64,000 bases of DNA from an uncultured virus (IMG/VR IMGVR_UViG_3300036790_000345) (Duplodnaviria > Heunggongvirae > Uroviricota > Caudoviricetes), in IMG/VR virus record IMGVR_UViG_3300036790_000345, one strand, 5' to 3'. The translations under genes were made by a program, and so were the position numbers. The notes beneath the pieces are model-generated. The model was given only the letters and a program-made list of their open reading frames with translations, ran no database searches and had not been told where the DNA came from. Positions within the stretch are counted from its first letter, which is position 1. Each line of letters begins with the position of its first letter. Positions 1 to 64,000 of the stretch are shown here, one piece after another.

Positions 1-1032
1 TACGTCCAGCACAAGACGTTCACCGGCGGCGTCGTCACCTGGCAGAACGGCGCCTACCAGGTCGGCGGATGGTTCCGGCTATACGGCAACATCAACTCCA
101 GTGCCAGCCCGTTCACTGAGGCTGTGGTCACGCTCACCGGCCAGGCCCCGGCCGGCCACACCGCGTCGTTCTCGGGGCTGGACTGCGGGATTGACATCAA
201 CGTCGAGTCGGATGAGGGCCTGGCGCACACGTTCCAGACGATCCACTTCGGCAGCGTCAACAACACGATCAGCGGGTTCGGCAGCATCGACTTCGGATCC
301 GGCAACCAGTTCGGCCAGTCGAACGTCACCAGCGTGTCCAGCCAGTTCACATTCACCGGGCGGGTCATCGGCGACTCGTCTTTGAGCGAGTTCACCGTTC
401 CGGGCCGGATGGCCGTCAACTCGTCGGCGAGTTTCTTTAGCAGCCTGTTCCTAGGCGAGATCTCCGCGCCGTCCACGCCGACGGGCGGCGGCTACTTCTA
501 CGTCGATGCCAGCGGCAACGCGCATTACCTCGGCCCCGGTGGCCAGGACACTACCCTGGCCAACTCGGGGTCGGCGCTGGTGGTGTCCGGCCAGTACCTG
601 GCCGCCACGTCATACGCCCCCGTGTCAGCCACGTCCCTGTCGACCACATCAGCGACCCTGGCCGCCGCATCCAGTTCGAACGTCAACACGGGCAGCTTCA
701 CCGCGCCGCCGTCCGGCAAGGTTCTGGTGGCCGTGAGCTGCGTGCTCCAGCTCACCTCATCGGACGTGGCCGGGTTCGCGCTGGCCGCGCACGGCACCGT
801 GACGCCCGTGGTGGGCAACGTGATCACGGCTGATTCATCGTCCCTGACGAACGAGTTCCCATCCCAGCTGAATTTCCTGGTCACAGGGCTCACGCCGGGC
901 ACGTCGTACAACTTTGACCTGTTGTTCGCGACGGCGGCGGGCACGCTGCGGATCCTTGCGATAGGTCAGACCGGCACCACGCCGACTGGAAGCACGGGCG
1001 CGCCAGTACTAATGACCGTTCAGGCCGTTTAG
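1..1032 (+). CDS. Phage tail fibre/virion structural protein, C-terminal part (5' truncated by window)
   Basis: Frame open from base 1 through the 124..1032 ORF; Gly/Ser/Thr-rich sequence; directly upstream of a minor tail gene. Confidence 0.6.
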   Translation, partial: YVQHKTFTGGVVTWQNGAYQVGGWFRLYGNINSSASPFTEAVVTLTGQAPAGHTASFSGLDCGIDINVESDEGLAHTFQTIHFGSVNNTISGFGSIDFGSGNQFGQSNVTSVSSQFTFTGRVIGDSSLSEFTVPGRMAVNSSASFFSSLFLGEISAPSTPTGGGYFYVDASGNAHYLGPGGQDTTLANSGSALVVSGQYLAATSYAPVSATSLSTTSATLAAASSSNVNTGSFTAPPSGKVLVAVSCVLQLTSSDVAGFALAAHGTVTPVVGNVITADSSSLTNEFPSQLNFLVTGLTPGTSYNFDLLFATAAGTLRILAIGQTGTTPTGSTGAPVLMTVQAV

Positions 1033-1048
1033 TCACTAACCGAGAGGA

Positions 1049-1417
1049 TTGACTCTAGTGTCAGGTGTCAGCCAAACAAGCCAGTTCCTTGAATACCCGA
1101 TGTTCTTTGTAGAGATAGGTCTTAGTTCATCGGACCAGCCGGTCATCAGCTTCTGGATAAGTAGTTATGGCGGCGATGCGAACAACCCCGAGGGTGGCGA
1201 ATACCCGTGCCTTCAGGGGACCGGGCCGACCAACAACGGGAACGGCAACACGTCGCCGAACTTCTACGGCAGCGGAGCCTTCACGTCGCTGCTGAGCGCG
1301 GTCAAGACGTGGGCGGAGGGATACGACTGGGCCACATTCACGAGCAATGAGGAGAACATGTATCAGTCGATCACGATCACGGAGTACGCCGAGACATCTA
1401 CCAACGTCACTCCCTGA
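1049..1417 (+). CDS. Hypothetical protein in tail region, visibly lower GC
   Basis: 122-aa ORF preceded by GAGAGGA; start codon uncertain. Confidence 0.5.
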   Translation: MTLVSGVSQTSQFLEYPMFFVEIGLSSSDQPVISFWISSYGGDANNPEGGEYPCLQGTGPTNNGNGNTSPNFYGSGAFTSLLSAVKTWAEGYDWATFTSNEENMYQSITITEYAETSTNVTP

Positions 1418-1433
1418 CCGGCAACCCGAAACG

Positions 1434-1559
1434 ATGTTGACCTGTGTGATGTTCGCCGTCGGCGGCGGCGCCACGCTCACCGTCTACTACGGCAACTCGG
1501 GGACACTGAGCGGCGCCGACCGGGGCACGCAGATCATCATGACGGTGCAGGCGGTGTGA
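1434..1559 (+). pseudogene. Orphan alternative C-terminus of the upstream tail protein
   Basis: Ends TQIIMTVQAV* versus APVLMTVQAV* at 1032; MFAVGGGATL resembles LFATAAGTL; stop lies just before the ATG at 1561. Confidence 0.55.
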
Positions 1560-1560
1560 C

Positions 1561-4383
1561 ATGCCGCTCTACAGCGACACCTACCCGCCGGTCTACTACG
1601 ACGGCTACGGCACCCCGTTCCCCGCCGCCCCGCTCGACGTCCGCCTTGAACTCAACCTCGCGGGCTGGACCGGTATCACGACCTTCGCCTATCAGCGCGA
1701 GGGCACCAGCCCGCCCATGAGCATCACCCGGGGCCGGCCCGACGAGAAAACCACCTGCAGCCCGGCCGCGTACGCCGGAACCTGGAATAACCGCGACGGC
1801 CGGTTCACCGCCCGCAACCCCACCGGGCCGTACTACGGGCTCCTCGGCAAGAACACGCCGCTGCGGGTCTCGGTGCCCAACAACGCCGTCACCTACCTGC
1901 GGACCGCCGACGACAACCAGTCCGCCTGCTCCGCCCCGGACGCCACGGCGCTTCAGATCACCGGGGACATCGACATCCGCATCGACCTCGACCCCGACGA
2001 CTGGCAGGCCTGCACCCTCGCCGGGAAGTGGGGCGGCTCGACAGCGCTCTGGGCGTGGTGCCTGACCCTGAACGGCGACGGCACCCTCACCCTGTACTGG
2101 TACGACGGCTCGAACGTCAACTCGGCGTCGACGGCGGGGCTCGGCGTGCTGCCGCTGGGCCGGTCCATGATCCGTGCCGCCCTCGACGCCAGCACCGGTG
2201 ACGTGTCCTGGTACACCGCCCCGGACATGGCCGGGTCGCAGACCCTGATCGGCACCACCACCGGGGCCGGCGCCACCACCGTCCAGGGCGCCGCCGGGCA
2301 GGGCATCGACATCGGCTACGTGGCGGGGTTCATCGGCCAGGGCCTGCCCGCCGGGAACTCCGGGCTGCTCGGCAAGGTCTACGAGTTCGCGCTCTACGAT
2401 TCGTCCGCCACGCTCGTGGCCGACCCGCAGTTCACCGCCCAGACCCCGGGTTCCGCCTCGTTCACCGACGGGCAGGGCAACACGTGGACCCCCGGCGGCA
2501 CGTCGGAGGTGTCCGACCGGTCCTACCGCGGCCACTTCGAGTGCTCCAGCCTGCCCAAACGCTGGGACCCCGCCGGCACCGACTTCTGGGTTCCCGTCGC
2601 CGCGTCCGGCGTGCTGCGCCGCCTGTCCCAGAACAACTCGCCCGTCCTGTCGGCGATGCGCCGCGGCGTCACCTTGAGCATCGCCAGCTTCGTGCCCGGC
2701 GCGCTGCTCGGCTACTGGCCGGGCGAGGACTCGCAAGGCTCCACGCAGATCGCGTCGGGTCTCCCCGGCGGGCAGCCCATGGGCTTCTCCGGCGCCCCCG
2801 GGTTCCAGGGCCAGGCCGGATCCCCGTCCGCCGACTCGGTGTTCGCCTGCTCGGCGCAGCTCGCCCAGATCCAGAACAGCTCCTGGTCGTTCACCGTCCC
2901 CGGCCACACCGCCGGCGGCAGCGGCGACGCCGCCGCGTTCCTGCTCACCATCCCGTCGGGCACCCCTGCCGCCGAACTCATCCGCTTCGACCTGTCCGGC
3001 GGCGACTACGTCGCCCTCACCTACGACACCGCCTCCGGCGGCAACCTGTCCGTCGAAGGCCCCGGCCTGCTGTTCTCCGGGCCCGCGGGGGTCGACGGGC
3101 AGGCGTACTGGGTGCAGATCGGCACCACCACCGGGATCACTGGCCTGGAGATCCTGGCCGCCGGCGAGACGGCGTCGACGGCGTACACGGCGAACCTGGG
3201 GTTCGCGGAAACCATCACCGGCGGCCGGGTCAACCGGTACTCCGCCGCCCTGGGCGCCACCGAGATCGGCCACCTGTGGGTGAGCAACGCCGCGCCGTCG
3301 CTCGAAGCGTTCGCTAGCCTGCTCAGCGCGTGGGACGGGGAGACTGCCGCGGCCAGGTTCGCCCGGCTGTGCGGCGAGAACAGCCTCACCGCCCGCATCT
3401 ACGGCTACCCGGACGCCTCGGCCGCGATGCAGGCCCAGCAGATCGACACCCTCTCCACGCTCCTGCAGTCCTGCGAGGACGCCGACCGCGGCCTGATCTA
3501 CGAGCCGGCCGAAACCCTCGGCCTCGGCTACCGGACGAACGCTTCCCTGTGCGCTCAGGACCCGGCCGTCACCTTCGACTACTCGGCAGCGCACCTCGGC
3601 ACCAGCGATAGCGACCCCGGCCTCGAACCCGACGACGACGATCAGTACACCCTCAACGACGCGATCCTCTCCCGCAACAACGGGTCCAGCTACCAGGCGC
3701 AGGTCACCACCGGGCCGCTGTCCGTGCTGCCGCCAGAGGAAGGCGGTGCCGGGGACTACTCCACGTCGCTGACGGTGTACTGCCAGACCGACGGGCAGCT
3801 GCCCGACATCGCCTGGTGGATGACCCACGCGGGCACGAGCGAAGCGGAACGCTACCCGGCGATCCCGCTCAACCTCGCCCGGGGCGCGCTCAACTCGCTG
3901 CTCAGCGACATCCTGAACACCCGGATCGGCGATTACGCCCAGATCATCAGCCTGCCCGCGCAGCAGCCGCCCGGCCCGGCGAAGCAGCTGGTCTACGGCA
4001 CGGAGGAGAAGCTCGGCGGGTTCTGGTACCTGGCGTCGTGGAACGCAGTGCCGGAAGACCCGTACGAAGTGATCGTCCTCGACGACGACACCCTCGGCCG
4101 TCTCGACACCGACGGGGCCACGCTGGCCGCCTCGGTATCACCCACGGCCACCACACTGTCCGTCGCGACGACGAACCCGGATTCGCCGCTGTGGACCACC
4201 GACCCGTCCGACTGCCCGTTCGACATCGGTACCGGCGGCGAGCAGATCACCGTGACCGCCGTCACCGGCTCGGCCTCGCCGCAGTCGTTCACCGTGGTCC
4301 GCTCGGTCAATTCTGTTGTAAAATCTCAGTCAGCAGGCGCCTCCGTCAGCCTGTTTCACGCCCCCGTTCTTGCGCTGGCTTGA
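1561..4383 (+). CDS. Phage minor tail protein (940 aa, actinophage type)
   Basis: N-terminal ITRGRPDE...NNRDGRFTARNPTGPYYGLLGKNTPLRVSV and C-terminal GGEQITVTAV...FTVVRSVN motifs typical of Streptomyces-type phage tail proteins. Confidence 0.8.
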   Translation: MPLYSDTYPPVYYDGYGTPFPAAPLDVRLELNLAGWTGITTFAYQREGTSPPMSITRGRPDEKTTCSPAAYAGTWNNRDGRFTARNPTGPYYGLLGKNTPLRVSVPNNAVTYLRTADDNQSACSAPDATALQITGDIDIRIDLDPDDWQACTLAGKWGGSTALWAWCLTLNGDGTLTLYWYDGSNVNSASTAGLGVLPLGRSMIRAALDASTGDVSWYTAPDMAGSQTLIGTTTGAGATTVQGAAGQGIDIGYVAGFIGQGLPAGNSGLLGKVYEFALYDSSATLVADPQFTAQTPGSASFTDGQGNTWTPGGTSEVSDRSYRGHFECSSLPKRWDPAGTDFWVPVAASGVLRRLSQNNSPVLSAMRRGVTLSIASFVPGALLGYWPGEDSQGSTQIASGLPGGQPMGFSGAPGFQGQAGSPSADSVFACSAQLAQIQNSSWSFTVPGHTAGGSGDAAAFLLTIPSGTPAAELIRFDLSGGDYVALTYDTASGGNLSVEGPGLLFSGPAGVDGQAYWVQIGTTTGITGLEILAAGETASTAYTANLGFAETITGGRVNRYSAALGATEIGHLWVSNAAPSLEAFASLLSAWDGETAAARFARLCGENSLTARIYGYPDASAAMQAQQIDTLSTLLQSCEDADRGLIYEPAETLGLGYRTNASLCAQDPAVTFDYSAAHLGTSDSDPGLEPDDDDQYTLNDAILSRNNGSSYQAQVTTGPLSVLPPEEGGAGDYSTSLTVYCQTDGQLPDIAWWMTHAGTSEAERYPAIPLNLARGALNSLLSDILNTRIGDYAQIISLPAQQPPGPAKQLVYGTEEKLGGFWYLASWNAVPEDPYEVIVLDDDTLGRLDTDGATLAASVSPTATTLSVATTNPDSPLWTTDPSDCPFDIGTGGEQITVTAVTGSASPQSFTVVRSVNSVVKSQSAGASVSLFHAPVLALA

Positions 4384-4393
4384 GGTGCTATTC

Positions 4394-4939
4394 ATGGATG
4401 CTGTGGCTGAAAGGTTCTGGAGCAAGGTTGACGCTTCCGGAATCTGCTGGGAATGGAAGGCGGCAAAGGCTCGCGGCTACGGGCGCTTCGGGGTCGGCAG
4501 CAAGGTAGTACTTGCACACCGCTGGGCGTGGCTGAACCTCGTGGGCCCGATTGGTGAGGGCCTGGAGCTCGACCACCTGTGCCGCAACCGGGCCTGCGTG
4601 AACCCGGATCACATGCAGCCGGTAACCCACACTGAGAACGTACGACGCGGATATGGCGGATGGAACACCGCCAGTAAGACTCATTGCCCTCAGGGGCATC
4701 TCTATGCGGGCGATAATCTCATGATTAGCAGTGGCCGGAGGTACTGCCGAGCGTGTCACCGTGCACAGGGCCGCGCCAACTACAAATCCAAGCCGCGCGC
4801 GTACGACACTCACTGCCCTCAGGGGCATGAGTTCACGGAAGAGAACACCGGGCATCGCAGCAACGGTCACCGCTATTGCCGCGCCTGTAATCGCAAGCGA
4901 GGTAATGAGCGCTACGCCGCAATAAGGGCGGCGGGCTGA
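4394..4939 (+). CDS. HNH endonuclease with two C-terminal THCPQGH...YCRAC zinc-finger repeats
   Basis: RFWSKVD..CWEW..GYG..AHRWAW..LDHLCRNRACVNPDH..EN; GAGGTG RBS before ATG 4394. Confidence 0.9.
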   Translation: MDAVAERFWSKVDASGICWEWKAAKARGYGRFGVGSKVVLAHRWAWLNLVGPIGEGLELDHLCRNRACVNPDHMQPVTHTENVRRGYGGWNTASKTHCPQGHLYAGDNLMISSGRRYCRACHRAQGRANYKSKPRAYDTHCPQGHEFTEENTGHRSNGHRYCRACNRKRGNERYAAIRAAG

Positions 4940-4941
4940 CC

Positions 4942-5430
4942 ATGACCTTCTTCGCGGGCCAGAAACTCACCGCCGCGGCCCTGCGCGCGGCCATCCCGCA
5001 GCTGCAGAAGGTCACCGTCGACCAGCTCATCAACTCGACCAGCCAGGCCGCGGTGCTGTCGTTCCCGGTGATCCCGGGGACCTACGTGCTGTCGGGCCGG
5101 TTCACCTGGGTTCAGGGTGCCACCCAGGCCGTGCAGGCGCTGCGGCTGACCGGGCCGACGGCGACGCTGATCTCGGTGCGGCTGAAGGAAACCGAGCTCG
5201 CGGCCGGAGGCGAGTCGACCTTCGGCAACGGCCTGGTCACCGCCTACAACACCGACCTGTCCGGGGCGTCCGGCGGCCAGCCCGCCACCACGACCGTGGC
5301 GTGGGACTTCGACGGGATCGTGGTGCTGTCCGCGGCGGGGACGCTCGGTATCGCGGCCCGGTGCGTCACCTCGGGCAGCGACACGTTCACGATCAAGGCC
5401 GGGTCGTCGGCGCAGCTGGTGCAGGGCTGA
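4942..5430 (+). CDS. Putative tail-associated protein
   Basis: MTFFAGQKLTAAAL start typical of actinophage tail accessory proteins; position in the late operon. Confidence 0.55.
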   Translation: MTFFAGQKLTAAALRAAIPQLQKVTVDQLINSTSQAAVLSFPVIPGTYVLSGRFTWVQGATQAVQALRLTGPTATLISVRLKETELAAGGESTFGNGLVTAYNTDLSGASGGQPATTTVAWDFDGIVVLSAAGTLGIAARCVTSGSDTFTIKAGSSAQLVQG

Positions 5431-5563
5431 CAGTGACTGCTCTGACGGCTGAAGCCGCCAGCTTCTCAGGCTGCATGAGCCTGACCAGAGCCCAGTCCGG
5501 CCCTGGTGTAGATATGGACGAGGCAACCGCGGCTCCGGACCCCGGCCGCTCGTAGGGAGTGAC

Positions 5564-5818
5564 GTGAGCCGATGGTTTTTGCTGAAAGACATCCTGCTGA
5601 CCGGGACGGGCGTGGCCGTGATCTTCAGCCAGGTCCTGTCGGCACACCCGGACGGGCTGCTGCTGGGCACGGGCCTGGCGCTCACCGTGCCGACGATCGC
5701 CGACCACGTGAAGGCACTGCTGCCCTCTTCTGGCGGTGGGGGATCCTCACCGTCATCGCCGCCGCCGACACCGCGGCCATCGCAGCCATCGCAGCGGGAG
5801 GGGTCCACTGGTGAGTGA
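5564..5818 (+). CDS. Small two-TM membrane protein, possible holin
   Basis: Two hydrophobic segments; upstream of the endolysin. Confidence 0.45.
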   Translation: MSRWFLLKDILLTGTGVAVIFSQVLSAHPDGLLLGTGLALTVPTIADHVKALLPSSGGGGSSPSSPPPTPRPSQPSQREGSTGE

Positions 5819-6173
5819 TGAGCAGTCCGAGTTCGTGATGCGCTACAGCGGCGGCGCGCCGCCGGGGCCGAAGGGCGACAAGGGCGAGCAGGGGGCGCTG
5901 CCCGCGCGGGCGCGCCGGTCCCTGCTCGCCCGCGACATCGTGATCATCTGCCTGCTGCTGCTGAATTTCCTGTTCACCGCCCACTACGTGAACAGCCAGC
6001 AGTCGGCGGCGCAGCGCGCCGGGGCGAAGGTGATCGCGAAGGTGTGCGCGGGGTTCGCGCGGCTGGCGGCGGAGAAACCCCCGGCGGGCAATCCGGCGAC
6101 GAACCCGTCGCGGGCGTTCGACCAGGGGCAGCACGCGACGCTGGTCGGCATCGGCGCCGACCTGTGCCGGTGA
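5811..6173 (+). CDS. Membrane protein of lysis cassette with short collagen-like GPKGDKGEQG
   Basis: GTG start overlapping previous gene; one TM helix. Confidence 0.5.
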   Translation: MSDEQSEFVMRYSGGAPPGPKGDKGEQGALPARARRSLLARDIVIICLLLLNFLFTAHYVNSQQSAAQRAGAKVIAKVCAGFARLAAEKPPAGNPATNPSRAFDQGQHATLVGIGADLCR

Positions 6174-6192
6174 AGCGATTAAGGAGACGGTT

Positions 6193-6480
6193 ATGAAGCC
6201 AAGCGTCGGACGCATCGTGCACTACGTCAGCTACGGCACCCCGGGCGGCGAGTACGCCAGCGAGTGCCGGGCTGCCGTCGTCACCGAGGTTGACCCGGTC
6301 TTGCAGCCAGAAGGCACGATGAGCGTCGGCCTGTGCGTGCTGAACCCGGCTGGCCAGTTCTTCAACCGGCACGTGCACTACCACGAGGGTGATGTCGGCC
6401 ACGATCACACCGGGGTTGAAATCCCGGAGCGAGCCTACCGGGGTGGCTCCTGGCACTGGCCGGAGCGGGTGGGCGAGTGA
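6193..6480 (+). CDS. Conserved phage hypothetical protein (KPSVGRIVHY type)
   Basis: AAGGAG RBS; recognisable N-terminal motif. Confidence 0.65.
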   Translation: MKPSVGRIVHYVSYGTPGGEYASECRAAVVTEVDPVLQPEGTMSVGLCVLNPAGQFFNRHVHYHEGDVGHDHTGVEIPERAYRGGSWHWPERVGE

Positions 6481-7235
6481 GCGGGGAACTGTCCGTCGAC
6501 TACTCGTGGGCGCGGCCCGCGCCAGCCGCGATCCGCGCCGCCGGCTACGCCGGCGTCTGGCGGTACCTTTCGGGCGGCACCGCAGGCAAAGACCTCACCA
6601 AAGAAGAGGCCGCAGCCCTGCACGGGGCCGGGCTCGGCATCGGGTGCGTGTGGGAGACCACCGCCCGGCGGGCCACCGAAGGCGCGGCGGCCGGGACTGC
6701 GGACGGGAAGGGCGCCGCGGCGCAGGCCCGGTCGGTGGGCTTGCCGCAAGGCTGCCCGCTGCTGGTCAACGTCGGCGACTTCGCAGGCGCCAGCGCCCAG
6801 CTCGACGTGATCGAGGCCTACTACCACGCCTTCCGCGCGGAGACCGAGGCCACCTGGCAGACCGGCGGGTACGCCACCGCGTTCATCATCGCCGGCCTCG
6901 GTCTCCGCGGCGCGCAGGGCCTCTGGTGGCAGAACGCGATGGACGACGGCGGGGTACCCGGCGACGTGGTGAGCCCGCACGCGAGCCTGTACCAGCGGGT
7001 GCGGCCGACACGCTCTATCGCAGGGAGCAAGGCCGGGGACTGGGACGAGGACATCGCCGTGGGCGGGGTGGCGGTGAACTGGTGGCGGCCGGCCGGCGCC
7101 CCTGCGCCGAAGCCAGCACCGTCACCCGCCCCCAAGCCCGCGGCGATCGAGGGTTACGTGGTCTACCCCGGGTCAGCGGGAGGGTACGCGGGGCGGGCAG
7201 TCACCTCGGCCGACGCGGGGAAAACCTGGGCCTGA
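6477..7235 (+). CDS. DUF1906/GH25-like glycoside hydrolase, putative endolysin
   Basis: VDYSWARP..IRAAGY.GVWRYLS...KDLT..EA..LH.AGL.I..VWET motif; end of late operon. Confidence 0.8.
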   Translation: MSGELSVDYSWARPAPAAIRAAGYAGVWRYLSGGTAGKDLTKEEAAALHGAGLGIGCVWETTARRATEGAAAGTADGKGAAAQARSVGLPQGCPLLVNVGDFAGASAQLDVIEAYYHAFRAETEATWQTGGYATAFIIAGLGLRGAQGLWWQNAMDDGGVPGDVVSPHASLYQRVRPTRSIAGSKAGDWDEDIAVGGVAVNWWRPAGAPAPKPAPSPAPKPAAIEGYVVYPGSAGGYAGRAVTSADAGKTWA

Positions 7236-7246
7236 CGCGCCGGCTG

Positions 7247-7498
7247 TCAGCGGTCCGGCACCGTCGCCAGCGCCGCATGCAGCTCGCCGGACGTGAGCAG
7301 CCCCGACCGCTGCTCCCACATCTCCCATGCCGCCACGTGCTTCGGGAAGCCCGCGCGCAGCCGGGCACGGTTACCGGGGTCGGCCTTGGCGATCAGCCGC
7401 AGCAGGTCGCCCGTGAACGAGGTCAGGTCGCCGCCGAGCGCCAGGCACAGCTCGTGCCAGGTCTCGACCTTGTGGTCACCGGGGAGCACGCTTCTCAT
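7247..7498 (-). CDS. Hypothetical protein
   Basis: 83-aa ORF with GAGAGGA RBS, SFTGDLLRLIAKADPGNRARL. Confidence 0.55.
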   Translation of the reverse strand: MRSVLPGDHKVETWHELCLALGGDLTSFTGDLLRLIAKADPGNRARLRAGFPKHVAAWEMWEQRSGLLTSGELHAALATVPDR

Positions 7499-7545
7499 CG
7501 CCGCATCCTCTCACCGGACCCGGGGCTGCTCGCCCGTGGGCATGG

Positions 7546-8580
7546 TCATGCCCGCTGGCTCATCGGCACGACGGTCCGCTTCTGCCTCGCCATTTTCAGC
7601 GCCTCAGCGGCCTTCTCCGTGGACACGTGAAGATCGCGCTTCACCCGCGCCTGGGAGACGTTCCCGTATGCCCGCAGCATCGCCGAGACGTGAGGCTCGA
7701 GGTCAGCCGGGGACATGTTCCGGGACTTGCTCGCGGCGAGCCTCAGCGCAGGGCCGGAAGCTTGCGCGGGCCGTGCTCCCGGGCGCGCCCCGGAACTCGC
7801 TGCGGGACGTGTCCCGGGCACCGCGTCAGGCTCGCTCCGCGGGGTGCCTCCGGGTGCGCCCGCAGGCGGCCCTGAAGCGGCCCCGATCGCCTGCTCCTCG
7901 GCTGCCATCCGGGCGGCCAGCGCGGCGTTACGGGTCAGGCTCCGGACAACCCACTTCTCCACGGGCTCCTCCCACTTCGCCGCCCCGCCGAAGGATGCGC
8001 CGTCCCTGATCGCAGCGGCCACGGCGGCCGGCGGGCGGGAGTGGCGGATCTGGATCCGCAGCAGCGCCGGGGCGTGCCAGCGGCGCCAGCCCACCCGCGA
8101 GCGCACCAGGTCCGAGGCATACCGCATGGCCGCCTTCATTTCCTCGTCGGTGCGCACGTCCTCGTCAGAGACCGACATCGCCCGGATGGCCTGCTCGCCG
8201 GCGACGATCGGCACGAAGAACGCCAGGGTCACCGCGCCGTACCCGATGGACAGCAGGACGCTGCCGTGGCCGCCCCAGATGTTCAGCGCCAGGGACATCG
8301 CGGCGAAAAGGAACGGCGCCCAGCGCAGCCACATCTGGGGCTTGCGGGCCAGCAGCAGCAGCACGTCGAGCAGGAACAGGAACAGGAAGCTGCCCTCAGT
8401 CGCGGCGGGGACGATCCATGACCGGCTGCCCATCCCGGGCAGCAGCAGGTGCCGCACGTTAGCGAACATGTCGGCGAAGAACAGCGGCGAGAGGCCGACG
8501 CCGACCAGGATGACGAGAACGCGCATGGACCGCCATCCGCGGGAGCGCGCCTCGCGTGCGTGGGTTGGCATGCCGTTCAT
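7546..8580 (-). CDS. Multi-TM membrane protein with C-terminal HTH-like segment (DUF2637/Spd-like spread protein)
   Basis: About four N-terminal TM helices, Pro/Ala linker, C-terminal VSQARVKRDLHVSTEKAAEAL; downstream of the TraB-like gene. Confidence 0.6.
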   Translation of the reverse strand: MNGMPTHAREARSRGWRSMRVLVILVGVGLSPLFFADMFANVRHLLLPGMGSRSWIVPAATEGSFLFLFLLDVLLLLARKPQMWLRWAPFLFAAMSLALNIWGGHGSVLLSIGYGAVTLAFFVPIVAGEQAIRAMSVSDEDVRTDEEMKAAMRYASDLVRSRVGWRRWHAPALLRIQIRHSRPPAAVAAAIRDGASFGGAAKWEEPVEKWVVRSLTRNAALAARMAAEEQAIGAASGPPAGAPGGTPRSEPDAVPGTRPAASSGARPGARPAQASGPALRLAASKSRNMSPADLEPHVSAMLRAYGNVSQARVKRDLHVSTEKAAEALKMARQKRTVVPMSQRA

Positions 8581-8657
8581 ACTGACACTTCTCCCTGCGA
8601 TAAAGGGGGAATGTTCCCCGGGGGCCGGGTGTGTCACAGGTGGGTGTCCCGGCCAGT

Positions 8658-9590
8658 TCAGCGAGAGCGTCCTTTCCGGGGAGCGCGCTCGCGGTTGACG
8701 AGATCGGCGGGGTAGCGGTAGTGCGGGCGGTCACGTTCGGTCACTTTTGGGGGGTTACGCTCTGCGACATCCGGGGTCTCAGGTGTCCTAGTTTGTCCTA
8801 GCTTGTGGTGCTGGGAGGGCCGCCCGAAGGGCGCTGTTGCGGCCCTCCCAGCTTGGTCCGGTGACGGTGCGTCACGCCGCATCCGCGCACGGATCCCGGC
8901 CGTCACCCGCTGTAGCCGTCCCCGGCGCTGCGCCCATGCCTGCTCCTTCGTCCCGGTGTAGCCGCCGTGCTTCTGGGCCAGCGAGAACACCCAGTCGGTG
9001 CCCTTGTAGCCGAAGCGCTCCGCGACCTTCTGCAGGTTCTCGCCCGCTCGCAGCATGTCGCCGGCGTCGCGGCCGACCTGCTCGACGCACGGAACGCACC
9101 GCTTGCCAGGGTTGCGGGTCTTGCCGCCGCAGTGCTCATAGTTGATGCAGTCGTGCTGCGGCGGCGGCACCGGGAGCGGGCGTCCGCCGTTGTTGCGGAC
9201 CTTGTCCTGGTGCTGCTTAGGCCCGTCGCCCGTGAACAGGTTGCCGCCGCGAGCCCGCGACTCCTCCTCGGTGGCGCCGGGCCTCCACTTGTTGTTTGTC
9301 CCGCGATCGTCGTAATGACGTGATTGCAGGCCGTCCGGGATCGGCTTTCCCCTGAACTCGAAGTTCTCCAGCACCACCCGGTGCGCCTGGCGGGTCACGC
9401 GCTTGCCCTGCGCGTTGACGTACTTCACCAGGACGTAGCCGTCCTTGGTGGTGGTCGTGGCGACCGGGCCGCCCTTGAGGTGGCGCCCTGACGGGCTCAC
9501 GCGGTCGCCGACGCGGAAGTTGCCGTCCCAGCTGACCTCGAGGTCCGGGCCGTCCCAGACCGGCGTCCAGCGCTCGGGTTCCTCGCTCAC
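8658..9590 (-). CDS. NUMOD4/HNH-type endonuclease-like protein
   Basis: ERWTPV..LEVSWDGNFR..KDGYVLV..AHRVVLENF..RHYDD..NN; GTG start overlaps the traB-like stop. Confidence 0.65.
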   Translation of the reverse strand: MSEEPERWTPVWDGPDLEVSWDGNFRVGDRVSPSGRHLKGGPVATTTTKDGYVLVKYVNAQGKRVTRQAHRVVLENFEFRGKPIPDGLQSRHYDDRGTNNKWRPGATEEESRARGGNLFTGDGPKQHQDKVRNNGGRPLPVPPPQHDCINYEHCGGKTRNPGKRCVPCVEQVGRDAGDMLRAGENLQKVAERFGYKGTDWVFSLAQKHGGYTGTKEQAWAQRRGRLQRVTAGIRARMRRDAPSPDQAGRAATAPFGRPSQHHKLGQTRTPETPDVAERNPPKVTERDRPHYRYPADLVNRERAPRKGRSR

Positions 9591-11437
9591 CGTGACCTCA
9601 CCCTCTGCTTGCTCAGCTCGTAGGCGCGGATCTCGCCGATGTCGTACAGGTGGGCATTGCCGCGGCGGCCGACGGGCTGCGGGTGCTCCGGGTCGCGCGT
9701 CGAGTTGCGCTGCGCCGCTATGATCGTGCGGGGGATTACCCGGGCCTGGCAGAGTTCGCGCAGGGTTGCCGACCCGGCCGGCCACAACGGGCCGGGACCT
9801 AGGACGTCCGCGACTTTCCCCAGGTCAGGGCCTTGCGTAAGCTCCCCGGCGATGTCCGCGACAACAGAGACGGGGCTCATGCCGCCCACGCAGGGCATGT
9901 CGTGGCGGGGGATGGCGACGGCGCCGGCGGTGGCGAACGCGCGGGCCTCTTCCTCGGTGATGAACGCCACCTGGAACTCGCGCACCGCCGAGCGCGTGAC
10001 GAGCTGGTGGCGTCCCTGGTGGCCGCTCGGCGCCGGGCGGGGATGGTCGTCGCCGACCAGCATCTTCCAGGTCGACTCGCTCGGGTCATGGAAGGCCAGC
10101 AGGCCGAGGTTCTCCCGCGCGTCGGCCCCGGCGCCCGCGCCCGAGGTGGCCTTGACCGACAGGCGCTGGCCGATCTGGCACTGGTTCATGCGGACCTGGC
10201 GGCCGATGAAGCTGATCTCGTCCAGGGCCTCCGACGCGGGGGAGCGCTTCGGCTCGCCCTTGCCGCGGATCGCCCGCCAGAACGCCGCCAGCCGGTTCTG
10301 GGTGGCGTTCAGCTCCTCGGCGAAGATGAAGATCCGGGGGCCGACGTCGCCGGTCACGTTGCCGCGGATGTCGGCCGAGGCCAGGGCGACCTTGTTGCGC
10401 CGGCCCGCTTCCTCGGCGAGCCACTCGCACATGTCGTGGATCTCCGCAGGGGTTCCGGCGTAGGCCACGTTCGGCAGGCCCCGCGCCCACATGTGGGAGA
10501 TCAGCTTGTAGTCGAGGAACACCAGCAGGGCACCGTGATAGGCCATCTGGGCGGCCCACAAACGGGCCAAAGTGGACTTACCGTCGCCGGTGCCCATGGA
10601 TATGCCCTGGTGGGGCGTCTCCACGTCAACGCTGACCTTGACGAGGGCGCTCTTGCGGCCGATGCCGGTGACGATCTCGTGCGGCTTAGCCTTGCGGATC
10701 TCCGGCAGGATGTCGGCGAACGACACCTGCACCGGGGGCGGCTGCGAGCGCAGGAACGTGACCTGGGGCTTGCGGCCCTGCAGTTCCCACTGCGCGTCCG
10801 GGTTCTCGATCGGCAGCTTGGACGTGACGGCCCGCACCACCTCGCCGCGGTCCTTGTCGGCGCCCGTGAACGCGGCAGGCAAGCCGAGCACGACCCGGCT
10901 GTAGTCCGGGGCCACCTCCAGCCGGGTCGGCGGGGCACCGAGGGTGGGGGCGACGGCCACGCGCAGCGGGCGCACGTAGCGGGCGTGGTGCAGGGCCAGC
11001 TCGACTGGGCGCTTGTGCACCGGGTGGTGCCCGAACTGCGCCAGGCGGCGCCCGGTCAGCAGCGCCAGCGCGACTGCGGCGGCGAGCAGGACGGCGGCGA
11101 GCACGGCTGCGGTAACCACGGGCTCAGTCAGCGCGGCCAGTGCCAGCGCGGGGAGCAGGAACGTCGTGCCGCCCCGGATCGCCGCCCGCCGGCGCCGGGG
11201 CCAGTGATGCCAGGACACGGCGTTCCCGGTGACATGGAGTACCCTGGTTGACTTCTTGCTCCAGGTCGCGTTCGTCCGGTGCCGGCCGTCCATCGCATGG
11301 CCGGTCAGCCAGCGGAAGACCATGACGTGGCCGCCGTTGCGCTTACCCCGGCCCGTGACCTCCGTCAGGGCACCGGCAAGCGCCAGCGCGCCGAGCATCG
11401 CCCAGCACGCCAGCAGCAGCAGCCACGCTCCGGTCAT
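9587..11437 (-). CDS. FtsK/SpoIIIE-family TraB-like DNA translocase
   Basis: N-terminal TM segments, Walker A variant MGTGDGKST, Walker B IFIFAEE, GQR motif, C-terminal winged-helix-like end (GRRGNAHLY). Confidence 0.75.
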   Translation of the reverse strand: MTGAWLLLLACWAMLGALALAGALTEVTGRGKRNGGHVMVFRWLTGHAMDGRHRTNATWSKKSTRVLHVTGNAVSWHHWPRRRRAAIRGGTTFLLPALALAALTEPVVTAAVLAAVLLAAAVALALLTGRRLAQFGHHPVHKRPVELALHHARYVRPLRVAVAPTLGAPPTRLEVAPDYSRVVLGLPAAFTGADKDRGEVVRAVTSKLPIENPDAQWELQGRKPQVTFLRSQPPPVQVSFADILPEIRKAKPHEIVTGIGRKSALVKVSVDVETPHQGISMGTGDGKSTLARLWAAQMAYHGALLVFLDYKLISHMWARGLPNVAYAGTPAEIHDMCEWLAEEAGRRNKVALASADIRGNVTGDVGPRIFIFAEELNATQNRLAAFWRAIRGKGEPKRSPASEALDEISFIGRQVRMNQCQIGQRLSVKATSGAGAGADARENLGLLAFHDPSESTWKMLVGDDHPRPAPSGHQGRHQLVTRSAVREFQVAFITEEEARAFATAGAVAIPRHDMPCVGGMSPVSVVADIAGELTQGPDLGKVADVLGPGPLWPAGSATLRELCQARVIPRTIIAAQRNSTRDPEHPQPVGRRGNAHLYDIGEIRAYELSKQRVRSR

Positions 11438-11454
11438 GGTGCGGTGTTCTCCTC

Positions 11455-12249
11455 TCAGGCGGTACGGGAGCGGGAGGAGCGGTCCAGGCGAGCCCAGCGG
11501 CCCTTTTCCCGGGTGCGCTCGCGGGGGACGAACTCGTCAGGGCGGCGGGCGAAGGGCGGCGCGCCATCTTTCGCCGCCGGGACGGGCTGGCTGCGGATTT
11601 CCGGGGCGCGGCGCGCGGGCTGCGGGTGGGAGCGCGCCTCAGCTTTCCGGGCCGCCGTCTCCAGTTCCTGTGCCCGGCCGAAGTCGTGTTCCGAGCGGGC
11701 ACGGGCGGCCTCGTCCCGGTACTGCGAGGTGAGCCGCTCGGTTTCGGTGACGGCCCTGGCCAGCCGCTGCGCCGGGGCGCGCTGCGCGGGCGGGACGAGC
11801 CCGGCCTGCTTCAGCAGGTCCGGCTGGCGGGCAGGCTGGCCGCTCCCCTTGGCGCGGGCGGGCGGGGGCCGCAGGCGCTCGCCGCGCTTCAGCGCCTTCT
11901 CGCGCTCCTTCAGGTCCGGGTTCGTCAGCGGGCCGCTCATCGGCGTGTGCCTGCGCCAGGGCGTTCCGGGCGCGGGTGCCGCGTGCCGCCGGCCCTTGGA
12001 GGCAGGCGCCGCGAGGCCGAGCCTGCGGTGCAGCGACGCGGGCGTGACCTTACGCGCAGCAGGCTTGAGCAGCCGGTCCTGCAGCCGGCGCTTGAATCCC
12101 CGCCGCTTGTGCAGGATGGCCTGGATCTCCTTGTGGGCGGCGACGCGCACCGCGTGAAAGGGCGAGCGCAGGTGCTTGATCGCCGCGTTCATGCGGAGCC
12201 GGTCGGGCCAGCTCAGCCGCTGGTGGGAACCTGAGTTCTGCTTAGCCAT
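11455..12249 (-). CDS. Basic hypothetical protein in transfer operon
   Basis: 264-aa ORF, GAGGAGGA RBS, co-oriented with neighbours. Confidence 0.55.
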   Translation of the reverse strand: MAKQNSGSHQRLSWPDRLRMNAAIKHLRSPFHAVRVAAHKEIQAILHKRRGFKRRLQDRLLKPAARKVTPASLHRRLGLAAPASKGRRHAAPAPGTPWRRHTPMSGPLTNPDLKEREKALKRGERLRPPPARAKGSGQPARQPDLLKQAGLVPPAQRAPAQRLARAVTETERLTSQYRDEAARARSEHDFGRAQELETAARKAEARSHPQPARRAPEIRSQPVPAAKDGAPPFARRPDEFVPRERTREKGRWARLDRSSRSRTA

Positions 12250-14042
12250 GCGGGTGCATCCTCCTCAATCTGTACGGGGTGACGGTCTTCGATCACGGGC
12301 GCGGGCGCGCCGGGCATCGGGATGGCATCGCGCGGGGCCGCGGCCTCAAGCTCGGGCGGCTGCGGCGCCAGCGCGGCCTGCTGGGCGGCCAGCAGTGCCG
12401 GGCCGAGCGGGGCGGGCTTGTAGCCGGGGAGCTTCCACGCGGGCTCCAGGCGCGCCAGCAGCGGGCGCGTGGAGCGGTGCAGCAGGACGGCCTGCCACGG
12501 CTTCAGGGTGCGGATCCGCTCCGGCGGGAACAGCCGCTCCTTGCCCGGCTGGCGGGTCTTGCGCCCGTCCGGGCCGCGGGAATGGTGCCAGGTGTCGCGC
12601 TCCCCGCACACCGCGGACAGGGCCTCGAGCTCGGCGTGGTCGTTGCGGCCGCGCAGGATGAGCTGGACGGTGGCGTTGTCGCGGATGGTCTTCGCCCCGT
12701 GCTCCCCCCACCGGGAGGCGAGTTGCGCCGGGGACTGGACTCCCGTGATGATCGTGATCCCGTGGCCCCCGGCCTCGGCGGACCACTTGTCGATGGGGAC
12801 CGGGCAGGTGATGGCGGGCTCGTCGAGGACCATCGTCAGGGGCGGGTCCAGGCGCATGCCCTCGCAGCGGGACGCCAGCCGCTTGGCCGTCGACCAGATA
12901 TGGGCGGTCATCCAGGCGCAGTAAGGGGCCACGCTGCCGTGCGGCTTGTCGGCCGCGATCAGGTACAGCGTCGCGCCGGAGAGGATGAAGTCGACGGCGT
13001 CGAACTCGGCGTCGCGCGGGCCGGGGCAGGCGACCATTTCCATGAACGGGTCGTCCATCCACGACACCGCGCCCTCGGCCGCCCCGGTGATGCCGTCCAG
13101 GGTTTCCGGGGCGATCGACAGCAGCCCGGCCAGCTTCCCGGCCCATCCCTCTGCCGCGGACGGCAGGCACAGGGCGGCGGCGAACCGCGGGTCAGCCGGG
13201 TTGCGCACCCACGCGGTCACGTGGCGCATGTCCCCGCCAGCGACCGCGGCGGCGTGCATCGCCAGGCGCAGCAATTCGGCGCCGCGCTGATCCCAGTGCG
13301 CGTCCTTCCCCGTCTTGTCGGACGGGGCGGCGTGCATCAGGTAGCCGGCGGACTCGATCGCGATCTGCGGGATATGGCACCCGGTCAGCGGCGACAGCAT
13401 GAAGTTCGTCGGCAGGTCCCCGTCACCGTCCGGGTTGAGCACCCACAGCGGGCCCTTCGCGGCTCTGGCCATCGCGGTGTGCACCCACGTGTCGGTGCGC
13501 GTGGTCGTGGAGATCGCGGCGCCGGGAGCCTCGGCCAGCCACGCGCATTCCGTCCCGGACTTGCCGGTACGGGGGGCGCCGATGAGCAGGATCACGTCCT
13601 CGTGGGAGGCCATCAGGGTGCGCGCCGGGGTGGTGCAGGACGAGCCGAGGCGGATGCCCGCGTCGGCCGCCGGGATCTTCCCGGCCAGCGCCGGGCGCGT
13701 CACCTTCGCCTGCTTGCGGGCCGCCCGGACCGACAGGCTGCCGCCGACCTCGCGCCGGGTGGCGGTCCCCTGGAACTTCCGCCGCTGCCTCGCGGCACGC
13801 TTGCCGCCCGAGCGGCGCTCCCGCAGGCTGTCCCAGCCATCCCGGCCGTACCAGACGGCCACGCCCCCGGCGGCGAAGCCGGTAAAGGGCAGCGGCGCCG
13901 CGTGGGCAAGCTGGAGGATCTCAGCGGCACCGAGGACGACCGCCGGCCTGACGGTGGCCTTCACCACGGCGCGCCGGGCCTTCTCCTTGCGGGCCTTGAC
14001 GAAGCCCTTCGCCGGGGGCTCGGGCTGCTTGCGCTTGATCAC
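12213..14042 (-). CDS. VirD4/TraD/TraG-like type IV coupling protein
   Basis: Walker A GAPRTGKSG, ISTTTRTD, LDPPLTMVLDEPA, GVQSPAQLASRWG..GAKTIRDNA. Confidence 0.85.
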   Translation of the reverse strand: MIKRKQPEPPAKGFVKARKEKARRAVVKATVRPAVVLGAAEILQLAHAAPLPFTGFAAGGVAVWYGRDGWDSLRERRSGGKRAARQRRKFQGTATRREVGGSLSVRAARKQAKVTRPALAGKIPAADAGIRLGSSCTTPARTLMASHEDVILLIGAPRTGKSGTECAWLAEAPGAAISTTTRTDTWVHTAMARAAKGPLWVLNPDGDGDLPTNFMLSPLTGCHIPQIAIESAGYLMHAAPSDKTGKDAHWDQRGAELLRLAMHAAAVAGGDMRHVTAWVRNPADPRFAAALCLPSAAEGWAGKLAGLLSIAPETLDGITGAAEGAVSWMDDPFMEMVACPGPRDAEFDAVDFILSGATLYLIAADKPHGSVAPYCAWMTAHIWSTAKRLASRCEGMRLDPPLTMVLDEPAITCPVPIDKWSAEAGGHGITIITGVQSPAQLASRWGEHGAKTIRDNATVQLILRGRNDHAELEALSAVCGERDTWHHSRGPDGRKTRQPGKERLFPPERIRTLKPWQAVLLHRSTRPLLARLEPAWKLPGYKPAPLGPALLAAQQAALAPQPPELEAAAPRDAIPMPGAPAPVIEDRHPVQIEEDAPAWLSRTQVPTSG

Positions 14043-15935
14043 CGTGACCTCCCTCGTGCCCGCTTCCGTTGCGGCTCACGGGCCTGCGGGGTGCGGTCCG
14101 AGACGCCCGCCTGGGGCGGCCACAGCACCTTCATGGCGATCCCGTGCCGCTCCCAGGCGGTGTCGTCGCCTTTCTGGCAGCGACACGGCTGGCCAGTCAG
14201 GTCATCGCCCGGGTGGTCAGGCTTGGTGTTGGTGTAGAGGCTGCGCCGGTAGTCAAGCTGGTCGCGGCGCTCGCGCTCGCGTGCCAGCCAGTCCGCTTCG
14301 GGCGAGGTGCTCACCGTGACCTCCCGGTCTTGCGCCGGCCGCGCCATGCGTCCCGCACCTCGCGCAGGTCCGACACGGCATAAGCGCGCTGGAAACCTGA
14401 CAGCGGGCGCTCGGTCTCGCGGACCCGGCCGTTCAGGCGGCGGAACTCGGGCGTCTCCTCGCGGATCCGGGTCTTGCGCGCCCGCTCGCCGTAGTCCCCC
14501 AGTGCCCGGCGCGCCCGGTCGAACGCGTCCACTTGCTCGCGGGTGCCGCGCTTGCGGCCGGGGAACCAGGTCACCGGGACCTCCCCGGCGGGCGCGCCCA
14601 CGGGTTGTGCTCGGCCTGCCTCATCGCCTCGGCGGCGCGGGCAGAACGTCCCGGGCCGAGTACCCGGTCAGCGTGCTCGTTGATGCGCTGACGGGATGCG
14701 GTGACCTCGCGCGCCGGGCCGCTGCGGTAGGCGTCCGGGCCGTGCTCCCACGCCGTGGCGCGCAGGCGCCGGGCCTGTTCCTGCGTCAGGCGGTCCAGCC
14801 GCATCCGGCTCAGTGCCTCGTCGCGGCGCCCGTAGACCTCGCGGTCGTCGGCGCGGGGATGGCCCGTGGCCGGGTTGACCCGGTCCCGGTAGAGCGGCAG
14901 CGACGAGCGCAGGCGGCGGGTGGCACGCTCGGCGACGAAGCCCTTCCCGGTCTCGGCGAACCGGCGCCGGCGGTAGTTGCCGACACCCTCGGGGAAGCGG
15001 CGGGACCAGACGGGAATCTTCACCGGGACTCCTCACGTCGCTGCGGCACGGCATCGGTGATGGCCCGCAGGACTGCCTCCGGGTCGCTGGCGCCGTGGAC
15101 GTGGATGTGAAGGTGGTTCGCCGGGGCGGCGACGGCCTGCCGCCGTGCCGCGCCCACGCCGGGGACCACCCGCGCCGTCACCGCCTGCTGAGCCACGGGA
15201 ACGGTCCCGCGCGTCACCGTCCGCAGGCCGTTGCGGCGCAGCACCAGCAGCAGCACCGCGCACGAGGCGGCGGCGACCGCGATCATCGCCACAAGCGCGG
15301 CGGCCAGGATGCTGGCGATCAGCGTGGCGAAGTAGACGCACGCGCCGGCGACGACAGCGAGGAGGGCCAGCGGCGTCCAGTCGGCGCCGTAGGAGACGGT
15401 GACCCTGGCCGGGGCGTGGTGGATGAACTTGGTCATGAGCACCGGGGCCCTTCCGGCGGGTCACGCTGCAGCATCTCGGCGTACTCGTCCTCCGGCCACA
15501 GCCGCGCGCCGAGAGCAGCAAGCCATTCCTCGTCACGCCCGGGCAGCTCGCGCGCGAGGATCTCCGGGTGCCGCACTGTCGGGAAGCCGATCCGGTCAAC
15601 CATCGGGCGCCGGTCGCGGCGGATCACCAGCAGGGCCAAGTGCAGGAACCGCGCCTGCTGGCTGTAACGGGCCCGCCGGCAGAGGCCGCGCAGCCGTCTC
15701 ATGACCGGCCCCCGGCAACCAGCCGCATCCCGTGGCGCCGCGACGGCGGATACCCGGGAGGAGGCCACGACGGTTCCTCTGGCTCGCGGCCCTGGCGGCA
15801 CATCAGGATGTCCTCGATGCCCTGCAGTCGCTCGGCCAGCTCGCGGTGCATCTCGATGAGGCCCCGGTCCAGGGCGTCCATCTGGTCGGCGAGGCTGCCG
15901 GCGTGAGAACGGCCGGACGGTAAGGTGGACGCCAT
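14039..15935 (-). other. Cluster of small, translationally coupled minus-strand genes (14039-14311 region, 14311-14574 region, 14571-15023, 15020-15442 membrane protein, 15699-15935)
   Basis: Consecutive ORFs joined by RBS plus overlapping GTGA stop/start. Confidence 0.55.
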
Positions 15936-16028
15936 CGGAGTCGCAGTCCTTTCGCGAGGGGGATTGGCTCCGCGGCCCGCTCGGCGTCTGCAGCGCTGAG
16001 CGGGCCGTTTTACGTGCGGGGTAGAGGT

Positions 16029-16340
16029 TCACGCGACCGCCCCGGGAGACAGCCCGCGCTCAGCGAACCAGGCGCGGGCTATGTCCTCGATGCTGCCGGC
16101 CTCGCCGGGACGGGCTGAGGCGAGGATCGCGGCAATGAACGACTCGAATGTCGACCACTGGCCGCCGGGCGTGGTGACGGCAGGCAGGTGGCCGGCGTCG
16201 TGCCAGGCACGGATCGTGTCGGGGGAGCGGCCGAGGCGGCGCGCGGCCTGCGGGAACGAGACGAGCCGGTCTGACCGCAGAACCGCAAGATTGCGGACCT
16301 TCGGGCGCTCTGCCCCTGCCACTGCGGCCGGTGCCGTCAT
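16029..16340 (-). CDS. MerR-like/excisionase-type HTH DNA-binding protein
   Basis: VSFPQAARRLGRSPDTIRAWHDAGHLPAVTTPGGQW; GGAGGG RBS. Confidence 0.75.
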   Translation of the reverse strand: MTAPAAVAGAERPKVRNLAVLRSDRLVSFPQAARRLGRSPDTIRAWHDAGHLPAVTTPGGQWSTFESFIAAILASARPGEAGSIEDIARAWFAERGLSPGAVA

Positions 16341-16382
16341 CTGCTCTGACCCTCCGGGGGATTCCGGCGTTTGCGTGCTCTC

Positions 16383-16415
16383 ACGGTAAGCCGCTTGTAT
16401 TGACAAGTCAAGCGG
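16383..16415 (-). promoter_or_regulatory. Housekeeping-sigma promoter for the transfer operon, overlapping an imperfect inverted repeat (candidate GntR operator)
   Basis: Minus strand TTGACT-N17-TACCGT; plus strand CGCTTG...TTGACAAGTCAAGCG. Confidence 0.55.
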
Positions 16416-16416
16416 C

Positions 16417-17220
16417 ATGGCATTACAGGTTGCTGGTCTGTACGATCGGGCCATGGCCAGGGCCGGGTACCCCGCGCACCGGATCACCGACGACCTGCGC
16501 GGGCAAATCATGAGCGGCGAGCTGGTTCCCGGCGCGGACCTGCCCTCGGAGAACACGCTGGCCGGCCAGTACCGCACATCGCGCCCGACCGTGCGCCGCG
16601 CGCTGCTCAGCCTTCAGGCCGAGGGCCTCATCTACAGCAGGCAGGGCAAGGGCTGGTTCGTGCGGCCCAAGCCGCACGTCCGCATGCTGGTGACCGGGTC
16701 GAACTACCGGCGGCACCGCGCTCTCGGCCTGCCGGGCTTCAACGCCCAGGCCCTTGAGCAGGGCATGGCCCCGCGCCAGGACATCACCGAGGTCGGGCGC
16801 GTCGCCGCACCGCCCGGCGTGGCGCAGCGACTGGACGTGGACGAGGGCGCGCTGGTGGTCGTGCGCCGGCGCGTCTTCCGGCTCGACGGCATCCCCGTCG
16901 CGCTCACCGACTCCTACTACCCGCTGCCGTTCGCCGCGGGTACGCCGCTGGAGCAGCCCGGCCCGATCAAGGGCGGCGCCCACGCCGTCATCGAGGACCC
17001 GGACGGCCCGGTCCGGCGCAGCATCGCCTGGTCGGCCGACGACATCACGGCGAGGATGCCTGCGGCAGGCGAGGCTGAGGCACTGGGACTCGGCCAGGGC
17101 GTGCCGGTTTTCCAGATCCTCCGCACGGTTTACGATGCCGATGACCGGCCAGTTGAAGTGCAGGACACCGTGGCCGCCGCCGAGCGGCACGGGTTCCGCT
17201 ACGAGGTTGACATGAGGTGA
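16417..17220 (+). CDS. GntR/HutC-family regulator with UTRA domain (KorSA-like)
   Basis: LPSENTLAGQYRTSRPTVRRAL..L..EGLI..RQGKGWFV plus C-terminal UTRA; divergent from the transfer genes; start may be 16453. Confidence 0.9.
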   Translation: MALQVAGLYDRAMARAGYPAHRITDDLRGQIMSGELVPGADLPSENTLAGQYRTSRPTVRRALLSLQAEGLIYSRQGKGWFVRPKPHVRMLVTGSNYRRHRALGLPGFNAQALEQGMAPRQDITEVGRVAAPPGVAQRLDVDEGALVVVRRRVFRLDGIPVALTDSYYPLPFAAGTPLEQPGPIKGGAHAVIEDPDGPVRRSIAWSADDITARMPAAGEAEALGLGQGVPVFQILRTVYDADDRPVEVQDTVAAAERHGFRYEVDMR

Positions 17221-17226
17221 GGCACC

Positions 17227-18249
17227 TTGGCCGCTCGCTTGCGGATCGGTGCCTGCCTCTCCCTGACCGGGCGCTTCGCCCCGTTCGGCCGGCAGGCCGC
17301 AGCCGGGTTCGAAACGTGGCGGTCGCTGGACGGCACGGCAGACATTCTCATCGAGGACGACGGCAGCGAGCGCAAAGGTGTCGGGCGCGTGCTGCCCGGC
17401 ATCGCCCGGCGGTGCGACCTCCTGCTCGGCCCGTATTCCACGGTCCTCATGCGCGAGGCCGGCCGCCTGGCTGCGGAGCACGGGTGGCTGGCCTGGAATC
17501 ACGGCGGATCCGGTGACGACGTCCAGGCCGCGCACCCGGGTCACGTCGTCTCGGTACTCACCCCGGCCAGCCGGTACGCGGAGCCCTTCCTGCGGCTTAT
17601 TGCCGGGGAGCGGCGCGAGCTGGTCATCGCCGCGGGCGCGGGAAGCTTCGGGCGCCAGGTGGCGGACGGGGCGCACGCCCTCGCCCGCACCCTGGGTATC
17701 CCCGCCGTGCGGGTGAGCATCAGCGACCCGCTGCCAGAGCGGCGGGAGTGGGACCTGCTCAGCGCGGGCGTGTTCGAGGACGACGCCGGCTTCGCCGGCC
17801 GGGCACTGCGGGCATTCAGCCCGCCGCGGCGCGTGTGCGCCATCGCGGCGGGCGTGCGCGAGTTCGGCCGCGCCGTCAGCGACCCGGAGGGCGTCTACGG
17901 AATCGCGCAGTGGTTTCCCGGCGCCGGGGGAGACGCGCAGACAGGCCCGGGCGAGGGCGCGTTCCTGCGCGCCTACGCCGGGCGCGCCCGTGCCGCGCCC
18001 GGCTATCCGGCGGCCCAGGCCGCGGCGGGGGCAGCTATCGCCGCGCACTGCGCGCGGCTGGCGGGAAGCACTGCCCGCGCGGATCTCTGGGACGCGGCGG
18101 CCGGGCTGGTGACCTCGACGCTGTTCGGGGGCTTCCGGGTCGATCCGGTGACAGGCGCGCAGGCCGGCAAGCCGGCAGTGCTGGTGCGATGGTCAGGCGG
18201 CGAACTGGCCTCCGCCGCGGCGGTCAGCCGCAGTGGCCGCCGGCTTTGA
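17227..18249 (+). CDS. Branched-chain amino acid ABC-type substrate-binding-like protein
   Basis: LRIGACLSLTGRFAPFG..IEDDGS..LLLGPYST motif. Confidence 0.7.
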   Translation: MAARLRIGACLSLTGRFAPFGRQAAAGFETWRSLDGTADILIEDDGSERKGVGRVLPGIARRCDLLLGPYSTVLMREAGRLAAEHGWLAWNHGGSGDDVQAAHPGHVVSVLTPASRYAEPFLRLIAGERRELVIAAGAGSFGRQVADGAHALARTLGIPAVRVSISDPLPERREWDLLSAGVFEDDAGFAGRALRAFSPPRRVCAIAAGVREFGRAVSDPEGVYGIAQWFPGAGGDAQTGPGEGAFLRAYAGRARAAPGYPAAQAAAGAAIAAHCARLAGSTARADLWDAAAGLVTSTLFGGFRVDPVTGAQAGKPAVLVRWSGGELASAAAVSRSGRRL

Positions 18250-18760
18250 GCCGGGCCACCACCCTGGCCACGGTGCCCCGGTAGCCCCCGGCCGTCGCCA
18301 GGTCCGTGGCCGGTTCCTGCCAGTACCAGCCGCCGTCCTGGTAGACGAACGTCTCCTCCTCGGAGCCGAGCGAGGACGCCACCCCGGCGACGGAGACGCT
18401 GATTACAGCCGTGTCCCCGGCCAGGACCGGCTTGCCGATCTTGTAGGACAGGTTCTGCTGCGACCCGTAGCACTTCTGGTGCACGGCAACCCACTTGGGC
18501 TGGCGCACGATCGCGCGCACCGAGGCGGACAGGCGCGGGTAGACGGCCGGGTAGTCCCCGGCGGCGTAGAGGGCGAAGAGGGCGGCGGCGGCGGAGCGGG
18601 CCGCGGCGCCCGTGTCCGGGGTTGCTGCCGGGGCCGGGGCGGGTGACGGCGGGCGCGTAGCCGCGGGCACGGCCGGCGCCGATGACGAGGCACCGCATCC
18701 GGCGGCTGCGAGAACCGCGGCCAGGACCGCGGCAGCGGCGGAAGAGCGAGAAATGGTCAT
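18224..18760 (-). CDS. Putative lipoprotein
   Basis: Signal peptide with lipobox LAAAGC. Confidence 0.7.
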   Translation of the reverse strand: MTISRSSAAAAVLAAVLAAAGCGASSSAPAVPAATRPPSPAPAPAATPDTGAAARSAAAALFALYAAGDYPAVYPRLSASVRAIVRQPKWVAVHQKCYGSQQNLSYKIGKPVLAGDTAVISVSVAGVASSLGSEEETFVYQDGGWYWQEPATDLATAGGYRGTVARVVARLKAGGHCG

Positions 18761-18999
18761 GCTCTGTAGGACGCGAACGAAGGCGGCCGGGATGACCGCA
18801 TGCTCACTGACCCCGCAACGGCAGTTGACTTCCCCGTTACCCGGGGGTGACCCTGAGAAGGCCCCCGCCCTCCCCGACCGGGGAAAACCCAGAGGTGCAT
18901 CTGGTGCTCAGGGCGGGGGGCAGCAAGCGGGCGGCGGCCCGGGCACCCTCCCGGCCGCCGCTCGCGAGCACTCGCGACTACCCGGGGAAGAGGGTTACG

Positions 19000-19275
19000 A
19001 TGCGCGACACGGACGACACGGAAAGCACGGAACTGGAATGGTTCAAGTCCAGTCTCAGCTTCTCCAACGGGAACTGCGTTGAGGTGGCCTGGCACAAGTC
19101 CTCGGCCAGCGCGATGAACGGTAACTGCATCGAGGCCGGCGGGGGCACCTGCGGGATGATCCACGTCCGCGACTCGAAGAATCCGGACGGCCCGCAGTTG
19201 CTGTTCACGCTCGCCGAGTGGCGGGCCTTCGTCGGCGGGGCCAAGCTCGGGGACTTTGACAACATCATCTCTTGA
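19000..19275 (+). CDS. DUF397 domain protein (duplicated N-terminal motif)
   Basis: WFKSSLS..NGNCVEVAWHKSS..NGNCIE..VRDSKNPDGPQLLFT..EWRAF. Confidence 0.9.
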   Translation: MRDTDDTESTELEWFKSSLSFSNGNCVEVAWHKSSASAMNGNCIEAGGGTCGMIHVRDSKNPDGPQLLFTLAEWRAFVGGAKLGDFDNIIS

Positions 19276-19461
19276 CTCCGGCTCCCGGCGGAAGGGGGCG
19301 GTCCTCGCGTGGGAGGCGGCGCCTGGCATGCCCCCGGGCCGGGCGCCGCGCCAGTCCGGTACGCTCCTGCCGTGATGTGGATCACCGAACCGGTAGGCGT
19401 GCTCGTCCGGCTGCTGCGGCGCCTGGGCGGGCACGAGTACAGCGTGCGCTAAAATTGCCTG

Positions 19462-19535
19462 CGCGAGGTAGCGCAGTTCGGCAGCGCGATGGGCTCATAA
19501 CCCATAGGTCGCCGGTTCAAATCCGGTCCTCGCAA
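19462..19535 (+). tRNA. tRNA-Met(CAT), initiator type; CCA not encoded
   Basis: Cloverleaf: acceptor CGCGAGG/CCTCGCA with C1:A72 mismatch, anticodon stem ATGGG/CCCAT with three G-C pairs, loop CTCATAA, T-arm GGTTCAAATCC; -10 TAAAAT at 19450. Confidence 0.95.
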
Positions 19536-20010
19536 CGACCACGCCCGGTGCTCACCTTCGGGTGACCGGCGTGTGGGCGGCCCGTCCGGGCTCCGCGCCG
19601 TCCCGAGCAAAGTAGCCGCGCAGTCCTGGGCAGGGCGGCCACGCTGGCTAGAGGGTGAGGCCAGCACCAAGGATTCCCGCTAAGGGGGGACGCTCAGGGC
19701 AGGGATGTGCTGGTGCCCGTGAGTCTGACCAGCCAGGCGGCCGGAGCCACTGACCGGCGCCCTGTCTCCCCGCTCACACAGAGGTAGATAGGCAGTTCCC
19801 GGCCAGGGGCTCACGGCCCCGGCCGGTTTACTTTGTTTACCCGAGCCCGGCACCGGGAGACGGGTACCCGGGCGGCGTGGCCCCGGCCGCCGGCCACGGG
19901 GCACCCTCACTGCCTGGCGGGTACGCTGGCTCGCGGGTCCCCGCGCCGGCTCCATTGCGGATAGCGCCTTGCTGACACTCGGTGCCCCCCGGCGCGGGGA
20001 CTCTTTCGTG
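19536..20010 (+). ncRNA. Candidate structured non-coding RNA downstream of the tRNA
   Basis: No convincing ORF; C(TTCG)G hairpin and several long-range complementary segments (see findings). Confidence 0.45.
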
Positions 20011-20020
20011 CGCGAAACTC

Positions 20021-20049
20021 TTGACTGTGAGCGGTATTCCGTGCATTAT
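20021..20049 (+). promoter_or_regulatory. Putative sigma70-type promoter
   Basis: TTGACT-N17-CATTAT upstream of the ORF at 20092. Confidence 0.55.
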
Positions 20050-20091
20050 GGAGGTGTCAGCAAGGAACGCCCTCGCCGCAAGGAGCACCCG

Positions 20092-20322
20092 ATGACCTGG
20101 AGCACCGACCACAGCTACGCTGCCGCGAAGGGCTTTCGCGGCAGCCGCATCGAGCTGGCCGGCAGCACCTACGCCGCCCGCGACTGGATCAAGAGCCAGG
20201 GCGGCAAATGGGACAAGATCACGCAGACCTGGACCATCCCGGCCCCTGGCAGCAACCAGGCGATGTCCCAGTTGCTGTACGCGATCACGAGTCGCGGCCT
20301 GCAGTGGCGGCCGGCCCGCTGA
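20092..20322 (+). CDS. Small hypothetical protein (TYAARDWIKSQGGKWD motif)
   Basis: AAGGAG RBS; upstream promoter. Confidence 0.65.
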   Translation: MTWSTDHSYAAAKGFRGSRIELAGSTYAARDWIKSQGGKWDKITQTWTIPAPGSNQAMSQLLYAITSRGLQWRPAR

Positions 20323-20870
20323 TGGCCCGCACCACTGACAGCCGCCGGGTCGACGAGGCCCGGCGGCTGTACCACGCCGAGGACCAGCCCACCATCGGCC
20401 AGGTGGCAGGCAGGCTCGGCGTGCACGAAAGCACCGTCCGCCGCTGGCTCCGCGACGACACCCGGCCGCCCGGCCCCAAACCCGCCCGCGACCCGTGGCG
20501 CCCAGCCATCCCCCAGGATCACGGCGGCCAGTCTTTCCGGCTCGCCGACCTGCCCAAATGGCTGCTGGTCATGACCGAGCCCGACTGGAGTACCGGGTGC
20601 ATGATCTGGCGCGGCCGGACTGACGACAGCGGGTACGGCCGCGTCGCTGGCAAGCTGCTGCACCGTGAGGTGTGGCAGCGGCTGGCCGGGCCTATCGGCG
20701 AGGGGATGACCCTGGACCACGTGCGCGACAGCGGCTGCCGTTCGCCCGCGTGCTGGGCACCCTGGCACCTCGAAGAGGTCACCGAGGAGGAGAACCAGCG
20801 CCGTACCGGGATCGCGCGGAAGCGGCCGGGACGCGCGCTCACCGGCCGCTCCCGGCCAGATCGCGCGTAG
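20322..20870 (+). CDS. HTH plus HNH endonuclease fusion
   Basis: TIGQVAGRLGVHESTVRRWL, then CMIWRG..GYG..LHREVW..LDH..C...C...HLEEVT..EN. Confidence 0.75.
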   Translation: MARTTDSRRVDEARRLYHAEDQPTIGQVAGRLGVHESTVRRWLRDDTRPPGPKPARDPWRPAIPQDHGGQSFRLADLPKWLLVMTEPDWSTGCMIWRGRTDDSGYGRVAGKLLHREVWQRLAGPIGEGMTLDHVRDSGCRSPACWAPWHLEEVTEEENQRRTGIARKRPGRALTGRSRPDRA

Positions 20871-20879
20871 CGCCGTTCC

Positions 20880-21122
20880 CTACTGCCGCCGGGCGACGTG
20901 CGTCCCGCGGCCCGGGGTCGTGGCAACCAGACCTTCCGCGGCGAGGAGCCGGTAGGCCCTGCGAGTGGTGGTCTGGGCGGCGCCTGTCAGCTGCTGGATG
21001 TCGCGCTCTGTCGGCAGGCGCTGGCCGGGCCGCAGCTCGCCCGACAGGATCCGTTCCCGCAGCCACGCCGCGATCTGCCGGTAGGGCGGCTCGGCGGCCT
21101 GGTAATCGATCTCGAAGGTCAT
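20880..21122 (-). CDS. Short GntR-family winged-HTH regulator
   Basis: PPYRQIAAWLRERILSGEL.PGQRLPTER..TTRRAY..L..EGLV..PGRGT. Confidence 0.85.
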   Translation of the reverse strand: MTFEIDYQAAEPPYRQIAAWLRERILSGELRPGQRLPTERDIQQLTGAAQTTTRRAYRLLAAEGLVATTPGRGTHVARRQ

Positions 21123-22072
21123 CGGCCGAAGCATGCCCGGAGCGCACGCACCGCATTCAGCCTGCTACTGAGTGATCACAATTAGCCGTGATCACTCGCG
21201 GGTACTCGCGGGATTGCATCTGTGGCGCTATCGTCGGGAAAGCGAGGAGCCCGGCGACGTTGCAGCGCCCCGGGCTCATGCCGAGCCCCAGGGGGGTAAG
21301 ACCCGGCATGCCCGAGGATACGCGCATATCCGCGCTTGACCCGCCGCCCGCCGAGCTGGCAGGCCTGAAGCGCAGGCATCCCGGCTGGCGTATCGACTTC
21401 AGGTTGTTCGCCGACGGCCCGCGCTATGACGCAACCTCGCGGGACGAGGGGCGCCCGCGCCTGGTCACCAGGACCGCGGCCGGGATGGACGAGCAGATAG
21501 CGGCCGCCGAGGCGGGCACGTGGAGGCCATGAACAAGCCGTACGGCCTGAACATCGCCCGGTTCATCTCCGAGCACCCGGGCCATTGCGTCGCCATCGGG
21601 GCCAGTGGCTTCGGCTACCGGGCACGCCCGGCCGAGGGCAAAGGACCCTGGGTGTCGGCGCTGACCCTGGACGAGCTGGACGCGAAGCTGCGCCAGGAAG
21701 AGGTGCCCTGAGCTTCCCGGCGGGGCGGCCGTTCCCCCCTGTCGTCCCGCCGGGATCCCGCATGACGGAAAAATCCCGGCACTTACCGGATACCCGGCGC
21801 GGGCGTAATATTCTCACCGACCGGGGGATGAGCGCCGCGGCGGCGTGCAGGAACGGCCCTGCCCGCAGCCTTGGGAGGGCAAGGGCGGGGCATACCCGGC
21901 GCCGCTGCGGTTTTTCCCCGCATATTGCAGGACGGGTCGTGCATCGCAGCAAATGCGCGCCGCTGGCACGTAAACCGGAGGCGAACCGGGCGCGTCTACC
22001 AATCGCCCTCCCAAGGCGCACAGGTACGCTTGAGACTCAGGCGTAGCATTCCCTGAGGGGGGCGGGCCCGGT

Positions 22073-22549
22073 ATGGGCGGACGCGTTTTGCGGGCGGCAA
22101 GCCTGCCGCTGGCGGCACTGGGCCTGATCGGCCTGGGACTGCGGATCTCGCTCGCGGTCCGGCCGGACGCCAGTCACGACGGCCGGACGGCGGCCATGGC
22201 CGCGGCCATGGCGTCAACCGCAGCGCTGGCGGCGGCGTGGTTCATCGAGCGGGTGCAGGCGTGGCGGGGAGAGCAGGCTAAGCGGGCAACGCTGATGGCG
22301 CACGCGGATCCGCTGGCGGCCAGGGTAGACGGGCTGGCCGCGAAGATGGCCGAGACATCGGCTCGCGTGGACGCCGTGGAGAGCAAAACGGACATGCGCG
22401 TTAGCGAGGTAGAGAGGCGCATCAGCGCGCTCAGCACGGGGCTGACGGCCGCCTTCACCGCCGCAGCCCGCCCGGCACCAGCCGAGATCGAGATGGAAAC
22501 GCCGACAGCACCGATGATGCGGCTCGTTCGCCGTAACGCCTCAGCTTAG
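22073..22549 (+). CDS. Membrane-anchored coiled-coil hypothetical protein
   Basis: Two hydrophobic segments followed by a heptad-rich region. Confidence 0.5.
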   Translation: MGGRVLRAASLPLAALGLIGLGLRISLAVRPDASHDGRTAAMAAAMASTAALAAAWFIERVQAWRGEQAKRATLMAHADPLAARVDGLAAKMAETSARVDAVESKTDMRVSEVERRISALSTGLTAAFTAAARPAPAEIEMETPTAPMMRLVRRNASA

Positions 22550-22947
22550 GCTCCGTTGCCCTTCTTACGGTCTTCTTCAGCCTGAGCGCGCATCCCCCGG
22601 GCGAGTGCTTCGAGCGCACGCTTTTCGTCATCAGTCAAATCCGGCAGCTTCCGTATGGCCTCAATCGTCGCGTCCGGCGGCCTGCCCGGCCGGCCACTGG
22701 CGTTGCCGTTGACCAGGAGTGGTTCACGTCCGCTGCCGATGCGCTCCAGGCCGCCGGGCATCCATCCGAGTGCCAGGTCGATCGCCGTGCGGTTGCGCGT
22801 CCACGGCCAGCGCTCGGCACGCTCCAGGCTTGAGATTGTGCCGGTGTCAATTCTTGCCTTGCTGGCGAGTTGCGCCTGAGTCAGGCCGAGTTCACCTCGG
22901 CGCGTCCTGACGTACTCGGCCACGCGGTCCTGATCCGGCGCTGCCAT
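22546..22947 (-). CDS. XRE-family HTH repressor (cI-like)
   Basis: VRTRRGELGLTQAQLASKARIDTGTISSLER; divergent from the Cro-like gene. Confidence 0.8.
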   Translation of the reverse strand: MAAPDQDRVAEYVRTRRGELGLTQAQLASKARIDTGTISSLERAERWPWTRNRTAIDLALGWMPGGLERIGSGREPLLVNGNASGRPGRPPDATIEAIRKLPDLTDDEKRALEALARGMRAQAEEDRKKGNGA

Positions 22948-23001
22948 GGCAACCATCATGCACGAAAGTTCCTTGATCTCCACGCTGCCGCACCATGATC
23001 T

Positions 23002-23079
23002 GCAACTTTTACGAACAAGTCTGAGGCGATCATCACTGAAGTTCCTAGGAACTTCCTTGCCGAAGTTCGGAAAAGTTGC
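23002..23079. promoter_or_regulatory. Operator region of the lysis/lysogeny switch
   Basis: Perfect 18-bp palindrome GAAGTTCCTAGGAACTTC (23038-23055) flanked by inverted GCAACTTTTACGAAC / GTTCGGAAAAGTTGC. Confidence 0.65.
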
Positions 23080-23093
23080 TAGCGTCTCTGCCC

Positions 23094-23360
23094 ATGAGCA
23101 ACTGGGGCAGCGCAGGGCCTGAAGATGCCCGTCGCGGCGCGACCATCCGGGCGCTCCGCGAGGCGTACGGCATGCCAGCCGAGAAGCTCGCGGAGGCAGT
23201 CGGCATCAACCGCCGGTACCTCGAATACATCGAAGCCGGGCACCGGCGTGCGAACGTCGTCCTCTGCCGGAAGATCGCGGACGTCCTCGGCGTGCCGCTC
23301 GCGGCCATCACCGTTGAGGGCTGCGAGGAACTTGGTCGCGGCGACGGAGCGGTCGCATGA
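23094..23360 (+). CDS. XRE-family HTH (Cro-like)
   Basis: IRALREAYGMPAEKLAEAVGINRRYLEYIEAG; first gene of the rightward early region. Confidence 0.8.
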   Translation: MSNWGSAGPEDARRGATIRALREAYGMPAEKLAEAVGINRRYLEYIEAGHRRANVVLCRKIADVLGVPLAAITVEGCEELGRGDGAVA

Positions 23361-26300
23361 CCCCCCGCGAGCACCCCGCCCCCGGCAGCCTGCCGACCCG
23401 GGCCGAGTGCATCGCCAGGGCCGCCGCCATCTTCGCCGCCGCCAGGCAGGAACGCGACGAGCTGTTCGCCCGCGCCGGGGGAGGCCGCGAGGGAGCGCTC
23501 GCCGTCGGCCGGGCCGCATGGCCGCGAGACCCGCGGCGGGCAGCCGCAGTCGCGGAGAAATACCTCGGCTGGGTCGAGGAAGACCGTGCCAAGAGGGAAG
23601 CGGCCCGCGGGAGCGCGGCATGACCCCCCGCGAGCACCCCGGGCCCGCCGCGATGAGCCTGCCGGTCATGGGCCCGGCCGCGGCGGCACGAGTCGCCCGG
23701 CACCTCGCCACCGCGCACGAGGAACTCGCCCGGCGGGAAGCCGGACAGGAGACCAAGACGGCCTGACCGAAGTAAACGGGCGCCTCGCTACCACGAGACG
23801 CCCGGAGGACAAGCAAGACCCATCGTACAGGAACGAGGACAAGCATCATGAAAGCCAGTTCCCCCGCAGTCTCGCCCCCGTCGCTGAGCGCCGAGCTGCG
23901 CGCCGTCGAGGGCCAGCACCCCGGCTGGCACTGCTGGCGCGCGGACACCGGATGCTGCCACGCCACGTCATGCCGCTGCGGCTACGCCGGGGGGTCGGGC
24001 ACGACGCTGACCGCCCCGACGCCGCAGATGCTGGACCACGCCATCGCCGAGCAGCTGCACCAGTGGCAGGTTGCGGGCGTGGCGGCATGAGCGCCGAGGA
24101 CAGGGTGGCCTGGATCCAGGGCATGCGCCAGCTGCTCGACGTCCTGGAACGCGACGAGAGCATCCCGCTGCCCGGCGCGGGAGAGCGCGAGCCGGCGGTG
24201 ATCTACGTGCACGGCCACCGCCTCGCGATGACCGGCGAGCGCCTCGCCGACATGGTGCGGGCACTGGGCGGCGAAGGCTGGACGCAGCGCACGAAGCGCG
24301 GAGCCTCCGGCAACATTACGTGGCTGGAGATCACCGGCCGCATCAAGGGCCTGAAGGTCGAGATCAACGCAGACGCGGACCAGGTGTGCGAGCCGGTCGA
24401 GCCGCGCCCGGTCATCGAGCGCAAGTGTCCCGAGCTGGATGCCGTGATCGCCGGGGAGCGGTGCGCGAAGTGCCACGCCGAGCCCCGCGCTCCCGGCGGC
24501 CCGTACGGCGCGAAGTGCCTGGACATGTGCCACGAGGCGACGGAGTTCGATCACGTCTGCATGATCTGCGCCACCCCGGAAGAGGCGAAGGCACTCGGCT
24601 TCCCCGTCGTTCCTGCCGCCCAGATCGAGGCTGAGGTTGCCGAGGACGTGCGCCGGATCGGCGGTGCGAAGTGACCGCCCCGGGCCGGGCGGCAACCATC
24701 GACGCCCTGCAGCAGCTCGTGGACGTCCTGCGCGCTGATCCCACCATCCCGCTGCCGGTGATCGGCCGCCAGTACTGCCCGCTGACCTTCTACGCCTGCG
24801 AGAGCGCCGAGCCGGCGGGAGCGCGGGCCATCGCCGAGTCTCTCGGCGTGACCGGTGCCGAGGTCAGGAACCTCACCGAGGAACACGACGAGTGGCCCTA
24901 TGTGCAGGTGACCGGGATGCTCGGCGCCTTGCACGTGCGCATCGCCGCCGAGGACGCGCCGGTGCTGTCGGTGCCGCTTCCCGGCGGCAGGATCGTCCGG
25001 CTTGAGCCGGTGGGGGAGGCGGCACTGTGAGCACGCCACTGGAGATGAACCCGGAGATCCGCGCCCGTTGGACTGCCGCACTCCGATCCGGCGATTACCC
25101 GCAGGGGCTTGAGGCACTACGGCAGGTCCGCGACGGTGGCGAGTACGAGTACTGCTGCCTCGGCGTGCTGTGCGAACTCGCCCGCGCCGAGGGCGTCGAG
25201 ATCGCGCTCGAATACGACGAGGACGAGGGCGTCTGGTCGTACGACGGCGAGTCCGCCTACCTGCCGCCGGCCGTGGCCGAGTGGGCCGGGCTACCGGTCA
25301 GCGAGCAGATCGATACCGATACCGGGCGCCGCTGGTGCCTGCCCAGCGTCAACGTGCCCGGCGGGGGCAAGGACACGCTGGTCGTGCTCAACGACCACGA
25401 CCGCTGGAACTTCGCCCAGATCGCTGACGCCATCGACGGCGGTGCGTCGTGAACGCCCGCCTCACCGATCCCCGCGAGGCCAGGACCCCGCGCCGCGCAT
25501 GGCGGCGCGGCCAGTTCCCTCCCGCCGACGCGCCCGCTGCGCCGCGCTTCCTGCAGCCGGCCGTGCCCGGCGCCTGGGACGGCGCCGAGGACGAGCGCCT
25601 GGTCCGGCTGGACGACCTGCCCGAGGACGTGCGCGCCTGCCGGCCGGAGGTGAGCCGGTGACGACCCCGATGGTGCGCCTCCGCAACGGCGAGGACGTGG
25701 CCCGGTCCCTTGTCACGCCGGTCATGGTGAGCCTGCAGGTGCTGATGCAGACCGACCCGGTCGCGCTGCTGGAACTGGCCGGCGCCTGCCGCGACAGCAC
25801 GCACGTCCTGTTCGGCGGCTGCGCGGACCGCCTCCGCGGCCTCGCGCTGATCCAGGCCGTCGCCCCGGACGGCACGGCGGTCATCCACGACGTGACCCGG
25901 GCCGTGGTGCTGTCCGCCACCGAAGGCGACTGGGACAGCCTGCACCTGGTGTCCCCTGTCGCTGACGGGGGCGAGCAGGAATGAAGCTCACCCGTCGGTA
26001 TCACCCGGCCCCCCCGTACGCCTACTGCCGCCGCTGCCCGTGGACCGACCCGGACGGCAGGGACCGGCCGCGCACCAGGGGACCGTTCGGCGTCACCGTC
26101 GAGCAGGCCGCCCGCGGCCACGTGACCGTCACCGGGCACGAGGTGCGGCTGGTCCGCGTCCAGGAGGTCATCCTGCGGCCCGGCCAGGAGGTGGCCTGCG
26201 ATGCCTGAACTGCGCCGCCCCCGGTCATTCGCCGGGTCCATGGCCGACTACCGCCCTCCCGTCGCGGGTGACGGAGACAAGCGCGGCGGCCACCACAAGG

Positions 26301-27837
26301 GCGACGGCCGCCAGCCCGAGCGTGGCCCGGTCCTGCGGGCCCGCCGCAACGGCCTGCCCGTCACCCGGGCCTACGAGTACGGGAAGGCGTCCTACCCGTG
26401 GGCGGTGCGGGCACCGGAAGCCGCCGAGGCCGAGCACGGGACGCCGCCAGCGACGCGCGGGCCGAGGCCGCGCAAGGACAGAGGTGCCCGGTGACCGCCC
26501 CCGCCGTCAGCGACGTGCTGGAGCTGGTCGACGCCCGGCCCTGCCCGCGCAACGTGCGGTGGAACCGGGAACGGCTGCTCGCCCATATCGAGGACTACTT
26601 CTTCATCGGCGGCGACCAGCTGTCCCTCGCCCAGGTGGCGGAGCGGCTGGGGGTGCGGCCCCGCTCGGTCAGCCGCTGGCGCGCACTGCTGCGGGACGTG
26701 ACCGGGGGTGAGCGATGAGCCGGCCACTGAAGACAACCGAACCCGCCTACTGGATGCTCCTGGACGACTTCACGACCACGCCAGTCGTCCACCGTGACGG
26801 CTGCTACATCTGCGAAGACGCCGAGTTCGCCCAGATGGGCCTGCCGCTCTGCCGCCTGTGCCCGAAGTGCGTCGGCCTGGAAACCGGGACCGGTCACATT
26901 CCTGCCGACGACTCGGTGTGCGACGACTGCGGTTACGACGACCAGCCGGAAGAGGCGGCCCGGTGACCGGCCCGGCGGGCTGGCCCCGCCTGCGCCCCGG
27001 CCCGCGCGGCCGCCACCGGACTACACCCCCCGTCATCGAGGAGACCTCTGTGCCATCCCTTGCCGCTTCCCTGCCCGGCCCCATGCCGCGCTCGCTGGTG
27101 CAGCCCGCCATTGCCGTAGCCATCGAGGCTGACGCCGAGCCCGGCAAGGTCGTCGAGTGCGGCTTCTGTCATGTCTCCGGCCTGTCCTCCCAGATCCCCG
27201 CGATAGCCGGCCTGCGCAGGTGCACCGAGATCGACGAGTGCGTGCAGCGGGAGATCAAATATGCCACCAGCGGGGGACAGCCGAGACCGCTGATCAACTT
27301 CTCAGCGACACCGGAGCCGCTGCCCAAGCGCGAGCCCGCACCCGCTGGTTCCACTGCTGAGCCTTTGCCTGAACCCGAAGAGGAGCCGCTGCCGGAACTG
27401 CCCCCCGTCCAGGAGGCCGCCTTGGTCGCCTTCAACCGCGACCACGACGAGCAGGACGCGGCCGAGAAGGCAGCCGGGGAACCGGAAGCAGCCGGGCCCG
27501 CAGAACCCGGCACCGAGGACGAGGAGCCCGCGCAGGACAGCGCGCCCGTTCCCGTCGCCGAGCCTGAGCCCGCTTCTCCTGTCGCTGAGGATTCAGCCCC
27601 GGCCGAGGACACGGAAGGCGCCGGGTGATGGCCGCCACGATCGCCGAGCTCACCGATGACGCCACGGAACTGACCGCATGGGCCGCGGACCTGAACGACG
27701 GCACCCGCACGTGGGAGCAGTGGGACCCGGAGATGACCTGCGCGGACCGGCAGGACATGGCCTACGAGGAAGCCGCCCTGGCCGCGCGTGAGGCGTGGGA
27801 AGCGCTGAAAGCGGCTGAAAGGGGGACACGAGCATGA
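23357..27837 (+). other. Run of small overlapping hypothetical phage early genes
   Basis: Chain of ATGA/GTGA-overlapping ORFs (e.g. 23357, 23848, 24671, 25027, 25449, 25981, 26201, 26715, 27625). Confidence 0.6.
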
Positions 27838-28760
27838 CCGAGAACAAGCCACCGCAGATCTACGCGGCAATGGCAGCCGTGATGGCCGATATCGGGACCG
27901 TCGGCAAGAGTGGCGTCAACAAGGAGCAGCACTACAAGTTCCGCTCCATCGAAGACGTGATGTCGGCCGTTCGTGCTGGCCTCATCAAGCACGGCGTCTT
28001 CTACCTGCCCACCGTCGTAACCCGTGTCACCGAGACCCGGCAGACCGGCGGCGGCAAGCCGATGAACGTCATCCACCTTGAGATCCGCTACGACTTCTAC
28101 GCCACTGACGGCTCATCGGTGTCTTCTGTCGTGTGGGGCGAAGGTGCGGACATGGCCGACAAGGCCACCAACAAGGCCATGTCACAGGCGCTGAAGTACA
28201 ACCTCGTGCAGGCATTCTCCATTGCCGCCGAGGATATGCAGGACGCGGACAGAAGCGCCGAGGAAGCCGGCCCCGGCACCAGTTACAGGTCGGCGGGCGA
28301 GTCGTTCGAGAACGCCAGGCCCGCGCCGCCGCGGCCCCAGGCAAACGGGAGCACCGTACGGCCCGCGCAGGCAGCACGCCCCCCCGCTGCCGCTGACGGC
28401 GAGATCGACGAGGACGCCCAGGCCATCGCCGACGAGGCCAGCCAGGCGCGCACCACCGACACGCTCAGGGAGCTGAACACCCGGGCCCGCGAGGAGCACA
28501 AGCTCGCCTGCCTCATCCGCAACCCGACGACGGGGGGAACGGGCGGCCTCGGCCAGTACATCGCGTGGCGCAAGAGCGTCCTGGACAAGGCCGACCGGGC
28601 GCTTGACACGCTGATGAAGGCCGCTGAGACCGCGGGCATCGACACAACCGAGGCGGAACATCGGCTGATCGCGGCCAGCGGCCGCAACCTCGAGGAAGCC
28701 ACCGCCGAGGACATGCAGAAGGCGGCCAAGCTCATCCTCGAAGGGGCGGCTGCAGCGTGA
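27834..28760 (+). CDS. ERF-family single-strand annealing protein
   Basis: IYAAMAAVMADIGTVGKSGVNKEQHYKFRSIEDV..GEGADMADKATNKAMSQALKY. Confidence 0.85.
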   Translation: MTENKPPQIYAAMAAVMADIGTVGKSGVNKEQHYKFRSIEDVMSAVRAGLIKHGVFYLPTVVTRVTETRQTGGGKPMNVIHLEIRYDFYATDGSSVSSVVWGEGADMADKATNKAMSQALKYNLVQAFSIAAEDMQDADRSAEEAGPGTSYRSAGESFENARPAPPRPQANGSTVRPAQAARPPAAADGEIDEDAQAIADEASQARTTDTLRELNTRAREEHKLACLIRNPTTGGTGGLGQYIAWRKSVLDKADRALDTLMKAAETAGIDTTEAEHRLIAASGRNLEEATAEDMQKAAKLILEGAAAA

Positions 28761-29713
28761 CCTTCCTGGACGACCTGATCAAGCAGGCCCGCGACTACGA
28801 CGCCGCACGGCCCCGTTCCGTGCAGTCCGCTGTCGGGTGGAGCGAGGCGGGCGGCTGCCGCGCCTACCTCGGCTACCGGCTGCAGGACACGTGGGCGAGC
28901 GATGACACCGACACCTGGGCGGCGCAGCGCGGCACGGCGATTCACGAGTACCTGCAGGGTATTCTCGCCGGCCCCGGGGTGCGCTGCGAGGTGGACACGA
29001 TCTACCGCGGCATTCCCGGTCACGCCGACCTGGTTGACGCCACGTCGTGCACCGACCTGAAGACAACCCGGCTGAGCAGTTCCCGGATGTGGGCCGCGAA
29101 CGAGGACGTGCTGCTGCAGAAGCGCGTCCAGGTTCACGGCTACGGCGCCGGGCTCGTCGATGCGGGGGAACTGCCCGAGGACGCCACGATGCGCCTGATG
29201 GTGATCCCGGTTGACGGCACGTTCGCCGACTGGTGGTGCTACGAGGAGCCGTTTGACCGGAGCCTCGCCGACCAGGGGGCTGATCGCGTCGAGTCGGTCC
29301 GGGACATGCTCGCAGACGGCGTCGCGCCGCCGAAGGACATGCCTTACGCCTGGTGCCTGTCGTACTGCCAGTTCGCGTCGATCTGCCGCACGCACGACGA
29401 CCATGACGACGAGGTCATCACCGACCCCGAGCTCGTGGCCTCGATCGCCCGCTACGGCGAGACCGCGAAGCAGATCACGGCGCTCTACAAGGAGAAGGAC
29501 GGTCTCGCTGAGGTCATCCGGGGCCTGCGCGGCACAGCCGGCGACTGGCGCATCTCACTGAGCAAGGCAGGCGAGCCGAAGCCGGTCTTGGACGAGGAGG
29601 CGATCCGCGCCGACTACGAGCGCCGCGGGTTCGCCCCGCCGATGACCACCAAGCCCGGTGCTGCGCCCCGGCTGAACGTGACCCGGATCAAGAAGAAGGC
29701 GGCAGCAAAGTGA
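28757..29713 (+). CDS. PD-(D/E)XK RecB/Cas4-like phage exonuclease
   Basis: SEAGGCR..RGTAIH..GHADL..DLKT..QVHGY..C.YCQF..IC; coupled to the ERF gene. Confidence 0.8.
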   Translation: MTFLDDLIKQARDYDAARPRSVQSAVGWSEAGGCRAYLGYRLQDTWASDDTDTWAAQRGTAIHEYLQGILAGPGVRCEVDTIYRGIPGHADLVDATSCTDLKTTRLSSSRMWAANEDVLLQKRVQVHGYGAGLVDAGELPEDATMRLMVIPVDGTFADWWCYEEPFDRSLADQGADRVESVRDMLADGVAPPKDMPYAWCLSYCQFASICRTHDDHDDEVITDPELVASIARYGETAKQITALYKEKDGLAEVIRGLRGTAGDWRISLSKAGEPKPVLDEEAIRADYERRGFAPPMTTKPGAAPRLNVTRIKKKAAAK

Positions 29714-30102
29714 CCGAGCCCCAGGATGCGCTCACCCCGGTGCAGATCGAGTCCAAGCTGCGCCAGCTCGTCAATGACCTCGGCCGCGCCCGGACCTCGC
29801 TACGCCAGGCACGGGACATTGAACTACGGAAGAAGACCGACTGGGAGCGGGCGCGGCGCCGGCTGCTGCTGTCAGACAACTGCCCGCCGATGACTGGTCC
29901 CGGCAGCGTCTCGGCGGCCGAGAGAGACGCATGGGTCGACGACCAGATCGATGACCTGGCGCTGGCCTACCAGGTAGCGAAGGTCGCCCGCGAGAGCGCC
30001 CAGGAGCACATGCGGACGCTCAAGGAACAGGCAGAGCTGGTCCGCTCTCTCGGCGCGTCTGTCCGGCAGGCGTACGAGCTTTCAGGGCGCGGTGAGACGT
30101 GA
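29710..30102 (+). CDS. Conserved phage coiled-coil hypothetical protein
   Basis: LTPVQIE..SLGASVRQAY; overlapping start/stop. Confidence 0.6.
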   Translation: MTEPQDALTPVQIESKLRQLVNDLGRARTSLRQARDIELRKKTDWERARRRLLLSDNCPPMTGPGSVSAAERDAWVDDQIDDLALAYQVAKVARESAQEHMRTLKEQAELVRSLGASVRQAYELSGRGET

Positions 30103-30665
30103 GCCTCTCCGACCGTTCCCCGATGCGGGCCTGCGGTAAGCGCTACCCGACCGAACCGGACGCCCGGTGCTCCAAGCGCGGACTCCAGCCCGGTGCCGTC
30201 ATCGAGGAGTGCTGGGTCCCGGGATGCGGGGGATGGCACATCCGCAGCGAGAAGGCCGCGGCAAGGCATCCGCTGCCTGCCGGGAACGATACCGGCCCGG
30301 ACGCCGCGACCCGGCTAGCCGTCCACGAGAGGGACCACTGGGCGTGCGTCTGCTGCGGCCAGTCCGTCATTGGCCGCCCGCACTCGGCGGGCCACCGTAT
30401 GCGCCGCAGCCAGGGCGGCAGCAACTGCAAGGCCAACCTGGTGACGTTCCTCGGCTGGGGCAACGGCCGCACCGAGGACGACCACCACTGGCGGATCGAC
30501 AACCGGGACGACCCCGAAGACGAGGCGAAAGGCTACACGGTCCGCTCCTGGCAGGACCCGCATCTCGTCTCGGTGATGGTTTTCGGGCCGGGCGGCGGCG
30601 GTGCCGCGCTCTACCCGACCTGCGGCGGCCAGTGGAGCGACATGCCGGGGGAGCGTGCCGCATGA
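30099..30665 (+). CDS. HNH-like endonuclease
   Basis: VHERD..CVCCG..HRMRRSQGGSN..NLV..HH. Confidence 0.65.
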   Translation: MSLSDRSPMRACGKRYPTEPDARCSKRGLQPGAVIEECWVPGCGGWHIRSEKAAARHPLPAGNDTGPDAATRLAVHERDHWACVCCGQSVIGRPHSAGHRMRRSQGGSNCKANLVTFLGWGNGRTEDDHHWRIDNRDDPEDEAKGYTVRSWQDPHLVSVMVFGPGGGGAALYPTCGGQWSDMPGERAA

Positions 30666-32518
30666 CGTCGAACACGGCCGAGTACATGCGCAGGTACCGC
30701 GCTGACCATCCCGACTACGTAAAACGCGGCCGTGCGCAGCACAAGGCGCGGTCCCGCGCCCTGGAAATGCTCGCGCAGCGGCACCCGGATGAGTTCAACC
30801 AGCTCCGCGACGCCGAACTCAACCGCATCGAGGCCCTGGAAGCAGGTGCCGCGTGAACATTCTCTGGACCACCCTCACCTGGGCATGCCTCCTCGCCGGC
30901 GGCGTGCTGCTCACCGCCGGCGTCGCTGCGGCCGGGATCCTCCTCTGGTGGCAGGCCCGGGACGGGTGGAGCAACTTGCGGTCCCGGCTCAAGATCCGCC
31001 GGGTACCGGGCCTGCCGCAGGACGGCTGGCTGTCCTGGGAGGAACAGGAGTGGCTGAAGGTCATTGAGGCCGGCTACGGGGATGCGCCTAAGGCGCTGCT
31101 GAGGAGGCTCCGGTGAGCCGCCACGTGATCGAGCTGGCCGCCGCAGCCGTCTGCTACGGAGCGGTGCTCCTCATCGCTGCCGCTATAGCCCTGCGCGTCA
31201 CGAAGGACCGCAGGCGTCCCTCCTACCCGGAGGTAGCGGCCCGGTACGCAGCCGAGCGGAAAGCCGGGCGGGAGCGAGACGACCGCGAGCGCGACGACGC
31301 GGGCTGGCAGCGGCTATGGGACCTGATCGCGTCCGCGGACGAGCCCAGGCCAGAAGACGACCCCTGCGTTACCTACCCGGAAAACCCGCAGCAAGGAGAG
31401 ACGCCTTGATCACCATCTACGGAGCATCCGACGATCTCGTGGAGGTCGACGGGTGCGAGGGCGCGGACGAGTTCTACGTGGCCAGCGTCCCCGACGGGCA
31501 GGTCTGCTGGCACGGTGACCTCGTCGCGCCCGGCGGCACGGAGCAGCTGCGAGCCCGCGCGATCTACCACGAGGGCGTGTGGAGCATCGCCCTCGGCCAG
31601 GCCGACGAGGACGTGCCGTTCCCGTCCTGGGGCAACGGCACCGGGCAGGCGCCCGGCACGGACTACTCGGCCGCCGTCACCATCGACGCCCCAGAGGGCA
31701 CGCGGCTGACCAACGTCTGGCCCGCGCCATGACCGGCCTTGAGGGCGAGACCACCATAGTCGGCTCGTTCCTCCTCGCCGGCGAGATCATCTGGCTGGCC
31801 CGCGACTTCGTCCGCGAGGCCGTGCGGGAGCACTGGTTCAAGGGCTCGGTGAGCTTCGGCATCAACCCGCCCGAGGGCAGGTACCTGAAGCCGCCGCCGG
31901 GCACGGCGCAGCCCGCCGCCGAGGCGAAGCCAGCGCCGTGGGAGAAGCGCACCCGGGATCCGGTCACGGGCCAGTGGGTGGCTGAGTCCAAGTCGCTGCG
32001 AGAGGCCGGGACGGAGGCCGCATGATCGCCCGCCTGCTCCTCATCGCCATCCTGGTGATCTTGTCCGTCTGCCTGGTGACCGGGATCCGGGTCCTGGCTC
32101 ACGACGGGTGGCAGCGTCTCGCGTGGGCCGCCGTGCGGCTCTCACGGGCAGCACCAAGGGCAGCGGAGGCGATAGCGCGCGCAGGTGACCATGTGGCCGC
32201 GTGGCTGGCGCTGCGCTCGGCGAAAGACGCGCCGGCGGGAAGTCTCCGGGCGCCGCGCAGCCAGCCGCCGGCGGAGTTCGGCCCGGTGCCGCCGCCCGCC
32301 GAAGCCGACCCGTCAATGACCCCGCTGACGAGCGAGTTGCCCGCTGTGCGCGACACCGGGCGGGCCCGCAGGCTCCGCAAGCTCAGCACCGGGGCGTGGC
32401 AGCCTGCGGGCGCTGACGAGGCCGCCCCGCAGGACAAGCGCCCTTTCGCCCCAGCCATGGCGGTGGCAGCGGCGATGACAGCGGCGCCTGAAGACCATCA
32501 GCGAGAGGAAGTGCGGGG

Positions 32519-33499
32519 ATGAGCGACAACACGAAGATCAGCTGGACGGACGCGAGCTGGCCAGTCACGGCGGGCTGCGAGCATGTGAGCGACGGCTGCG
32601 AAATGTGTTACGCGGCAAAACTCACGTCCGGCCGGCTGAAGCATCTCCCCGCCTACCAGGGGCTCGCCGAGAACGGCCGGTTCAATGGCCAGATCCGCCT
32701 TCTTCCCGACCGGCTTAACTGGCCGCGCAAATGGCGCAAGCCCCGCAAGATATTCGTCGCCGACATGTCCGACCTGTTCTATGACCAGGTGCCTGACGGC
32801 TACATCGCGCAGGTGTGGGACGTGATGGGCCGGAATCAGCAGCACACGTTCCAGGTGCTGACCAAGCGGCATGCGCGGATGCGTTCCTGGATGCGCCGCT
32901 GGGCTGACAGAACCGGTGACCGGCAATCCGACGGGCCGTCCGGGATGCCGCCCCTGGCGCGCGGCCCTGAGGCCGTCCGCGCTGCCTATACCAGCGGCCG
33001 GGCTCGCCTGTTCGCCGACATGCTCGACAGCATGGGCGAGCCGCCCGGGGGCTGCGCCTACCCGCTGTACGACTGGATGGAGGGCTGGCGGTTCTGGCCG
33101 GCTGAGTTGTTCAACGTATGGCTGGGCGTCTCGGCTGAGAATCAGCAGTGGGCGGACATTCGCATCCCCGCGCTCCTGGATACCCCGGCCGCAGTCCGCT
33201 TTGTCAGCGCGGAACCATTGCTCGGTCCGATCAGGATGCGCGCCTCGCTCATGGTCGGCGCGGCATTTGAGCCAAGCCATGGCATCAACTGGGTCATTGT
33301 CGGCGGCGAGTCAGGCCCTGGTCACAGGCCCATGGAAATCGCCTGGCTGGAATCCATCGTCACGCAGTGCAAAGACGCTGGAGTTGCGGTCTGGGTAAAA
33401 CAGGACAGCGGGCTACGCGCCGGGCAGCAGGGACGTATTCCTGACGACCTGTGGATTCATGAGTTCCCTTCCGCCAACGCCCTGGCAGGTGCCCGGTGA
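32519..33499 (+). CDS. DUF5131 (phage Gp37/Gp68) family protein
   Basis: TKISWTDASW..GCEHVSDGCEMCYA..IFVADMSDLF..LTKR..VSAEPLLG..WVIVGGESG. Confidence 0.9.
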   Translation: MSDNTKISWTDASWPVTAGCEHVSDGCEMCYAAKLTSGRLKHLPAYQGLAENGRFNGQIRLLPDRLNWPRKWRKPRKIFVADMSDLFYDQVPDGYIAQVWDVMGRNQQHTFQVLTKRHARMRSWMRRWADRTGDRQSDGPSGMPPLARGPEAVRAAYTSGRARLFADMLDSMGEPPGGCAYPLYDWMEGWRFWPAELFNVWLGVSAENQQWADIRIPALLDTPAAVRFVSAEPLLGPIRMRASLMVGAAFEPSHGINWVIVGGESGPGHRPMEIAWLESIVTQCKDAGVAVWVKQDSGLRAGQQGRIPDDLWIHEFPSANALAGAR

Positions 33500-34331
33500 G
33501 CCCCGGCGAGCTGGCCCGCCGGGCCGGGGTAGCGATACGCCTCGCCTTCAACGACGAGGAGCGCGGCCACGACTCGCTGGAGCGCTACCTCGCCGAGATG
33601 GACGACGCGGACCTCGAAGCGCTCCGGGGTGCCACCGAGCACCTGGGCGACGCGATCGGCGACGTGCTCGGCCGGAGGCACCCGTGACCGCCCAGGCCGC
33701 CATCCCTCTCGCTGCCGCTCTTACCCCGCAGCAGCGGGACACCCTCGCGCAGGCCCTCGGCGACGCCCTGTCCTGGCGCCAGCCCGACACCTGCCGCGAC
33801 TGCACTAGCGGACTGCTGTGCGACGACCACCGCCGCGATGTGCAGCTGCGGGCCCGGTACCGCGTCCTCGCCGACGAGCTCGGCCTTATCCCGGAGACCG
33901 ACTGATGAAGCTGAGCGACTTCTCCCGCTACCGGGTCCTTCCCCTCCCGGACGGCCTGGAGGTGACCTGCACCCGCTGTGACACCCCGCAGGTGTTCCGG
34001 GCACGGGAGTTCCCCGCTGACCCGGACATCGCGGCCACGGACCTCATCGCGTGGATGCAGCGTCACCGCTGCCCGGCCGCGGGTGTTCCCGGCCTGCGGC
34101 GCTCCCGCGAGCTGGTGGCGGTCTGATGGCCCGCGCCGAACGCGACCCGGATGACGTGCGCGAGCAGCGGCGCCGCATCTGCCAGGTTCCCTGCCGCCAT
34201 TGCGGCGCCCCTGAGGGCAGGCCGTGCCGGACGCCGGGCGGCAGCGACGCGAACGGCCCGCATGGTGCCCGCCGGGCCGATGCCGCCGCAGCGGGCGCGT
34301 GGGTGCCCGGCGGCTCCCCGGGGCGTCCGTC

Positions 34332-34922
34332 ATGACCCGTCGTCCCGCCAGAGCCCCGGCAGCCGGCCCGGCCCCCGCGGGTCCTGCCGGCCAGCCCTGC
34401 GTCCCGGTAACCCCCGTGCCGGGCCAGGGCGACCGTTTCCCGCCGGCCCAGACCACGGCGGGAAGCACCCCTGCTACGGCAGTTCCCCCTCTCCCTGGGA
34501 CTGCCGTAGCAGGGCCTGGAACTCCGGGGGGGGCATCCGCTGAGGGAAGGGAAATCCCGCCGCGAGCCGCCCCTGGTACCAGCCCGGTCGCTGCGGCGAT
34601 GAGCGAGAACGAGCTGGAGCAGCACATCCGCCGCATCCTCGCCGATCTTCCCTCGGTGCTGGCCTACCACACCCACGACTCCCGCCACTCGCCGAGCGGC
34701 TTCCCCGACTGGACGTTCTGCGGCCCGGGCGGGGTGCTGTTCCGCGAGCTGAAGCGGCAGATCAAGAGCCCCGCGCCGTCGCAGGCTGCGTGGTTGTCGG
34801 CGTTGCGGCTGGCCCGCCAGGACGCCGCGGTGTGGCGGCCGTCGGACTTGCTAGCCGGGCGCATCGGGCACGAGCTTGCGGCGCTGGCCGGCGCGACTGC
34901 CACGGGGGGTGAGCGCGGGTGA
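34332..34922 (+). CDS. VRR-NUC-like nuclease
   Basis: YHTHDSRHSPSGFPDW..FRELK..Q..WL..VWRPSD; true start may be 34599. Confidence 0.75.
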   Translation: MTRRPARAPAAGPAPAGPAGQPCVPVTPVPGQGDRFPPAQTTAGSTPATAVPPLPGTAVAGPGTPGGASAEGREIPPRAAPGTSPVAAAMSENELEQHIRRILADLPSVLAYHTHDSRHSPSGFPDWTFCGPGGVLFRELKRQIKSPAPSQAAWLSALRLARQDAAVWRPSDLLAGRIGHELAALAGATATGGERG

Positions 34923-36217
34923 GCGCCTACGCCGACTTCCTCGCCGGCAAGCAGCGGCGGGTAGAGCCGCTTGGCCGGCCCTGCGACGAGTCCGACATCG
35001 ACCCGCGCCTGCACCCGTGGCAGCGGCAGATCGTGGCATGGGCGGTCCAGCTCGGCCGCGCCGACCTATGGGAGGACACGGGCACCGGGAAGACCTGGCA
35101 GCAGATTCAGTGGGCACGCCTGTCCGGTGACCGCTCCCTGATCGCCGCGCCGCTAGCCGTCTGCCATCAGACCGTGCGCGAGGCAGCGAAGCTTGACCTT
35201 GAAGTCCGCTACGCCCGCAGCGACGACGAGGCGGCCGGGCCGGGGATCTGGGTCACCAACTACCAGCGGGTGCACCGGTTCGACCCGGCCGCCCTCGACG
35301 CGTTCGTCCTCGACGAGGCGTCGATCCTCAAGCAGTCGGACGGGAAGACGCGCACCGCGCTGATCCGCCACTGCCGCGACATCAAGCGGAAGATCGGGTG
35401 CTCGGCGACGCCGGCGCCGAACGACCCGGAGGAACTGACCAGCCAGGCCGAGTGGCTCGGCGTCATGCCCCGCGCGGAGATGCTGGCCGCCTACTTCGTC
35501 CACGACGACACCGGGTGGCGGGTCAAGGGCCACGCCCGGCGGCCCATGTTCGCGTGGATGTCCCGGTGGGCGGTCGCGCTGCGGCGGCCGTCCGACATCG
35601 GCGGGGACGACTCGGGCTACATCCTGCCGGGCCACCGCATCCTGACTCACCTGCTGCCGGTCGACATCGTGCCGGACGGCCAGTTGTTCGCCACCGACCT
35701 GGGCGGCGTCGGCGGCCGGGCGCGGATTCGCAAGGCCACCACCGAGGCGCGCTGCGAGGAGACCGCGCGCTTGGTCATGGCCGAGCCGGGCGAGCCTTGG
35801 ATCATCTGGTGCGGCCTCAATTCCGAGGCTGGATTGCTGGCCCGGCTCATCCCCGGGGCCGTGAACGTGCACGGGTCAATGAGTCCCGAGGAAAAGGCCG
35901 AGGCACTTCTCGGATTCGCTGACCGGCAGTACCGGGTGATCATCACGAAAACGTCTATCGCGTCGTTCGGGATGAACTGGCAGCACTGCGCGCGGATGGC
36001 CTTCTGCGGCCTTTCGGATTCCTTCGAGGCCGTGTACCAGGCCATCCGCCGCTGCGACCGCTACGGCCAGTCCCGCCTCGTTGACGTGCATGTCGTCCTG
36101 TCCGAGCTGGAAGGCCAGATCGCCGAGAACGTGACCCGCAAGGAACGGCAGGCCGCGCAGATGACCGATGAGCTGATCCGCGAGATGCGGGCAGCGGGGG
36201 AGCTGATGGCCGCGTGA
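34919..36217 (+). CDS. SF2 (SNF2-like) helicase
   Basis: DTGTGKT, LDEASILK, SATPAPND, GMNWQHC, QAIRRCDRYGQ. Confidence 0.9.
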   Translation: MSAYADFLAGKQRRVEPLGRPCDESDIDPRLHPWQRQIVAWAVQLGRADLWEDTGTGKTWQQIQWARLSGDRSLIAAPLAVCHQTVREAAKLDLEVRYARSDDEAAGPGIWVTNYQRVHRFDPAALDAFVLDEASILKQSDGKTRTALIRHCRDIKRKIGCSATPAPNDPEELTSQAEWLGVMPRAEMLAAYFVHDDTGWRVKGHARRPMFAWMSRWAVALRRPSDIGGDDSGYILPGHRILTHLLPVDIVPDGQLFATDLGGVGGRARIRKATTEARCEETARLVMAEPGEPWIIWCGLNSEAGLLARLIPGAVNVHGSMSPEEKAEALLGFADRQYRVIITKTSIASFGMNWQHCARMAFCGLSDSFEAVYQAIRRCDRYGQSRLVDVHVVLSELEGQIAENVTRKERQAAQMTDELIREMRAAGELMAA

Positions 36218-37179
36218 CCGCCGACGCTTACATGACTGCAGATGCCAGCGGGAATGACTGGACGCTGCTTCTCGGTGATTCCTGCGAACGGCTCGCCGAG
36301 CTGGCTGCCGATTCCGTGGACCTGTCGGTTTGCAGCCCGCCGTTCGCCTCGCTGTACACCTACTCGCCATCGGTGCGGGATCTGGGCAACTGTGCCAGCC
36401 GGGCCGAGTTCTTCGAGCACTACAAGTTCATCATCCGCGAGCAGCTCCGGGTGACGAAACCGGGCCGCAACGCGTGCATCCACGTCCAGCAGGTGGCCAC
36501 GAAAAAGGCGGTCGACGGGTTCATAGGCCTGACCGACTTCCGCGGCGAGGTCATCCGCGCCTTCCAGGATGCCGGGTGGATCTTCTACGGCGAGGTCGTG
36601 GTGTGGAAGAACCCGCAGGCGCAGAGCATCCGCACCAAGGCCCACGCGCTGACCTTCCAGTCCAAGAACCGGGATTCGGCGGCCAGCCGGCCCGCCCTCG
36701 CCGACTACCTGCTGATCTTCAAGAAGCCCGGTGACAACGCCGTGCCGATCCCGCACGAGGCCACGGTGGGCGAGGTCACCAACGATGACTGGATCGAGTG
36801 GGCGTCGCCCATCTGGTACGACCAGGCCGATGGCGGCGGCGTCGGCGGAGAACACCTGTCGCCGGCCTGGACCACGATCCGGGAGACGAACACGCTCAAC
36901 GAACGGGCAGCCCGCGAGAGCGACGATGAGCGCCACCTGGCCCCCTTGCAGCTGGACTTCATAGAGCGCTGCGTGCGGCTGTGGTCCAACCCCGGCGAGC
37001 ACGTGCTGTCCCCGTTCGCCGGCATCGGGTCCGAGGGCTTCGTCTCGGTGAAGCTCGGCCGGGCCTTCACCGGGATCGAGCTCAAGAGGAGCTACTGGGA
37101 GACCGCAGTCAGGAACCTGCGGGACGCCGAAGCGCAGCGCGACGCCCCGACCCTCTTCGCCGCCGGGGTGTCCTCATGA
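36214..37179 (+). CDS. N4/N6 DNA methyltransferase (beta class)
   Basis: SPPF catalytic motif, then VLSPFAGIGSEG and GIELK. Confidence 0.9.
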   Translation: MTADAYMTADASGNDWTLLLGDSCERLAELAADSVDLSVCSPPFASLYTYSPSVRDLGNCASRAEFFEHYKFIIREQLRVTKPGRNACIHVQQVATKKAVDGFIGLTDFRGEVIRAFQDAGWIFYGEVVVWKNPQAQSIRTKAHALTFQSKNRDSAASRPALADYLLIFKKPGDNAVPIPHEATVGEVTNDDWIEWASPIWYDQADGGGVGGEHLSPAWTTIRETNTLNERAARESDDERHLAPLQLDFIERCVRLWSNPGEHVLSPFAGIGSEGFVSVKLGRAFTGIELKRSYWETAVRNLRDAEAQRDAPTLFAAGVSS

Positions 37180-37272
37180 TCCCCCCGTCATTCCCTCTGC
37201 GTAGTCAGCGACGAGGAGAGGGGGCGGGGCGGGGCGGGTCAGGAGTTGTCCGGGGCGGCACCGGGGCGAGAG

Positions 37273-37512
37273 TCAGGCGGTCAGGGACTCGTCATCGTGC
37301 TCGCGAGCCCACTTGCGGTACGCAGCCTCGTAGTCACGGATCTGCTGCACTCCCAGGCCCATCTTCGCGGCAATGGTCGTCTGCGACTCGCCGCCATTCT
37401 GGCGCGCCTCGATCATCGACAAGCCGAGGACTGCCCGCGCCCGGTCGACCATGGCCTTCGCCTCGGCCCGGGTGCTATCGAACGCCTGCCGCGCTTCCAC
37501 TACCCGTGTCAT
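37273..37512 (-). CDS. Small HTH-like protein divergent from the replication genes
   Basis: SQTTIAAKMGLGVQQIRDYE; GGAGG RBS. Confidence 0.6.
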   Translation of the reverse strand: MTRVVEARQAFDSTRAEAKAMVDRARAVLGLSMIEARQNGGESQTTIAAKMGLGVQQIRDYEAAYRKWAREHDDESLTA

Positions 37513-37706
37513 GGCGTCGTCCACACCTCCACTATGCCACGTCACCTGTGGTGCTTCACGGTACCGGCCGCCAGCGGCGGCATAGACCGTGGCGGCGGAA
37601 CCTGTATGAGCATAACCCATAACCTGCTATGGTGAGTAGCACCAAAGGTATACAGCAGTAGGGTAGTGAATGTTGGGTCGGCAGGGACACCGGACAGTGG
37701 GGATCA

Positions 37707-38573
37707 GTGGCGAACCTCAAAGCACGCCGCGAGGAGATGCTCCGCGCAGCGCTCGCCTACGCCGGGCGCGGGTGGCACACATTCGTCCTGTCGCCGGGGA
37801 AAACACCGGTCGCCAACTGCGAGCCGTGCAAGAGCGAGCACATCTGGCCGCAGCAGATGGAAGCATGCGAGTGCCTGTGCTGCCACGGCTTCTACGCGGC
37901 GACGCTGGACGGCGGCCGCATCGCGGAAATGCTGAGGCTTCACCCGCGCGGGCTGCTGGCCGTCCGGACCGGCGCCCCGTCAGGCATCGCCGTGACCGAC
38001 GTCGACCTGCACGGCCTCCCCGCGATGCGGGATCTGCAGTCGCGCGGCCTTCTGCCGAGGACCGTGGCCGCGGCGACCGGCGGCGGCGGCTATCACCTGG
38101 TCTACCGGCATCCGGGCGTCAAGATCCGGTCAGGTGCCGGGAAGTACGCGCCCGGCATCGACTCGAAAGCGGACGGCGGCTACATCGTGGCCGCGCCCTC
38201 CGTCCATCCCCGGACGCGGCAGCCCTACCGGTGGCTGACTTCGTTCACCGCCGAGCCTGCCCCGCTGCCGGACCACTGGACGCAGCACCTCCGCGAACAT
38301 CCTCCGCCGCCACCCGGGACCACCGTCGTGCGCGGCACTCTTTACGGGCGCATGCACGGGCTGGTGCAGCATGTCCTCGGCGGCGGCGACGGGGACCGGA
38401 ACGGGCGCCTGTACTGGGCGTCCTGCCGGGCGGCGGAGATGGTGGCCGCCGGCGAGATCGAGCGGGCCGCCGCGGAGCGGCTGCTGATCGACGCCGCCCT
38501 CGAATCGGGGCTGCGCGGCGGCGAGCCGGAGGCCCGGCGCACTGTCCTGAGCGCCATGAGGCAGGCCGGATGA
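37707..38573 (+). CDS. Bifunctional DNA primase/polymerase (Prim-Pol)
   Basis: ALAYAGRGWHTFVL..K.P..HGFYAAT..DVD..TGGGGYHL..IDSKADGGYIVAAPS. Confidence 0.9.
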   Translation: MANLKARREEMLRAALAYAGRGWHTFVLSPGKTPVANCEPCKSEHIWPQQMEACECLCCHGFYAATLDGGRIAEMLRLHPRGLLAVRTGAPSGIAVTDVDLHGLPAMRDLQSRGLLPRTVAAATGGGGYHLVYRHPGVKIRSGAGKYAPGIDSKADGGYIVAAPSVHPRTRQPYRWLTSFTAEPAPLPDHWTQHLREHPPPPPGTTVVRGTLYGRMHGLVQHVLGGGDGDRNGRLYWASCRAAEMVAAGEIERAAAERLLIDAALESGLRGGEPEARRTVLSAMRQAG

Positions 38574-39991
38574 GCGCCGATGAGATCCTCGCGCGCCAGG
38601 GAATCCGCCCCGGCGCGGCCGGGCGGATACGGCTCCCGCCGCCGGGCTCAGCCTCCGAGGACCCGCTGCCGGACGAGCCGTGGACCGAGCTGGGCTACGC
38701 GCACCGGCTCGCCGAGGTCTACCGCGGGCAGCTGCGGTACGTCCACACGTGGAAGCGGTGGCTCGTGTGGGACGGCAGGCGGTGGGCTCACGACCTGACC
38801 GGCCAGGTGCAGCGGTGGGCGAAGCTGACCGCCCGCGCGATGACAGACGTCGTGCTGGCCAGCGACGACCCGGCGTTCATCCGCGACTACTACCCGGTGG
38901 CCCGCAAGGGCGAGACGTCGGCCTGCGTCACCAGCGTCCTCAACCTCGCCAGCAGCGCGGAGGGGGTCGCGACCGCCCACGGTGACCTTGACGCCGACCC
39001 GTTCCTGCTGAACTGCGCCAACGGCACGCTGGACCTGCGGACGGGGGGCCTGCGGGCGCATAACCCGGCGGACCTGCTCACCAAGATGACGGGCGCGGCC
39101 TATGACCCGGACGCGCCGTGCCCGGTGTTCACCGGGTTCCTCGAAGACGTCCAGCCCGACGCCGGGATGCGCGCATTCCTGGCCCGGCTGCTCGGGCACG
39201 CACTGGAGGGCCGCGTGATCGAGCACATCCTGCCGATCTTCTACGGCGAGGGCGCGAACGGCAAGAGCACGCTCGTCACGGCCATAGTCGCGGCGCTCGG
39301 TGACTACGGCGGCCCGGCCGACCCGGAACTGCTCACCGCCCGGTCCTTCGATGCCCACCCGACCGGCACGGCCGACCTGTGCGGGCTGCGGCTCGCGCGG
39401 ATCGACGAGACCAACCAGGGGCGCCGGCTCGGCGAGGGCACCGTCAAGCGGCTGACCGGCGGGGACCGGATCAAGGCCCGCCGGATGCGAGAGGACTTCT
39501 GGTCCTTCGACCCCTCGCACACGTTCCTGATGCTCACCAACCACAAGCCCGCCATCACCGGCACCGACGAGGGTATCTGGCGCCGCGTCAGGCTCGTGCC
39601 ATGGGGCGTGGTCATCCCCGACGAGAAGCGCGACGGGGAACTCGGCGCCCGGCTCGCGCTGGAGCTTGACGCCATCCTCGCGTGGCTGGTCGCAGGTCAC
39701 GCCGACTGGAAGGCGAACGGGCTGGGTGAGCCCGAGGCCGTCGCCGAGGCGACAGCGGCCTACCGGACCGAATCCGACGCGATCGCCCGGTTCCTCGACG
39801 AGAAGTGCATGAACCACGGGCAGGTCAGATCGTCCGACCTGTTCGCGGTGTGGCAGAAGTGGTGCGCCGCTGAGAGCGAGGAGCCGGGCTCGCAGACAGC
39901 TTTCTCGAACGAGCTTACGAATCGTGGCTACGACAAGGTGCGCCAGAACTCTGGCTGGTTCTGGCAGAGCCTCGGCCTAGGTGAGGAGTGA
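38570..39991 (+). CDS. P4/D5-family phage/plasmid primase-helicase (SF3)
   Basis: LNCANGTLDLRTG, GEGANGKST, KRLTGGDRIKARRM, TNHKP, IWRR. Confidence 0.9.
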   Translation: MSADEILARQGIRPGAAGRIRLPPPGSASEDPLPDEPWTELGYAHRLAEVYRGQLRYVHTWKRWLVWDGRRWAHDLTGQVQRWAKLTARAMTDVVLASDDPAFIRDYYPVARKGETSACVTSVLNLASSAEGVATAHGDLDADPFLLNCANGTLDLRTGGLRAHNPADLLTKMTGAAYDPDAPCPVFTGFLEDVQPDAGMRAFLARLLGHALEGRVIEHILPIFYGEGANGKSTLVTAIVAALGDYGGPADPELLTARSFDAHPTGTADLCGLRLARIDETNQGRRLGEGTVKRLTGGDRIKARRMREDFWSFDPSHTFLMLTNHKPAITGTDEGIWRRVRLVPWGVVIPDEKRDGELGARLALELDAILAWLVAGHADWKANGLGEPEAVAEATAAYRTESDAIARFLDEKCMNHGQVRSSDLFAVWQKWCAAESEEPGSQTAFSNELTNRGYDKVRQNSGWFWQSLGLGEE

Positions 39992-40161
39992 AGGGTTGTG
40001 CAGACTTCCGAGGTTAACGCCCCGCGTGCGCGAGGGAATGGCGCAGACCATGCACGGCCCTGCACGGATGCGTACCCCCGTGCAGGGGTGCAGGGTTTGA
40101 ACACTTATCCCGCGTGCACACGCGCCCCCGGAGCGCAAACCTCCGGAGGCTGCACAACCCT
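39992..40161. repeat. Nested inverted repeats with TGCAC/GTGCA iterons, candidate replication origin
   Basis: AGGGTTGTGCAGACTTCCGAGGTT vs AACCTCCGGAGGCTGCACAACCCT; inner CCCTGCACGG / CCGTGCAGGG. Confidence 0.5.
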
Positions 40162-40490
40162 ACACGGGCATTCCCTGGCGGGGGTGGCGCGGTGAAGCGG
40201 GCACCGCGGACGGCGTGGCCAGCCGGGCGCAGGGCCGCGCTGTCAGACCCGCCCGGCGCGGGCACGAGCGCGACCGTTGTCCGCGAGGCCATCGCCGAGG
40301 TTTTCCACCTCGCCGCCTCGGTCCGGATCCGGATCGGCTACATCATCTGCGAGAAGGGCGAGCCCCTGTGCGGCGTGCTGGCCGCACTCCAGCCCTGCCT
40401 CGGCGAGTTGTTCCCGCCATCGGTGACGTGCTGGATGTGCGCTTGCATCGCCAAGCGCGACGGCATCGCGGTCGCCGGGAGTGATGCAGC

Positions 40491-42131
40491 GTGAGCGCGC
40501 TAGCCCTGGAAACCGGCGGCCGGTCACTGCCGCTGCGTCCGTACCAGACTCAGGCACTCGGCGCCATCGCCGAGGCTGAGACGCGGGGCGTACGACGGCA
40601 ACTGGTTGTTTTGCCCACAGGATCGGGCAAAACGGTGGTATTCAGCCACCTAGTCAGTGACCGGCCCGGACGCGCCCTGGTGCTGGCCCACCGTGACGAG
40701 TTGATCGGCCAGGCCGCAGAGAAGCTCACGCTGGTCAGCGGCTCGCTGGACATCGGCATCGTCAAGGCGCAGCGGAACGAGACCGGCGCCCGCGTGGTCG
40801 TCGCCTCGGTGCAGTCCCTTGTGCAGCCGGAGCGGCTGGCGCGGCTCGGAAAGGTCTCCACGGTCATCGTGGACGAAGCGCACCACGCCGTAGCAGATAC
40901 GTACATGACGATCCTTAAGGGACTTGGCTGTTTCGGCGATGACGGCCCGCTGACGGTCGGCTTCACCGCGACGGCCGGGCGCGGCGACAACGTGGGCCTC
41001 GGTGCCGCGTGGCAGGAGATCACCTACCAGCGCGGCATCATCCAGATGATCGGCGAGGGCTTCCTGTGCGACGTGCGGGCGATGGAGATCGGCTCGGACT
41101 TCGACCTGGATAACGTCCAGGTCCGCGCGGGCGATTACACCGACTCTTCCCTCGGTGCCGAGCTTGAGCGGTCAGGCGCCCTCGCGTCGGCCGTGCAGGC
41201 GTACAAGCAGTTCGCTACGGACCGGCAGGGTGTCGCGTTCACGCCGACCATCGCCACGGCGCACGAGTTGGCCAGGATGCTCACGGCGGCCGGGATCCGG
41301 GCCGAGGCCGTGGACGGCAAGATGCCGATCGACCAGCGCCGCGGCATCCTGCGGCGGCTCCACAACGGCGAGACTCAAGTTGTCCCGAATGCCCAAGTTC
41401 TGATCGAGGGCTGGGACGAACCGGCCGTTTCCTGTGCATTGATGCTGAGGCCGACCAAATCGGCGCCAGCCTTCGTTCAGATGAGCGGCAGGGTGCTGCG
41501 TCCGTTCATAGGCACCATCGGCGGCAAGCCGTACGTCAAGGAAGACGCGCTGATCCTGGATGTCGTCAGCTCGTCCCGGTTCGGACTGTGCACGATCGCT
41601 GACCTCGCGGGCCTGCCGCCGGGCTCGGTGAAGCCCGGCAAGTCCCTGCTGGAGGCCGACGAGGAGCGCGTGGCACTGGAGGAGCACCGCACCGTCGTGG
41701 CCGCCGTCCGGGCCAAGAGCGTCGAGCTGTTCCGCCGCAGCGACCTGCGCTGGCTTGAGGCCGAGGGCGGCTGGGTGCTCCCGGCGGGTTCCGACCAGAC
41801 AATGATCCTGGTTCCCGCTGGCGAGGATCTGTGGGATGTCTGGCGCGCAACCAAGGGCTGCGCCCCGGTCCGCGAGTCCGGCAAGCCGCTGACACTCGAC
41901 TGGGCACGCGGAGTCGGCGAGGAAGTGGCCCGCGCCCAGGGCGGCGTACTCGCTCAGGCAAGCGCGGGCTGGCGTTCCCGGCCGCCGAGCGAGGCGCAGA
42001 CCGGCGCGCTGACGCGGATGGGCTACGGCGACAAGCTCAAGGGCATCACGCGGGGCGGGGCAGCCGACCTGATGACCGCGCACTACGCCGGGCGCAGCAT
42101 CCGCAGGCTGCGGAAGGCGGGTGCCGCGTGA
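40491..42131 (+). CDS. DEAD/DEAH-box (ResIII-like) helicase
   Basis: LRPYQ, LPTGSGKT, DEAHH, GFTATAGR, EGWDEP, QMSGRVLR. Confidence 0.9.
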   Translation: MSALALETGGRSLPLRPYQTQALGAIAEAETRGVRRQLVVLPTGSGKTVVFSHLVSDRPGRALVLAHRDELIGQAAEKLTLVSGSLDIGIVKAQRNETGARVVVASVQSLVQPERLARLGKVSTVIVDEAHHAVADTYMTILKGLGCFGDDGPLTVGFTATAGRGDNVGLGAAWQEITYQRGIIQMIGEGFLCDVRAMEIGSDFDLDNVQVRAGDYTDSSLGAELERSGALASAVQAYKQFATDRQGVAFTPTIATAHELARMLTAAGIRAEAVDGKMPIDQRRGILRRLHNGETQVVPNAQVLIEGWDEPAVSCALMLRPTKSAPAFVQMSGRVLRPFIGTIGGKPYVKEDALILDVVSSSRFGLCTIADLAGLPPGSVKPGKSLLEADEERVALEEHRTVVAAVRAKSVELFRRSDLRWLEAEGGWVLPAGSDQTMILVPAGEDLWDVWRATKGCAPVRESGKPLTLDWARGVGEEVARAQGGVLAQASAGWRSRPPSEAQTGALTRMGYGDKLKGITRGGAADLMTAHYAGRSIRRLRKAGAA

Positions 42132-42626
42132 GCACCGGGCCCGTGCGCCTGGACGACGCCATCGCCGCGGTGGCCGCAGCCTTGCCGGTCACGCCCGAGC
42201 GAGCCGCCGCGAACGCCCGGGTCCTGGACGAGGAAGTGGCCGCATACCTGGCAGCCCGCGAGGACGACGGCGGGGAGACAGCGGCATGAGCGCCCCGGTC
42301 TCCCCGCCGCGCCCGGGCTACGGCCGGTGCTGCGGGCGTCCTGCCAGCCGTCCCCGCGGCCTCGCCAGCGCTTGCTACGCGAAGTGCTGGCGACCGGAAT
42401 CCAGCGTCTCCCCGGCCAGCTTCACCGCCCAGGTCGAGGAGCGCCGCGAGCTGCTGTCGTTCGGCCTTACCCGGGCTCAGGCAGCGGAGCGGCAGGGCAT
42501 CTCGGCGAGAACAGCGGAGCGGTATGACGCGGCGATCGCAGCGATCAGGGCAGCAGAGGACGCCGGGGCGGAAGAGGCCGCAGCGTGAACCCGAAAGCAA
42601 GATCAGCGAGGAGAGGAAGGACGATC

Positions 42627-43355
42627 ATGACGACATCAGTTTCCGTCCCGGCGGCAAAGCTGCGGGAAATGCTGGAAGCGGTCATCCCGCACGCCAGCCC
42701 TGATGACACGCTCCCGTCGCTCGTGGCCGTGCGCTTCGAGGTGGCTGGCGGGACGCTGTACGTGGCCGCGACGGACCGGTACACGCTGGCCGTAGCCCGG
42801 TACCCGGTCCCGGGCGCACAGGAAGCGCCCGTCCCGGACGCGGGCGTGACGCTGCCGCTGAAGGCGGCGAAGTCGCTGCGGCGGATGCTGAAGAACGGCC
42901 AGGGCGTTGCCGCGCTCCTGCTCGCTGACGAGACGTTCTCGGCCGATGCCGGATCCCAGTCCGGCAAGTGGGCGGTTACCACCAGCCTGGAGTTCCCGGA
43001 CTGGCGGGCGACGCTGCGCAAGATGCTCACCGCGCCGCCGGCCGAACTCGGCGACGGCCACGGCATGGGCGCGGAGATCCTGGGCCGGTTCACGGCCGGG
43101 GCGGACCCCTTCACCCGGAATCCGCTGCGCATCCGCGTGACTTTCGGCGGGACCTCCCAGAAGTTCAACCGCGAGCCGGAGCCGGCTCCCGTCATGGTCA
43201 TCACGCGCGGCGACTGGTTCATCGGCGCCGCCATGCCCGTGCGGATCGGTGAATACGACGGGCATGGCGCGTGGGACGACTGGGCCGCCGTCGTGGCTCC
43301 CGCCGAGACTGCCGGGCCGCAAGCCGCCATGGCAGCGACGGAGGCCGGGTCGTGA
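42627..43355 (+). CDS. DNA polymerase III beta-clamp-like protein
   Basis: AVIPHASPDDTLPSL..VAATDRYTLA..FPDWR..AAMPVR. Confidence 0.7.
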   Translation: MTTSVSVPAAKLREMLEAVIPHASPDDTLPSLVAVRFEVAGGTLYVAATDRYTLAVARYPVPGAQEAPVPDAGVTLPLKAAKSLRRMLKNGQGVAALLLADETFSADAGSQSGKWAVTTSLEFPDWRATLRKMLTAPPAELGDGHGMGAEILGRFTAGADPFTRNPLRIRVTFGGTSQKFNREPEPAPVMVITRGDWFIGAAMPVRIGEYDGHGAWDDWAAVVAPAETAGPQAAMAATEAGS

Positions 43356-43707
43356 GCGACTACACCGCAGTGCAGAAGGCGCTGGCGGACGGGGCGGAGC
43401 CGGGCATGCTGTGCGCCACGTGCCCGTGGGACCGCAACTACGTGTCCCCGCCGACGATGACCAGTGCCGAGATCGAGGCACAGATCGAGAAGGCAGCCAG
43501 CGAGGACGACCGGCGCGCTGCCGAAGCGAAACTCACGGGCCAGGAAGTCCCGCTGCCGGTGGGCTCGCTGATGATGGCGATTGCGGTCGGCGGCAAGGAC
43601 ACCTCGGGCCAGCTCTGCCCGGTGTTCGCGCTGCGGCTCCGTTCGGGCGGCGGCCGGAAGATCGCGGACCTGGTGCAGTCGGCGATGCAGTCCTGGGATG
43701 ACGAGTC

Positions 43708-44145
43708 ATGAGCGGCACCGAGGCGGAGGGCTTCGCCCCGGACCCCGGGGCAGAACTGGGACTGTTCCCGGAGCCTGACCGCGAGCCCCGCGTGAGCGAA
43801 GTGCTGGAGGCCCTGGGTGCGAGGATGCGCGAAGCACGGGCGCAAGCCGGGCTGACCCAGGAAGACCTCGCCGGGCGGCTTGGCTTCACGCAGACCGCAG
43901 TCTCCTACTGGGAGGCAGGCAAGCGGGACCCGGGCGTGGCGGATCTCCTGCGGGTCGCCGAGGCGCTGGCGGTGCCGCCCGCGTCGCTTCTGCCGGGCAG
44001 TGACCCGCTGCCCGCTGACGGTGTCGTGATCGGCTGGCGCGATGCGTGGCTTGCCGTGGGAGCCCTGCAGGCCCTGGCGCGCGACTCCGAGCCGCTTGCC
44101 CAGCTAGCGGACCGGCTTGCCGACGCCGCGGGGGCGACCCCGTGA
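43708..44145 (+). CDS. XRE-family HTH protein
   Basis: MREARAQAGLTQEDLAGRLGFTQTAVSYWEAGKRDP. Confidence 0.85.
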   Translation: MSGTEAEGFAPDPGAELGLFPEPDREPRVSEVLEALGARMREARAQAGLTQEDLAGRLGFTQTAVSYWEAGKRDPGVADLLRVAEALAVPPASLLPGSDPLPADGVVIGWRDAWLAVGALQALARDSEPLAQLADRLADAAGATP

Positions 44146-44922
44146 CCGGCGCCTGGCGCGTAGGGCGCCATGTCGGCCGCACGGTCTACCGGCAGCTGGG
44201 CTCGTTCGCATCCGGCGACGACGAGCTGATCGGGGTCATGGACACGCCGGAACTGGCGGCCGAGGCGGTAGCGGCACGGAACGCGGCAGCGGCGGCGGCG
44301 GTCCCGGCCGTGGCCCCGCAAGGACTGCGCGAGCGGATCGGCTACGCCCTGAGCGAGAGCATTGACGACTGCGCCCGGTGCAAGGTCTGCGACAAGCAGG
44401 TAGACGCCGTGATGGCGGTGCTCGCCGAGGGGACGACCCCGTGACCGCCAGCTGGACCGTTACCCGCGAGCAGCTGGTTGACGCGCTCGCCGCGATCGAG
44501 CTGCACCCGATCCTGCTGCCCGGCCGGGACAAGGGCGCCATCGTCGCCGAGGACATGGCTGACGCGATCCTGGCCGAACTCCCGGTCGTAACCTCCGCCA
44601 TCGGGGTCTCCCCGCTGACCGGGGAGCCGCTGACGGTCTCACCGGAAGCGGAGCGGGCGATGGCAGAGCACGGGCTGGTGACGGTTTCCCGCGCCGACCT
44701 CGCGGCAGGCATCGCCCTCGCCGAGCATGACCTGACCATCATCGGCGTCCGCACGGTAGCCGAGCGGGACAGCCTCGCGGGAATAGTCGCCCGGCTTGCC
44801 GCTGCCGCAGGGATGCCTCCAGCCGGGGCCACGATCGCGCCTGAGCGCTTCGCGGACGCTGGCGCGGGTGACCGGACGCCTGAAGCGCTCTCCGTGGACT
44901 ACAGCCCCGCGGACGGTGCGCC

Positions 44923-45447
44923 GTGACCGGCCCGCAGAAAGAGCGCGCAGTCCCGGTCCTGTACCTGGACATCGACGGAACGGTCCGGCAGGGCAAGGAT
45001 GATCCGCTCGGCCGGTTCGTCAACGGTCCCGATGATGTCGTGGTGTTCCCCGGGGCCGTGGAGCGGATGCGGATGTGGAAGCAGGGTGGCGGCCGGATCG
45101 CCGGCGTCAGCAACCAGGGCGGCATCGCGCTCGGGATCATCAGCGAGGAAAAGGTCGCTGCCGCGATGATGGAAACGCAGCGCCAGTGTCACGGCCTGTT
45201 CGATCTCATCTCCTTCTGCCATCACCACCCGAACGCGCAGCACCCGGAGATGGCCCGGTGCTGGTGCCGCAAGCCATCGGCCGGAGCGGTCGTAGAGGCT
45301 GCGCACGGCCTGACAGCCCGCTTCCCCGGCGAGATCTACCCGCCGTACATGGGCCTGTTCGTCGGCGACCGTCCGGAGGACGAGCAGTGCGCAAAGTCGG
45401 CCGGGCTGGACTTCCAGTGGGCGAAGGACTGGAGGGCTGGCCCGTGA
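44923..45447 (+). CDS. HAD-IIIA family phosphatase (GmhB-like)
   Basis: LDIDGT, VSNQGG, C.CRKP, VGDRPED. Confidence 0.85.
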   Translation: MTGPQKERAVPVLYLDIDGTVRQGKDDPLGRFVNGPDDVVVFPGAVERMRMWKQGGGRIAGVSNQGGIALGIISEEKVAAAMMETQRQCHGLFDLISFCHHHPNAQHPEMARCWCRKPSAGAVVEAAHGLTARFPGEIYPPYMGLFVGDRPEDEQCAKSAGLDFQWAKDWRAGP

Positions 45448-47996
45448 GCTACCGGCCCTGGTGGAACCTGGAACCCTGCGGCTGCGCCTCGGCTTACGCG
45501 CGCCACGTCCGCCTCGGCCAGCTCAAAGACGACGCCTGCAAGGACGCTCACGCGGCAGCCGAAGCATGGCGCCAGAAGCGCAAGCGCGGCGAGGCCGTCA
45601 CCGCGGCCGAGGCCCGTGCCGCCCGCCTGCGCCGGGTGCACGCCGAGTGCACCGCGCTGCGCAAGGCAGGCGTTGCCCTCGCTGACATGCCCCTGCCGGT
45701 TCAGGAAGGCGAGCGGGCCTACCAGCGGGAGTCGAAGCGGCGCCGGCGGCAGGAACGGGTGCAGCGGGCCGGGATCGTGTACCGGCTGCACAGCGAGGCC
45801 AGGCGGCGCGGATACGAGGCGGCTGCCTGATGCCCCGCCGCAACCGCTCCCGCAACACCCGCGACCTCCCCGCAGCAGGCGGCGTCACCAAACCCTGCCC
45901 GGCCGGATGCGGCCGCCGGGTCCAGACCTCCAAGGCCGCCTGCTCCGACGACTGGGCCCGGCTCCCGGTGCGGCTGAAGCAGGCATGGAACCAGGCCCGC
46001 GCCGATGAGGACACCGCCGGGCAGGAACGCGTGCTGGCCGCGATCGCCGGCTGGGCGCGGAGAAACCGCGACGACGAGAGCGAGGTGGCCTGACGTGTTC
46101 GTCACGATGGAAGCGCGTACGACCTGCCCGCTTTGCGCTTACCGGATCCGGGTCATCATGTGCGGCTCGGCGCGGGTCAACAAGCGCAGCATGCGCGTGG
46201 AGCCGACCCTCGGCGCGCTCGCATTCAATACGTGCCCCGAGTGCGGGGCCGATGTCCGGTCCGCTTCGTCGGTGCCCCGGTCGGCCTACCGGCTGAGCGC
46301 GGAGTCTGAGGCGGAGGTCATCGCCTATCGCAAGAAGCGGTGGGGGATCGAGGGCGCGGGCACCGGCCCGCTGGCCGAAGCACCAGGGAGGGCTGCATGA
46401 ACGAGACCCGGCCGCCGATCCCGGCCAGCCTCGCGCACCGGCCCGTGCGCGGAGGCCTTGCATTGCCGTGGGTCAACGCGGAACTCGCGGACGGCGGGGT
46501 GGATTTCCGCTCCCCGCATCACGCCCGGTACGAGCAGTGCTGGACCGGGGGCCTGTGCCAGTCCTGCGGCAACGCCACGGGCGATCCGGCAGTCCTCGTC
46601 TGCGGGCCGCGCCAGATCCTGAACCGCCGGTTCGACGAGCCGCCGGTGTGTCCGCCGTGCGCGCTGTACGCCGGGAAGGCGTGCCCGATGGTGTCCGGCC
46701 GGACGGCCGTCTACCCGACGCGGCAGAAGCTCACCGAGGGCCACCGGGGCGGCAAGTGCGCCGAAGGCTGCGGGTGCGGCGGCTGGCAGGTGACCGACCC
46801 GGAGCACTCCGCAGACCAGGGCGGCCAGCCCGCGCTTCCCTGGTACGCCTGCTGGATCCACCCGGCCGGCTACACCGTCACCGCTCACTGGGCGAAAAGC
46901 CGCTGCACTGACCTCGGCTGCGAGCACGACCGGCTCATCGTGAACGGCGCCATCCTGAACGTCCCGCCGCTGAAGATCTTCCTGGTGTCCGAGCCGGGAG
47001 CCGGGCGCATCTGGCGCAAGCTCGCGCCGGACGAAGCAGCAGAGCACGCCACGCAGGCACTCGGAGGAACGCCGTGAGCGACATCCCCCGCGAGATCCTC
47101 ACCGCCGCAGCAGTCGCCATCCACGACACCGGCTGCCCGGACAGGACGTGCAGCGACGCCCCGCTCGGCCACTGCTACAAGCTCGCACGCGCAGCCCTGG
47201 AAGCCGCCGCCCCGCTCATAGCGGCAGCAGAACGGGAGCGGCAGATCACGCTGAACCAGGGTGCCGTGTGGCGCCAGGCCGCTGCGGCTGTACGTGCCGA
47301 GCGCGAGCGCCTGTTCGCTGCCGTCCGCCGCAAGCTCCCGCTGTCAGCACCCTGGCGCGGTGAGGCACTCGATCTCATCTACGAGGTGTGGAGGGAAACC
47401 GATGGCTGAGCCTGAGCGCGAACCCGGCCGCCTGGTTCGGGAGACCTGGGTCACCTGGGCGAAGCGCCAGCCGGACCCGAAGCCTTCCTGGCTCGTCCCC
47501 TGGGAAGACCTCAGCGAGGATCAGCGGAAGGTAGACGCCGAGATCGAGGCCGCGGTACGCGCCGACGAACTGGAGCGCTTCCGCCGCTTCTCCAGGGCCT
47601 TCGCCGATGGTGGCGACGAGACCACGATGGCCGCCCTCTATGACGAGGCGATGGCCACCGGGGCACGAGCCGAGAGGGACCGCTGCGTCGCCGAGATCTT
47701 CGCCTATGCCGACGAGCACCTGGCGCCTCTCATCGGCGTGGTCTACCGGGACGCGGCGCGGCTTCTGCTGAGGGAGGCACCGTGACCCGGGTCCAGTTCC
47801 GCGCCAGCCTCCAGCGCCGGCTCAAGGCCGCGATGGAGCGCGACGGCCGGGTCACCGCAGCAGACCTGGACCTCATCACCGGGGACGCGGACGACTACGC
47901 CGCCCGTGTCGCCGAGGAAACCGCCCGCGAGAAGCCCTGGCCCTGGCCGCCCCGCCAGCCTGAGCGCCGCGGCGGAGGCTGCCGGCAGGAGGCGGG

Positions 47997-48557
47997 ATGA
48001 GCGTTGACTTGCTGCCCGGGATGCCGCGGCCGAAGGCGCCCGCCCTGCGCCAGATGACCGAGCGGGAGATGCTGGACTTGCTGCACGAGCGGTTCGGCGC
48101 CGTGGACGGCAACGGCGGCATCCCGAAGCCGCGGTACGTCAAGGCCGAGCACGTCCGGGCACGGGCCGGGCTTTTCCAGCGCAACGACCCGACGGCCAGG
48201 ACGGCCGACTTCGCCGCAGTAGACACCTACCCCAGCAGCAAGTGCGCCATCCACGGCGTGGAGGTCAAGGTCAGCCGTTCCGACTGGCTGCGGGAACTGA
48301 AAGACCCCGGCAAGTCAGCGGCGTGCATGGCGTGGTGCTCGCACTGGTGGCTGGCGGTGCCGGACAAGGCGATCGTGGCGGACGGTGAACTGCCGCCCGG
48401 CTGGGGACTGCTCGCGGCCACGGAACGGGACGGCGTCCTTTGCCTGCGCGCTGCCGTGAAAGCGCCGAGGCGGGCAGTCCCGCCGATCCCGCCCGAGTCG
48501 CTGGCCTCGCTGCTCTACGCCGTGGCCAAGACTGCGGCGGCGAGGGGGACGACTTGA
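47997..48557 (+). CDS. PD-(D/E)XK nuclease-like (MmcB-like) protein
   Basis: RTADF..HGVEVKVSRSDWLREL..P.K..WWL..LPPGWGL. Confidence 0.7.
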   Translation: MSVDLLPGMPRPKAPALRQMTEREMLDLLHERFGAVDGNGGIPKPRYVKAEHVRARAGLFQRNDPTARTADFAAVDTYPSSKCAIHGVEVKVSRSDWLRELKDPGKSAACMAWCSHWWLAVPDKAIVADGELPPGWGLLAATERDGVLCLRAAVKAPRRAVPPIPPESLASLLYAVAKTAAARGTT

Positions 48558-48704
48558 AGCGCATCCGCCGTCTCGCATTCCTTCTCGCTTACGAGGACAT
48601 CAACGACTACGCGCGCCTGTGCCCGCGTTGCCACCGCCGCCTCGACGCACGCCGCCGGGCCGACCTCGGGCGCAACACGATGCCCGCACGGGGAGGTGGT
48701 TGAG

Positions 48705-50172
48705 ATGTCTGAGCTACGTATTGGGTCACTGTGCTCAGGCTATTTACGAGGGTCTCGGAATGGCCGTTCAGACCGTGTTCGGCGGCGAGGTTGCCTGGGT
48801 GGCGGACATCGACCCGGGCGCGTGCAAGATCCTCGCCCACCGCTTCCCTGGCGTGCCCAATTTGGGCGACATCAGCAAGACGAACTGGGCTGTCATCGCC
48901 GCGGTCGATGTCATGTGCATGGGCTTCCCGTGCACCGACGTGTCCTGCGCCGGGGCCAGGGAGGGCCTGCGGGAGGGGAACCGCTCAGGGGTGTGGAACC
49001 ACTGCGCCACCGCGATCGGGGCGCTGAGGCCGCCGCTGGTGGTCATCGAGAATGTAAGGGGGATGCACAGTGCCGGAGCCGACAGCAACGTGGAATGGTG
49101 CCCGTGGTGTCTGGGAGAGGCCGGAGACGAACATGCTCTGCGAGCATCAGGTGCCGTTCTCGGAGACCTGGCCGACCTCGGGTATGACGCGCGGTGGGTC
49201 ACTGTATCCGCTTCCGACGCCGGAGCCCCGCACAAGCGCGAGCGGGTCTTCATCGTCGCCTGGCCTGCTGCCGACACCGACTGCCGGGCACCAGAACGAC
49301 TCCGAGTCGCTGGAGTCCTGGGAGGCGCGCAGGCAGGAGAACCTGGCCAAGGGCATCAACGGCAACGGCCAGGGCACGCCGCTGGGGGTGGCGGTGCGGA
49401 TGCTGCCGACACCCCGGGCGAGCGACGGGCTGGCGGAGACAAGTCACGCGCGCACCTGGAGCACGACGGACCGGAGCCTGCATACACTGGTGCACACGGG
49501 CGAGCTCCGGGATGCCCTGCTGCAGACCCCTACCGCGCAGCTGGCGGTGAACGGCGGCTCCCAGCACCCCGACAAGCGCAGAGCGGGCGGTCACGGGCCG
49601 ACGCTGGCGGACCAAGTGGAGCACCTGCTGCCCAAGCCGCGGGCAACGGACGGGACGAAGTGGGGGCCGGGCCAGACCTCGACGGGCGCCCCGTCCCTGC
49701 CGAGTGCAGTGCTCCTGCCGACACCCGCGGCGAGGGACGGCAAGGGTCGCGACATGCCGGGGGGGAAGGGCGGCAGGTCACTGCCGGACACGCTCCTGCC
49801 GACGCCGACCGTGGCGGACTCCCGGAACTCGAGGAACGCGACAGCGGGCCGCTCACCGGAGTCAACGGGGCATCCGGGGTCGACCCTCTGCGACGTGTTC
49901 TGGACTGGGGAGCCTACGGGCCGGCAATCGCCAGATGGGAAGCCGTCACCGGGCGGCCGGCACCCCGGCCAACTGAGCCTGGACGAACTGGAGAACGACT
50001 CTCCCCCCGATTCGTCGAGTGGCTCATGGGACTTCCCGCGGGCTGGGTAACCGACGTTCCCGGGCTCACCCGCAACCAGCAACTGCACGCCCTCGGCAAC
50101 GGTTGCGTGCCACAGCAGGTCGCGCTCGCGCTGCGACTGCTCCTCGGTGCGGTTTCGGATGTGGCCGCATGA
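48705..50172 (+). pseudogene. C5 cytosine DNA methyltransferase with a frameshift in motif I
   Basis: MSELRIGSLCSGY (ATG 48705, GGAGG RBS) continues as YEGLGMAV..GDI..GFPC..ENV..RER..FVEWLMG..LGNG only in another frame; extra TATT at 48741-48744. Confidence 0.8.
49070..50050 (+). CDS. Nested alternative-frame protein with six LLPTP-type repeats, possible second methyltransferase polypeptide
   Basis: 326-aa ORF fully inside the methyltransferase; SETWPTSGMTRGG followed by LLPTPxA repeats. Confidence 0.55.
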   Translation: MPEPTATWNGARGVWERPETNMLCEHQVPFSETWPTSGMTRGGSLYPLPTPEPRTSASGSSSSPGLLPTPTAGHQNDSESLESWEARRQENLAKGINGNGQGTPLGVAVRMLPTPRASDGLAETSHARTWSTTDRSLHTLVHTGELRDALLQTPTAQLAVNGGSQHPDKRRAGGHGPTLADQVEHLLPKPRATDGTKWGPGQTSTGAPSLPSAVLLPTPAARDGKGRDMPGGKGGRSLPDTLLPTPTVADSRNSRNATAGRSPESTGHPGSTLCDVFWTGEPTGRQSPDGKPSPGGRHPGQLSLDELENDSPPDSSSGSWDFPRAG

Positions 50173-50412
50173 CCGGTGCTGCAGGAGGTCGCGTCGTCTC
50201 TTGCCGCGTACGTGATGCAACCGGGGCTGCGCCGTGAGCCGCCGCCGAGTCGTCGTCGCTGCTGCTCTTGCACTTCTTGCTGCTGCCGGTTACCGGCTAG
50301 GTCCGCGACTGGTCCACAGGAAGGGACCGGAGCACGGGCCGGGTAGCTGGTGCCACGGGTGCGGGGAGGGACAGTGAGCAGTCCAGCCATTGGACTTTTG
50401 CCTGTCCAGCCA

Positions 50413-50925
50413 TCAGGCACCGCCCCGGCGCGCTGGGGGAATGCCAGCCGCGCGAGCCAACTTGCGGATGTGTGCGTCCGTAAAGGGCGACAAGTTAACC
50501 ACCGCTGTGGGCCCTCGTCCGGCCCGCAGTGCGGCAAGGACGCAAGAGACGTGCTCTTCTTGGGCAATCTGGTGGGCCTTCTCTGCGGCTCGCAGCGCCT
50601 CCGCCGATCGCCAGACCTCAACATCGCGCGGGTCTTCCGGGATCATGAAGCCGGTCACGGCATCCTTGGCGCTACCGGGCCTCCCGTGCTGCCCGTTGTG
50701 AACAATGTTGTAGAGCGGTTGCTCCGCCTTGATCGCGGCTGTCTCCGTGGCGAGCGCCTCGTCTCGCGTGTCAAACCAGGTGATGGTCTGGTGGTCAACG
50801 TCACGCCACCAGGGCTGAACCTTGGCGTGCTGGTGCCAGCGGGCGCCGAACTGGTCGGAGACGCCGATATAGAGCAGGTCGTCCTCGGTATCAAAGAGTC
50901 GGTAGACGGCTGTGCGCTCACTCAT
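50413..50925 (-). CDS. GIY-YIG domain protein
   Basis: TAVYRLFD..LLYIGVS..RW.QH..E..AIKAEQPLYN. Confidence 0.8.
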   Translation of the reverse strand: MSERTAVYRLFDTEDDLLYIGVSDQFGARWHQHAKVQPWWRDVDHQTITWFDTRDEALATETAAIKAEQPLYNIVHNGQHGRPGSAKDAVTGFMIPEDPRDVEVWRSAEALRAAEKAHQIAQEEHVSCVLAALRAGRGPTAVVNLSPFTDAHIRKLARAAGIPPARRGGA

Positions 50926-51128
50926 GGCGTGCGGCTCCCTGTCTTGCCGTCGCGGATCTTGGCGATGTATTCGCGGGTCCACCGGGTGTGCCGGGCGATC
51001 CGCGACGGCCGCCGTCCTACTGCTAGCGCCTCACGGATGGTGTCCAGGAGTGCCGTGTGCGCCCTGTCGTACTGCCTGCGGGCGCGGGCCAGCCTCCGAT
51101 CCAACTCATCGGGTTCATCGGGTTCCAT
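50922..51128 (-). CDS. Small HTH-like protein
   Basis: IREALAVGRRPSRIARHTRWTREYIAKI. Confidence 0.6.
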   Translation of the reverse strand: MEPDEPDELDRRLARARRQYDRAHTALLDTIREALAVGRRPSRIARHTRWTREYIAKIRDGKTGSRTP

Positions 51129-51165
51129 GGTGCCCATGATGACACAACTTTGACCATGAACCAAG

Positions 51166-51194
51166 TTGACAGTCCTCGCCTCCGGGGGTAGCGT
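51166..51194 (+). promoter_or_regulatory. Putative sigma70-type promoter for the rightward small-gene cluster
   Basis: TTGACA-N17-TAGCGT. Confidence 0.6.
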
Positions 51195-51243
51195 CGGGAA
51201 GTGAGAACAAAGTTGTGCGGTAGCGTCCAGTTAAAGCGCACTG

Positions 51244-54200
51244 ATGAATCGCAACCGAAGGACACCGATGAACCTTCCCGAGCACACCCACCTCGCCTAC
51301 ATCCTGATACACGAGGCATGGTGGGCCGCCGCCAACCACATCGACCACCCGCAGCTGAGCATCTCGGCGTCCCACAAGGGCGGCGGCTGCGCGTGGGAGT
51401 TCACCGCCGAGCAGGACGAGCTAGGCGGGAGGCAGGTTGTCCGGGTCAAGATGTTCTTCGACTCGTTCGCCGCCTACGCGCAGATGCCCGAGTTCTTCGC
51501 CGCTCTGGCGGAGCAGGGCGAGAGCGCGACGCTGGACAGCGTGCGCGAAGTCCTCGATTCCCTCGGCGCGGTTGACGAGACCGAGCACGAGACCCCGATC
51601 CGCTACCGCTGACGAGATGGTCCGGGCTGTGCTGGACGCACTAGACGAGGAGGGCTGAGTTCCGATGATCACCTGGAAGCCGGGCAAGTACAGCAGCGAG
51701 CAGGGCTCGGCGGGCAGCGTGGGCCTGTTCGGTATCACCTACCGCACCAAGCACGACGCCCCGGCCTGGACGATGCGCACCTCGCTGCCGGGCCTCCAGT
51801 CGCGGCAGTGGCAGGACGACGACCGCGACGTGCTCCGGGCCCGCGCCGAGGACGTCCTCGGCGAGTGGCTGGCCCGCATCGGCGCGGTCAGGAAGACGGA
51901 GGGGTGACCGGTGACCCCCGAACAGCGCTGGGCCGAACTCAAGACCTGGCTGACCGAAGCACTCCAGCACCAGCGGAAAGTCTGCGACCACCTGCTCAGC
52001 GCCGACAGCGACAGCATCGCCGCGATGGCCGCAGCCCAGTGCATCTGGCAGACCTACGAGTCCGCGCTAGCGAAGATGGCGGAACTGGAGACCTGAGAGA
52101 TGGCCGGATTCCCCCACCGCCGCTACCCGTGCAGCGCGTGCCCCTTCCGCCGCGACACCGGCCCTGGCCAGTTCCCCGCCTGCCGCTACGAGGCGCTGCG
52201 GGACACCGCCGGGACACCCGGTGCGGAAGCCCCCCTCGGCGCGCCGTTGTTCGCCTGCCACAAGAGCCCGGAAGGCCGCGAGGAAGCGTGCGCCGGGTGG
52301 CTGGCCGTGGCCGGGTACGAGCACATCGGCATACGGCTCGCCGTCATCCGGGGTGACCTTCCGGCCGCCGCGCTGGCGCCGGGCGACAGCTGGCCGGAAC
52401 TGTTCGAGAGCTACGCCGAGATGGCAGAAGCACAGGGAGGCTGACCATGCTGTGCTCCAAGAACGTGAACGCCCTGTGCCAGAACGAGGCCACGGAGATC
52501 CTCTGCGTCCGCGCGCTCGGCGGCGAGTGGGAGACCTACCCGCGCTGCGCCGAGCACCCGGCCGCCTGGGACGTGAAGATGATCAAGCGCTTCTCGGCGT
52601 CCGCTGTGACGGTGATCGTGGCCGCCGGCGTAGGTGACGGGCGCCTCTGCGCCTCATGCGAGGAGCCCGGCTGGGTGCTCTGCCCGGCCGGCTACTGCCC
52701 GGACTGCTGTGACGGCTGCGAGCACAACCACGAGCCCGTGGATGCGGAGGCAGGCCGGTGAGCAAGACACCCACCCCCCGGGCCATCGACCGGCGCCTCC
52801 GCCAAGCCGGCCACGCGCGCTACGACGGCCGGACCCGCATGACCCGGATCAGCGTCGGCTACACCACCGGCTGGGCTCACGGCGGGGAGTGGGCGTTCGA
52901 CGGGCCTGTTGTTGTCGAGTGGTCATCCGCGCCAGGCGCATCTGACCAGACCTGCGCCGCGCTCACCCCGCTCGCTGACACCCTCACCGGAGCTGGCTAC
53001 CGGGTGGAGCGCGGAGAGCGCGTCCTGCCGCCCCTGGATGGCGAGCCCGAATACCGGTGGCCGTGCCTGATCGTCACTGCCCGGGAGGAGTCCCGGTGAC
53101 CCCCTTGATCCTCCCCGACGGCATCACCTGCGCCTGCGAGTCCGGTCAGTGGGAGCGCAGGCCCGGCGACGGCGGCACGATCATCTGCTGCGCCCGGTGC
53201 GGCACCATCGCCGCGATCGTCAGCGAGGGCGGCGCCGAGCACTCGCCAGGCGTCTCGCTGCACGAGGTCACGCTGACCATGTGCAGCCTGTGCCTGAACG
53301 GGGAGGGCGGCCAGTGCCACACGCCCGGCTGCGCCTTCTGGCTGAAAGCCGCGCCCGACATCCCGATGTACCTGGAGCCCCGCGCGAACGGAGCACACGC
53401 CATGACCACCACCGCCCCCGCCGGTCACGCCAGCCCGCACTTCATGCGCCACCCGATCACCGATGACGACTGGTGCCAGTGCCCCTGTGATGAATGCTGC
53501 GGCCACGTCGAGGGCCTGGAGGGCCTGGACTGCCTGTGCGGGGCGTGCGGCTGCCACAAGCCACTGGACGGAGCACTGTCATGACCACCACCACCGGCAC
53601 CCCGGTCACCTGCCCTCCGAGCGCGGTCCGCGACATGATCATCGAGTGGCCGGGAGTGCGCGAGGGCGACCTGATCATCTGGGACGGCGAGTTCCGGCTC
53701 ATCACGCGCCTGATCGACTACGACGGCGACCCGCTGATGTGGTTCGACGGCAGCAAGGCCGGCCCGGGCGTGTTTCCGCGCGGCACCTACGCCGCCGTCC
53801 GCCGCTACGACACCGGGGAGGGCTGACCGATGACCGTCACTCTCGTCAACCCGCAGGACATCCCCGAAGACCTGGCGCCGGGCATCTACTGCTGCCGCTT
53901 AGACGAGAGCAGCAGCCTGACCGGGTCGGCTGGGTTCCGGGCGAGGTTCGTCACGCCGCCGCGTCCACACGAGCCGGGCGACTGCCTGATCCAACTCACC
54001 AAGGAGACCGGCGATGACTGACTCCCCGGCTGACACCCTGAGGGCTGCCGCTTCGCTGATGCGGGAACGGGCCGGCGCTGCTACGCCCGGCCCGTGGAAG
54101 CACATGTGCCTCGGCTCCGAAGGCTGCCTGGTGATCCGCGACTCCGGGACCATCCGCGAGCGCGGTCGCGGCCGGGTAGCGAGGTTCGGCTGCAAGGACT

Positions 54201-57031
54201 GGCTGCCAGACCACGCAGACGCCGAATTCGTGGCCATGATGAGCCCGCCCGTAGCCCTTCTCCTCGCTGACTTGCTGGAAGACGAGGCGCGCCTTGAGTT
54301 CGGTGCCGAGCCCGACACCCCGCTTCTGCTCGCCCGCGCGATCCTGAAGGAGTCCCGATGACCGCCCCGGACCGCCCGGCCGCCACGTCCGAGACCTACT
54401 CCTGGGCAGGCACCGACGCGAAGGGCATAGCCCACATCGGCCGCACCGGGTACACAGCCACCCAGATCGCGGTCATCACCGAGAACTACTACCGCAAGGG
54501 CTGGCGGTCGCTGCGCGTGGCCCGGGGCTGGGACCTGCCGGACGCGGGCACCGCGGATCTTGTCGCCGCGATCGGGCCGCATCCGGGAACCGGGCGCCGC
54601 ACGTGGTGGGCAGAGGGCGCCGGAGACGCTGAGCGCGCCGTGAGAGCGCAGCTAGGAGAGACCGATGGCCACTGACACCGACCACGCCCGCGCCTTCCTG
54701 GACGACTTCCGCCGTCGCGGCGAGGTCTTCGGCGAGTACTCCGCGCCGGATGTCAATCGTCTCCTCGCTGCGGCTGAGGCGGTACTGGCGAAAGCCGACT
54801 CGTGGCAGCGGTTCGCCGTTCCGGGCGATGTCGGCTACGACGATGCGCAAGCCTTCCGCGAGGCCATCACCACCGCACTGCTCGGTGAGGGGGACGACGA
54901 TGTCTGAAGCCGCCCCGGACCGGGCAGCCGCCGAACTGGCCGCCATCCGGGAGTACGCCGAAGCGGCCACCAAGGGCCCATGGTGGCACGACGAGGACGA
55001 GCTGATGTGGCGCCTCCACGGCGTGCACGCGGTCATCCCGGCGTGGCCGGACGGCCTGATCGGCGAGCAGGTCATGAACCATCAGATTCTCAAGGCACCC
55101 AAGAGCGGAACACCCTACGCCGAGTACTGGCCGTCGGAAGCTGACGGCGCGTTCATCACGCGCTCGCGGTCCGACCTGCCCCGTCTCCTCGCTGTGGTTG
55201 AGAAAGTCCTGGCGGCCCATCATGACTCCGGCGGACGCTGCTCCTGGTGCCGGAACCCCGACGGCCAGCGAGCGCTATGGCCCTGCGGGGAACACCTGAC
55301 CATCACCAGGGAACTGCTCGCCGAGGGGGACGGCCATGAAACTGACTGAGAGCGCGAAAACAACCCTCCGCGCGGCCGGCGTCACGCAGGCCGAGTGGGC
55401 ACGGGCGAACTACATGCGCGACGGCAAGTGGAGCGGGGATGTGTGCGGGTGCCCGGACTCTGGCCGCTGCGCCAACGGGTTCCACCACATGGGCACCGAC
55501 GACTGCGGCTGCCTGCCCGCGCTGCTGGAGTCGTACCTCGCCGGGGAAGGAATCTTCGACGTGACCCGCGCCGAGGAGCTTCAGCGCCGGCGAGGAGGTG
55601 CCCCTGTCATGACTGACTGGGGACCGTTCGAGACACGGGATGAAGCGTCGGCCTGCCCGGCTGTCCGCGAGATCCACGAAGCGCGGCACGCCTTCACCGG
55701 CCCCGTCACCGCCGAGACCCGCCGCGCCGACGAGGCGATGATCTCGGCGCTCATCCTCGCCGCCTGCGAGGAGGCCGGGGTCACGCTGGGCGCCTACGAC
55801 CGGCGGATCGCTGAGTGGCTGGCTGGCTTCGAGCCTGAGGCGTGCGCAGTGGTTGCCGGGCTCATCCGCAGGGCGGCAGCAGCGAAAGGGGATCCCGATG
55901 GCACCTGAGACCACGCCTAGCCGCTCGGTGACCTCGCGCGGGTTCGACACCTACGACGAGTTCCGCGATTCCTACGGCGCCGAAGTCACCGTCCGCCAGT
56001 CGTCAGCCGCCAGCGGCCCGCATGTGTGGCTGTTCATCACCGGCGGCGCCATGGTCAGCCCTGATCACCCCAACGACGGCTCGGCTCACCTGACCGTGGA
56101 GCAGGCTAAGCGCGTCCGGGACGCCCTGGACGCCTTCATTAAGGAGCGCGCCCCCGATGGCACCTGAGACCCCCCCTACCGCTGAGACGCTGGCGCTGTT
56201 CGAGATCAAGGCACGCGGCTACCACAACGGCGCGCGCGGCATCCTCGCCGCACGGCTGTCGGACTGCGCCGCCATCGACATCCCCCGTCTCGTCGCTGCG
56301 GTTGAGGCAGTACTCCGTGATCACGAGCCCCGCACACCGATACCGCCGAACAGGCATTACCGGATCTGCCGGGCCTGCAGCCGCATATGGCCGTGCGCGA
56401 CTGTTCAGGACGTCACCCGGGAACTGCTCGGCGAGGAGTACGGCCATGGCTAGCACCCGCCTGGCCGGCCACGCCCTGCAGCACGAAGGCAAGCCGTATA
56501 AGCCCGGCGAGCTGAACCCGTGGCTGCGGGCCTACGGCACCTCTTCCGGCGCAGGCCTGTGCGAGTGCGGGGAGACATCGCCCGTGCTGGGGTCCGATGC
56601 TGCCCGCAAGAGGTGGCACCGGGATGTTCACAAGCCGCAGGTGCGCGCCGGGGTCACCGGGGAGGGCGAGGATGGCTAGGCAGCGCAAACCCCTTGATGT
56701 CGAGGAAATCGTCAGGCTCTACCTGGACGAGCGCCTCTGGCCGCGCGAGATAGCCGCGCGCTTCGGGACGACGGCCATGACCGTCCGCAGCCGCCTGCGC
56801 GAGGCCGGCGTCTATGAGCCCGTATCGCAGGCGCGTGACCCTGGCGAGCGGTACCTCGTGCACCTGTGCGCCCGCTGTGCCCATCCCGGCGGCCAGCACC
56901 GCCTGGACGACGGTTGCCGGTGCGGCTTTTGCGGTGGCTGGGAGGATGCGGGCGAAGGGTACTGGAGCGACGCCATGACCCGTCAGCTTGAGATCGACGC
57001 GGGCATCACCAGGGAGGACGGCGATGGCTGA
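51244..57031 (+). other. Dense cluster of small hypothetical phage genes, many Cys-rich; 52100-52444 resembles DUF6283
   Basis: Consecutive RBS-preceded or overlapping ORFs. Confidence 0.6.
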
Positions 57032-57341
57032 CACCGTCGCCGGGTTCGCCTCGTTCGCCCTGGACCGCCTCGGCGAGCACTTCCCCGGCCACGCCGCCGA
57101 CCCGGCCCAGCATCTCCTCAAGCTCGGCGAGGAGTACGGGGAGCTGACCGGGGCGTGCATGCGCTACCTCGGCCGCTCCCGCCGCGCCGGGACGCTGGAG
57201 GAGGTAGCCGCCGAGGCCGCGGACGTGCTCATCACCCTGCACATCCTCGCCGCGTCCCTGGGCATCGACCTGGACGCCGCGTGGAGGGCCAAGGCGGCCG
57301 TGATCGCGGGCAGGCCGTGGCGGGAGGCCGGCGGTGAATGA
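57024..57341 (+). CDS. MazG-like nucleotide pyrophosphohydrolase
   Basis: KLGEEYGEL...EAADVL acidic motif; GGAGG RBS. Confidence 0.8.
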   Translation: MADTVAGFASFALDRLGEHFPGHAADPAQHLLKLGEEYGELTGACMRYLGRSRRAGTLEEVAAEAADVLITLHILAASLGIDLDAAWRAKAAVIAGRPWREAGGE

Positions 57342-57512
57342 TCACCCGTGTGTCGGACCGCACTTCCGCACCATCCGGGGCCGGATGATCTGCCAGTGCG
57401 GGTGTGAACGCTGCTCCGCCGACAAGCGGTACTGCACCTGCACGGGTTGCCAGTGCCGGAAGGACGAGGACCACGACGATGCCTGACTACCCGGCACCGG
57501 ATGGAGGCTGTG

Positions 57513-58019
57513 ATGGCTGAGCCTTGGCCGAAGACAATCCCCGACCCGGCAGACCCTTCCGGGCTGGCCAGCCTGCCGATGCCGGACGAGATGGCTCGCG
57601 CAGACCAGTACGTCCCGTCCCGGGCCGAGCTCGACAATGAGGCCTACCTGGTGTCCCGCGGCGTCCGCCCGCTGGCCCTGGCCGGCCACTACCCGGCCGT
57701 CCCGCTGGTCATGTGCCGGGTGAAAACCCTGCTGCACCGGGCCCGGCAGTCCGAGCTGGTGATCCCGTTCATTTTCGCCGAGGGCGGCGACCCTGGCTCC
57801 GCAGCGTTCGGCTACGCCTCGCACCGCTGGTGCATAGACCTGCTGGAGTGGGCCCTTGACGGCGGCGTGCCGCCGGACCGCAAGCACGAGATCCTCGGCC
57901 TGCTGCTCGGCTACTCGCCGTCATCGATAGCACGGCACCAGGAACGCGGCGAGCTGTGGGCGTACCGGGACGAGGACGAGCGCGATAAAAATTCCAAGAT
58001 CAGGTTCCCGGCAAGATGA
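57513..58019 (+). CDS. Hypothetical protein immediately upstream of the Cas12m-like gene
   Basis: GGAGG RBS; ends 14 nt before the effector start. Confidence 0.65.
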   Translation: MAEPWPKTIPDPADPSGLASLPMPDEMARADQYVPSRAELDNEAYLVSRGVRPLALAGHYPAVPLVMCRVKTLLHRARQSELVIPFIFAEGGDPGSAAFGYASHRWCIDLLEWALDGGVPPDRKHEILGLLLGYSPSSIARHQERGELWAYRDEDERDKNSKIRFPAR

Positions 58020-58033
58020 AGGAGGCTGGAGTC

Positions 58034-59686
58034 ATGAGCGAACACGCTGAACGCGACGTGCCTCTCATGCGAGCCTTCGCGTACGGCTGCCCGGCACGCG
58101 CTGACCTGGACGACGCCGGCATCCGCCAGCTCCGGCTGGCGAACCAGCTGTGGAACGCGCTGGTGGAGGCCGAGCACGCGCACGAGGACGCGAAGGCCGC
58201 GATCTGGGGGCGTGACCCGCGGGTCGCCGCCGCGCAGGAAACGCTCGCCGCCGCGCAGCAGGCCGCGGATGAGATCCGGGAACGGATACGCGCCAGCCGG
58301 CAGGCTGACCGGACCACGGTGCCCCGTGACGGCGACAAGTCCGCCCTCGCGGCTGCGTCCTCGGCGCGCAGGGAGGCGAAGACGGCGCTGGACGCCGCGC
58401 GGCAGGCTGCGCTGCCCGGCCTGCGGGAGGCGTTCGGCGAGGCGAAAAAGGCCCGCGCCGCCGCGCACAAGGCCCTGTACAAGACGTTCGTGCAGGAGAA
58501 AGGGCTCGGCTGGGGCACCCACAATGACATCGTGCGCCGCCGGTTTCCTGCTGCGGTGGCGAAGGTGGAGGAACGCCGCAAGTCGGGCCTGCCCGCGCAA
58601 CTGCGGTACAGGCGGTTCGATGGCACGGGGACGCTGACGGTGCAGGTTCAGCGGCAGGCCGGGCACCCGCCGCGCACCGTCCCGGCGCTGAACAGCGGCC
58701 GGCACCCGCAGTCCGGTGTCCTGGCCCTGACCCCGTGGCAGGACATGGCAGGCCGGCCGAAGGGCGCTGCGCGGCACGGCACGCTCACGGCCAGGATCGG
58801 CCGCGGGCGCGGCTTTGACCCGTTGCGGCTGGAGATCCCCGTGGTGCTGGACCGGTACCTGCCGGCGGGCGCGGACGTGTGCGAGGTGAAGATCAGCCGC
58901 CGGGTCACCGGCACCCACGCCCGGCTGTCAGTGTCGGTCGTCTGCCAGGTTCGCGAGCCCGCGCCGCGCGGCGGCCACGCTGACGTCGCTGTGCGTCTCG
59001 GCTGGAAGTCGGCCGGGGACGGGTGGACCGAGGTAGCGCACATCGGCAGCAGCGACCCGCTCCCGGCACCTCCTGCTGCCATTGCCGCGATCACTCGCGT
59101 CAGCGGGGACGGCCTGTCAGCGGACGTGCTGTACCCGGCCGAGTGGCGGAAGCTGCTCGAGCGGGACGCGGCCATACGGTCGGTGCGTGACCAGGATCTG
59201 GAGCCGGTGCGGGACAAGGTGACTGTGGCGCTGCGGCAGGACGCCGTGCTTGCGGAGTCCCTGGGCGTGACCGCGGGTGAGGTGTCGCGGTGGCGGGCAC
59301 CGCGCAGGTTCGCGGTTCTGGCCCGGTCGTGGCCGGCCGGGCACGAGCTGGCGCCCGTGCTGGAGGAGTGGCGGCGGCGGGACAGGCACCTGTACGACTA
59401 TGAGGCACACGAGCGCGCCCAGGTGACCGCCCGGCGGCGGGACGCGTGGCGGTGCGTGGCGGCGTGGCTGTGCACCGCTGCCGCCGGGGTCGCGGTTGAC
59501 GGCCTGGACGTGGCCGCGCTGAAACGCGAGCCGGATGTCAGCCGCGAGGATCCAGAGCAGGCCCGGCGCGGCCGTGCGCAGATGCACGCCGCGGCTCCCG
59601 GCGAGCTGCGCGCCGCTGTCCTCGCGGCGGCGAAGGCCAGGAAGATACCGGTTACCGTGATACGCAGGAGAAAGGACGAGACGTGA
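58034..59686 (+). CDS. cas12m: Type V-M (V-U1) Cas12m-like CRISPR effector, 550 aa, C-terminally shortened
   Basis: QLRLANQLWNALV, KALYKTF, LRYRRFDGTGTLTVQVQRQAGHPPRT, VAVRLGWKS, WRAPRRFA, AAPGELRAAV are collinear with Cas12m motifs as I recall them; AAGGAGG RBS; adjacent CRISPR array. Confidence 0.85.
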   Translation: MSEHAERDVPLMRAFAYGCPARADLDDAGIRQLRLANQLWNALVEAEHAHEDAKAAIWGRDPRVAAAQETLAAAQQAADEIRERIRASRQADRTTVPRDGDKSALAAASSARREAKTALDAARQAALPGLREAFGEAKKARAAAHKALYKTFVQEKGLGWGTHNDIVRRRFPAAVAKVEERRKSGLPAQLRYRRFDGTGTLTVQVQRQAGHPPRTVPALNSGRHPQSGVLALTPWQDMAGRPKGAARHGTLTARIGRGRGFDPLRLEIPVVLDRYLPAGADVCEVKISRRVTGTHARLSVSVVCQVREPAPRGGHADVAVRLGWKSAGDGWTEVAHIGSSDPLPAPPAAIAAITRVSGDGLSADVLYPAEWRKLLERDAAIRSVRDQDLEPVRDKVTVALRQDAVLAESLGVTAGEVSRWRAPRRFAVLARSWPAGHELAPVLEEWRRRDRHLYDYEAHERAQVTARRRDAWRCVAAWLCTAAAGVAVDGLDVAALKREPDVSREDPEQARRGRAQMHAAAPGELRAAVLAAAKARKIPVTVIRRRKDET

Positions 59687-60216
59687 TGACAGGCCAGATA
59701 CCGTCCGGGTCGATCGGGCAGCAGCTCCGCGAGGCGCTGAAGGCGGGCGCGACGCCGGAGGATGCGGTCCGCAAGGTGCTCGGCCCGTTCGGCGCGGTTC
59801 TCGCGGAGGCAGGCAATGATCACCTGGTCGGGTATGCGCGGCCGGCGGTGCTGTCGGAGGCGCGGCGGCTGGGCCGTCAGCTGATCCGCCGGGCGGAGGA
59901 CCGGTCGTTCGGCGCGGCGCCGGCGTCGCGGGACCGGATGCGGCTGGGGCAGATCGAGTTTCACCTGCCGGATGGCCAGGTGGTGTCGTGGGCGGATGCG
60001 ACAGCGGAGCAGCACGGGGCGCGTATCGCGTGGCTGCGGACGTATATCTCCAGCGTGGAGGAGGACCTGGCCCGTCATGAGCGGGCGGCGAAGCTGCTGG
60101 CTGAGCATGGCGCGGCGAAGCTGTCCGACATCCCCGGGTGGGAGGATCTGATCGGCGACGACGCGGACAGCGAAGACGCGGATGACGGGGATGCGAGCGC
60201 TGAGGCGGTAGCCTGA
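59683..60216 (+). CDS. Uncharacterised 177-aa protein between effector and array, acidic C-terminal tail
   Basis: GTGA overlap with the effector stop, AAAGGA RBS, high-GC3 codon usage. Confidence 0.8.
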   Translation: MMTGQIPSGSIGQQLREALKAGATPEDAVRKVLGPFGAVLAEAGNDHLVGYARPAVLSEARRLGRQLIRRAEDRSFGAAPASRDRMRLGQIEFHLPDGQVVSWADATAEQHGARIAWLRTYISSVEEDLARHERAAKLLAEHGAAKLSDIPGWEDLIGDDADSEDADDGDASAEAVA

Positions 60217-60360
60217 AAGCCGGGGAGCGCTCGCACGCAGGTCAGGGCGGGTATTGCGCATCTTGACAACTGAACGTATGAGCGAAAAGGTGTTCGCGGA
60301 ACGGTCCGCTCGCAGTGGTCCCGCATACCCGCAGGCCAGGTGCCCCGTATTCTGCGAGCC
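60217..60360 (+). promoter_or_regulatory. CRISPR leader
   Basis: Non-coding, relatively AT-rich, TTGACA at 60263; at the non-degenerate end of the array. Confidence 0.6.
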
Positions 60361-61277
60361 GTCGCTATGCCGGCGCAGAGGCTTCGTATCTGCGAGCGTT
60401 GAGGTATTCAGATCGGGCCGATCTGGCGTCCCGGTCGCTATGCCGGCGCAGAGGCTTCGTATCTGCGAGAGGCCCTCCAGCGTGGAGGCCAGCTCGTCGT
60501 CGATGAGTCGCTATGCCGGCGCAGAGGCTTCGTATCTGCGAGAGGCCCTCCAGCGTGGAGGCCAGCTCGTCGTCGATGAGTCGCTATGCCGGCGCAGAGG
60601 CTTCGTATCTGCGAGCGGATCTACGACGTGCTACCGGACGACGAGAAGATCATGTCGCTATGCCGGCGCAGAGGCTTCGTATCTGCGAGGATATCAGCTG
60701 CTGGCAGTGCGGCCCGGTGTGCGCGGGGTCGCTATGCCGGCGCAGAGGCTTCGTATCTGCGAGGCATCGGTTAGTGCCGTGGCGGCCGGTCGCCAGCACG
60801 TCGCTATGCCGGCGCAGAGGCTTCGTATCTGCGAGTAGTCCACCTTCACGGCTCGCTGGTCGACGTACATGAGGTCGCTATGCCGGCGCAGAGGCTTCGT
60901 ATCTGCGAGGGGGGCAAGGCCCATACGCCTGCCTCGACTCGGACGACGTCGCTATGCCGGCGCAGAGGCTTCGTATCTGCGAGACATCCACTCCGTGAGG
61001 TCGGCGCTCGCTAGCTCGCGTCGCTATGCCGGCGCAGAGGCTTCGTATCTGCGAGATGTCGGAGACCGGGGTGACGCGCAACTCCGGCTTCGTCGTAATG
61101 CCAGCGCAGAGGCTTCGTATCTGCGAGCTGTTGATGTGGCCCACCGCGTCGGCGATCTTGTCGATGTCGTCGCTATGCCAGCGCAGAGGCTTCGTATCTG
61201 CGAGGTACAGTGTGGTGCAGGGGGCGTCTCCGACTCGCAGAGTCGTAATGCCAGCGCAGAGGCTTCGTATCTGCGAG
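60361..61277 (+). CRISPR. CRISPR array: 13 repeats of 36 bp (GTCGCTATGCCGGCGCAGAGGCTTCGTATCTGCGAG) and 12 spacers of 36-41 bp
   Basis: Repeats start at 60361, 60434, 60507, 60580, 60654, 60728, 60800, 60874, 60948, 61020, 61092, 61169, 61242; 3' hairpin CGCAGA/TCTGCG; last three repeats carry variants. Confidence 0.99.
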
Positions 61278-61311
61278 AAGCCAGCTATCCGCGCGATCCA
61301 TCAAGATCATC

Positions 61312-61641
61312 TTGTCGCAGGTGGACGACGAGGCACTGGCCGCCTTCGGCCGCAGCCTCACTGCCCAGATGGAAGGCGTCCAGGAATGGATGCGGCAGGC
61401 CTTCCATCTGCTCGCCCGCGCGGTCGCCCGGGCCGCAGACGACACGGGCAAGATGCTCGCCGCGGCGTTCAGCTACACCTGGGACGACCGGCTGCACTAT
61501 CACGCCCCGGACGCACCCCGCCGGGTGCTTCGCCGCTGCCGGGCCTGTCACCCGGAGGGCAACCCGCTCCCGCTGGCCGTTGACGGCAGGGGGTACCGGC
61601 GGCGGCAGTCAGCTCGCAGGCGGCGCGGCAGAGGCCAGTGA
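61312..61641 (+). CDS. Hypothetical protein or 5'-truncated gene remnant after the array
   Basis: Coding-like composition but no clear RBS or start. Confidence 0.35.
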   Translation: MSQVDDEALAAFGRSLTAQMEGVQEWMRQAFHLLARAVARAADDTGKMLAAAFSYTWDDRLHYHAPDAPRRVLRRCRACHPEGNPLPLAVDGRGYRRRQSARRRRGRGQ

Positions 61642-62583
61642 TGCGGCCAGAGCGTAAACGGGGGAGTGGTCAAGCCGGGAGCGCATCCGGTCGTAGCGCT
61701 CGGTAGTCCGCGGGTCGACGTGGCCGGCTAGCGCCTGCACGTCCCGCAGTGAGCAACCGCGCTCGAGCGCCTCGGTCAGCGCCGAGTGCCGCAGCGAGTG
61801 GGGATGCAGCGCATTCGCCTGCGGCAGTTTCGCCCGCACTGCGATGCGGCGGATCAGCCGGTACAGGCCCGGCTCGTCAAGACGCCCGCGGCCGCCATCG
61901 CGCGGCGAGGTCGCGAAGAGCGGGCCGTCAATGCGCCCGTCCAGGTAGGCGTCCAGCACGACGCCGACCCACGGCGCGACCGGCAGGTGCTGGCGCCTGC
62001 CGCCCTTCCGGGTGACCGTGAGCACCCGGTGGCCCCCCGTGTGGCCTAGGTCGTTCACATCTGCCGCGAGTACCTCGGTGGTCCGCGCCCCCGTGGTCAG
62101 CATCACGGCGGCGAGGGCGTGCGCCCGGCGCGAGTGCGCCTGGGCCGCCTCGAGGAACGCGACCATCTCCTTGCGGTTCAGCCACGAGATCGTGTCCTCG
62201 TCCTGCTGGCGCTTCGGCCGCTTCATCTCCTTGATCGGGTTGGCTTCCATGTCGCCGGTCTCTGCGGCGTAGCTGAAGAACGACGACGACGACGACAGCC
62301 GCCGCGCGATGGTCGCCTCGGAGACCGCCCGCGAGCCGTCTTCGCGAACTGTGCGGCGCATCGACTCGGCCCACGCCGCTACCTGCCGCCGCGTCGCCGC
62401 GAGGACGCTGGTGCCGTGCTCGCCGAGGAATGCCGCGAGAAGCCTGATGTCCTTCGCGTACGCGGTGCGCGTGTTGGCGCCCGGGTGCTCGAGCAGCCAT
62501 CCGGTGATGGCGCTCAGGGAGTCGCTGTCTGCGGCGATGACGGCGAGCGCGTCAGGCTCGGCCGCGGCGGGCAAGATCGTCAT
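61609..62583 (-). CDS. Tyrosine recombinase (XerC/D-like)
   Basis: TGARTTE, RKGG, HPHSLRH, LAGH, TTERY catalytic residues; N-terminal NTRTAY..D. Confidence 0.92.
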   Translation of the reverse strand: MTILPAAAEPDALAVIAADSDSLSAITGWLLEHPGANTRTAYAKDIRLLAAFLGEHGTSVLAATRRQVAAWAESMRRTVREDGSRAVSEATIARRLSSSSSFFSYAAETGDMEANPIKEMKRPKRQQDEDTISWLNRKEMVAFLEAAQAHSRRAHALAAVMLTTGARTTEVLAADVNDLGHTGGHRVLTVTRKGGRRQHLPVAPWVGVVLDAYLDGRIDGPLFATSPRDGGRGRLDEPGLYRLIRRIAVRAKLPQANALHPHSLRHSALTEALERGCSLRDVQALAGHVDPRTTERYDRMRSRLDHSPVYALAASLASAAPPAS

Positions 62584-62689
62584 GGATGACAGAGTAACAG
62601 GAATTATCCTGCATACTCCGGAGCGCTGTAGCGCGTCTCTAACCAGCCGCTAGCACTGTTCGCTGCGCAGTCCCGATAGCCTTTGATCC

Positions 62690-62920
62690 ATGCGGCAGGC
62701 CGATCTCGCGGTGATCGCGCAGACCCGTGACGATCTCGCGTCGGGCCGGGCACGGGCGGCGAGGAATGAGGCCAGGATCACCCAGGCCGAGTTCGCTTCG
62801 GTGCTCGGCGTGCACCGGTCCGCGGTCAGCCACTGGGAGTCCGGCCGGTCCGTTCCCTCCGCGCCTCACGCCCTGGCCTACGGCAGGCTGCTGCGTCAGC
62901 TCGGGAAGAAGGCGGCATGA
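62690..62920 (+). CDS. XRE-family HTH protein, possible directionality factor or regulator
   Basis: ARNEARITQAEFASVLGVHRSAVSHWESG. Confidence 0.75.
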   Translation: MRQADLAVIAQTRDDLASGRARAARNEARITQAEFASVLGVHRSAVSHWESGRSVPSAPHALAYGRLLRQLGKKAA

Positions 62921-62960
62921 TGGCCCTCGTCTGCCCGGCAGGCCGCTGCCCGTGCCTCAG

Positions 62961-64000
62961 CTAGACGGGGATGCCGGAGTGCCCCGGCCCCTGCCATGGC
63001 GGTTCCCAGGCGGGGAACACCCGGGCATGGCAGTCCTGCCCGTCCTCGCCGCGCCATGCCACCACCGAGAGGATCAGGCCGGCCAGCGCGTTCCGGGCCC
63101 GGTCCGGGCGCATGGTGTCCCACTCGTCCAGCAGTGTGCGGATGACCGGGTGCACGTCGGGTGCCATGCCGCCGGCCCGCTGCTGCTCGCGGGCCAGCAA
63201 GGTGACGATCCGCTCCCGCTCGGCGAGCAGCTCGGCTCTCGCCCCGGCCCATGCCCGCGCGGGGACGTCCTCCTCGCGTGCCTGCCGGGCCAGGAGCCGG
63301 GCCAGTTCCCGGTCCTTCTTCGCGAGCTCGGCCTCCAGCTGCCCGGCGCTGGCCCGCGCGGCGGAGACCGCCGCCCCGGCCGCGGCCAGCCCCTGCTCGC
63401 CGGCGAGGCGGATGTCCTCGGCGGCGAGCCACGCCAGGACGGCGCCGAGGACGGCGTCGTAGCGGACGCCCCGCCCTCGCGAGGGACAGTCCTTGTACCG
63501 GTCCCAGCGGGAGCACCGCGCCAGCGTCCGTGCCGTGCCGTGCGAGATCTTCAGGACGGCCTTCGCCCCGCAGTGCCCGCATTGCAGGAGGCCGGTCAGC
63601 GCGTAGCGGGGCGCGCGGGAGCGCGGCGGGGTGGCGCTGACCGCGGCGCGCCGGCGCAGGTACGCCTGCCATTCGGGGGGGCTGATGACAGGCTCGTGGG
63701 CGCCGGCGAGCAGGACCGTGCGTGAGCAGCGGGCCGCCTTGCCGCAGCCGCACGCCGGGTCGTGGACGCGCAGGTACCCGGCGCCGAACCCGGAGTCGAG
63801 GGTGCGCCGGACAAGGTAGGGCGCCCACCTGGTGCCGCGGGTGTTGCGGATCCCCGCGTCGTTGAGCACGGCCGCGATGACGGCCGGCTGGTCGCCCCGG
63901 ATGTAGGAGAGGTACATCTCGCGCAGCACCGGCCCGGTCAGCGGGTCGTGCTCGTACCGCTCGCCGGCCGGGTCGGCGGTGTCGCGGCGGGTGCGGCGCG
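62961..64000 (-). CDS. Large serine recombinase/integrase, C-terminal part (5' beyond window)
   Basis: IAAVLNDAGIRNTRGTRW, GAHEPVIS, LTGLLQCGHCG zinc ribbon, coiled coil; frame open to the window end. Confidence 0.88.
   Translation of the reverse strand, partial: RRTRRDTADPAGERYEHDPLTGPVLREMYLSYIRGDQPAVIAAVLNDAGIRNTRGTRWAPYLVRRTLDSGFGAGYLRVHDPACGCGKAARCSRTVLLAGAHEPVISPPEWQAYLRRRAAVSATPPRSRAPRYALTGLLQCGHCGAKAVLKISHGTARTLARCSRWDRYKDCPSRGRGVRYDAVLGAVLAWLAAEDIRLAGEQGLAAAGAAVSAARASAGQLEAELAKKDRELARLLARQAREEDVPARAWAGARAELLAERERIVTLLAREQQRAGGMAPDVHPVIRTLLDEWDTMRPDRARNALAGLILSVVAWRGEDGQDCHARVFPAWEPPWQGPGHSGIPV

Follow-up and report, generated by a model that had tools for sequence, protein, structure and literature searches.

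A Cas12m-like effector lacking the zinc finger and RuvC-III, its conserved partner gene and a CRISPR array on a phage-like element

Cas12m is prized as a natural nuclease-free, compact and programmable DNA binder. Type V-M has been reported from plasmids and from some prophages (Koonin review) and is described as tied to arrays but not to further cas genes (Altae-Tran 2023). The described Cas12m clades all retain a three-residue RuvC triad, canonical or altered (HDD, NDD, DED, HEK and others), and in Cas12m2 the zinc ligands are H549, C552, C569 and C572, with D579 as the third RuvC residue (Omura 2023). A related case is provided by the TnpB-like TldRs, which, according to the Wiegand preprint, retain RNA-guided DNA binding after C-terminal truncation. 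These prophage-encoded, fliCP- and oppF-associated proteins combine a decayed RuvC triad with truncation of the zinc finger and RuvC-III and are paired with a specific neighbour gene. Nuclease-dead Cas12 proteins joined by extra proteins are found in Cas12k with TniQ/TnsC (V-K CAST), Cas12m-Cas3 and CasMu-V, the last of which has also lost RuvC-III, as stated in Altae-Tran 2023 Science.

The locus described here lies in a 64,000-nucleotide stretch of an uncultured virus (hereafter the window) and, like the evidence as a whole, comes from metagenomic contigs. It shares with type V-M (MmCas12m/Cas12m2, GoCas12m, PmCas12m) a homologous effector of the same overall fold, the same 36-nt repeat family with the same paired positions, an array downstream on the same strand, the lack of adaptation genes in the window and carriage on a mobile element. 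It differs from type V-M in that the effector lacks the HCCC zinc-finger TNB and RuvC-III and carries Arg at RuvC-I, and in that a conserved extra gene separates effector and array in 7/7 loci of the branch. The TldRs have suffered the same loss and show a similar pairing, but they are TnpB descendants with a single omega-RNA-like guide, whereas here a member of the Cas12m lineage accompanies an array of 13 repeats and 12 spacers. Moreover, their paired gene encodes flagellin or an ABC-transporter component, and here it is a gene without a known family. In contrast to the multicomponent Cas12 systems, the locus has no transposase, Cas3 or recognisable partner, and encodes instead a 176-aa protein without a known fold.

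Effector, partner, leader and array are encoded on the + strand throughout. The effector gene (58034..59686, +; 550 aa) occupies an open frame spanning 58016..59686. Its likely start is the ATG at 58034, with an AGGAGG at 58020-58025, 8 nt ahead of the start, and the protein read from there matches P0001 of our protein collection letter for letter. The effector stop TGA (59684-59686) is overlapped by both candidate starts of the translationally coupled partner gene (59686..60216, +), namely the GTG at 59683, which gives 177 aa, and the ATG at 59686, which gives the 176-aa protein P0033. The leader of 144 nt (60217..60360, +; partly conserved in relatives) and the array of 13 repeats of 36 nt with 12 spacers, 11 of them distinct (60361..61277, +), complete the module. 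GC3 at the locus is 0.88 and 0.85, as is typical for real genes there. The coordinates thus bear out the original prediction of a 550-aa ORF, an overlapping 177-aa ORF, a 144-nt leader and a 13-repeat array, all co-oriented. The same holds for its claim that cas1, cas2 and cas6 are missing from the window: PADLOC (E <= 1e-5), with a reach equal to that of ORF calling in the window, gave no match to cas1, cas2, cas4 or cas6 in the 80 other called ORFs.

Profile, sequence comparison with solved Cas12m structures and predicted fold all identify the 550-aa protein as a Cas12m homologue. It matches the PADLOC profile Cas12u1 with an E-value of 3.4e-97 (profile positions 4-487 of 533), Cas12m2 (8hhl) with 3e-59 over chain residues 22-543 of 598, and GoCas12m with 2.6e-57. 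In Foldseek, its AF2 model (pLDDT 88.6) matches 8hhl_A with E 1.1e-39, a TM score of 0.87 and an rmsd of 2.8 Å, and GoCas12m 8pm4_A likewise with a TM score of 0.87, the rmsd range for the two structures being 2.8-3.3 Å. The next-best fold families, Cas12f and TnpB, reach TM scores of only 0.35-0.39. The predicted model thus has the Cas12m fold, which is made up of WED, a sickle-like REC1/REC2 and the RuvC core. The assignment as a Cas12m-like effector, made earlier from the sequence, therefore stands; what it overlooked is the main oddity of the protein revealed by the alignment, the absence of the whole TNB zinc finger and of RuvC-III.

The effector C-terminus falls just past the RuvC-II region, level with Cas12m2 residue ~543, and because the protein stops there it is devoid of both parts. 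In alignment A1 the first catalytic residue is replaced by Arg (VAVRLGW), the second acidic residue, the Asp of RuvC-II (VAVDG), is the sole survivor and the third segment is gone; judged by these residues, the effector cannot be a RuvC nuclease. H..C...C..C and DQD are found in 5/5 full-length Cas12m proteins of the same alignment. No Cys cluster is present at the effector C-terminus, and reading through the stop in the window uncovers no zinc-finger remnant. A candidate remnant obtained by stop read-through in locus L012 (CGT...CAKC) was rejected because it is absent in the window and in L005, and because the overlapping partner N-terminus is homologous to family members without a neighbouring Cas12m. 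The truncated proteins share a common end point and open frames in 16/16 cases, which favours a conserved state over decay. In a quick tree, from which the L002 row was disregarded (wrong reading frame), they can form one side of a branch, but with a support of only 20 they may or may not share a single origin. According to a recent preprint (bioRxiv 2026.03.26.714355), engineered deletion of the TNB in PmCas12m, an attempt to make the protein smaller, strongly reduced or abolished activity, and the truncated effector may therefore not work alone.

The array is not a chance pattern, since it is regular, is built from identical repeats, has relatives elsewhere and shows covarying stems. Repeats one to ten are identical and 1-3 changes are seen in the last three, so that the degenerate repeats lie at the far end; the spacers measure 36-41 nt (n = 12), and spacers 2 and 3 are identical. 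The repeat family is common to the full-length Cas12m loci, with a consensus shared with L001-L004. Two interleaved stems at repeat positions 9-11:20-22 and 14-19:29-34 covary across loci, with 98.7% of cells paired and changes on both sides in 6/9 pairs. None of 500 shuffles scored as well, and slides by 1-3 columns paired at 32-50%. Folding of single repeat sequences gave no useful signal (z between -0.9 and 0.3), and Rfam returned no match. In a search for an anti-repeat across the window, nothing on the reverse strand matched the 24-nt repeat core at up to 5 mismatches, so that within the window no tracrRNA is indicated. These are V-M-type repeats of ~36 nt with a conserved structured handle, in agreement with what had been proposed from the window. 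Contigs from a soil run span the genes yet break within the array and are therefore uninformative on array variants; among the sequencing runs that contain the locus, none of RNA is listed.

The two-gene layout is real and conserved. The order cas12m-partner-array recurs in 7/7 truncated-effector loci (the window, L005 and L008-L012, of which L010 and L011 show just the cas12m end), and a profile search found no partner-family gene within ~6 kb at 6/6 full-length Cas12m loci. The original prediction had not recognised this layout as a described subtype, and we did not find it in the literature searched; the supplements of Bigelyte 2024 (134 Cas12m variants), Altae-Tran 2023 PNAS (V-M branch) and the Science paper (188 systems) may list the branch. 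Overlap of partner start and effector stop is seen again in L012, and in L011 the partner is split across two frames. Eight more effector/partner pairs were inferred from equal-sized source contigs. Pairwise identities of effector and partner correlate with r = 0.80 (7/5000 permutations as high) over 11 pairs, 7 of which were paired solely by equal size of their source contigs.

The partner protein is helical with one β hairpin and a strongly acidic disordered tail that carries a GWEDLIGDD motif. Close homologues number 24, relatives of the locus have the gene in the same place, and the acidic tail is found in 24/24. Searches of Pfam, NCBIfam, PADLOC, PHROGs and PDB sequences gave no match. 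For its AF2 model (pLDDT 89.6), the best Foldseek match in the PDB had E 2.0 and the best match in a wide VIA-align search a Z of 5.1, within noise for helical models; PDB sequence profiles for A2 and A4 yielded none below E 0.02. The wider family is large and unannotated, with 1103 clusters, and a GWExLI-like motif occurs in only 11/153 of its representatives. Tblastn of P0033 and P0087 against phages and plasmids found no match, two further viral-contig scans for the family returned nothing, and a scan of 401 isolate genomes of Actinomycetes gave 0 matches but scored nothing at all and is hence uninformative. A fused effector-partner protein was not seen among longer proteins, which is weak evidence, and a complex prediction for the two, run without controls, scored 0.00 and bears neither way. 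In the ESM Atlas the partner retrieves only unnamed, mostly viral clusters at 0.93, a lead only.

Taken together, the locus is probably a working type V-M derivative on a temperate phage-like element, in which a nuclease-dead, crRNA-guided DNA binder has recruited an accessory partner. We infer that the array would be transcribed from the leader and that each repeat would fold into the conserved V-M pseudoknot handle. The Cas12m-like protein would bind the resulting crRNAs and be guided to matching double-stranded DNA, and binding without cutting would block transcription or replication of rival mobile elements, possibly also of host genes. The partner may be a clade-specific accessory component drawn from a widespread and uncharacterised protein family, probably one of phages. 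Its added GWEDLIG motif and acidic tail could provide the contact to the truncated effector, and the partner might thereby either substitute for the missing TNB domain or modulate DNA binding. More tentatively, we propose a two-protein type V effector, in which the shortened Cas12m needs this small trans-acting subunit, taken from a phage family, to bind DNA stably or specifically under crRNA guidance, or in which the subunit links such binding to a novel effect downstream; such a distinct V-M sub-variant would be spreading on temperate actinophages and other integrative elements. In this branch the TNB and RuvC-III were lost in evolution, whereas array, repeat structure and the remaining fold persist and one small extra protein is always found alongside, a CRISPR-linked parallel to the truncated TnpB repressors (TldR) of prophages. 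If the partner compensates for what was lost or brings a function of another kind, it could yield a more compact binder or a new point of attack for engineering. Type V-M, which has been described without accessory subunits, would then also have its first.

An unlikely alternative is a passenger role for the partner: an ordinary gene of a phage would have come to lie between cas12m and array in some ancestor and been carried along ever since, with a function of its own, and the truncated Cas12m would act alone, as TldRs do without such a partner. A distant member of the partner family sits in a 37.9-kb viral record that has neither Cas12m nor an array, and the family therefore has its own function; furthermore, it mostly does not lie beside known Cas12m (1103 clusters against 32 Cas12m-like matches, the latter from a search restricted in reach by its need for shared words), and L005 holds two repeat-like units between cas12m and partner, as though an array had received the gene by insertion. 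A mere passenger would, however, have to be reconciled with its retention at all seven loci although effector identity drops to about 45%, with the conservation of the partner where the genes flanking the module are not conserved, and with its absence from the full-length loci. The overlap of its start with the effector stop, and a GWExLI-like motif and acidic tail that are particular to its branch, argue in the same direction.

The carrier of the module informs a further reading. Downstream of the array lie a tyrosine integrase (61609..62583, -; Pfam Phage_integrase, E 7.7e-19), an HTH_3 regulator (62690..62920, +; Pfam HTH_3, E 2.8e-11) and a large serine recombinase that runs past the window end (62961..64000, -; Pfam Recombinase and Zn_ribbon_recom, ~2e-07 each). 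Besides these two recombinases, the window encodes an endolysin, a protein shared with Streptomyces phages, ERF, an exonuclease, PrimPol and methylases. Phage genes and recombinases give reasonable support to the phage setting first suggested; the carrier is probably a temperate-phage-like integrative element, from soil, of a high-GC actinobacterium. A tRNA-Met at 19462-19536 was considered as attachment site and rejected, as no repeat of the tRNA occurs elsewhere in the window. Integrase and HTH genes also stand beside the module in L005 and L012, and in three elements it adjoins integrase or excisionase-like genes.

This neighbourhood, the lack of an adaptation module among the called ORFs of the window and the nearest functional analogues, the C-terminally truncated TldRs of prophages with their specific non-transposon partner gene, would fit a regulator rather than an immune system: the guides would aim the dead effector at host or phage promoters so as to control lysogeny or host physiology, with the partner as functionally linked cargo. 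We consider this rather improbable, given a regular array that holds twelve spacers of ordinary length, where TldRs have a single guide, and given the results of the spacer searches. For the 11 distinct spacers no protospacer, and hence none from which to derive a PAM, was found in the window, INPHARED phages, PLSDB plasmids, the related loci, five viral records or 401 Actinomycetes genomes; the silencing of competing elements or host genes that was first suggested is therefore a putative use. The best match within the 64-kb window, 14 nt of spacer 2/3 at 60048-60061 inside the partner gene (E 0.005), is taken as chance and not as a self-target. The best E-values were 0.3 against phages and 0.07 against plasmids, none significant, and the related loci and five viral records gave array-to-array matches only. 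Weak partial matches, mostly of spacer 11, occur in 30/401 Actinomycetes genomes; none is a convincing host target, and they are read as codon-bias matches because the four inspected lie in unrelated genes.

A locus in decay, with a truncated and inactive cas12m and a leftover array, is highly improbable: the two missing parts of the canonical protein, the inactivation of PmCas12m by TNB deletion, the lack of adaptation genes, the one duplicated spacer and the degenerate terminal repeats would suit this reading, but it is opposed by the shared end point and open frames of the truncated relatives, by GC3 values typical of real genes, by the confident effector model, by the ten identical repeats, and by the compensatory changes that maintain the repeat stems from locus to locus.

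A promoter scan scored no sigma-70 consensus promoter in the leader. A TTGACA is present there between two copies of a GCTCGC...CGCAGGYCAGG motif.

The original prediction of a 550-aa ORF, an overlapping 177-aa ORF, a 144-nt leader and a co-oriented array is borne out by the coordinates, with all four on the + strand. The effector lies in the open frame 58016-59686 and likely starts at ATG 58034, 8 nt 3' of an AGGAGG (58020-58025), which gives a 550-aa product identical to the recorded protein P0001. Its stop TGA (59684-59686) overlaps both candidate starts of the partner gene, a GTG at 59683 (177 aa) and an ATG at 59686 (176 aa, identical to the recorded P0033). The leader (60217-60360, 144 nt) separates this gene from the CRISPR array (60361-61277), which holds 13 repeats of 36 nt and 12 spacers of 36-41 nt. 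The final three repeats are degenerate and the other ten identical, which puts the leader end of the array on the side of the genes. As predicted for cas1, cas2 and cas6, PADLOC found none of these, nor cas4, among the 80 other ORFs called in the window.

Judged by sequence and predicted fold, the effector is a Cas12m by descent that lacks two parts of the canonical protein. It matches the PADLOC Cas12u1 model (V-U1, equivalent to V-M) with an E-value of 3.4e-97, restricted to profile positions 4-487 of 533, and at the sequence level the solved structures of Cas12m2 (8hhl, E 3e-59) and GoCas12m (8pm4, E 2.6e-57) as well as two newer Cas12m entries. Its AlphaFold2 model (pLDDT 88.6, pTM 0.80) superposes on Cas12m2 and GoCas12m with a TM-score of 0.87 (2.8-3.3 Å), whereas Cas12f and TnpB, the families next in rank, score just 0.35-0.39; the proposed Cas12m likeness thus withstood profile and structure comparison. 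The alignment to Cas12m2 stops at chain residue 543 of 598. For Cas12m2, Omura et al. 2023 give H549, C552, C569 and C572 as ligands of the TNB zinc finger and H317, D485 and D579 as the RuvC residues, so the effector stops short of both the zinc finger and RuvC-III. In a family alignment, 16 of 16 truncated relatives end a few residues past a conserved 'IPVTV' strand, and all five full-length relatives carry on with H..C...C..C and DQD. At the aligned RuvC-I position the window effector has Arg (VAVRLGW), where a few truncated relatives have Asp; at RuvC-II the aligned residue is Asp (VAVDG). A quick tree, in which the row of full-length locus L002 is invalid, is compatible with a single origin of the truncation without establishing it.

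The repeats point to the same relationship. Full-length Cas12m loci on viral contigs bear repeats such as GTCGAAATGCCCGCGCGGGGGCGTCGTACCCGCGAC, and by sequence the window repeat, GTCGCTATGCCGGCGCAGAGGCTTCGTATCTGCGAG, clearly falls into one family with them, in line with the Cas12m-type repeats of about 36 nt that had been expected. The proposed fold consists of two interleaved stems (9-11:20-22 and 14-19:29-34). Counted over 17 distinct repeats (10 loci plus the window), pairing holds in 98.7% of cells, a figure somewhat favoured by the derivation of the fold from the same sequences. Both sides vary in 6 of 9 pairs, none of 500 shuffles did as well, and sliding the stems by 1-3 columns lowers pairing to 32-50%; the changes in the predicted stems are plainly compensatory. 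No anti-repeat was found within the window, which fits a tracrRNA-free system.

The synteny of effector, small gene and array recurs in related loci. In all six partner-encoding loci fetched, L005 (a 93-kb viral contig) and L008-L012 (metagenomes), the partner directly follows a truncated cas12m and precedes an array whose repeats are related; in L010 and L011 no more than the end of cas12m is visible, and the L011 partner gene is broken across two frames. Eight further effector/partner pairs are matched by equally sized contigs, which suggests the same arrangement. The six full-length loci compared (L001-L004 from IMG/VR, one Mycolicibacterium and one Gordonia) have no partner-family gene within ~6 kb, profile search included. 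Pairwise identities of effector and partner correlate (r = 0.80 over 11 pairs; 7 of 5000 permutations as high), and the genes on either side of the module are not conserved. The leaders of the window, L005 and L008-L012 share a TTGACA between two copies of GCTCGC...CGCAGGYCAGG, elements that may serve as promoter, regulator site or leader-repeat signal; the final leader bases resemble the repeat 3' end (GTATTCTGCGAG). In L005, upstream of its main array, a pair of repeat-like units separated by a 42-nt spacer (7600-7713) sits exactly between the stop of the truncated cas12m and the partner ribosome-binding site, as if the partner gene had been inserted into an array near its start. The pair may be the scar of such an insertion, or else a mini-array or a regulatory cr-like RNA.

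The partner itself has no match in Pfam, NCBIfam, PADLOC, PHROGs or PDB sequences. Its 24 homologues (147-188 aa) almost entirely lack cysteine, and keep W102, H110, R113, W116 and R130-H-E-R133 invariant. A C-terminal 'IPGWEDLIGDD' motif is also common to them, as is an acidic tail that frequently ends in ASGEVVP; the last 30 residues are acidic in 24 of 24, with a median net charge of -11. The predicted model (pLDDT 89.6) combines a number of helices, of which two are long, with a beta hairpin and a disordered tail, and structure searches with it returned no convincing match. Against 1.84 billion representatives, the partner profile finds 1103 relatives at E <= 1e-3, of which 217 reach E <= 1e-10; none of the relatives scanned carries a Pfam or PHROG name, and a profile from distant members alone still recovers the window partner (E 4e-41). 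One distant member lies on a 37.9-kb viral record without Cas12m or array: the family is not unique to Cas12m. A GWExLI-like motif occurs in just 11 of 153 family representatives. In our reading of these sequences, a common uncharacterised, probably phage, gene would have been captured by the truncated Cas12m branch and then gained its tail. Two family members, P0084 (321 aa) and P0079 (269 aa), have an N-terminal extension with a C-x10-C-x2-C cluster, and the contigs of P0084 and of the truncated Cas12m P0021 are of equal size.

The Cas12m proteins described to date use crRNA guides to bind DNA and silence their targets with no cleavage; TldRs illustrate that a TnpB-type protein can shed zinc finger and RuvC-III while keeping specific DNA binding (Wiegand preprint); and an engineered TNB deletion largely destroyed the activity of PmCas12m (bioRxiv 2026.03.26.714355). 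The simplest fit to these three lines of evidence, and the most likely account, is that the effector would act as a dead crRNA-guided DNA binder that tolerates the loss of TNB, or has it offset, when the always-linked partner is present; that the two proteins touch each other we infer from synteny only.

No protospacer was found for any spacer in the window, phages, plasmids, related loci, five viral records or 401 Actinomycetes genomes. Many genomes gave weak matches to spacer 11; where inspected, these lie in unrelated genes, and they were rejected as targets. Spacers 2 and 3 (60470-60506 and 60543-60579) are identical, reflecting a duplicated repeat-spacer unit, and 14 of their bases recur in the partner gene (60048-60061), probably by chance.

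That the system is phage-encoded is well supported. The window (70.6% G+C) codes for a 940-aa protein also present in 32 Streptomyces phages and a Thermobifida phage (33% identity over 97%). Its other products include an endolysin, ERF, an exonuclease, HNH endonucleases, helicases, methylases, PrimPol, a MazG-like protein and a beta-clamp-like protein (DNA polymerase III beta clamp, central domain; 42585-43355, E 3.8e-11). Unusual for a phage is a minus-strand block at 7.2-16 kb, between lysis and early genes, with a TraG/VirD4-type coupling protein (12213-14042, TraG-D_C, E 1e-20); such conjugation-type genes may mark a second element or a phage-plasmid trait. A tRNA-Met (19462-19536) has no second copy in the window and is thus probably a gene that the element carries, not the mark of an attachment site. 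The array is directly followed by a tyrosine integrase and, beyond an HTH gene, a large serine recombinase (61609-64000), bringing together recombinases of two families; the module also neighbours integrase and HTH genes in L005 and L012. In a soil metagenome run, 80% of sampled words of 58034-61277 were present.

In the accessible literature, V-M loci are array-linked without other cas genes (Altae-Tran 2023) and the Cas12m RuvC triad decays gradually yet keeps three positions. In contrast, the window locus lacks the third position and the TNB and has an extra conserved gene. Cas12m-Cas3 and further multicomponent Cas12 systems are mentioned (Altae-Tran 2023 Science); neither a TNB-less Cas12m nor the partner is described in the accessible parts of the literature searched, and to that extent the two-gene layout differs, as proposed, from described subtypes. 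Also unlike V-M of the literature, the viral contig L003 (5154-7226) has a gene for a 681-aa, full-length Cas12m, after which come cas4, cas1 and cas2 (Pfam E 1.5e-12, 1.6e-78 and 6.1e-19, respectively) and then an array of eight V-M-type repeats; such loci could provide spacers in trans to arrays like that of the window. In L004, repeat-like units 51-56 nt apart flank a full-length cas12m on both sides (5494-5912 and 8004-8095), with implied spacers of ~16-20 nt.

Follow-up and report, generated by a model that had tools for sequence, protein, structure and literature searches.

The effector gene of a CRISPR locus in the window, by which we mean the whole 64,000-nt stretch of DNA analysed here, codes for a Cas12m-like protein that stops short of the TNB zinc finger and RuvC-III helix. 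Is this a damaged gene, or does it represent a form of the effector that selection has kept in this state? If the latter, what might such a protein do together with the small gene whose start overlaps its stop codon (Table 1)?

Table 1. Coordinates of the effector, its partner, the CRISPR array and adjoining features in the window
Feature	Position	Strand	Details
cas12m-like effector gene	58016..59686	+	556 aa; PDB sequence search, PADLOC, AF2, Foldseek
Arg327 codon	58994..58996	+	RuvC-I position; aligned with His317 of Cas12m2 (8hio numbering)
Asp495 codon	59498..59500	+	RuvC-II position; aligned with Asp485 of Cas12m2 (8hio numbering)
Last 14 codons (KIPVTVIRRRKDET) and stop	59642..59686	+	predicted final RuvC beta strand (model E546-549) and short charged tail
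Shine-Dalgarno-like AGGAGAAAGGA	59666..59676	+	within the last cas12m codons, 9 nt upstream of ATG 59686
Conserved partner gene	59683..60216	+	177 aa, or 176 aa from ATG 59686
Presumed leader, partner gene to array	60217..60360	+	position only
CRISPR array	60361..61277	+	13 repeats of 36 nt, 12 spacers of 36-41 nt (11 different)
Tyrosine integrase	61609..62583	-	Pfam Phage_integrase and PHROG integrase; adjoins the array, end of integrative mobile element

A Cas12m homologue that ends before its zinc finger

Profile searches and sequence matches to solved proteins identify the effector as a homologue of Cas12m (type V-M, formerly V-U1). HMMER searches of PDB sequences recovered Cas12m2 (8hhl; E=3e-59 over query residues 34-550, with about 30% identity) and the GoCas12m entry 8pm4 (E=2.6e-57). 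The PADLOC Cas12u1 profile was matched with E=3.4e-97, yet only positions 4-487 of its 533 were covered, whereas coverage in a zinc-finger-bearing control, locus L003, extended over positions 12-531. The AF2 model of the effector (pLDDT 95.4, pTM 0.91) aligned by Foldseek with both 8hhl_A (TMq 0.87, rmsd 2.6 A) and 8pm4_A (TMq 0.88), the two matches spanning about 556-564 columns, and is predicted to adopt the bilobed Cas12m fold with a WED domain, REC1, a coiled-coil REC2 and an RNase H-like RuvC core. The domain make-up of the 556-aa protein is WED-REC1-REC2-RuvC, with neither a TNB zinc finger nor a RuvC-III helix. The initial annotation had read the protein as a Cas12m relative and had proposed comparing its predicted structure with those of Cas12m; both the database matches and the modelled fold bear this reading out. 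The plasmid collection held only distant relatives of the effector (32-36% identity, on Mycobacterium and Allomeiothermus plasmids), and the phage collection a single distant match.

The C-terminus reads KIPVTVIRRRKDET and is followed by the stop TGA at 59684-59686, such that the protein ends where its relatives begin the zinc finger, two residues short of the first zinc ligand. The alignment with Cas12m2 stops at residue 541 of 596, and the end of the effector corresponds to Cas12m2 position ~547; in Cas12m2, zinc coordination begins at His549 and RuvC position III is held by Asp579 (PMC10442227). The HCCC zinc finger (His549, Cys552, Cys569 and Cys572 of Cas12m2) is absent from the effector, whose tail lacks a C..C motif, and RuvC position III is missing together with the helix that carries it. 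To capture the lost region we took the last 95 residues of 16 zinc-finger-bearing relatives as a profile and scanned the six frames of 59400-61400 with it. The pre-finger part alone was matched (profile positions 3-37, 16.4 bits), while positions 46-91 found no match in these frames and all other fragments scored at most 1.5 bits; the positive control matched positions 3-91 with 111 bits. A finger hidden by a frameshift or by read-through was likewise ruled out, as none turned up in the six frames of four finger-less loci. Moreover, an 8229-nt Logan contig from a public soil-metagenome run matches 58016-60390 with 0 differences and 0 gaps, a comparison that is of contigs and not raw reads, with a run that may be the window's own source sample. 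A Logan joint (59618>61144) with a 21-nt side was set aside as a spurious short match. The absence of the zinc finger and RuvC-III end, as claimed by the initial annotation, thus stands on the alignment end and the six-frame scan, and the 3' assembly error that it had envisaged as a refutation is not seen at the contig level.

A finger-less lineage of Cas12m

One reading of such a gene is that a recent nonsense or frameshift lesion, or else an assembly error, has left behind a dead system. The absence of a domain common to all characterised Cas12 and TnpB nucleases would fit with this, as would the degenerate RuvC residues described below. Nevertheless, we hold it to be very improbable, and indeed already contradicted by the comparative data. 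Upon aligning 177 homologues, 174 of which have an aligned C-terminal region, we found that 61 are finger-less and end at the same point, 109 bear the finger and 4 are unclear; among the close homologues, 17 of 22 share the end point of the effector. In a FastTree tree (155 rows, tail columns removed beforehand, local support only), 51 of the 58 finger-less rows fall in one pure clade (SH-like support 97). The remaining seven lie outside this main clade, and at least five changes of the finger trait are needed on the tree. Members of the clade have diverged to about 31-60% identity while retaining a high-confidence fold, the shortest full-length-looking ones being about 535 aa. Further points against decay are the lack of any finger remnant in any frame, the identity of the Logan contig over the junction, the intact array with its covarying repeat structure, and the conservation of the overlapping partner gene.

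Given an end point common to 61 of 174 homologues, 51 of them in one clade, the truncation is, as judged from sequence, selected and no damage, and a trait of a distinct natural Cas12m lineage. The initial annotation had favoured a selected truncation over random damage, had proposed asking whether homologues stop at the same position, and had named retention of the finger by all close homologues as grounds for rejection; the counts above decide each of these points in favour of selection. All known members of the clade come from metagenome-derived sequences, among them one labelled as a Streptosporangiaceae MAG. A zinc-finger-less Cas12m is undescribed in the literature that we searched, though such proteins may be among the 134 variants tabulated in the supplement of PMC11013384 or in Wu et al. 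2022 (Mol Cell).

Drift at the remaining RuvC positions

Active Cas12 and TnpB enzymes have Asp at the RuvC-I position, and active enzymes have Glu at RuvC-II. In the effector, the RuvC-I region reads HADVAVRLGWKS and includes Arg327, and the RuvC-II region reads AAGVAVDGLDVAAL and includes Asp495. The HMMER alignment to Cas12m2 confirms both assignments, which had been made in the initial annotation, as well as its statement that MmCas12m/Cas12m2 has His at RuvC-I. In 57 finger-less proteins, the RuvC-I column contains R in 27, D in 11, T in 5, K in 4, V in 3 and other residues in 7, and the RuvC-II column D in 26, S in 7, K in 5, H in 5 and others in 14. The same columns in 85 finger-bearing proteins are occupied mainly by H (61) and D (15) at RuvC-I, and by D (62) and E (15) at RuvC-II. 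By the evidence of these columns, both remaining RuvC positions drift freely in the finger-less clade and the active site is no longer maintained, such drift being the expectation for a dead site.

The published Cas12m clades rest on three-residue triads, namely HEK/HQK, HDD, DED/NED and DED/DND/NED (PMC10442227); devoid of a RuvC-III residue, the effector cannot have any of these. In Cas12m2, His317, Asp485 and Asp579 are reported to help hold the displaced strand, with D485A lowering binding (PMC10442227), and two of these three contacts are missing from the effector.

A conserved partner gene overlaps the effector stop

The junction between the effector and the next gene is an overlap of the form GTG(59683)/TGA(59684)/ATG(59686). 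The initial annotation had observed the ribosome-binding site in the last effector codons and the GTGA overlap, both of which we confirm on the sequence, but it missed that the overlapping gene is a conserved partner. Using tblastn, we found this partner in 4/4 finger-less loci with DNA (the window, L007, L008 and L010) versus 0/16 distinct finger-bearing loci, each of the latter with at least 800 nt of downstream sequence. A TGATG or GTGA overlap is also seen in L010 and L008, such that the partner start overlaps the effector stop in 3/4 loci. A further 9 pairs of effector and partner proteins have longest contigs of equal size, an indirect form of linkage. No partner homologue on a size-matched contig was recovered for several finger-less proteins from long contigs, namely P0002 (35 kb), P0013 (19 kb), P0015 (16 kb), P0016 (18 kb), P0020 (25 kb) and P0029 (22 kb), and the partner may not be universal within the finger-less clade.

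A profile search gathered 35 homologues of the partner (alignment A2). The family is helical with one beta hairpin and an acidic tail that ends in an ASGEVVP-like motif; in the AF2 model (pLDDT 89.4), the strands are predicted at E92-94 and E100-102 and a helix at H108-142. In alignment A2, cysteines are not conserved, and past the hairpin no acidic position is invariant. Identity to the window's copy is 53-88% for the partner versus about 40-60% for the effector, i.e. the partner is the more conserved of the two. The family has no match in Pfam, NCBIfam, PHROG or PADLOC, and a comparison of 26 members with Pfam gave scattered matches, each in 1 or 2 members. At the level of fold there was no match in the PDB (Foldseek, best E 2.5) or in BFVD (best E 0.26, TM 0.45), and the best Z of 5.1 in a wide VIA-align search is at the background level for helical models. 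The partner was not recovered from the phage or plasmid collections (tblastn), from viral contigs (pattern scan), or from 401 sampled genomes of the phylum of L001, this last search being one without a positive control. In the ESM Atlas it matched unnamed phage protein clusters only, at 0.93, which we treat as a lead. We also considered a split gene, with the partner as the lost tail of the effector, and rejected it: hhalign of A2 against the effector family (alignment A1) and against 16 finger-bearing tails found no similarity.

The conserved small gene may have allowed the domain loss or may be a new functional add-on. A special case of the explanation that we prefer below is that the 177-aa protein sits on the RuvC lobe as part of a heterodimer and structurally replaces the TNB and RuvC-III elements. 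Its co-occurrence with finger-less effectors, the translational coupling in 3/4 loci and its greater conservation all speak for this, and the predicted hairpin followed by a long helix recalls the element order of a zinc ribbon plus RuvC-III helix. Against it stand the hhalign probabilities of 0.15% with finger-bearing tails and 0.4% with the family profile, the lack of conserved cysteines or an invariant acidic residue after the hairpin, and the several long-contig clade members for which no partner was traced. On balance, we deem such a structural replacement doubtful.

The array, the guide and the mobile element

Arrays are present in 4/4 finger-less loci with DNA and differ between these loci. 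In the window, the last three repeats carry 1-3 changes, the degenerate repeats marking the far end of the array. The repeat is predicted to fold into a pseudoknot in which 100% of 108 pair cells are formed across 12 loci and 7/9 pairs change on both sides, a covariation reached by 0/500 shuffles. As is typical of Cas12m the array lies next to the effector module, and its repeat aligns gap-free to those of 8 finger-bearing loci. A simple scan of 57300-61700 found no sigma-70-like promoter, and Rfam, tracrRNA families included, gave no match in 56000-62000. The spacers yielded no convincing protospacer in the phage and plasmid collections (all rows at E 0.08 or worse), and no match in the window outside the array or in the other loci compared.

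Among the window's genes are phage-like ones for recombination and replication, one for a TraG/TraD-like coupling protein and two for integrases (Pfam, PHROGs), and the module of effector, partner and array sits on an integrative mobile element. V-M systems are reported to be enriched on plasmids and to be present in prophages (PMC11656645). Neither cas1 nor cas2 was found among the window ORFs scanned. We rejected the integrase as a part of the module, since the enzymes of this kind found close to finger-less cas12m genes share no more than 24-25% identity and vary in placement.

This setting bears on a further alternative, by which the effector is a domesticated regulator whose guides repress genes of the host or of the element itself in the manner of TldR, with defence having been lost. 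The loss of the zinc finger and RuvC end does parallel TldR; the module has integrase neighbours in the window, L007 and L008, it is closely preceded by HTH genes in the latter two, and the spacers match no known phage or plasmid. However, with 11 different spacers, differences from locus to locus and the usual distal repeat decay, this is a typical immune or competition array, unlike a fixed single guide. Furthermore, the absence of spacer matches in the window outside the array, and the fact that the integrases do not belong to the module, argue against such a role, which we consider improbable.

Proposed function

Taken together, we propose that the effector is probably a working member of a distinct Cas12m (V-M) lineage that has lost the TNB zinc finger and RuvC-III helix and left its RuvC site unmaintained. 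Most likely, it would act with the partner to bind rival elements under RNA guidance and to silence them while leaving their DNA uncut. The binding-only activity is here inferred from the Cas12m family, members of which bind DNA without cutting and silence plasmids and phages (PMC11013384; PMC10442227). Likewise, RNA-guided DNA binding is described as persisting in the TnpB-derived TldR proteins after loss of the zinc finger and RuvC end (bioRxiv 10.1101/2023.11.30.569447). Counting against the proposal are the fate of the engineered TNB deletion in PmCas12m, the two missing displaced-strand contacts, the lack of a convincing protospacer and the clade members without a traced partner.

We envisage that transcription of the array would start in the cas-proximal leader and that the transcript would be processed into crRNAs with the repeat pseudoknot as 5' handle, which would be bound by the intact WED, REC1, REC2 coiled coil and RuvC core. 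The complex would then find PAM-flanked dsDNA and form an R-loop. Thereafter, it would probably remain bound and not cut, because a single carboxylate is left at the three catalytic positions and the substrate-loading domain is gone. Arg327 might directly grip a phosphate of the displaced strand, a task that falls to the His317-Mg-Asp579 bridge in Cas12m2. The bound complex could block the transcription or replication of competing phages and plasmids, to the benefit of the carrier element. The translationally coupled 177-aa protein would be a dedicated partner, presumably in physical association with the effector, that stabilises the truncated nuclease lobe, tunes binding or adds an output. 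More tentatively, and with the odds against it, the finger-less clade and this protein might constitute a two-component V-M variant, in which an obligate subunit replaces the TNB and RuvC-III elements or turns the guided binding of DNA into a new output. Such an output could, equally tentatively, be the recruitment or exclusion of a host factor through the conserved acidic tail of the partner. If true, this variant would be the first Cas12m to have a non-Cas accessory of its own, and would offer a natural template for TNB removal.

Significance

CRISPRi, base editing and epigenome editing are the uses for which Cas12m, small and by nature free of nuclease activity, is being developed as a DNA binder. 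As a nuclease-dead state is already the norm for Cas12m, what is new here is the lost domain: the existence of a diverse natural finger-less lineage means that the TNB is dispensable in some sequence context, and the clade offers dozens of templates of 535-570 aa. Whether the partner enabled the loss or is an add-on, either would be new type V biology. At 556 aa, the effector is only slightly smaller than MmCas12m (596 aa) and xCas12m (581 aa), and the partner may be needed alongside it. With these two points and the failed TNB deletion in PmCas12m discussed below, the use as a compact CRISPRi or base-editor scaffold suggested in the initial annotation is a possibility only.

Comparison with known systems

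The effector shares with Cas12m2/MmCas12m and GoCas12m (8HHL, 8HIO, 8PM4) the WED, REC1, REC2 coiled coil and RuvC core, and the Cas12m2 and GoCas12m systems also have the 36-nt repeat with a covarying pseudoknot, carriage on mobile elements and an array directly downstream of the effector; in the window, however, a conserved 177-aa gene is interposed between the two, the canonical loci being without it. Asp at RuvC-II is shared with the H-D-D clade of Cas12m. The differences from Cas12m2 are Arg in place of His at RuvC-I, and the absence of the HCCC TNB and of the RuvC-III helix with the third residue. A related comparison is with PmCas12m, a binding-only homologue in which a reduction in size was attempted: the engineered deletion of the TNB (551-578) is reported to have markedly reduced or abolished activity, and only terminal trims were tolerated, resulting in the 581-aa xCas12m (bioRxiv 10.64898/2026.03.26.714355). 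There the TNB was removed by engineering, whereas in the window both it and the RuvC-III helix were lost naturally, in a persisting lineage with an effector of 556 aa.

Nuclease-dead type V effectors tied to extra proteins are also seen in Cas12k (V-K) and the Cas12m-Cas3 hybrid loci (PMC10910872). These differ in that their partners are Tn7-like proteins (TnsB, TnsC, TniQ) or Cas3, while that of the window is a small protein with no known domains. Among the ORFs scanned (Pfam, PHROGs), we found no tnsB, tnsC or tniQ in the window, or in L007, L008 and L010, and saw no Cas3; the ORFs covered, a part of the total, thus show none of the gene associations of a type V-K CAST. TldR proteins, which are often phage-borne, are likewise nuclease-dead and have lost the zinc finger and RuvC end, but they rely on one omega-RNA-like guide and act as regulators of host genes (bioRxiv 10.1101/2023.11.30.569447). 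Where TldRs are TnpB-derived, with one fixed guide and no array, the effector has its closest relatives in Cas12m, its CRISPR array contains multiple spacers and its partner gene is a different one. A "gradual inactivation" has been noted for V-M systems (PMC10691335). The lineage described here takes this to outright domain loss within CRISPR, in parallel to what TldR represents outside it.

A Cas12m-like effector that ends before the zinc finger

Searches of Pfam and NCBIfam recovered no significant family for the effector, the cas12m-like gene product, but HMMER searches against the sequences of solved structures matched it to Cas12m2 (8hhl/8hio; E=3e-59, query residues 34-550), to 8pm4, which is GoCas12m (E=2.6e-57), and to a further two Cas12m entries of more recent date; the PADLOC Cas12u1 model also matched (E=3.4e-97). 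The structural comparison proposed in the initial annotation likewise gave a fit to Cas12m: an AlphaFold2 model based on a MAFFT alignment of 142 effector rows (pLDDT 95.4, pTM 0.91) was paired by Foldseek with Cas12m2 in its full R-loop complex (TMq 0.87, rmsd 2.6 A) and with GoCas12m (TMq 0.88). Helix 528-541 and, after it, the final strand of the RNase H-like core (546-549) form the end of the model.

The HMMER alignment stops at residue 541 of the 596 of Cas12m2, and the effector runs six residues more. Because the zinc ligands of Cas12m2 (His549, Cys552, Cys569, Cys572) and its third RuvC residue, Asp579 (PMC10442227), lie beyond this end, the effector stops just before the TNB zinc-finger domain and is without RuvC-III. 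It covers the PADLOC profile only to position 487 of 533, against positions 12-531 for the related finger-bearing locus L003. A tail profile, to which 16 finger-bearing relatives contributed their last 95 residues and which was searched in six frames, found matches to its pre-finger part alone, in the window as well as in three related loci similarly devoid of finger and RuvC-III (finger-less loci L007, L008 and L010); other fragments in these four loci reached at most 2.1 bits, and the positive control was matched over positions 3-91 with 111 bits. Thus, the missing zinc finger/RuvC-III end noticed in the initial annotation is borne out, and the AGGAG-type ribosome-binding site in the last effector codons and the GTG/TGA/ATG overlap are both present as described. 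An 8229-nt Logan contig, which is an assembled contig and not raw reads, is identical to the window and ungapped over 58016-60390; its source is a soil-metagenome run holding 80% of the sampled words, possibly the window's own source sample.

Features of the window discussed in the text
Feature	Coordinates	Strand	Remarks
TraG/TraD-like type IV coupling protein	12216-14042	-	
Effector ORF	58016..59686	+	556 aa
Partner gene	59683..60216		177 aa, between effector and array
CRISPR array	60361..61277		13 repeats of 36 nt, 12 spacers of 36-41 nt
Tyrosine integrase	61609-62583	-	right after CRISPR array
Large serine recombinase	62961-63998	-	beside tyrosine integrase; extends past window end

Conservation of the truncated form

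A word-indexed search returned 32 proteins, and 22 of the 31 non-self ones were aligned, with P0008, P0009, P0011, P0012, P0019, P0020, P0025, P0026 and P0032 left out for partial coverage or odd length. The end point of the effector is shared by 17 of the 22, and five continue with H..CG...C..C..DQD.NAA. A profile search of 1.84 billion representatives gave 3964 proteins at E <=0.001, of which the best 150 were taken; the alignment comprised 176 homologues and the window (177), with the C-terminal region aligned in 174. Among the matches listed, the finger is absent (tail of 0-29 residues, no C..C) in 61 of the 174, present in 109 and unclear in four. In a FastTree phylogeny that left out the tail columns and comprised 155 rows (480-700 aa), 51 of the 58 finger-less rows among the matches listed, including the window, form one pure clade (local support 97), and the trait requires at least five state changes, against a mean of 47 in shuffles. 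The seven finger-less rows outside this clade, again among the matches listed, may reflect separate loss events or gene calls that were cut short. The end point common to many homologues, about which the initial annotation had asked, and the grouping of most finger-less ones in one clade support its proposal of a selected truncation. The clade was found only in metagenome-derived sequences, one a MAG labelled Streptosporangiaceae; a single peptide pattern run on 185,579 species-representative genomes retrieved none of its members while picking up two finger-bearing relatives, and none was found in the plasmid or phage collections.

Certain other features of the family were also observed. A finger-less subclade (P0005, P0013-P0015, P0017, P0018) carries a 16-17-residue N-terminal insertion after a YGCP motif (columns 46-62 of the effector-family alignment). 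Much longer members, namely P0093 (939 aa), P0162 (1047 aa), P0144 (836 aa), P0147 (806 aa) and P0160 (800 aa), meet the family profile in two or three stretches in the representative search and may be fusions or insertions. A close relative of the effector in another sample is suggested by short contigs ~92-99% identical to window 58915-59460, a part of the effector gene, from a run with the label aquatic metagenome.

Erosion of the RuvC active site

In the HMMER alignment, the RuvC-I arginine recognized earlier (VAVRLGWKS) is Arg327, aligned with Cas12m2 His317, and the RuvC-II aspartate (VAVDGLD) is Asp495, aligned with Asp485, both motifs as initially read.

Residues at the RuvC columns in the MAFFT alignment of 142 rows
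Site	Finger-less (n=57)	Finger-bearing (n=85)
RuvC-I	R 27, D 11, T 5, K 4, V 3, H 2, A 2, W/S/Q 1 each	H 61, D 15, N 4, R 3, others 2
RuvC-II	D 26, S 7, K 5, H 5, others 14	D 62, E 15, G 5, others 3

The finger-bearing residues agree with the published Cas12m triads H-D-D and D-E-D (PMC11013384, PMC10442227), and these proteins also have a DQD-type RuvC-III motif. The finger-less lineage keeps neither triad nor a fixed substitute, a basic residue being the commonest at RuvC-I. Judging from these sequences, the RuvC active site appears to have been abandoned in this lineage.

The partner gene and the CRISPR repeats

By tblastn, the partner gene is found only in the window, L010, L008 and L007, which are exactly the finger-less loci (the last three with 59%, 46% and 45% identity to the window counterpart, respectively), and in none of 16 distinct finger-bearing loci with at least 800 nt downstream, L014 and L021 being repeats of L004 and L006. 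As in the window, its start overlaps the effector stop in L010 and L008; in L007, a two-repeat mini-array and a Shine-Dalgarno sequence separate the two genes. This mini-array (9600-9747 of the viral contig) holds one spacer, and the main array (~10409-10815) follows the partner gene. Database searches recovered 25 partner homologues when queried by one sequence and 35 when queried by a profile, all of 89-188 aa. For nine of them, the longest contig is identical in size to that of a finger-less effector (2577, 3190, 6127, 9156, 7456, 2466, 3870, 4379 and 93360 nt), which is indirect evidence for co-location; several other effector matches lie on long contigs with no partner homologue of identical contig size, so that the partner may not be universal.

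The partner family is well conserved (53-88% identity to the window copy). Its alignment has Arg, His and Trp positions that never vary and an RHER motif; the tail is acidic, an ASGEVVP-like motif stands at the terminus, and cysteines are not conserved. In the AF2 model (pLDDT 89.4), four helices, a hairpin and a helix of 35 residues are predicted, with the acidic tail disordered. We found no family for it in Pfam, NCBIfam, PHROG or PADLOC, no match among solved or viral predicted folds, and no similarity to the lost effector tail by hhalign.

The 36-nt repeats align free of gaps across four finger-less and eight finger-bearing loci. Two interleaved helices (columns 9-11/20-22 and 14-19/29-34) are paired in 108/108 cells, a share biased upward as the structure was drawn from these same sequences; slid controls pair 33-50% of cells. 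More weight lies with the compensatory changes, both sides differing in seven of nine pairs, a result that 0/500 shuffles equal. As the helices are kept and covary across these loci, the guide-RNA handle is under equal constraint in finger-less and finger-bearing systems. In the window array, the three repeats most distant from the cas gene have 1-3 changes each, and identical adjacent spacers (60470-60506 and 60543-60579; 37 nt) mark a duplicated repeat-spacer unit.

Mobile-element context

The window (G+C 70.6%) is an integrative mobile element. Besides the tabulated genes, Pfam and PHROG identify an Erf-like annealing protein, a PD-(D/E)XK exonuclease, an HNH endonuclease, DUF5131, two helicases, a DNA methylase, Prim-Pol, and beta-clamp-like and MazG-like proteins. 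Large ORFs without Pfam matches surround the TraG/TraD-like gene (7549-15442, minus strand), and conjugative modules are combined with phage-like recombination and replication genes (27.8-48.5 kb). L007, which lies on a 93-kb contig in a viral collection, and L008 have tyrosine integrases within ~2 kb, only 24-25% identical to that of the window and placed differently. Directly upstream of their cas12m genes are small HTH genes (L008 2691-2912; L007 7075-7377) coding for an HTH_17 excisionase-like and an HTH_31/Cro-like protein; the window has there an unrelated 190-aa ORF of no family (57447-58019). V-M systems are described as plasmid-enriched and also found in prophages (PMC11656645).

Conclusions

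The most economical reading is that the effector is a Cas12m one step further along the family's own path, a 'gradual inactivation' of V-M having already been noted (PMC10691335). Cas12m binds DNA without cutting, also where the triad is D-E-D (PMC11013384), Cas12m2 did not regain cleavage when D-E-D was restored (PMC10442227), and pre-crRNA processing needs no RuvC (PMC11013384, PMC10442227). The TNB would then be expendable, its role being to feed substrate to a dead site, and the third catalytic residue would be likewise. Against this reading, PmCas12m was crippled when its TNB was deleted by engineering (bioRxiv 10.64898/2026.03.26.714355), and in Cas12m2 the H-D-D site contributes to holding the displaced strand (PMC10442227); therefore, the finger-less lineage must have compensated, for which the Arg/Lys at RuvC-I and the partner protein are candidates.

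Neither a finger-less Cas12m nor the partner gene is mentioned in the literature searched, though Wu et al. 2022 and the supplement of PMC11013384 may list such proteins. The TldR proteins share the C-terminal loss of the finger-less effectors, and their TnpB/Cas12 fold still binds targets after it (bioRxiv 10.1101/2023.11.30.569447). In the available text of the sources on Cas12m, its clades are defined by three-residue triads (PMC11013384, PMC10442227), and it always has a TNB or zinc-finger domain (PMC11013384, PMC10442227, bioRxiv 10.64898/2026.03.26.714355). The effector is V-M by common descent, but without finger and RuvC-III its architecture falls outside the definition of that family, and an extra gene, the partner, accompanies it.

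Follow-up and report, generated by a model that had tools for sequence, protein, structure and literature searches.

The cas12m cassette of the window

The window, by which we mean the whole stretch of 64,000 nucleotides that was analysed, carries a CRISPR cassette on its plus strand, in which a cas12m gene (58016-59686) is followed by a small accessory gene (59683-60216) and by a CRISPR array (60361-61277). The cassette sits on a mobile element. The DNA of the window is also present in a soil-metagenome sequencing run, and no RNA run was among those listed for it.

The effector, a protein of 556 aa, is a type V-M Cas12m by homology of both sequence and fold. A search of PDB sequences aligned its residues 34-550 with residues 22-543 of Cas12m2 (8hhl; E 3e-59), and the PADLOC profile Cas12u1 was matched over positions 4-487 of 533 (E 3.4e-97). 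Foldseek related its AF2 model (pLDDT 89.6) to 8hhl_A with an E-value of 7.9e-41, a TM-score of 0.86 and an rmsd of 2.8. The WED and REC domains and most of RuvC are present. The chain, which ends in GELRAAVLAAAKARKIPVTVIRRRKDET, stops right after the last RuvC beta-strand and is without the HxxC..CxxC..D tail seen in full-length relatives; the HCCC zinc finger of the TNB domain and the RuvC-III aspartate are missing. Such a C-terminal truncation had been assumed in the preliminary description of this locus, and it is real: the alignment ends at residue 543 of the 598 of Cas12m2, whose zinc ligands (H549, C552, C569 and C572) and RuvC residue D579 lie beyond the truncation point (Omura 2023, PMC10442227). 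At the positions of the RuvC triad the effector has R327 and D495, the third residue being absent because RuvC-III would lie beyond the protein end; the nuclease centre is degenerate. The truncation is common to 24 of the 29 rows of our effector alignment (A2).

Besides the homology of the effector, the window system shares several features with the known type V-M systems (Cas12m2 of Mycolicibacterium mucogenicum, GoCas12m and PmCas12m; 8HHL and 8PM4). Its 36-nt repeats are of the same design as those beside full-length relatives, it is carried by a mobile element and, with a nuclease centre that is degenerate as in those systems, it would be expected to act by silencing through binding (Omura 2023, Bigelyte 2024). 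Yet the known systems consist of a single protein with a RuvC lobe and a zinc-finger TNB, whereas the window effector has neither TNB nor RuvC-III and its cassette has a second conserved gene between effector and array. The passages that we covered in Cas12m papers make no mention of such a gene or of such a truncation. In full-length Cas12m, the RuvC/TNB groove is described as holding the non-target strand (Omura 2023, PMC10442227), and deletion of TNB residues 551-578 is reported to reduce the activity of PmCas12m markedly or to abolish it (preprint 10.64898/2026.03.26.714355).

The accessory gene encodes 177 aa from a GTG start at 59683. An alternative in-frame ATG at 59686 would give 176 aa, which is the form recorded in the protein database (P0001). 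The start overlaps the effector TGA (59684-59686) by 4 nt with GTG (GTGA) or by 1 nt with ATG (TGATG), and a purine-rich, Shine-Dalgarno-like stretch can be read 5' of it, within the end of cas12m on the same strand (AGGAGAAAGGA, 59666-59676). GGAGG or AGGAAGG stretches are similarly found upstream of the junction in four related loci (L001, L002, L005 and L008). Overlapping stop and start codons usually indicate that two genes are translationally coupled and that their products are made in a fixed ratio, and the overlap with the effector suggests the same here. The reading frame, its overlap with the effector stop and its place between effector and leader (the effector ends at 59686 and the first repeat begins at 60361) had been noted in the preliminary description and were confirmed, together with the strings quoted there from the protein (FHLPDGQVVSWADAT, QH, RIAWL and the acidic tail).

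The array begins 144 nt downstream of the accessory gene and consists of 13 repeats, each 36 nt long, separated by 12 spacers of 36-41 nt; two of the spacers are identical. The intervening segment (60217-60360, plus strand) is the presumed leader by virtue of its position, as it separates the stop codon of the accessory from the first repeat. The variant repeats (61092, 61169 and 61242) lie at the array end away from the accessory, which fits a leader on the accessory side. A sigma-70-type scan of 57300-61700 gave no promoter-like site. The spacers had no significant match in plasmids and phages (best E 0.07), and a comparison with the window and with all loci yielded nothing beyond chance matches of 14 nt. 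The window has 86 predicted genes, and a Pfam search covering 44 of them found neither cas1 nor cas2.

Linkage of the accessory gene to truncated Cas12m

The accessory ORF is a real conserved gene rather than a chance ORF, since its GC3 is 0.85 (in a window of 70.6% GC), it has 24 other homologues in the protein database (E 4e-86 to 6e-12) and its dN/dS is 0.45-0.49. For the same four pairs of loci, the effector had a dN/dS of 0.47-0.67; the constraint on the accessory is thus no weaker than that on the effector, and purifying selection is equal on both. A profile search of the window found no paralogue elsewhere in it.

The order truncated cas12m, accessory gene and array was found in all eight distinct loci that we read on DNA, namely the window, five metagenome loci (L001-L005), a provirus (L008) and a viral contig (L019); L008 is identical to L018 and to L022 (Phytoactinopolyspora limicola) and was counted once. 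Repeats related to those of the window lie 3' of the homologous accessory gene in each of the seven other loci (L001-L005, L008 and L019). Stop and start codons overlap by 1-4 nt at five of the six junctions examined. The exception is L019, where two repeat units stand between effector and accessory, so that the accessory is flanked by repeats on both sides. Among the loci with a full-length Cas12m, as recognized by the HCCC and Asp tail (L009-L013), none of the five had a member of the accessory family, either at the locus or anywhere in the records. The coupling of the accessory to a Cas12m without its C-terminal module, which the preliminary description had proposed, was therefore borne out in eight of eight loci.

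In the effector tree, 29 truncated rows are split from 11 full-length rows by one branch (SH-aLRT 99), and L005, L008 and L019, in which the accessory was verified, are three of the deepest lineages on the truncated side. In the accessory tree, a branch (SH-aLRT 99) separates 15 linked rows, of which 8 are verified and 7 inferred from contigs of equal length, from 4 free rows; the linked clade also takes in 24 rows of unread context. The divergences of the two proteins were correlated (Pearson r 0.84, Mantel p 0.0002, 12 pairs), and the accessory has thus co-diverged with the effector.

We considered the possibility that an ordinary phage gene happened to lie beside the forming ancestral cassette and was kept by descent, with no CRISPR role. 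The family of the accessory is common in phages without Cas12m, and shared inheritance alone gives linkage and co-divergence, which are equally expected for neighbours travelling on one mobile element. Yet the gene lies inside the cassette in all eight loci, even though effector identity among them goes down to ~43% and the backbones of the elements differ. Effector and accessory are all that these loci have in common: there is no third conserved cassette gene, the window genes up190, orf117, orf144 and orf50 had no matches in the other loci, and the window integrase had one weak match only, in L005 (E 6e-4). The overlap kept at five of the six junctions, the purifying selection equal to that on the effector and the retention of the gene in L019 between repeats on either side also speak against a mere passenger, which we consider improbable. 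That the accessory is functionally tied to Cas12m appears, on the contrary, likely.

The accessory protein and its phage relatives

The AF2 model of the accessory (pLDDT 89.2) is mostly helical, as had been predicted from the sequence, with helices at residues 11-20, 25-42, 47-77, 83-90, 108-142 and 153-157, a single beta-hairpin (92-94/100-102) and a disordered tail (166-177). The protein thus comprises a basic helical core with one hairpin, a C-terminal GWE motif and an acidic disordered tail, residues 1-145 having a pI of 9.3 and the last 31 (146-176) a net charge of -12. Helix 47-77 is arginine-rich, helix 108-142 bears the invariant R131-H132-E133-R134, and the tip of the tail is semi-conserved (ASGEVVP-like). 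There is no cysteine among the 177 aa.

The first reading of this protein had been that it is not any recognized Cas protein, and the searches agreed with this. Pfam, NCBIfam and PADLOC gave no match, PHROGs gave a best E-value of 0.11, and nothing in the PDB came below E 0.04 by sequence or by profile. PDB profile searches with the accessory alignments A1 and A3 returned chance-level rows only (HU, E 0.39; RecX, E 0.22), as well as a designed repeat with no passing stretch. Foldseek, which the preliminary description had put forward as a check, found nothing in the PDB at E<=0.001 when run with the model. A wide VIA-align comparison reached a best Z of 5.1, which is noise level for helical proteins, and the best BFVD fold matches (E 0.083) were uncharacterised mycobacteriophage proteins.

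We also considered that the ORF might be the TNB and RuvC-III of Cas12m, detached, diverged and now made as a protein of their own. On visual inspection, FHLPDG..VSWADAT and DLARHERAAKLL are reminiscent of the HxxCG..WCxxC and DQDxNAAxNL of full-length tails, and hhalign picked that same register, but with a probability of only 0.27% and an E-value of 0.22 against the TNB/RuvC-III tail. At its N-terminus the accessory is longer by ~90 residues, and its real kinship is with small phage proteins (1103 clusters), the four members whose context was read having no link to Cas12. No fused long form occurs among the best 150 of these 1103 clusters, the longest being 321 aa. Furthermore, a protein without cysteine has no zinc site and is therefore not the split-off C-terminus. 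This origin, which we hold to be extremely improbable, was rejected on the hhalign result and the lack of cysteines.

The accessory derives from an extensive family of small proteins of phages, which is otherwise without a link to CRISPR. With the A1 profile, 1103 clusters were retrieved at E<=0.001, of which 217 reached E<=1e-10, and the A3 profile of the wider family matched the window ORF (E 6.8e-53). Members of the wider family are of ~150 aa and have the core motifs F.LPDG..V.W, H..R..W and RHE.A in common with the accessory; the nearest ESM-Atlas clusters are 80-92% viral, and none of the family clusters looked up for names was annotated. The link to phrog_4604 itself is weak, four of 65 distant members giving weak full-length matches (E 0.0012-0.0097) and the window accessory giving none. 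Unlike this phage family, the Cas12m-linked clade has a fixed position in a CRISPR cassette and adds a C-terminal GW motif and an acidic tail: the C-terminal extension is of ~26 aa versus 7 aa, and a Trp lies at most 8 residues after the core in 71% of its rows versus 15%.

Whether homologues would occur mostly far from cas12m, an outcome that the preliminary description had set against its own proposal, depends on the part of the family considered. Distant members do so, since the free ones were in phage contigs without Cas12m in the flanks read in four of four cases; the close subfamily does not, being linked in eight of eight loci. As the wider family is mostly without Cas12m, its ancestral function would have been something other than partnering Cas12m. 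The close-family A1 search of genome contigs and viral contigs found no members, nor did an A6 scan, and tblastn of the window accessory and of the distant member P0096 gave no match in collections of named phages and plasmids. Phage G002 has two free paralogues, both of which lie directly upstream of paralogous ~283-aa phrog_4285 proteins (IS110-like). These neighbours have no profile similarity to Cas12m, and a search for further pairs of this kind returned the same phage only.

Candidate roles beside a shortened Cas12m

A first candidate role is that of a regulator or brake, either an autoregulator of the cas12m/array operon or an anti-CRISPR-like inhibitor whose acidic tail mimics nucleic acid. 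A phage-borne family with no CRISPR link in four of four contexts and with largely viral ESM-Atlas neighbours would suit such a role, as would the net charge of -12 in the last 31 residues. Moreover, of 149 representatives of the family, 69 have a C-terminal -AA, which is typical of protease-labile proteins such as regulators, and the N-terminal helices have a faint, non-significant likeness to RecX, which inhibits RecA (VIA Z 4.3; PDB profile E 0.22). However, the close subfamily ends in ASGEVVP-like tips instead of -AA, its core is basic, and profile searches detected neither an HTH nor any other family that binds DNA. If the protein were purely a regulator, one would not expect its occurrence to coincide so precisely and exclusively with the loss of the effector C-terminus, and the fixed proportions suggested by the stop/start overlap are more typical of subunits. 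We therefore consider a regulator rather unlikely. The DNA mimic that had been suggested at the outset appears unlikely for the protein as a whole, because residues 1-145 are basic and the acidity is confined to the last 31 residues.

The coincidence of the loss of the C-terminus with the gain of the gene favours a replacement or partner over the other options raised in the preliminary description. We tentatively propose, as a reading that may well be correct, that the accessory is a dedicated protein of one type V-M clade whose Cas12m lost the TNB and the RuvC-III helix. It was most likely recruited once from phages as a dedicated partner subunit for the lost C-terminal module. That it binds the truncated Cas12m and compensates for the missing part is possible, though a little more tentative still; as there is no homology between them, the accessory could stand in for TNB and RuvC-III only as an analogue.

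As to how such a partner could work, the Cas12m of this clade has lost everything past the last RuvC beta-strand, that is, the TNB and the helix with the third RuvC residue. The accessory would be a second subunit bound to the truncated protein, with the basic helical core (helix 47-77, hairpin 92-102 and helix 108-142) lying over the RuvC face opened by the truncation. It would also help to keep the displaced non-target strand, or the R-loop, in place, which is the job of the RuvC/TNB groove in full-length Cas12m, and rival mobile elements would thereby still be silenced through binding. The disordered acidic tail and its ASGEVVP-like tip could be a self-inhibiting or partner-docking arm.

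Compensation may, however, be unnecessary, because the truncated effector folds confidently alone (pLDDT 89.6) and because TldRs, which are C-terminally truncated and without ZnF and RuvC, are described as binding DNA alone under RNA guidance (PMC10705468). TldRs resemble the window system in that RNA-guided RuvC-fold proteins have lost the ZnF and RuvC-III, act by binding DNA and consistently have beside them, often in prophages, a gene for a protein that is not a nuclease (PMC10705468; flagellin-TnpB, PMC10691335). In contrast to the window system, with its CRISPR array, they use a single omega-type guide RNA, and their neighbours (fliC-like, oppF) are described as targets or cargo and are unrelated to the accessory. 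The truncation of the window effector arose, furthermore, within the Cas12m lineage, as judged from the effector tree.

Another possibility is that, through the accessory, the nuclease-dead Cas12m recruits or blocks a further factor once it is bound to DNA, such as a host or element protein, a polymerase or a nuclease. Nuclease-dead Cas12 proteins do act with added proteins, as in Cas12k with TniQ, TnsC and S15, and the association of Cas12m with Cas3 is a precedent for a Cas12m joined to another module, described as adding interference beyond binding (PMC10910872). The disordered acidic linker with its semi-conserved tip resembles a docking arm, and the G002 paralogues beside phrog_4285 suggest that the family works with a neighbouring DNA-acting partner. 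Unlike the multi-component systems, however, the window cassette is without transposase, helicase and nuclease, and its 177-aa partner belongs to no known family; the sequence and fold searches found no enzymatic or known interaction domain in it, and a third conserved cassette gene is lacking. An adaptor would also leave its own coincidence with the loss of TNB and RuvC-III unexplained, and we regard this role as doubtful.

Cas12m is regarded as a compact DNA binder made of one protein, and it is being developed as a tool for base editing, epigenome editing and gene circuits. In every locus read with a shortened Cas12m, the small gene stands between effector and array, and it therefore probably represents a new, second component of a DNA-silencing system. 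A natural clade without TNB and RuvC-III but with a constant extra protein would mean either that this module is replaceable in trans or that a dead Cas12 has gained a partner-dependent activity, and either outcome bears on the limits of effector minimisation and on how RNA-guided proteins acquire phage subunits. The finding also provides a first functional handle on a large and wholly unannotated family of small phage proteins.

It is conceivable, though we would not rate it as probable, that this is a two-protein Cas12m in which the effector, having given up its TNB and RuvC-III, depends on a phage-captured subunit that closes the RuvC lobe and clamps the displaced strand, and that the family is perhaps a general partner of RuvC-fold, nucleic-acid-guided DNA binders. 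The idea of a general partner stems from the free paralogues of phage G002 and their position upstream of IS110-like phrog_4285 proteins.

Cas12m without its C-terminal module

The 556-residue effector encoded directly 5' of the accessory gene (58016-59686, + strand) is a Cas12m. It matched Cas12m2 in the PDB (8hhl; E 3e-59) and Cas12u1 in PADLOC (E 3.4e-97), and its AF2 model (pLDDT 89.6) could be superposed by Foldseek on 8hhl_A (E 7.9e-41, TM 0.86, rmsd 2.8). These matches all ended before the C-terminus, at residue 543 of 598 in the Cas12m2 chain and at position 487 of 533 in the PADLOC profile, and the last element of the effector model is a strand at 546-549. The zinc ligands (H549, C552, C569 and C572) and third RuvC residue (D579) described for Cas12m2 in passages of Omura 2023 (PMC10442227) are all located past this matched end. 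The motif HxxC..CxxC..D(Q/P)D is present in the tails of full-length relatives and absent from the window effector and its near relatives; 24 of the 29 rows of the effector alignment A2 are truncated in the same way. The two remaining RuvC positions are R327 and D495.

The accessory ORF (59683-60216, + strand) encodes 177 residues from a GTG, or 176 from the ATG at 59686, the form found in the protein database. It starts within the effector stop codon (junction GTGATGA, TGA at 59684-59686), and the purine-rich stretch AGGAGAAAGGA (59666-59676, + strand) lies 5' of the junction. The CRISPR array starts 144 nt past the end of the ORF and consists of thirteen 36-nt repeats separated by 12 spacers. 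Since the variant repeats are at its distal end, as seen from the accessory gene, the 144-nt gap is likely the leader. These observations agree with the preliminary description, which placed the gene across the effector stop and between effector and leader; the sequence strings it quoted were all found in this ORF. Spacers 2 and 3 (60470-60506 and 60543-60579) are identical and belong to a duplicated 73-nt repeat-spacer unit (100% identity). No target was found for the spacers of the window array, and a simple scan for sigma-70 promoter-like sites around the cassette gave none; the GC content of the window is 70.6%.

Linkage of the accessory gene to truncated effectors

At each of the five metagenome loci with close relatives, a Cas12m homologue ended directly 5' of the accessory gene, and related CRISPR repeats lay 3' of it. 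The same cassette was present in a 61-kb provirus, L008 (identical to L018 and to L022, the latter in the Phytoactinopolyspora limicola HAJB-30 genome), and in a 93-kb viral contig, L019. Truncated cas12m, accessory gene and array were thus together in 8/8 distinct loci, window included, which bore out the co-occurrence proposed earlier as a check. A stop/start overlap of 1-4 nt behind a purine-rich stretch was found at five of the six junctions examined. Seven more accessory/effector pairs are inferred only from contigs of equal size in two protein searches. In L019 (4850-4964), two repeat units separate the cas12m stop from the accessory gene, with the main array beyond it, so that the gene is flanked by repeats on both sides.

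In contrast, no accessory-family member was found at five loci encoding full-length Cas12m with the HCCC and Asp tail (viral contigs L009 and L010, Mycobacterium plasmids L011-L013), nor, with the broad profile A3, anywhere in their records. The full-length cas12m of L010 has short degenerate repeat-like runs with 51-56 nt spacing on both sides (3774-3912 and 6004-6095). Neither a Cas12m homologue nor an array was detected in the fetched flanks of four distant family members (L006, L017, L007 and L021; 1.5-6 kb on three viral contigs, L007 running to the contig end). Occurrence far from cas12m, which was to speak against the coupling, therefore applies to these four distant members but not to the close subfamily (8/8 linked).

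The effector tree (40 rows, quick IQ-TREE, unrooted, fragments P0050 and P0051 excluded) contains a branch (SH-aLRT 99) separating 29 truncated from 11 full-length rows; L005, L008 and L019, whose accessory genes were verified, are three of the deepest lineages on the truncated side. In the accessory tree (114 rows, two exact duplicates removed, quick, unrooted), a branch with SH-aLRT 99 has on one side 15/15 linked rows plus 24 of unknown context, and on the other 4 free rows. A single origin is compatible with both trees, though short of proof because both are unrooted. In the simplest history, the C-terminal module was lost once and a phage gene was captured once, on the same branch, and both changes have been retained since. 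The linked-side clade has a longer extension past the core (median about 26 vs 7 residues), with a Trp within 8 residues after the core in 71% of its rows vs 15%.

Pairwise identities of effectors and accessory proteins were correlated (Pearson 0.84, Mantel p 0.0002, 12 pairs), as is also expected of neighbours on one element. In four pairs, dN/dS was 0.45-0.49 for the accessory gene, the effector giving 0.47-0.67. We consider it improbable that the gene is a mere hitch-hiker. The comparative evidence shows that it belongs to the cassette of truncated Cas12m, in which it is conserved, under selection and coupled in translation, and supports the initial view of a coupled gene where the effector lost a domain.

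The accessory protein and its family

The AF2 model of the accessory protein (25 sequences; pLDDT 89.2, pTM 0.67) comprises helices 11-20, 25-42, 47-77, 83-90, 108-142 and 153-157, a single beta-hairpin (92-94/100-102) and a disordered tail (166-177). The window protein has a pI of 9.3 over residues 1-145 and a net charge of -12 over its last 31 residues; the tail varies in length, with a recurrent ASGEVVP-like tip. As had been surmised, this is no recognised Cas protein: there was no match in Pfam, NCBIfam or PADLOC at default cut-offs, only phrog_6029 in PHROGs (E 0.11), and only chance-level rows in sequence and profile searches of the PDB. The Foldseek comparison that had been suggested matched no known fold in PDB or BFVD, and a wide VIA-align search gave nothing over noise. 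The strings FHLPDG..VSW and RHERAAKLL are reminiscent of HxxCG..WCxxC and DQDxNAAxNL, so we considered the possibility that the protein is a detached TNB/RuvC-III tail. This was rejected, hhalign against six full-length tails giving a probability of 0.27% (E 0.22); the absence of any cysteine also counters it.

A word-seeded search yielded 24 further homologues (147-188 aa), all metagenomic; one of them, from a Streptosporangiaceae MAG, bears only the name 'hypothetical'. Invariant residues include F93, P96, W103, H111, R114, W117, D128 and R131-H132-E133-R134. An exhaustive profile search raised the number of clusters to 1103 at E<=0.001, of which 217 reached E<=1e-10 and 7 reached E<=1e-30. 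Most were 140-200 aa in length; the longest of the best 150 had 321 aa, which leaves no sign of a fusion to a Cas12-sized protein. None of 65 distant members scanned had a credible Pfam match, and four weakly matched phrog_4604, of unknown function (E 0.0012-0.0097). In the nearest ESM-Atlas clusters, the viral share is 80-92%. The protein is therefore a member of an extensive family of small phage proteins that lacks annotation.

The C-terminus is -AA in 69 of 149 family representatives ([VAIL]AA in 27), which we take to be a possible recognition or degradation signal; the Cas12m-linked close subfamily ends in ASGEVVP-like tips instead. Two members, P0079 (269 aa) and P0084 (321 aa), have N-terminal extensions of about 100-150 aa before the core with a Cys-rich stretch (..YSCSHCTG.. 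and ..YSCGHCRG..). On one 128-kb phage contig, the two free paralogues of the accessory family (L006 5932-7315, +, and L017 2229-599, -) each lie directly 5' of a protein of about 283 aa. These two neighbours are paralogues of each other (34.5% identity, E 7e-36), match phrog_4285 ('transposase'; E 2.6e-25 and 3.8e-27), bear the motif G(L/V)GEHTVARLLGAIGDP and resemble IS110-family transposases in Atlas models (TM 0.51-0.54). The pair may be a conserved two-gene module; it was found on this one phage only.

Possible function and host element

We infer that the accessory protein may be a bound partner that makes up for the module lost from the effector. According to passages of Omura 2023 (PMC10442227), the RuvC/TNB groove is the path of the displaced strand in full-length Cas12m, and TNB deletion in PmCas12m markedly reduced or abolished activity in the portion of a preprint describing it (10.64898/2026.03.26.714355). 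The basic helical protein, with its arginine-rich helix, could cap the exposed RuvC face of the effector and there hold the displaced strand. Against compensation, truncated TldR proteins bind DNA without help, as stated in part of PMC10705468, and the effector model is confident by itself (AF2 pLDDT 89.6). An adaptor role, giving the effector a new output, appears unlikely to us. A regulator or brake is somewhat less unlikely.

The system belongs to the known type V-M, and the gene family that accompanies it here is new. Neither a TNB-less Cas12m clade nor the accessory gene is described in passages of PMC10442227, PMC11013384, 10.64898/2026.03.26.714355, PMC12669027, PMC11656645, PMC10705468, PMC10691335 and PMC10910872. 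Some plasmid loci have a 'transcription regulator' gene according to the Fig. 2A legend of PMC11656645; it may or may not belong to V-M loci or correspond to the accessory gene.

The window, which occurs in a soil metagenome, represents a mobile element. By Pfam, it combines a conjugative TraG/TraD-type coupling protein (12213-14042, -) with phage-type ERF recombinase (27834-28760), Prim-Pol (37707-38573) and DUF5131, as well as helicases, a methylase, a tyrosine integrase adjoining the CRISPR cassette (61609-62583, -) and a serine recombinase by it (62961-63929, -). Such a setting fits passages of PMC11656645, in which V-M systems are reported to be enriched on plasmids and prophages. Candidate types for the element are integrative conjugative element, plasmid and phage-plasmid. 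Several small upstream ORFs at 54665-56453, which had no Pfam match, share their end sequence (protein ends such as ..LLGEGDDDV, ..RELLAEGDGHETD and ..RELLGEEYGHG). The DNA repeats, at 54861, 55297 and 56407, are 45 nt long and 73% identical, and the ORFs may thus be small paralogues in tandem whose C-terminus is conserved.
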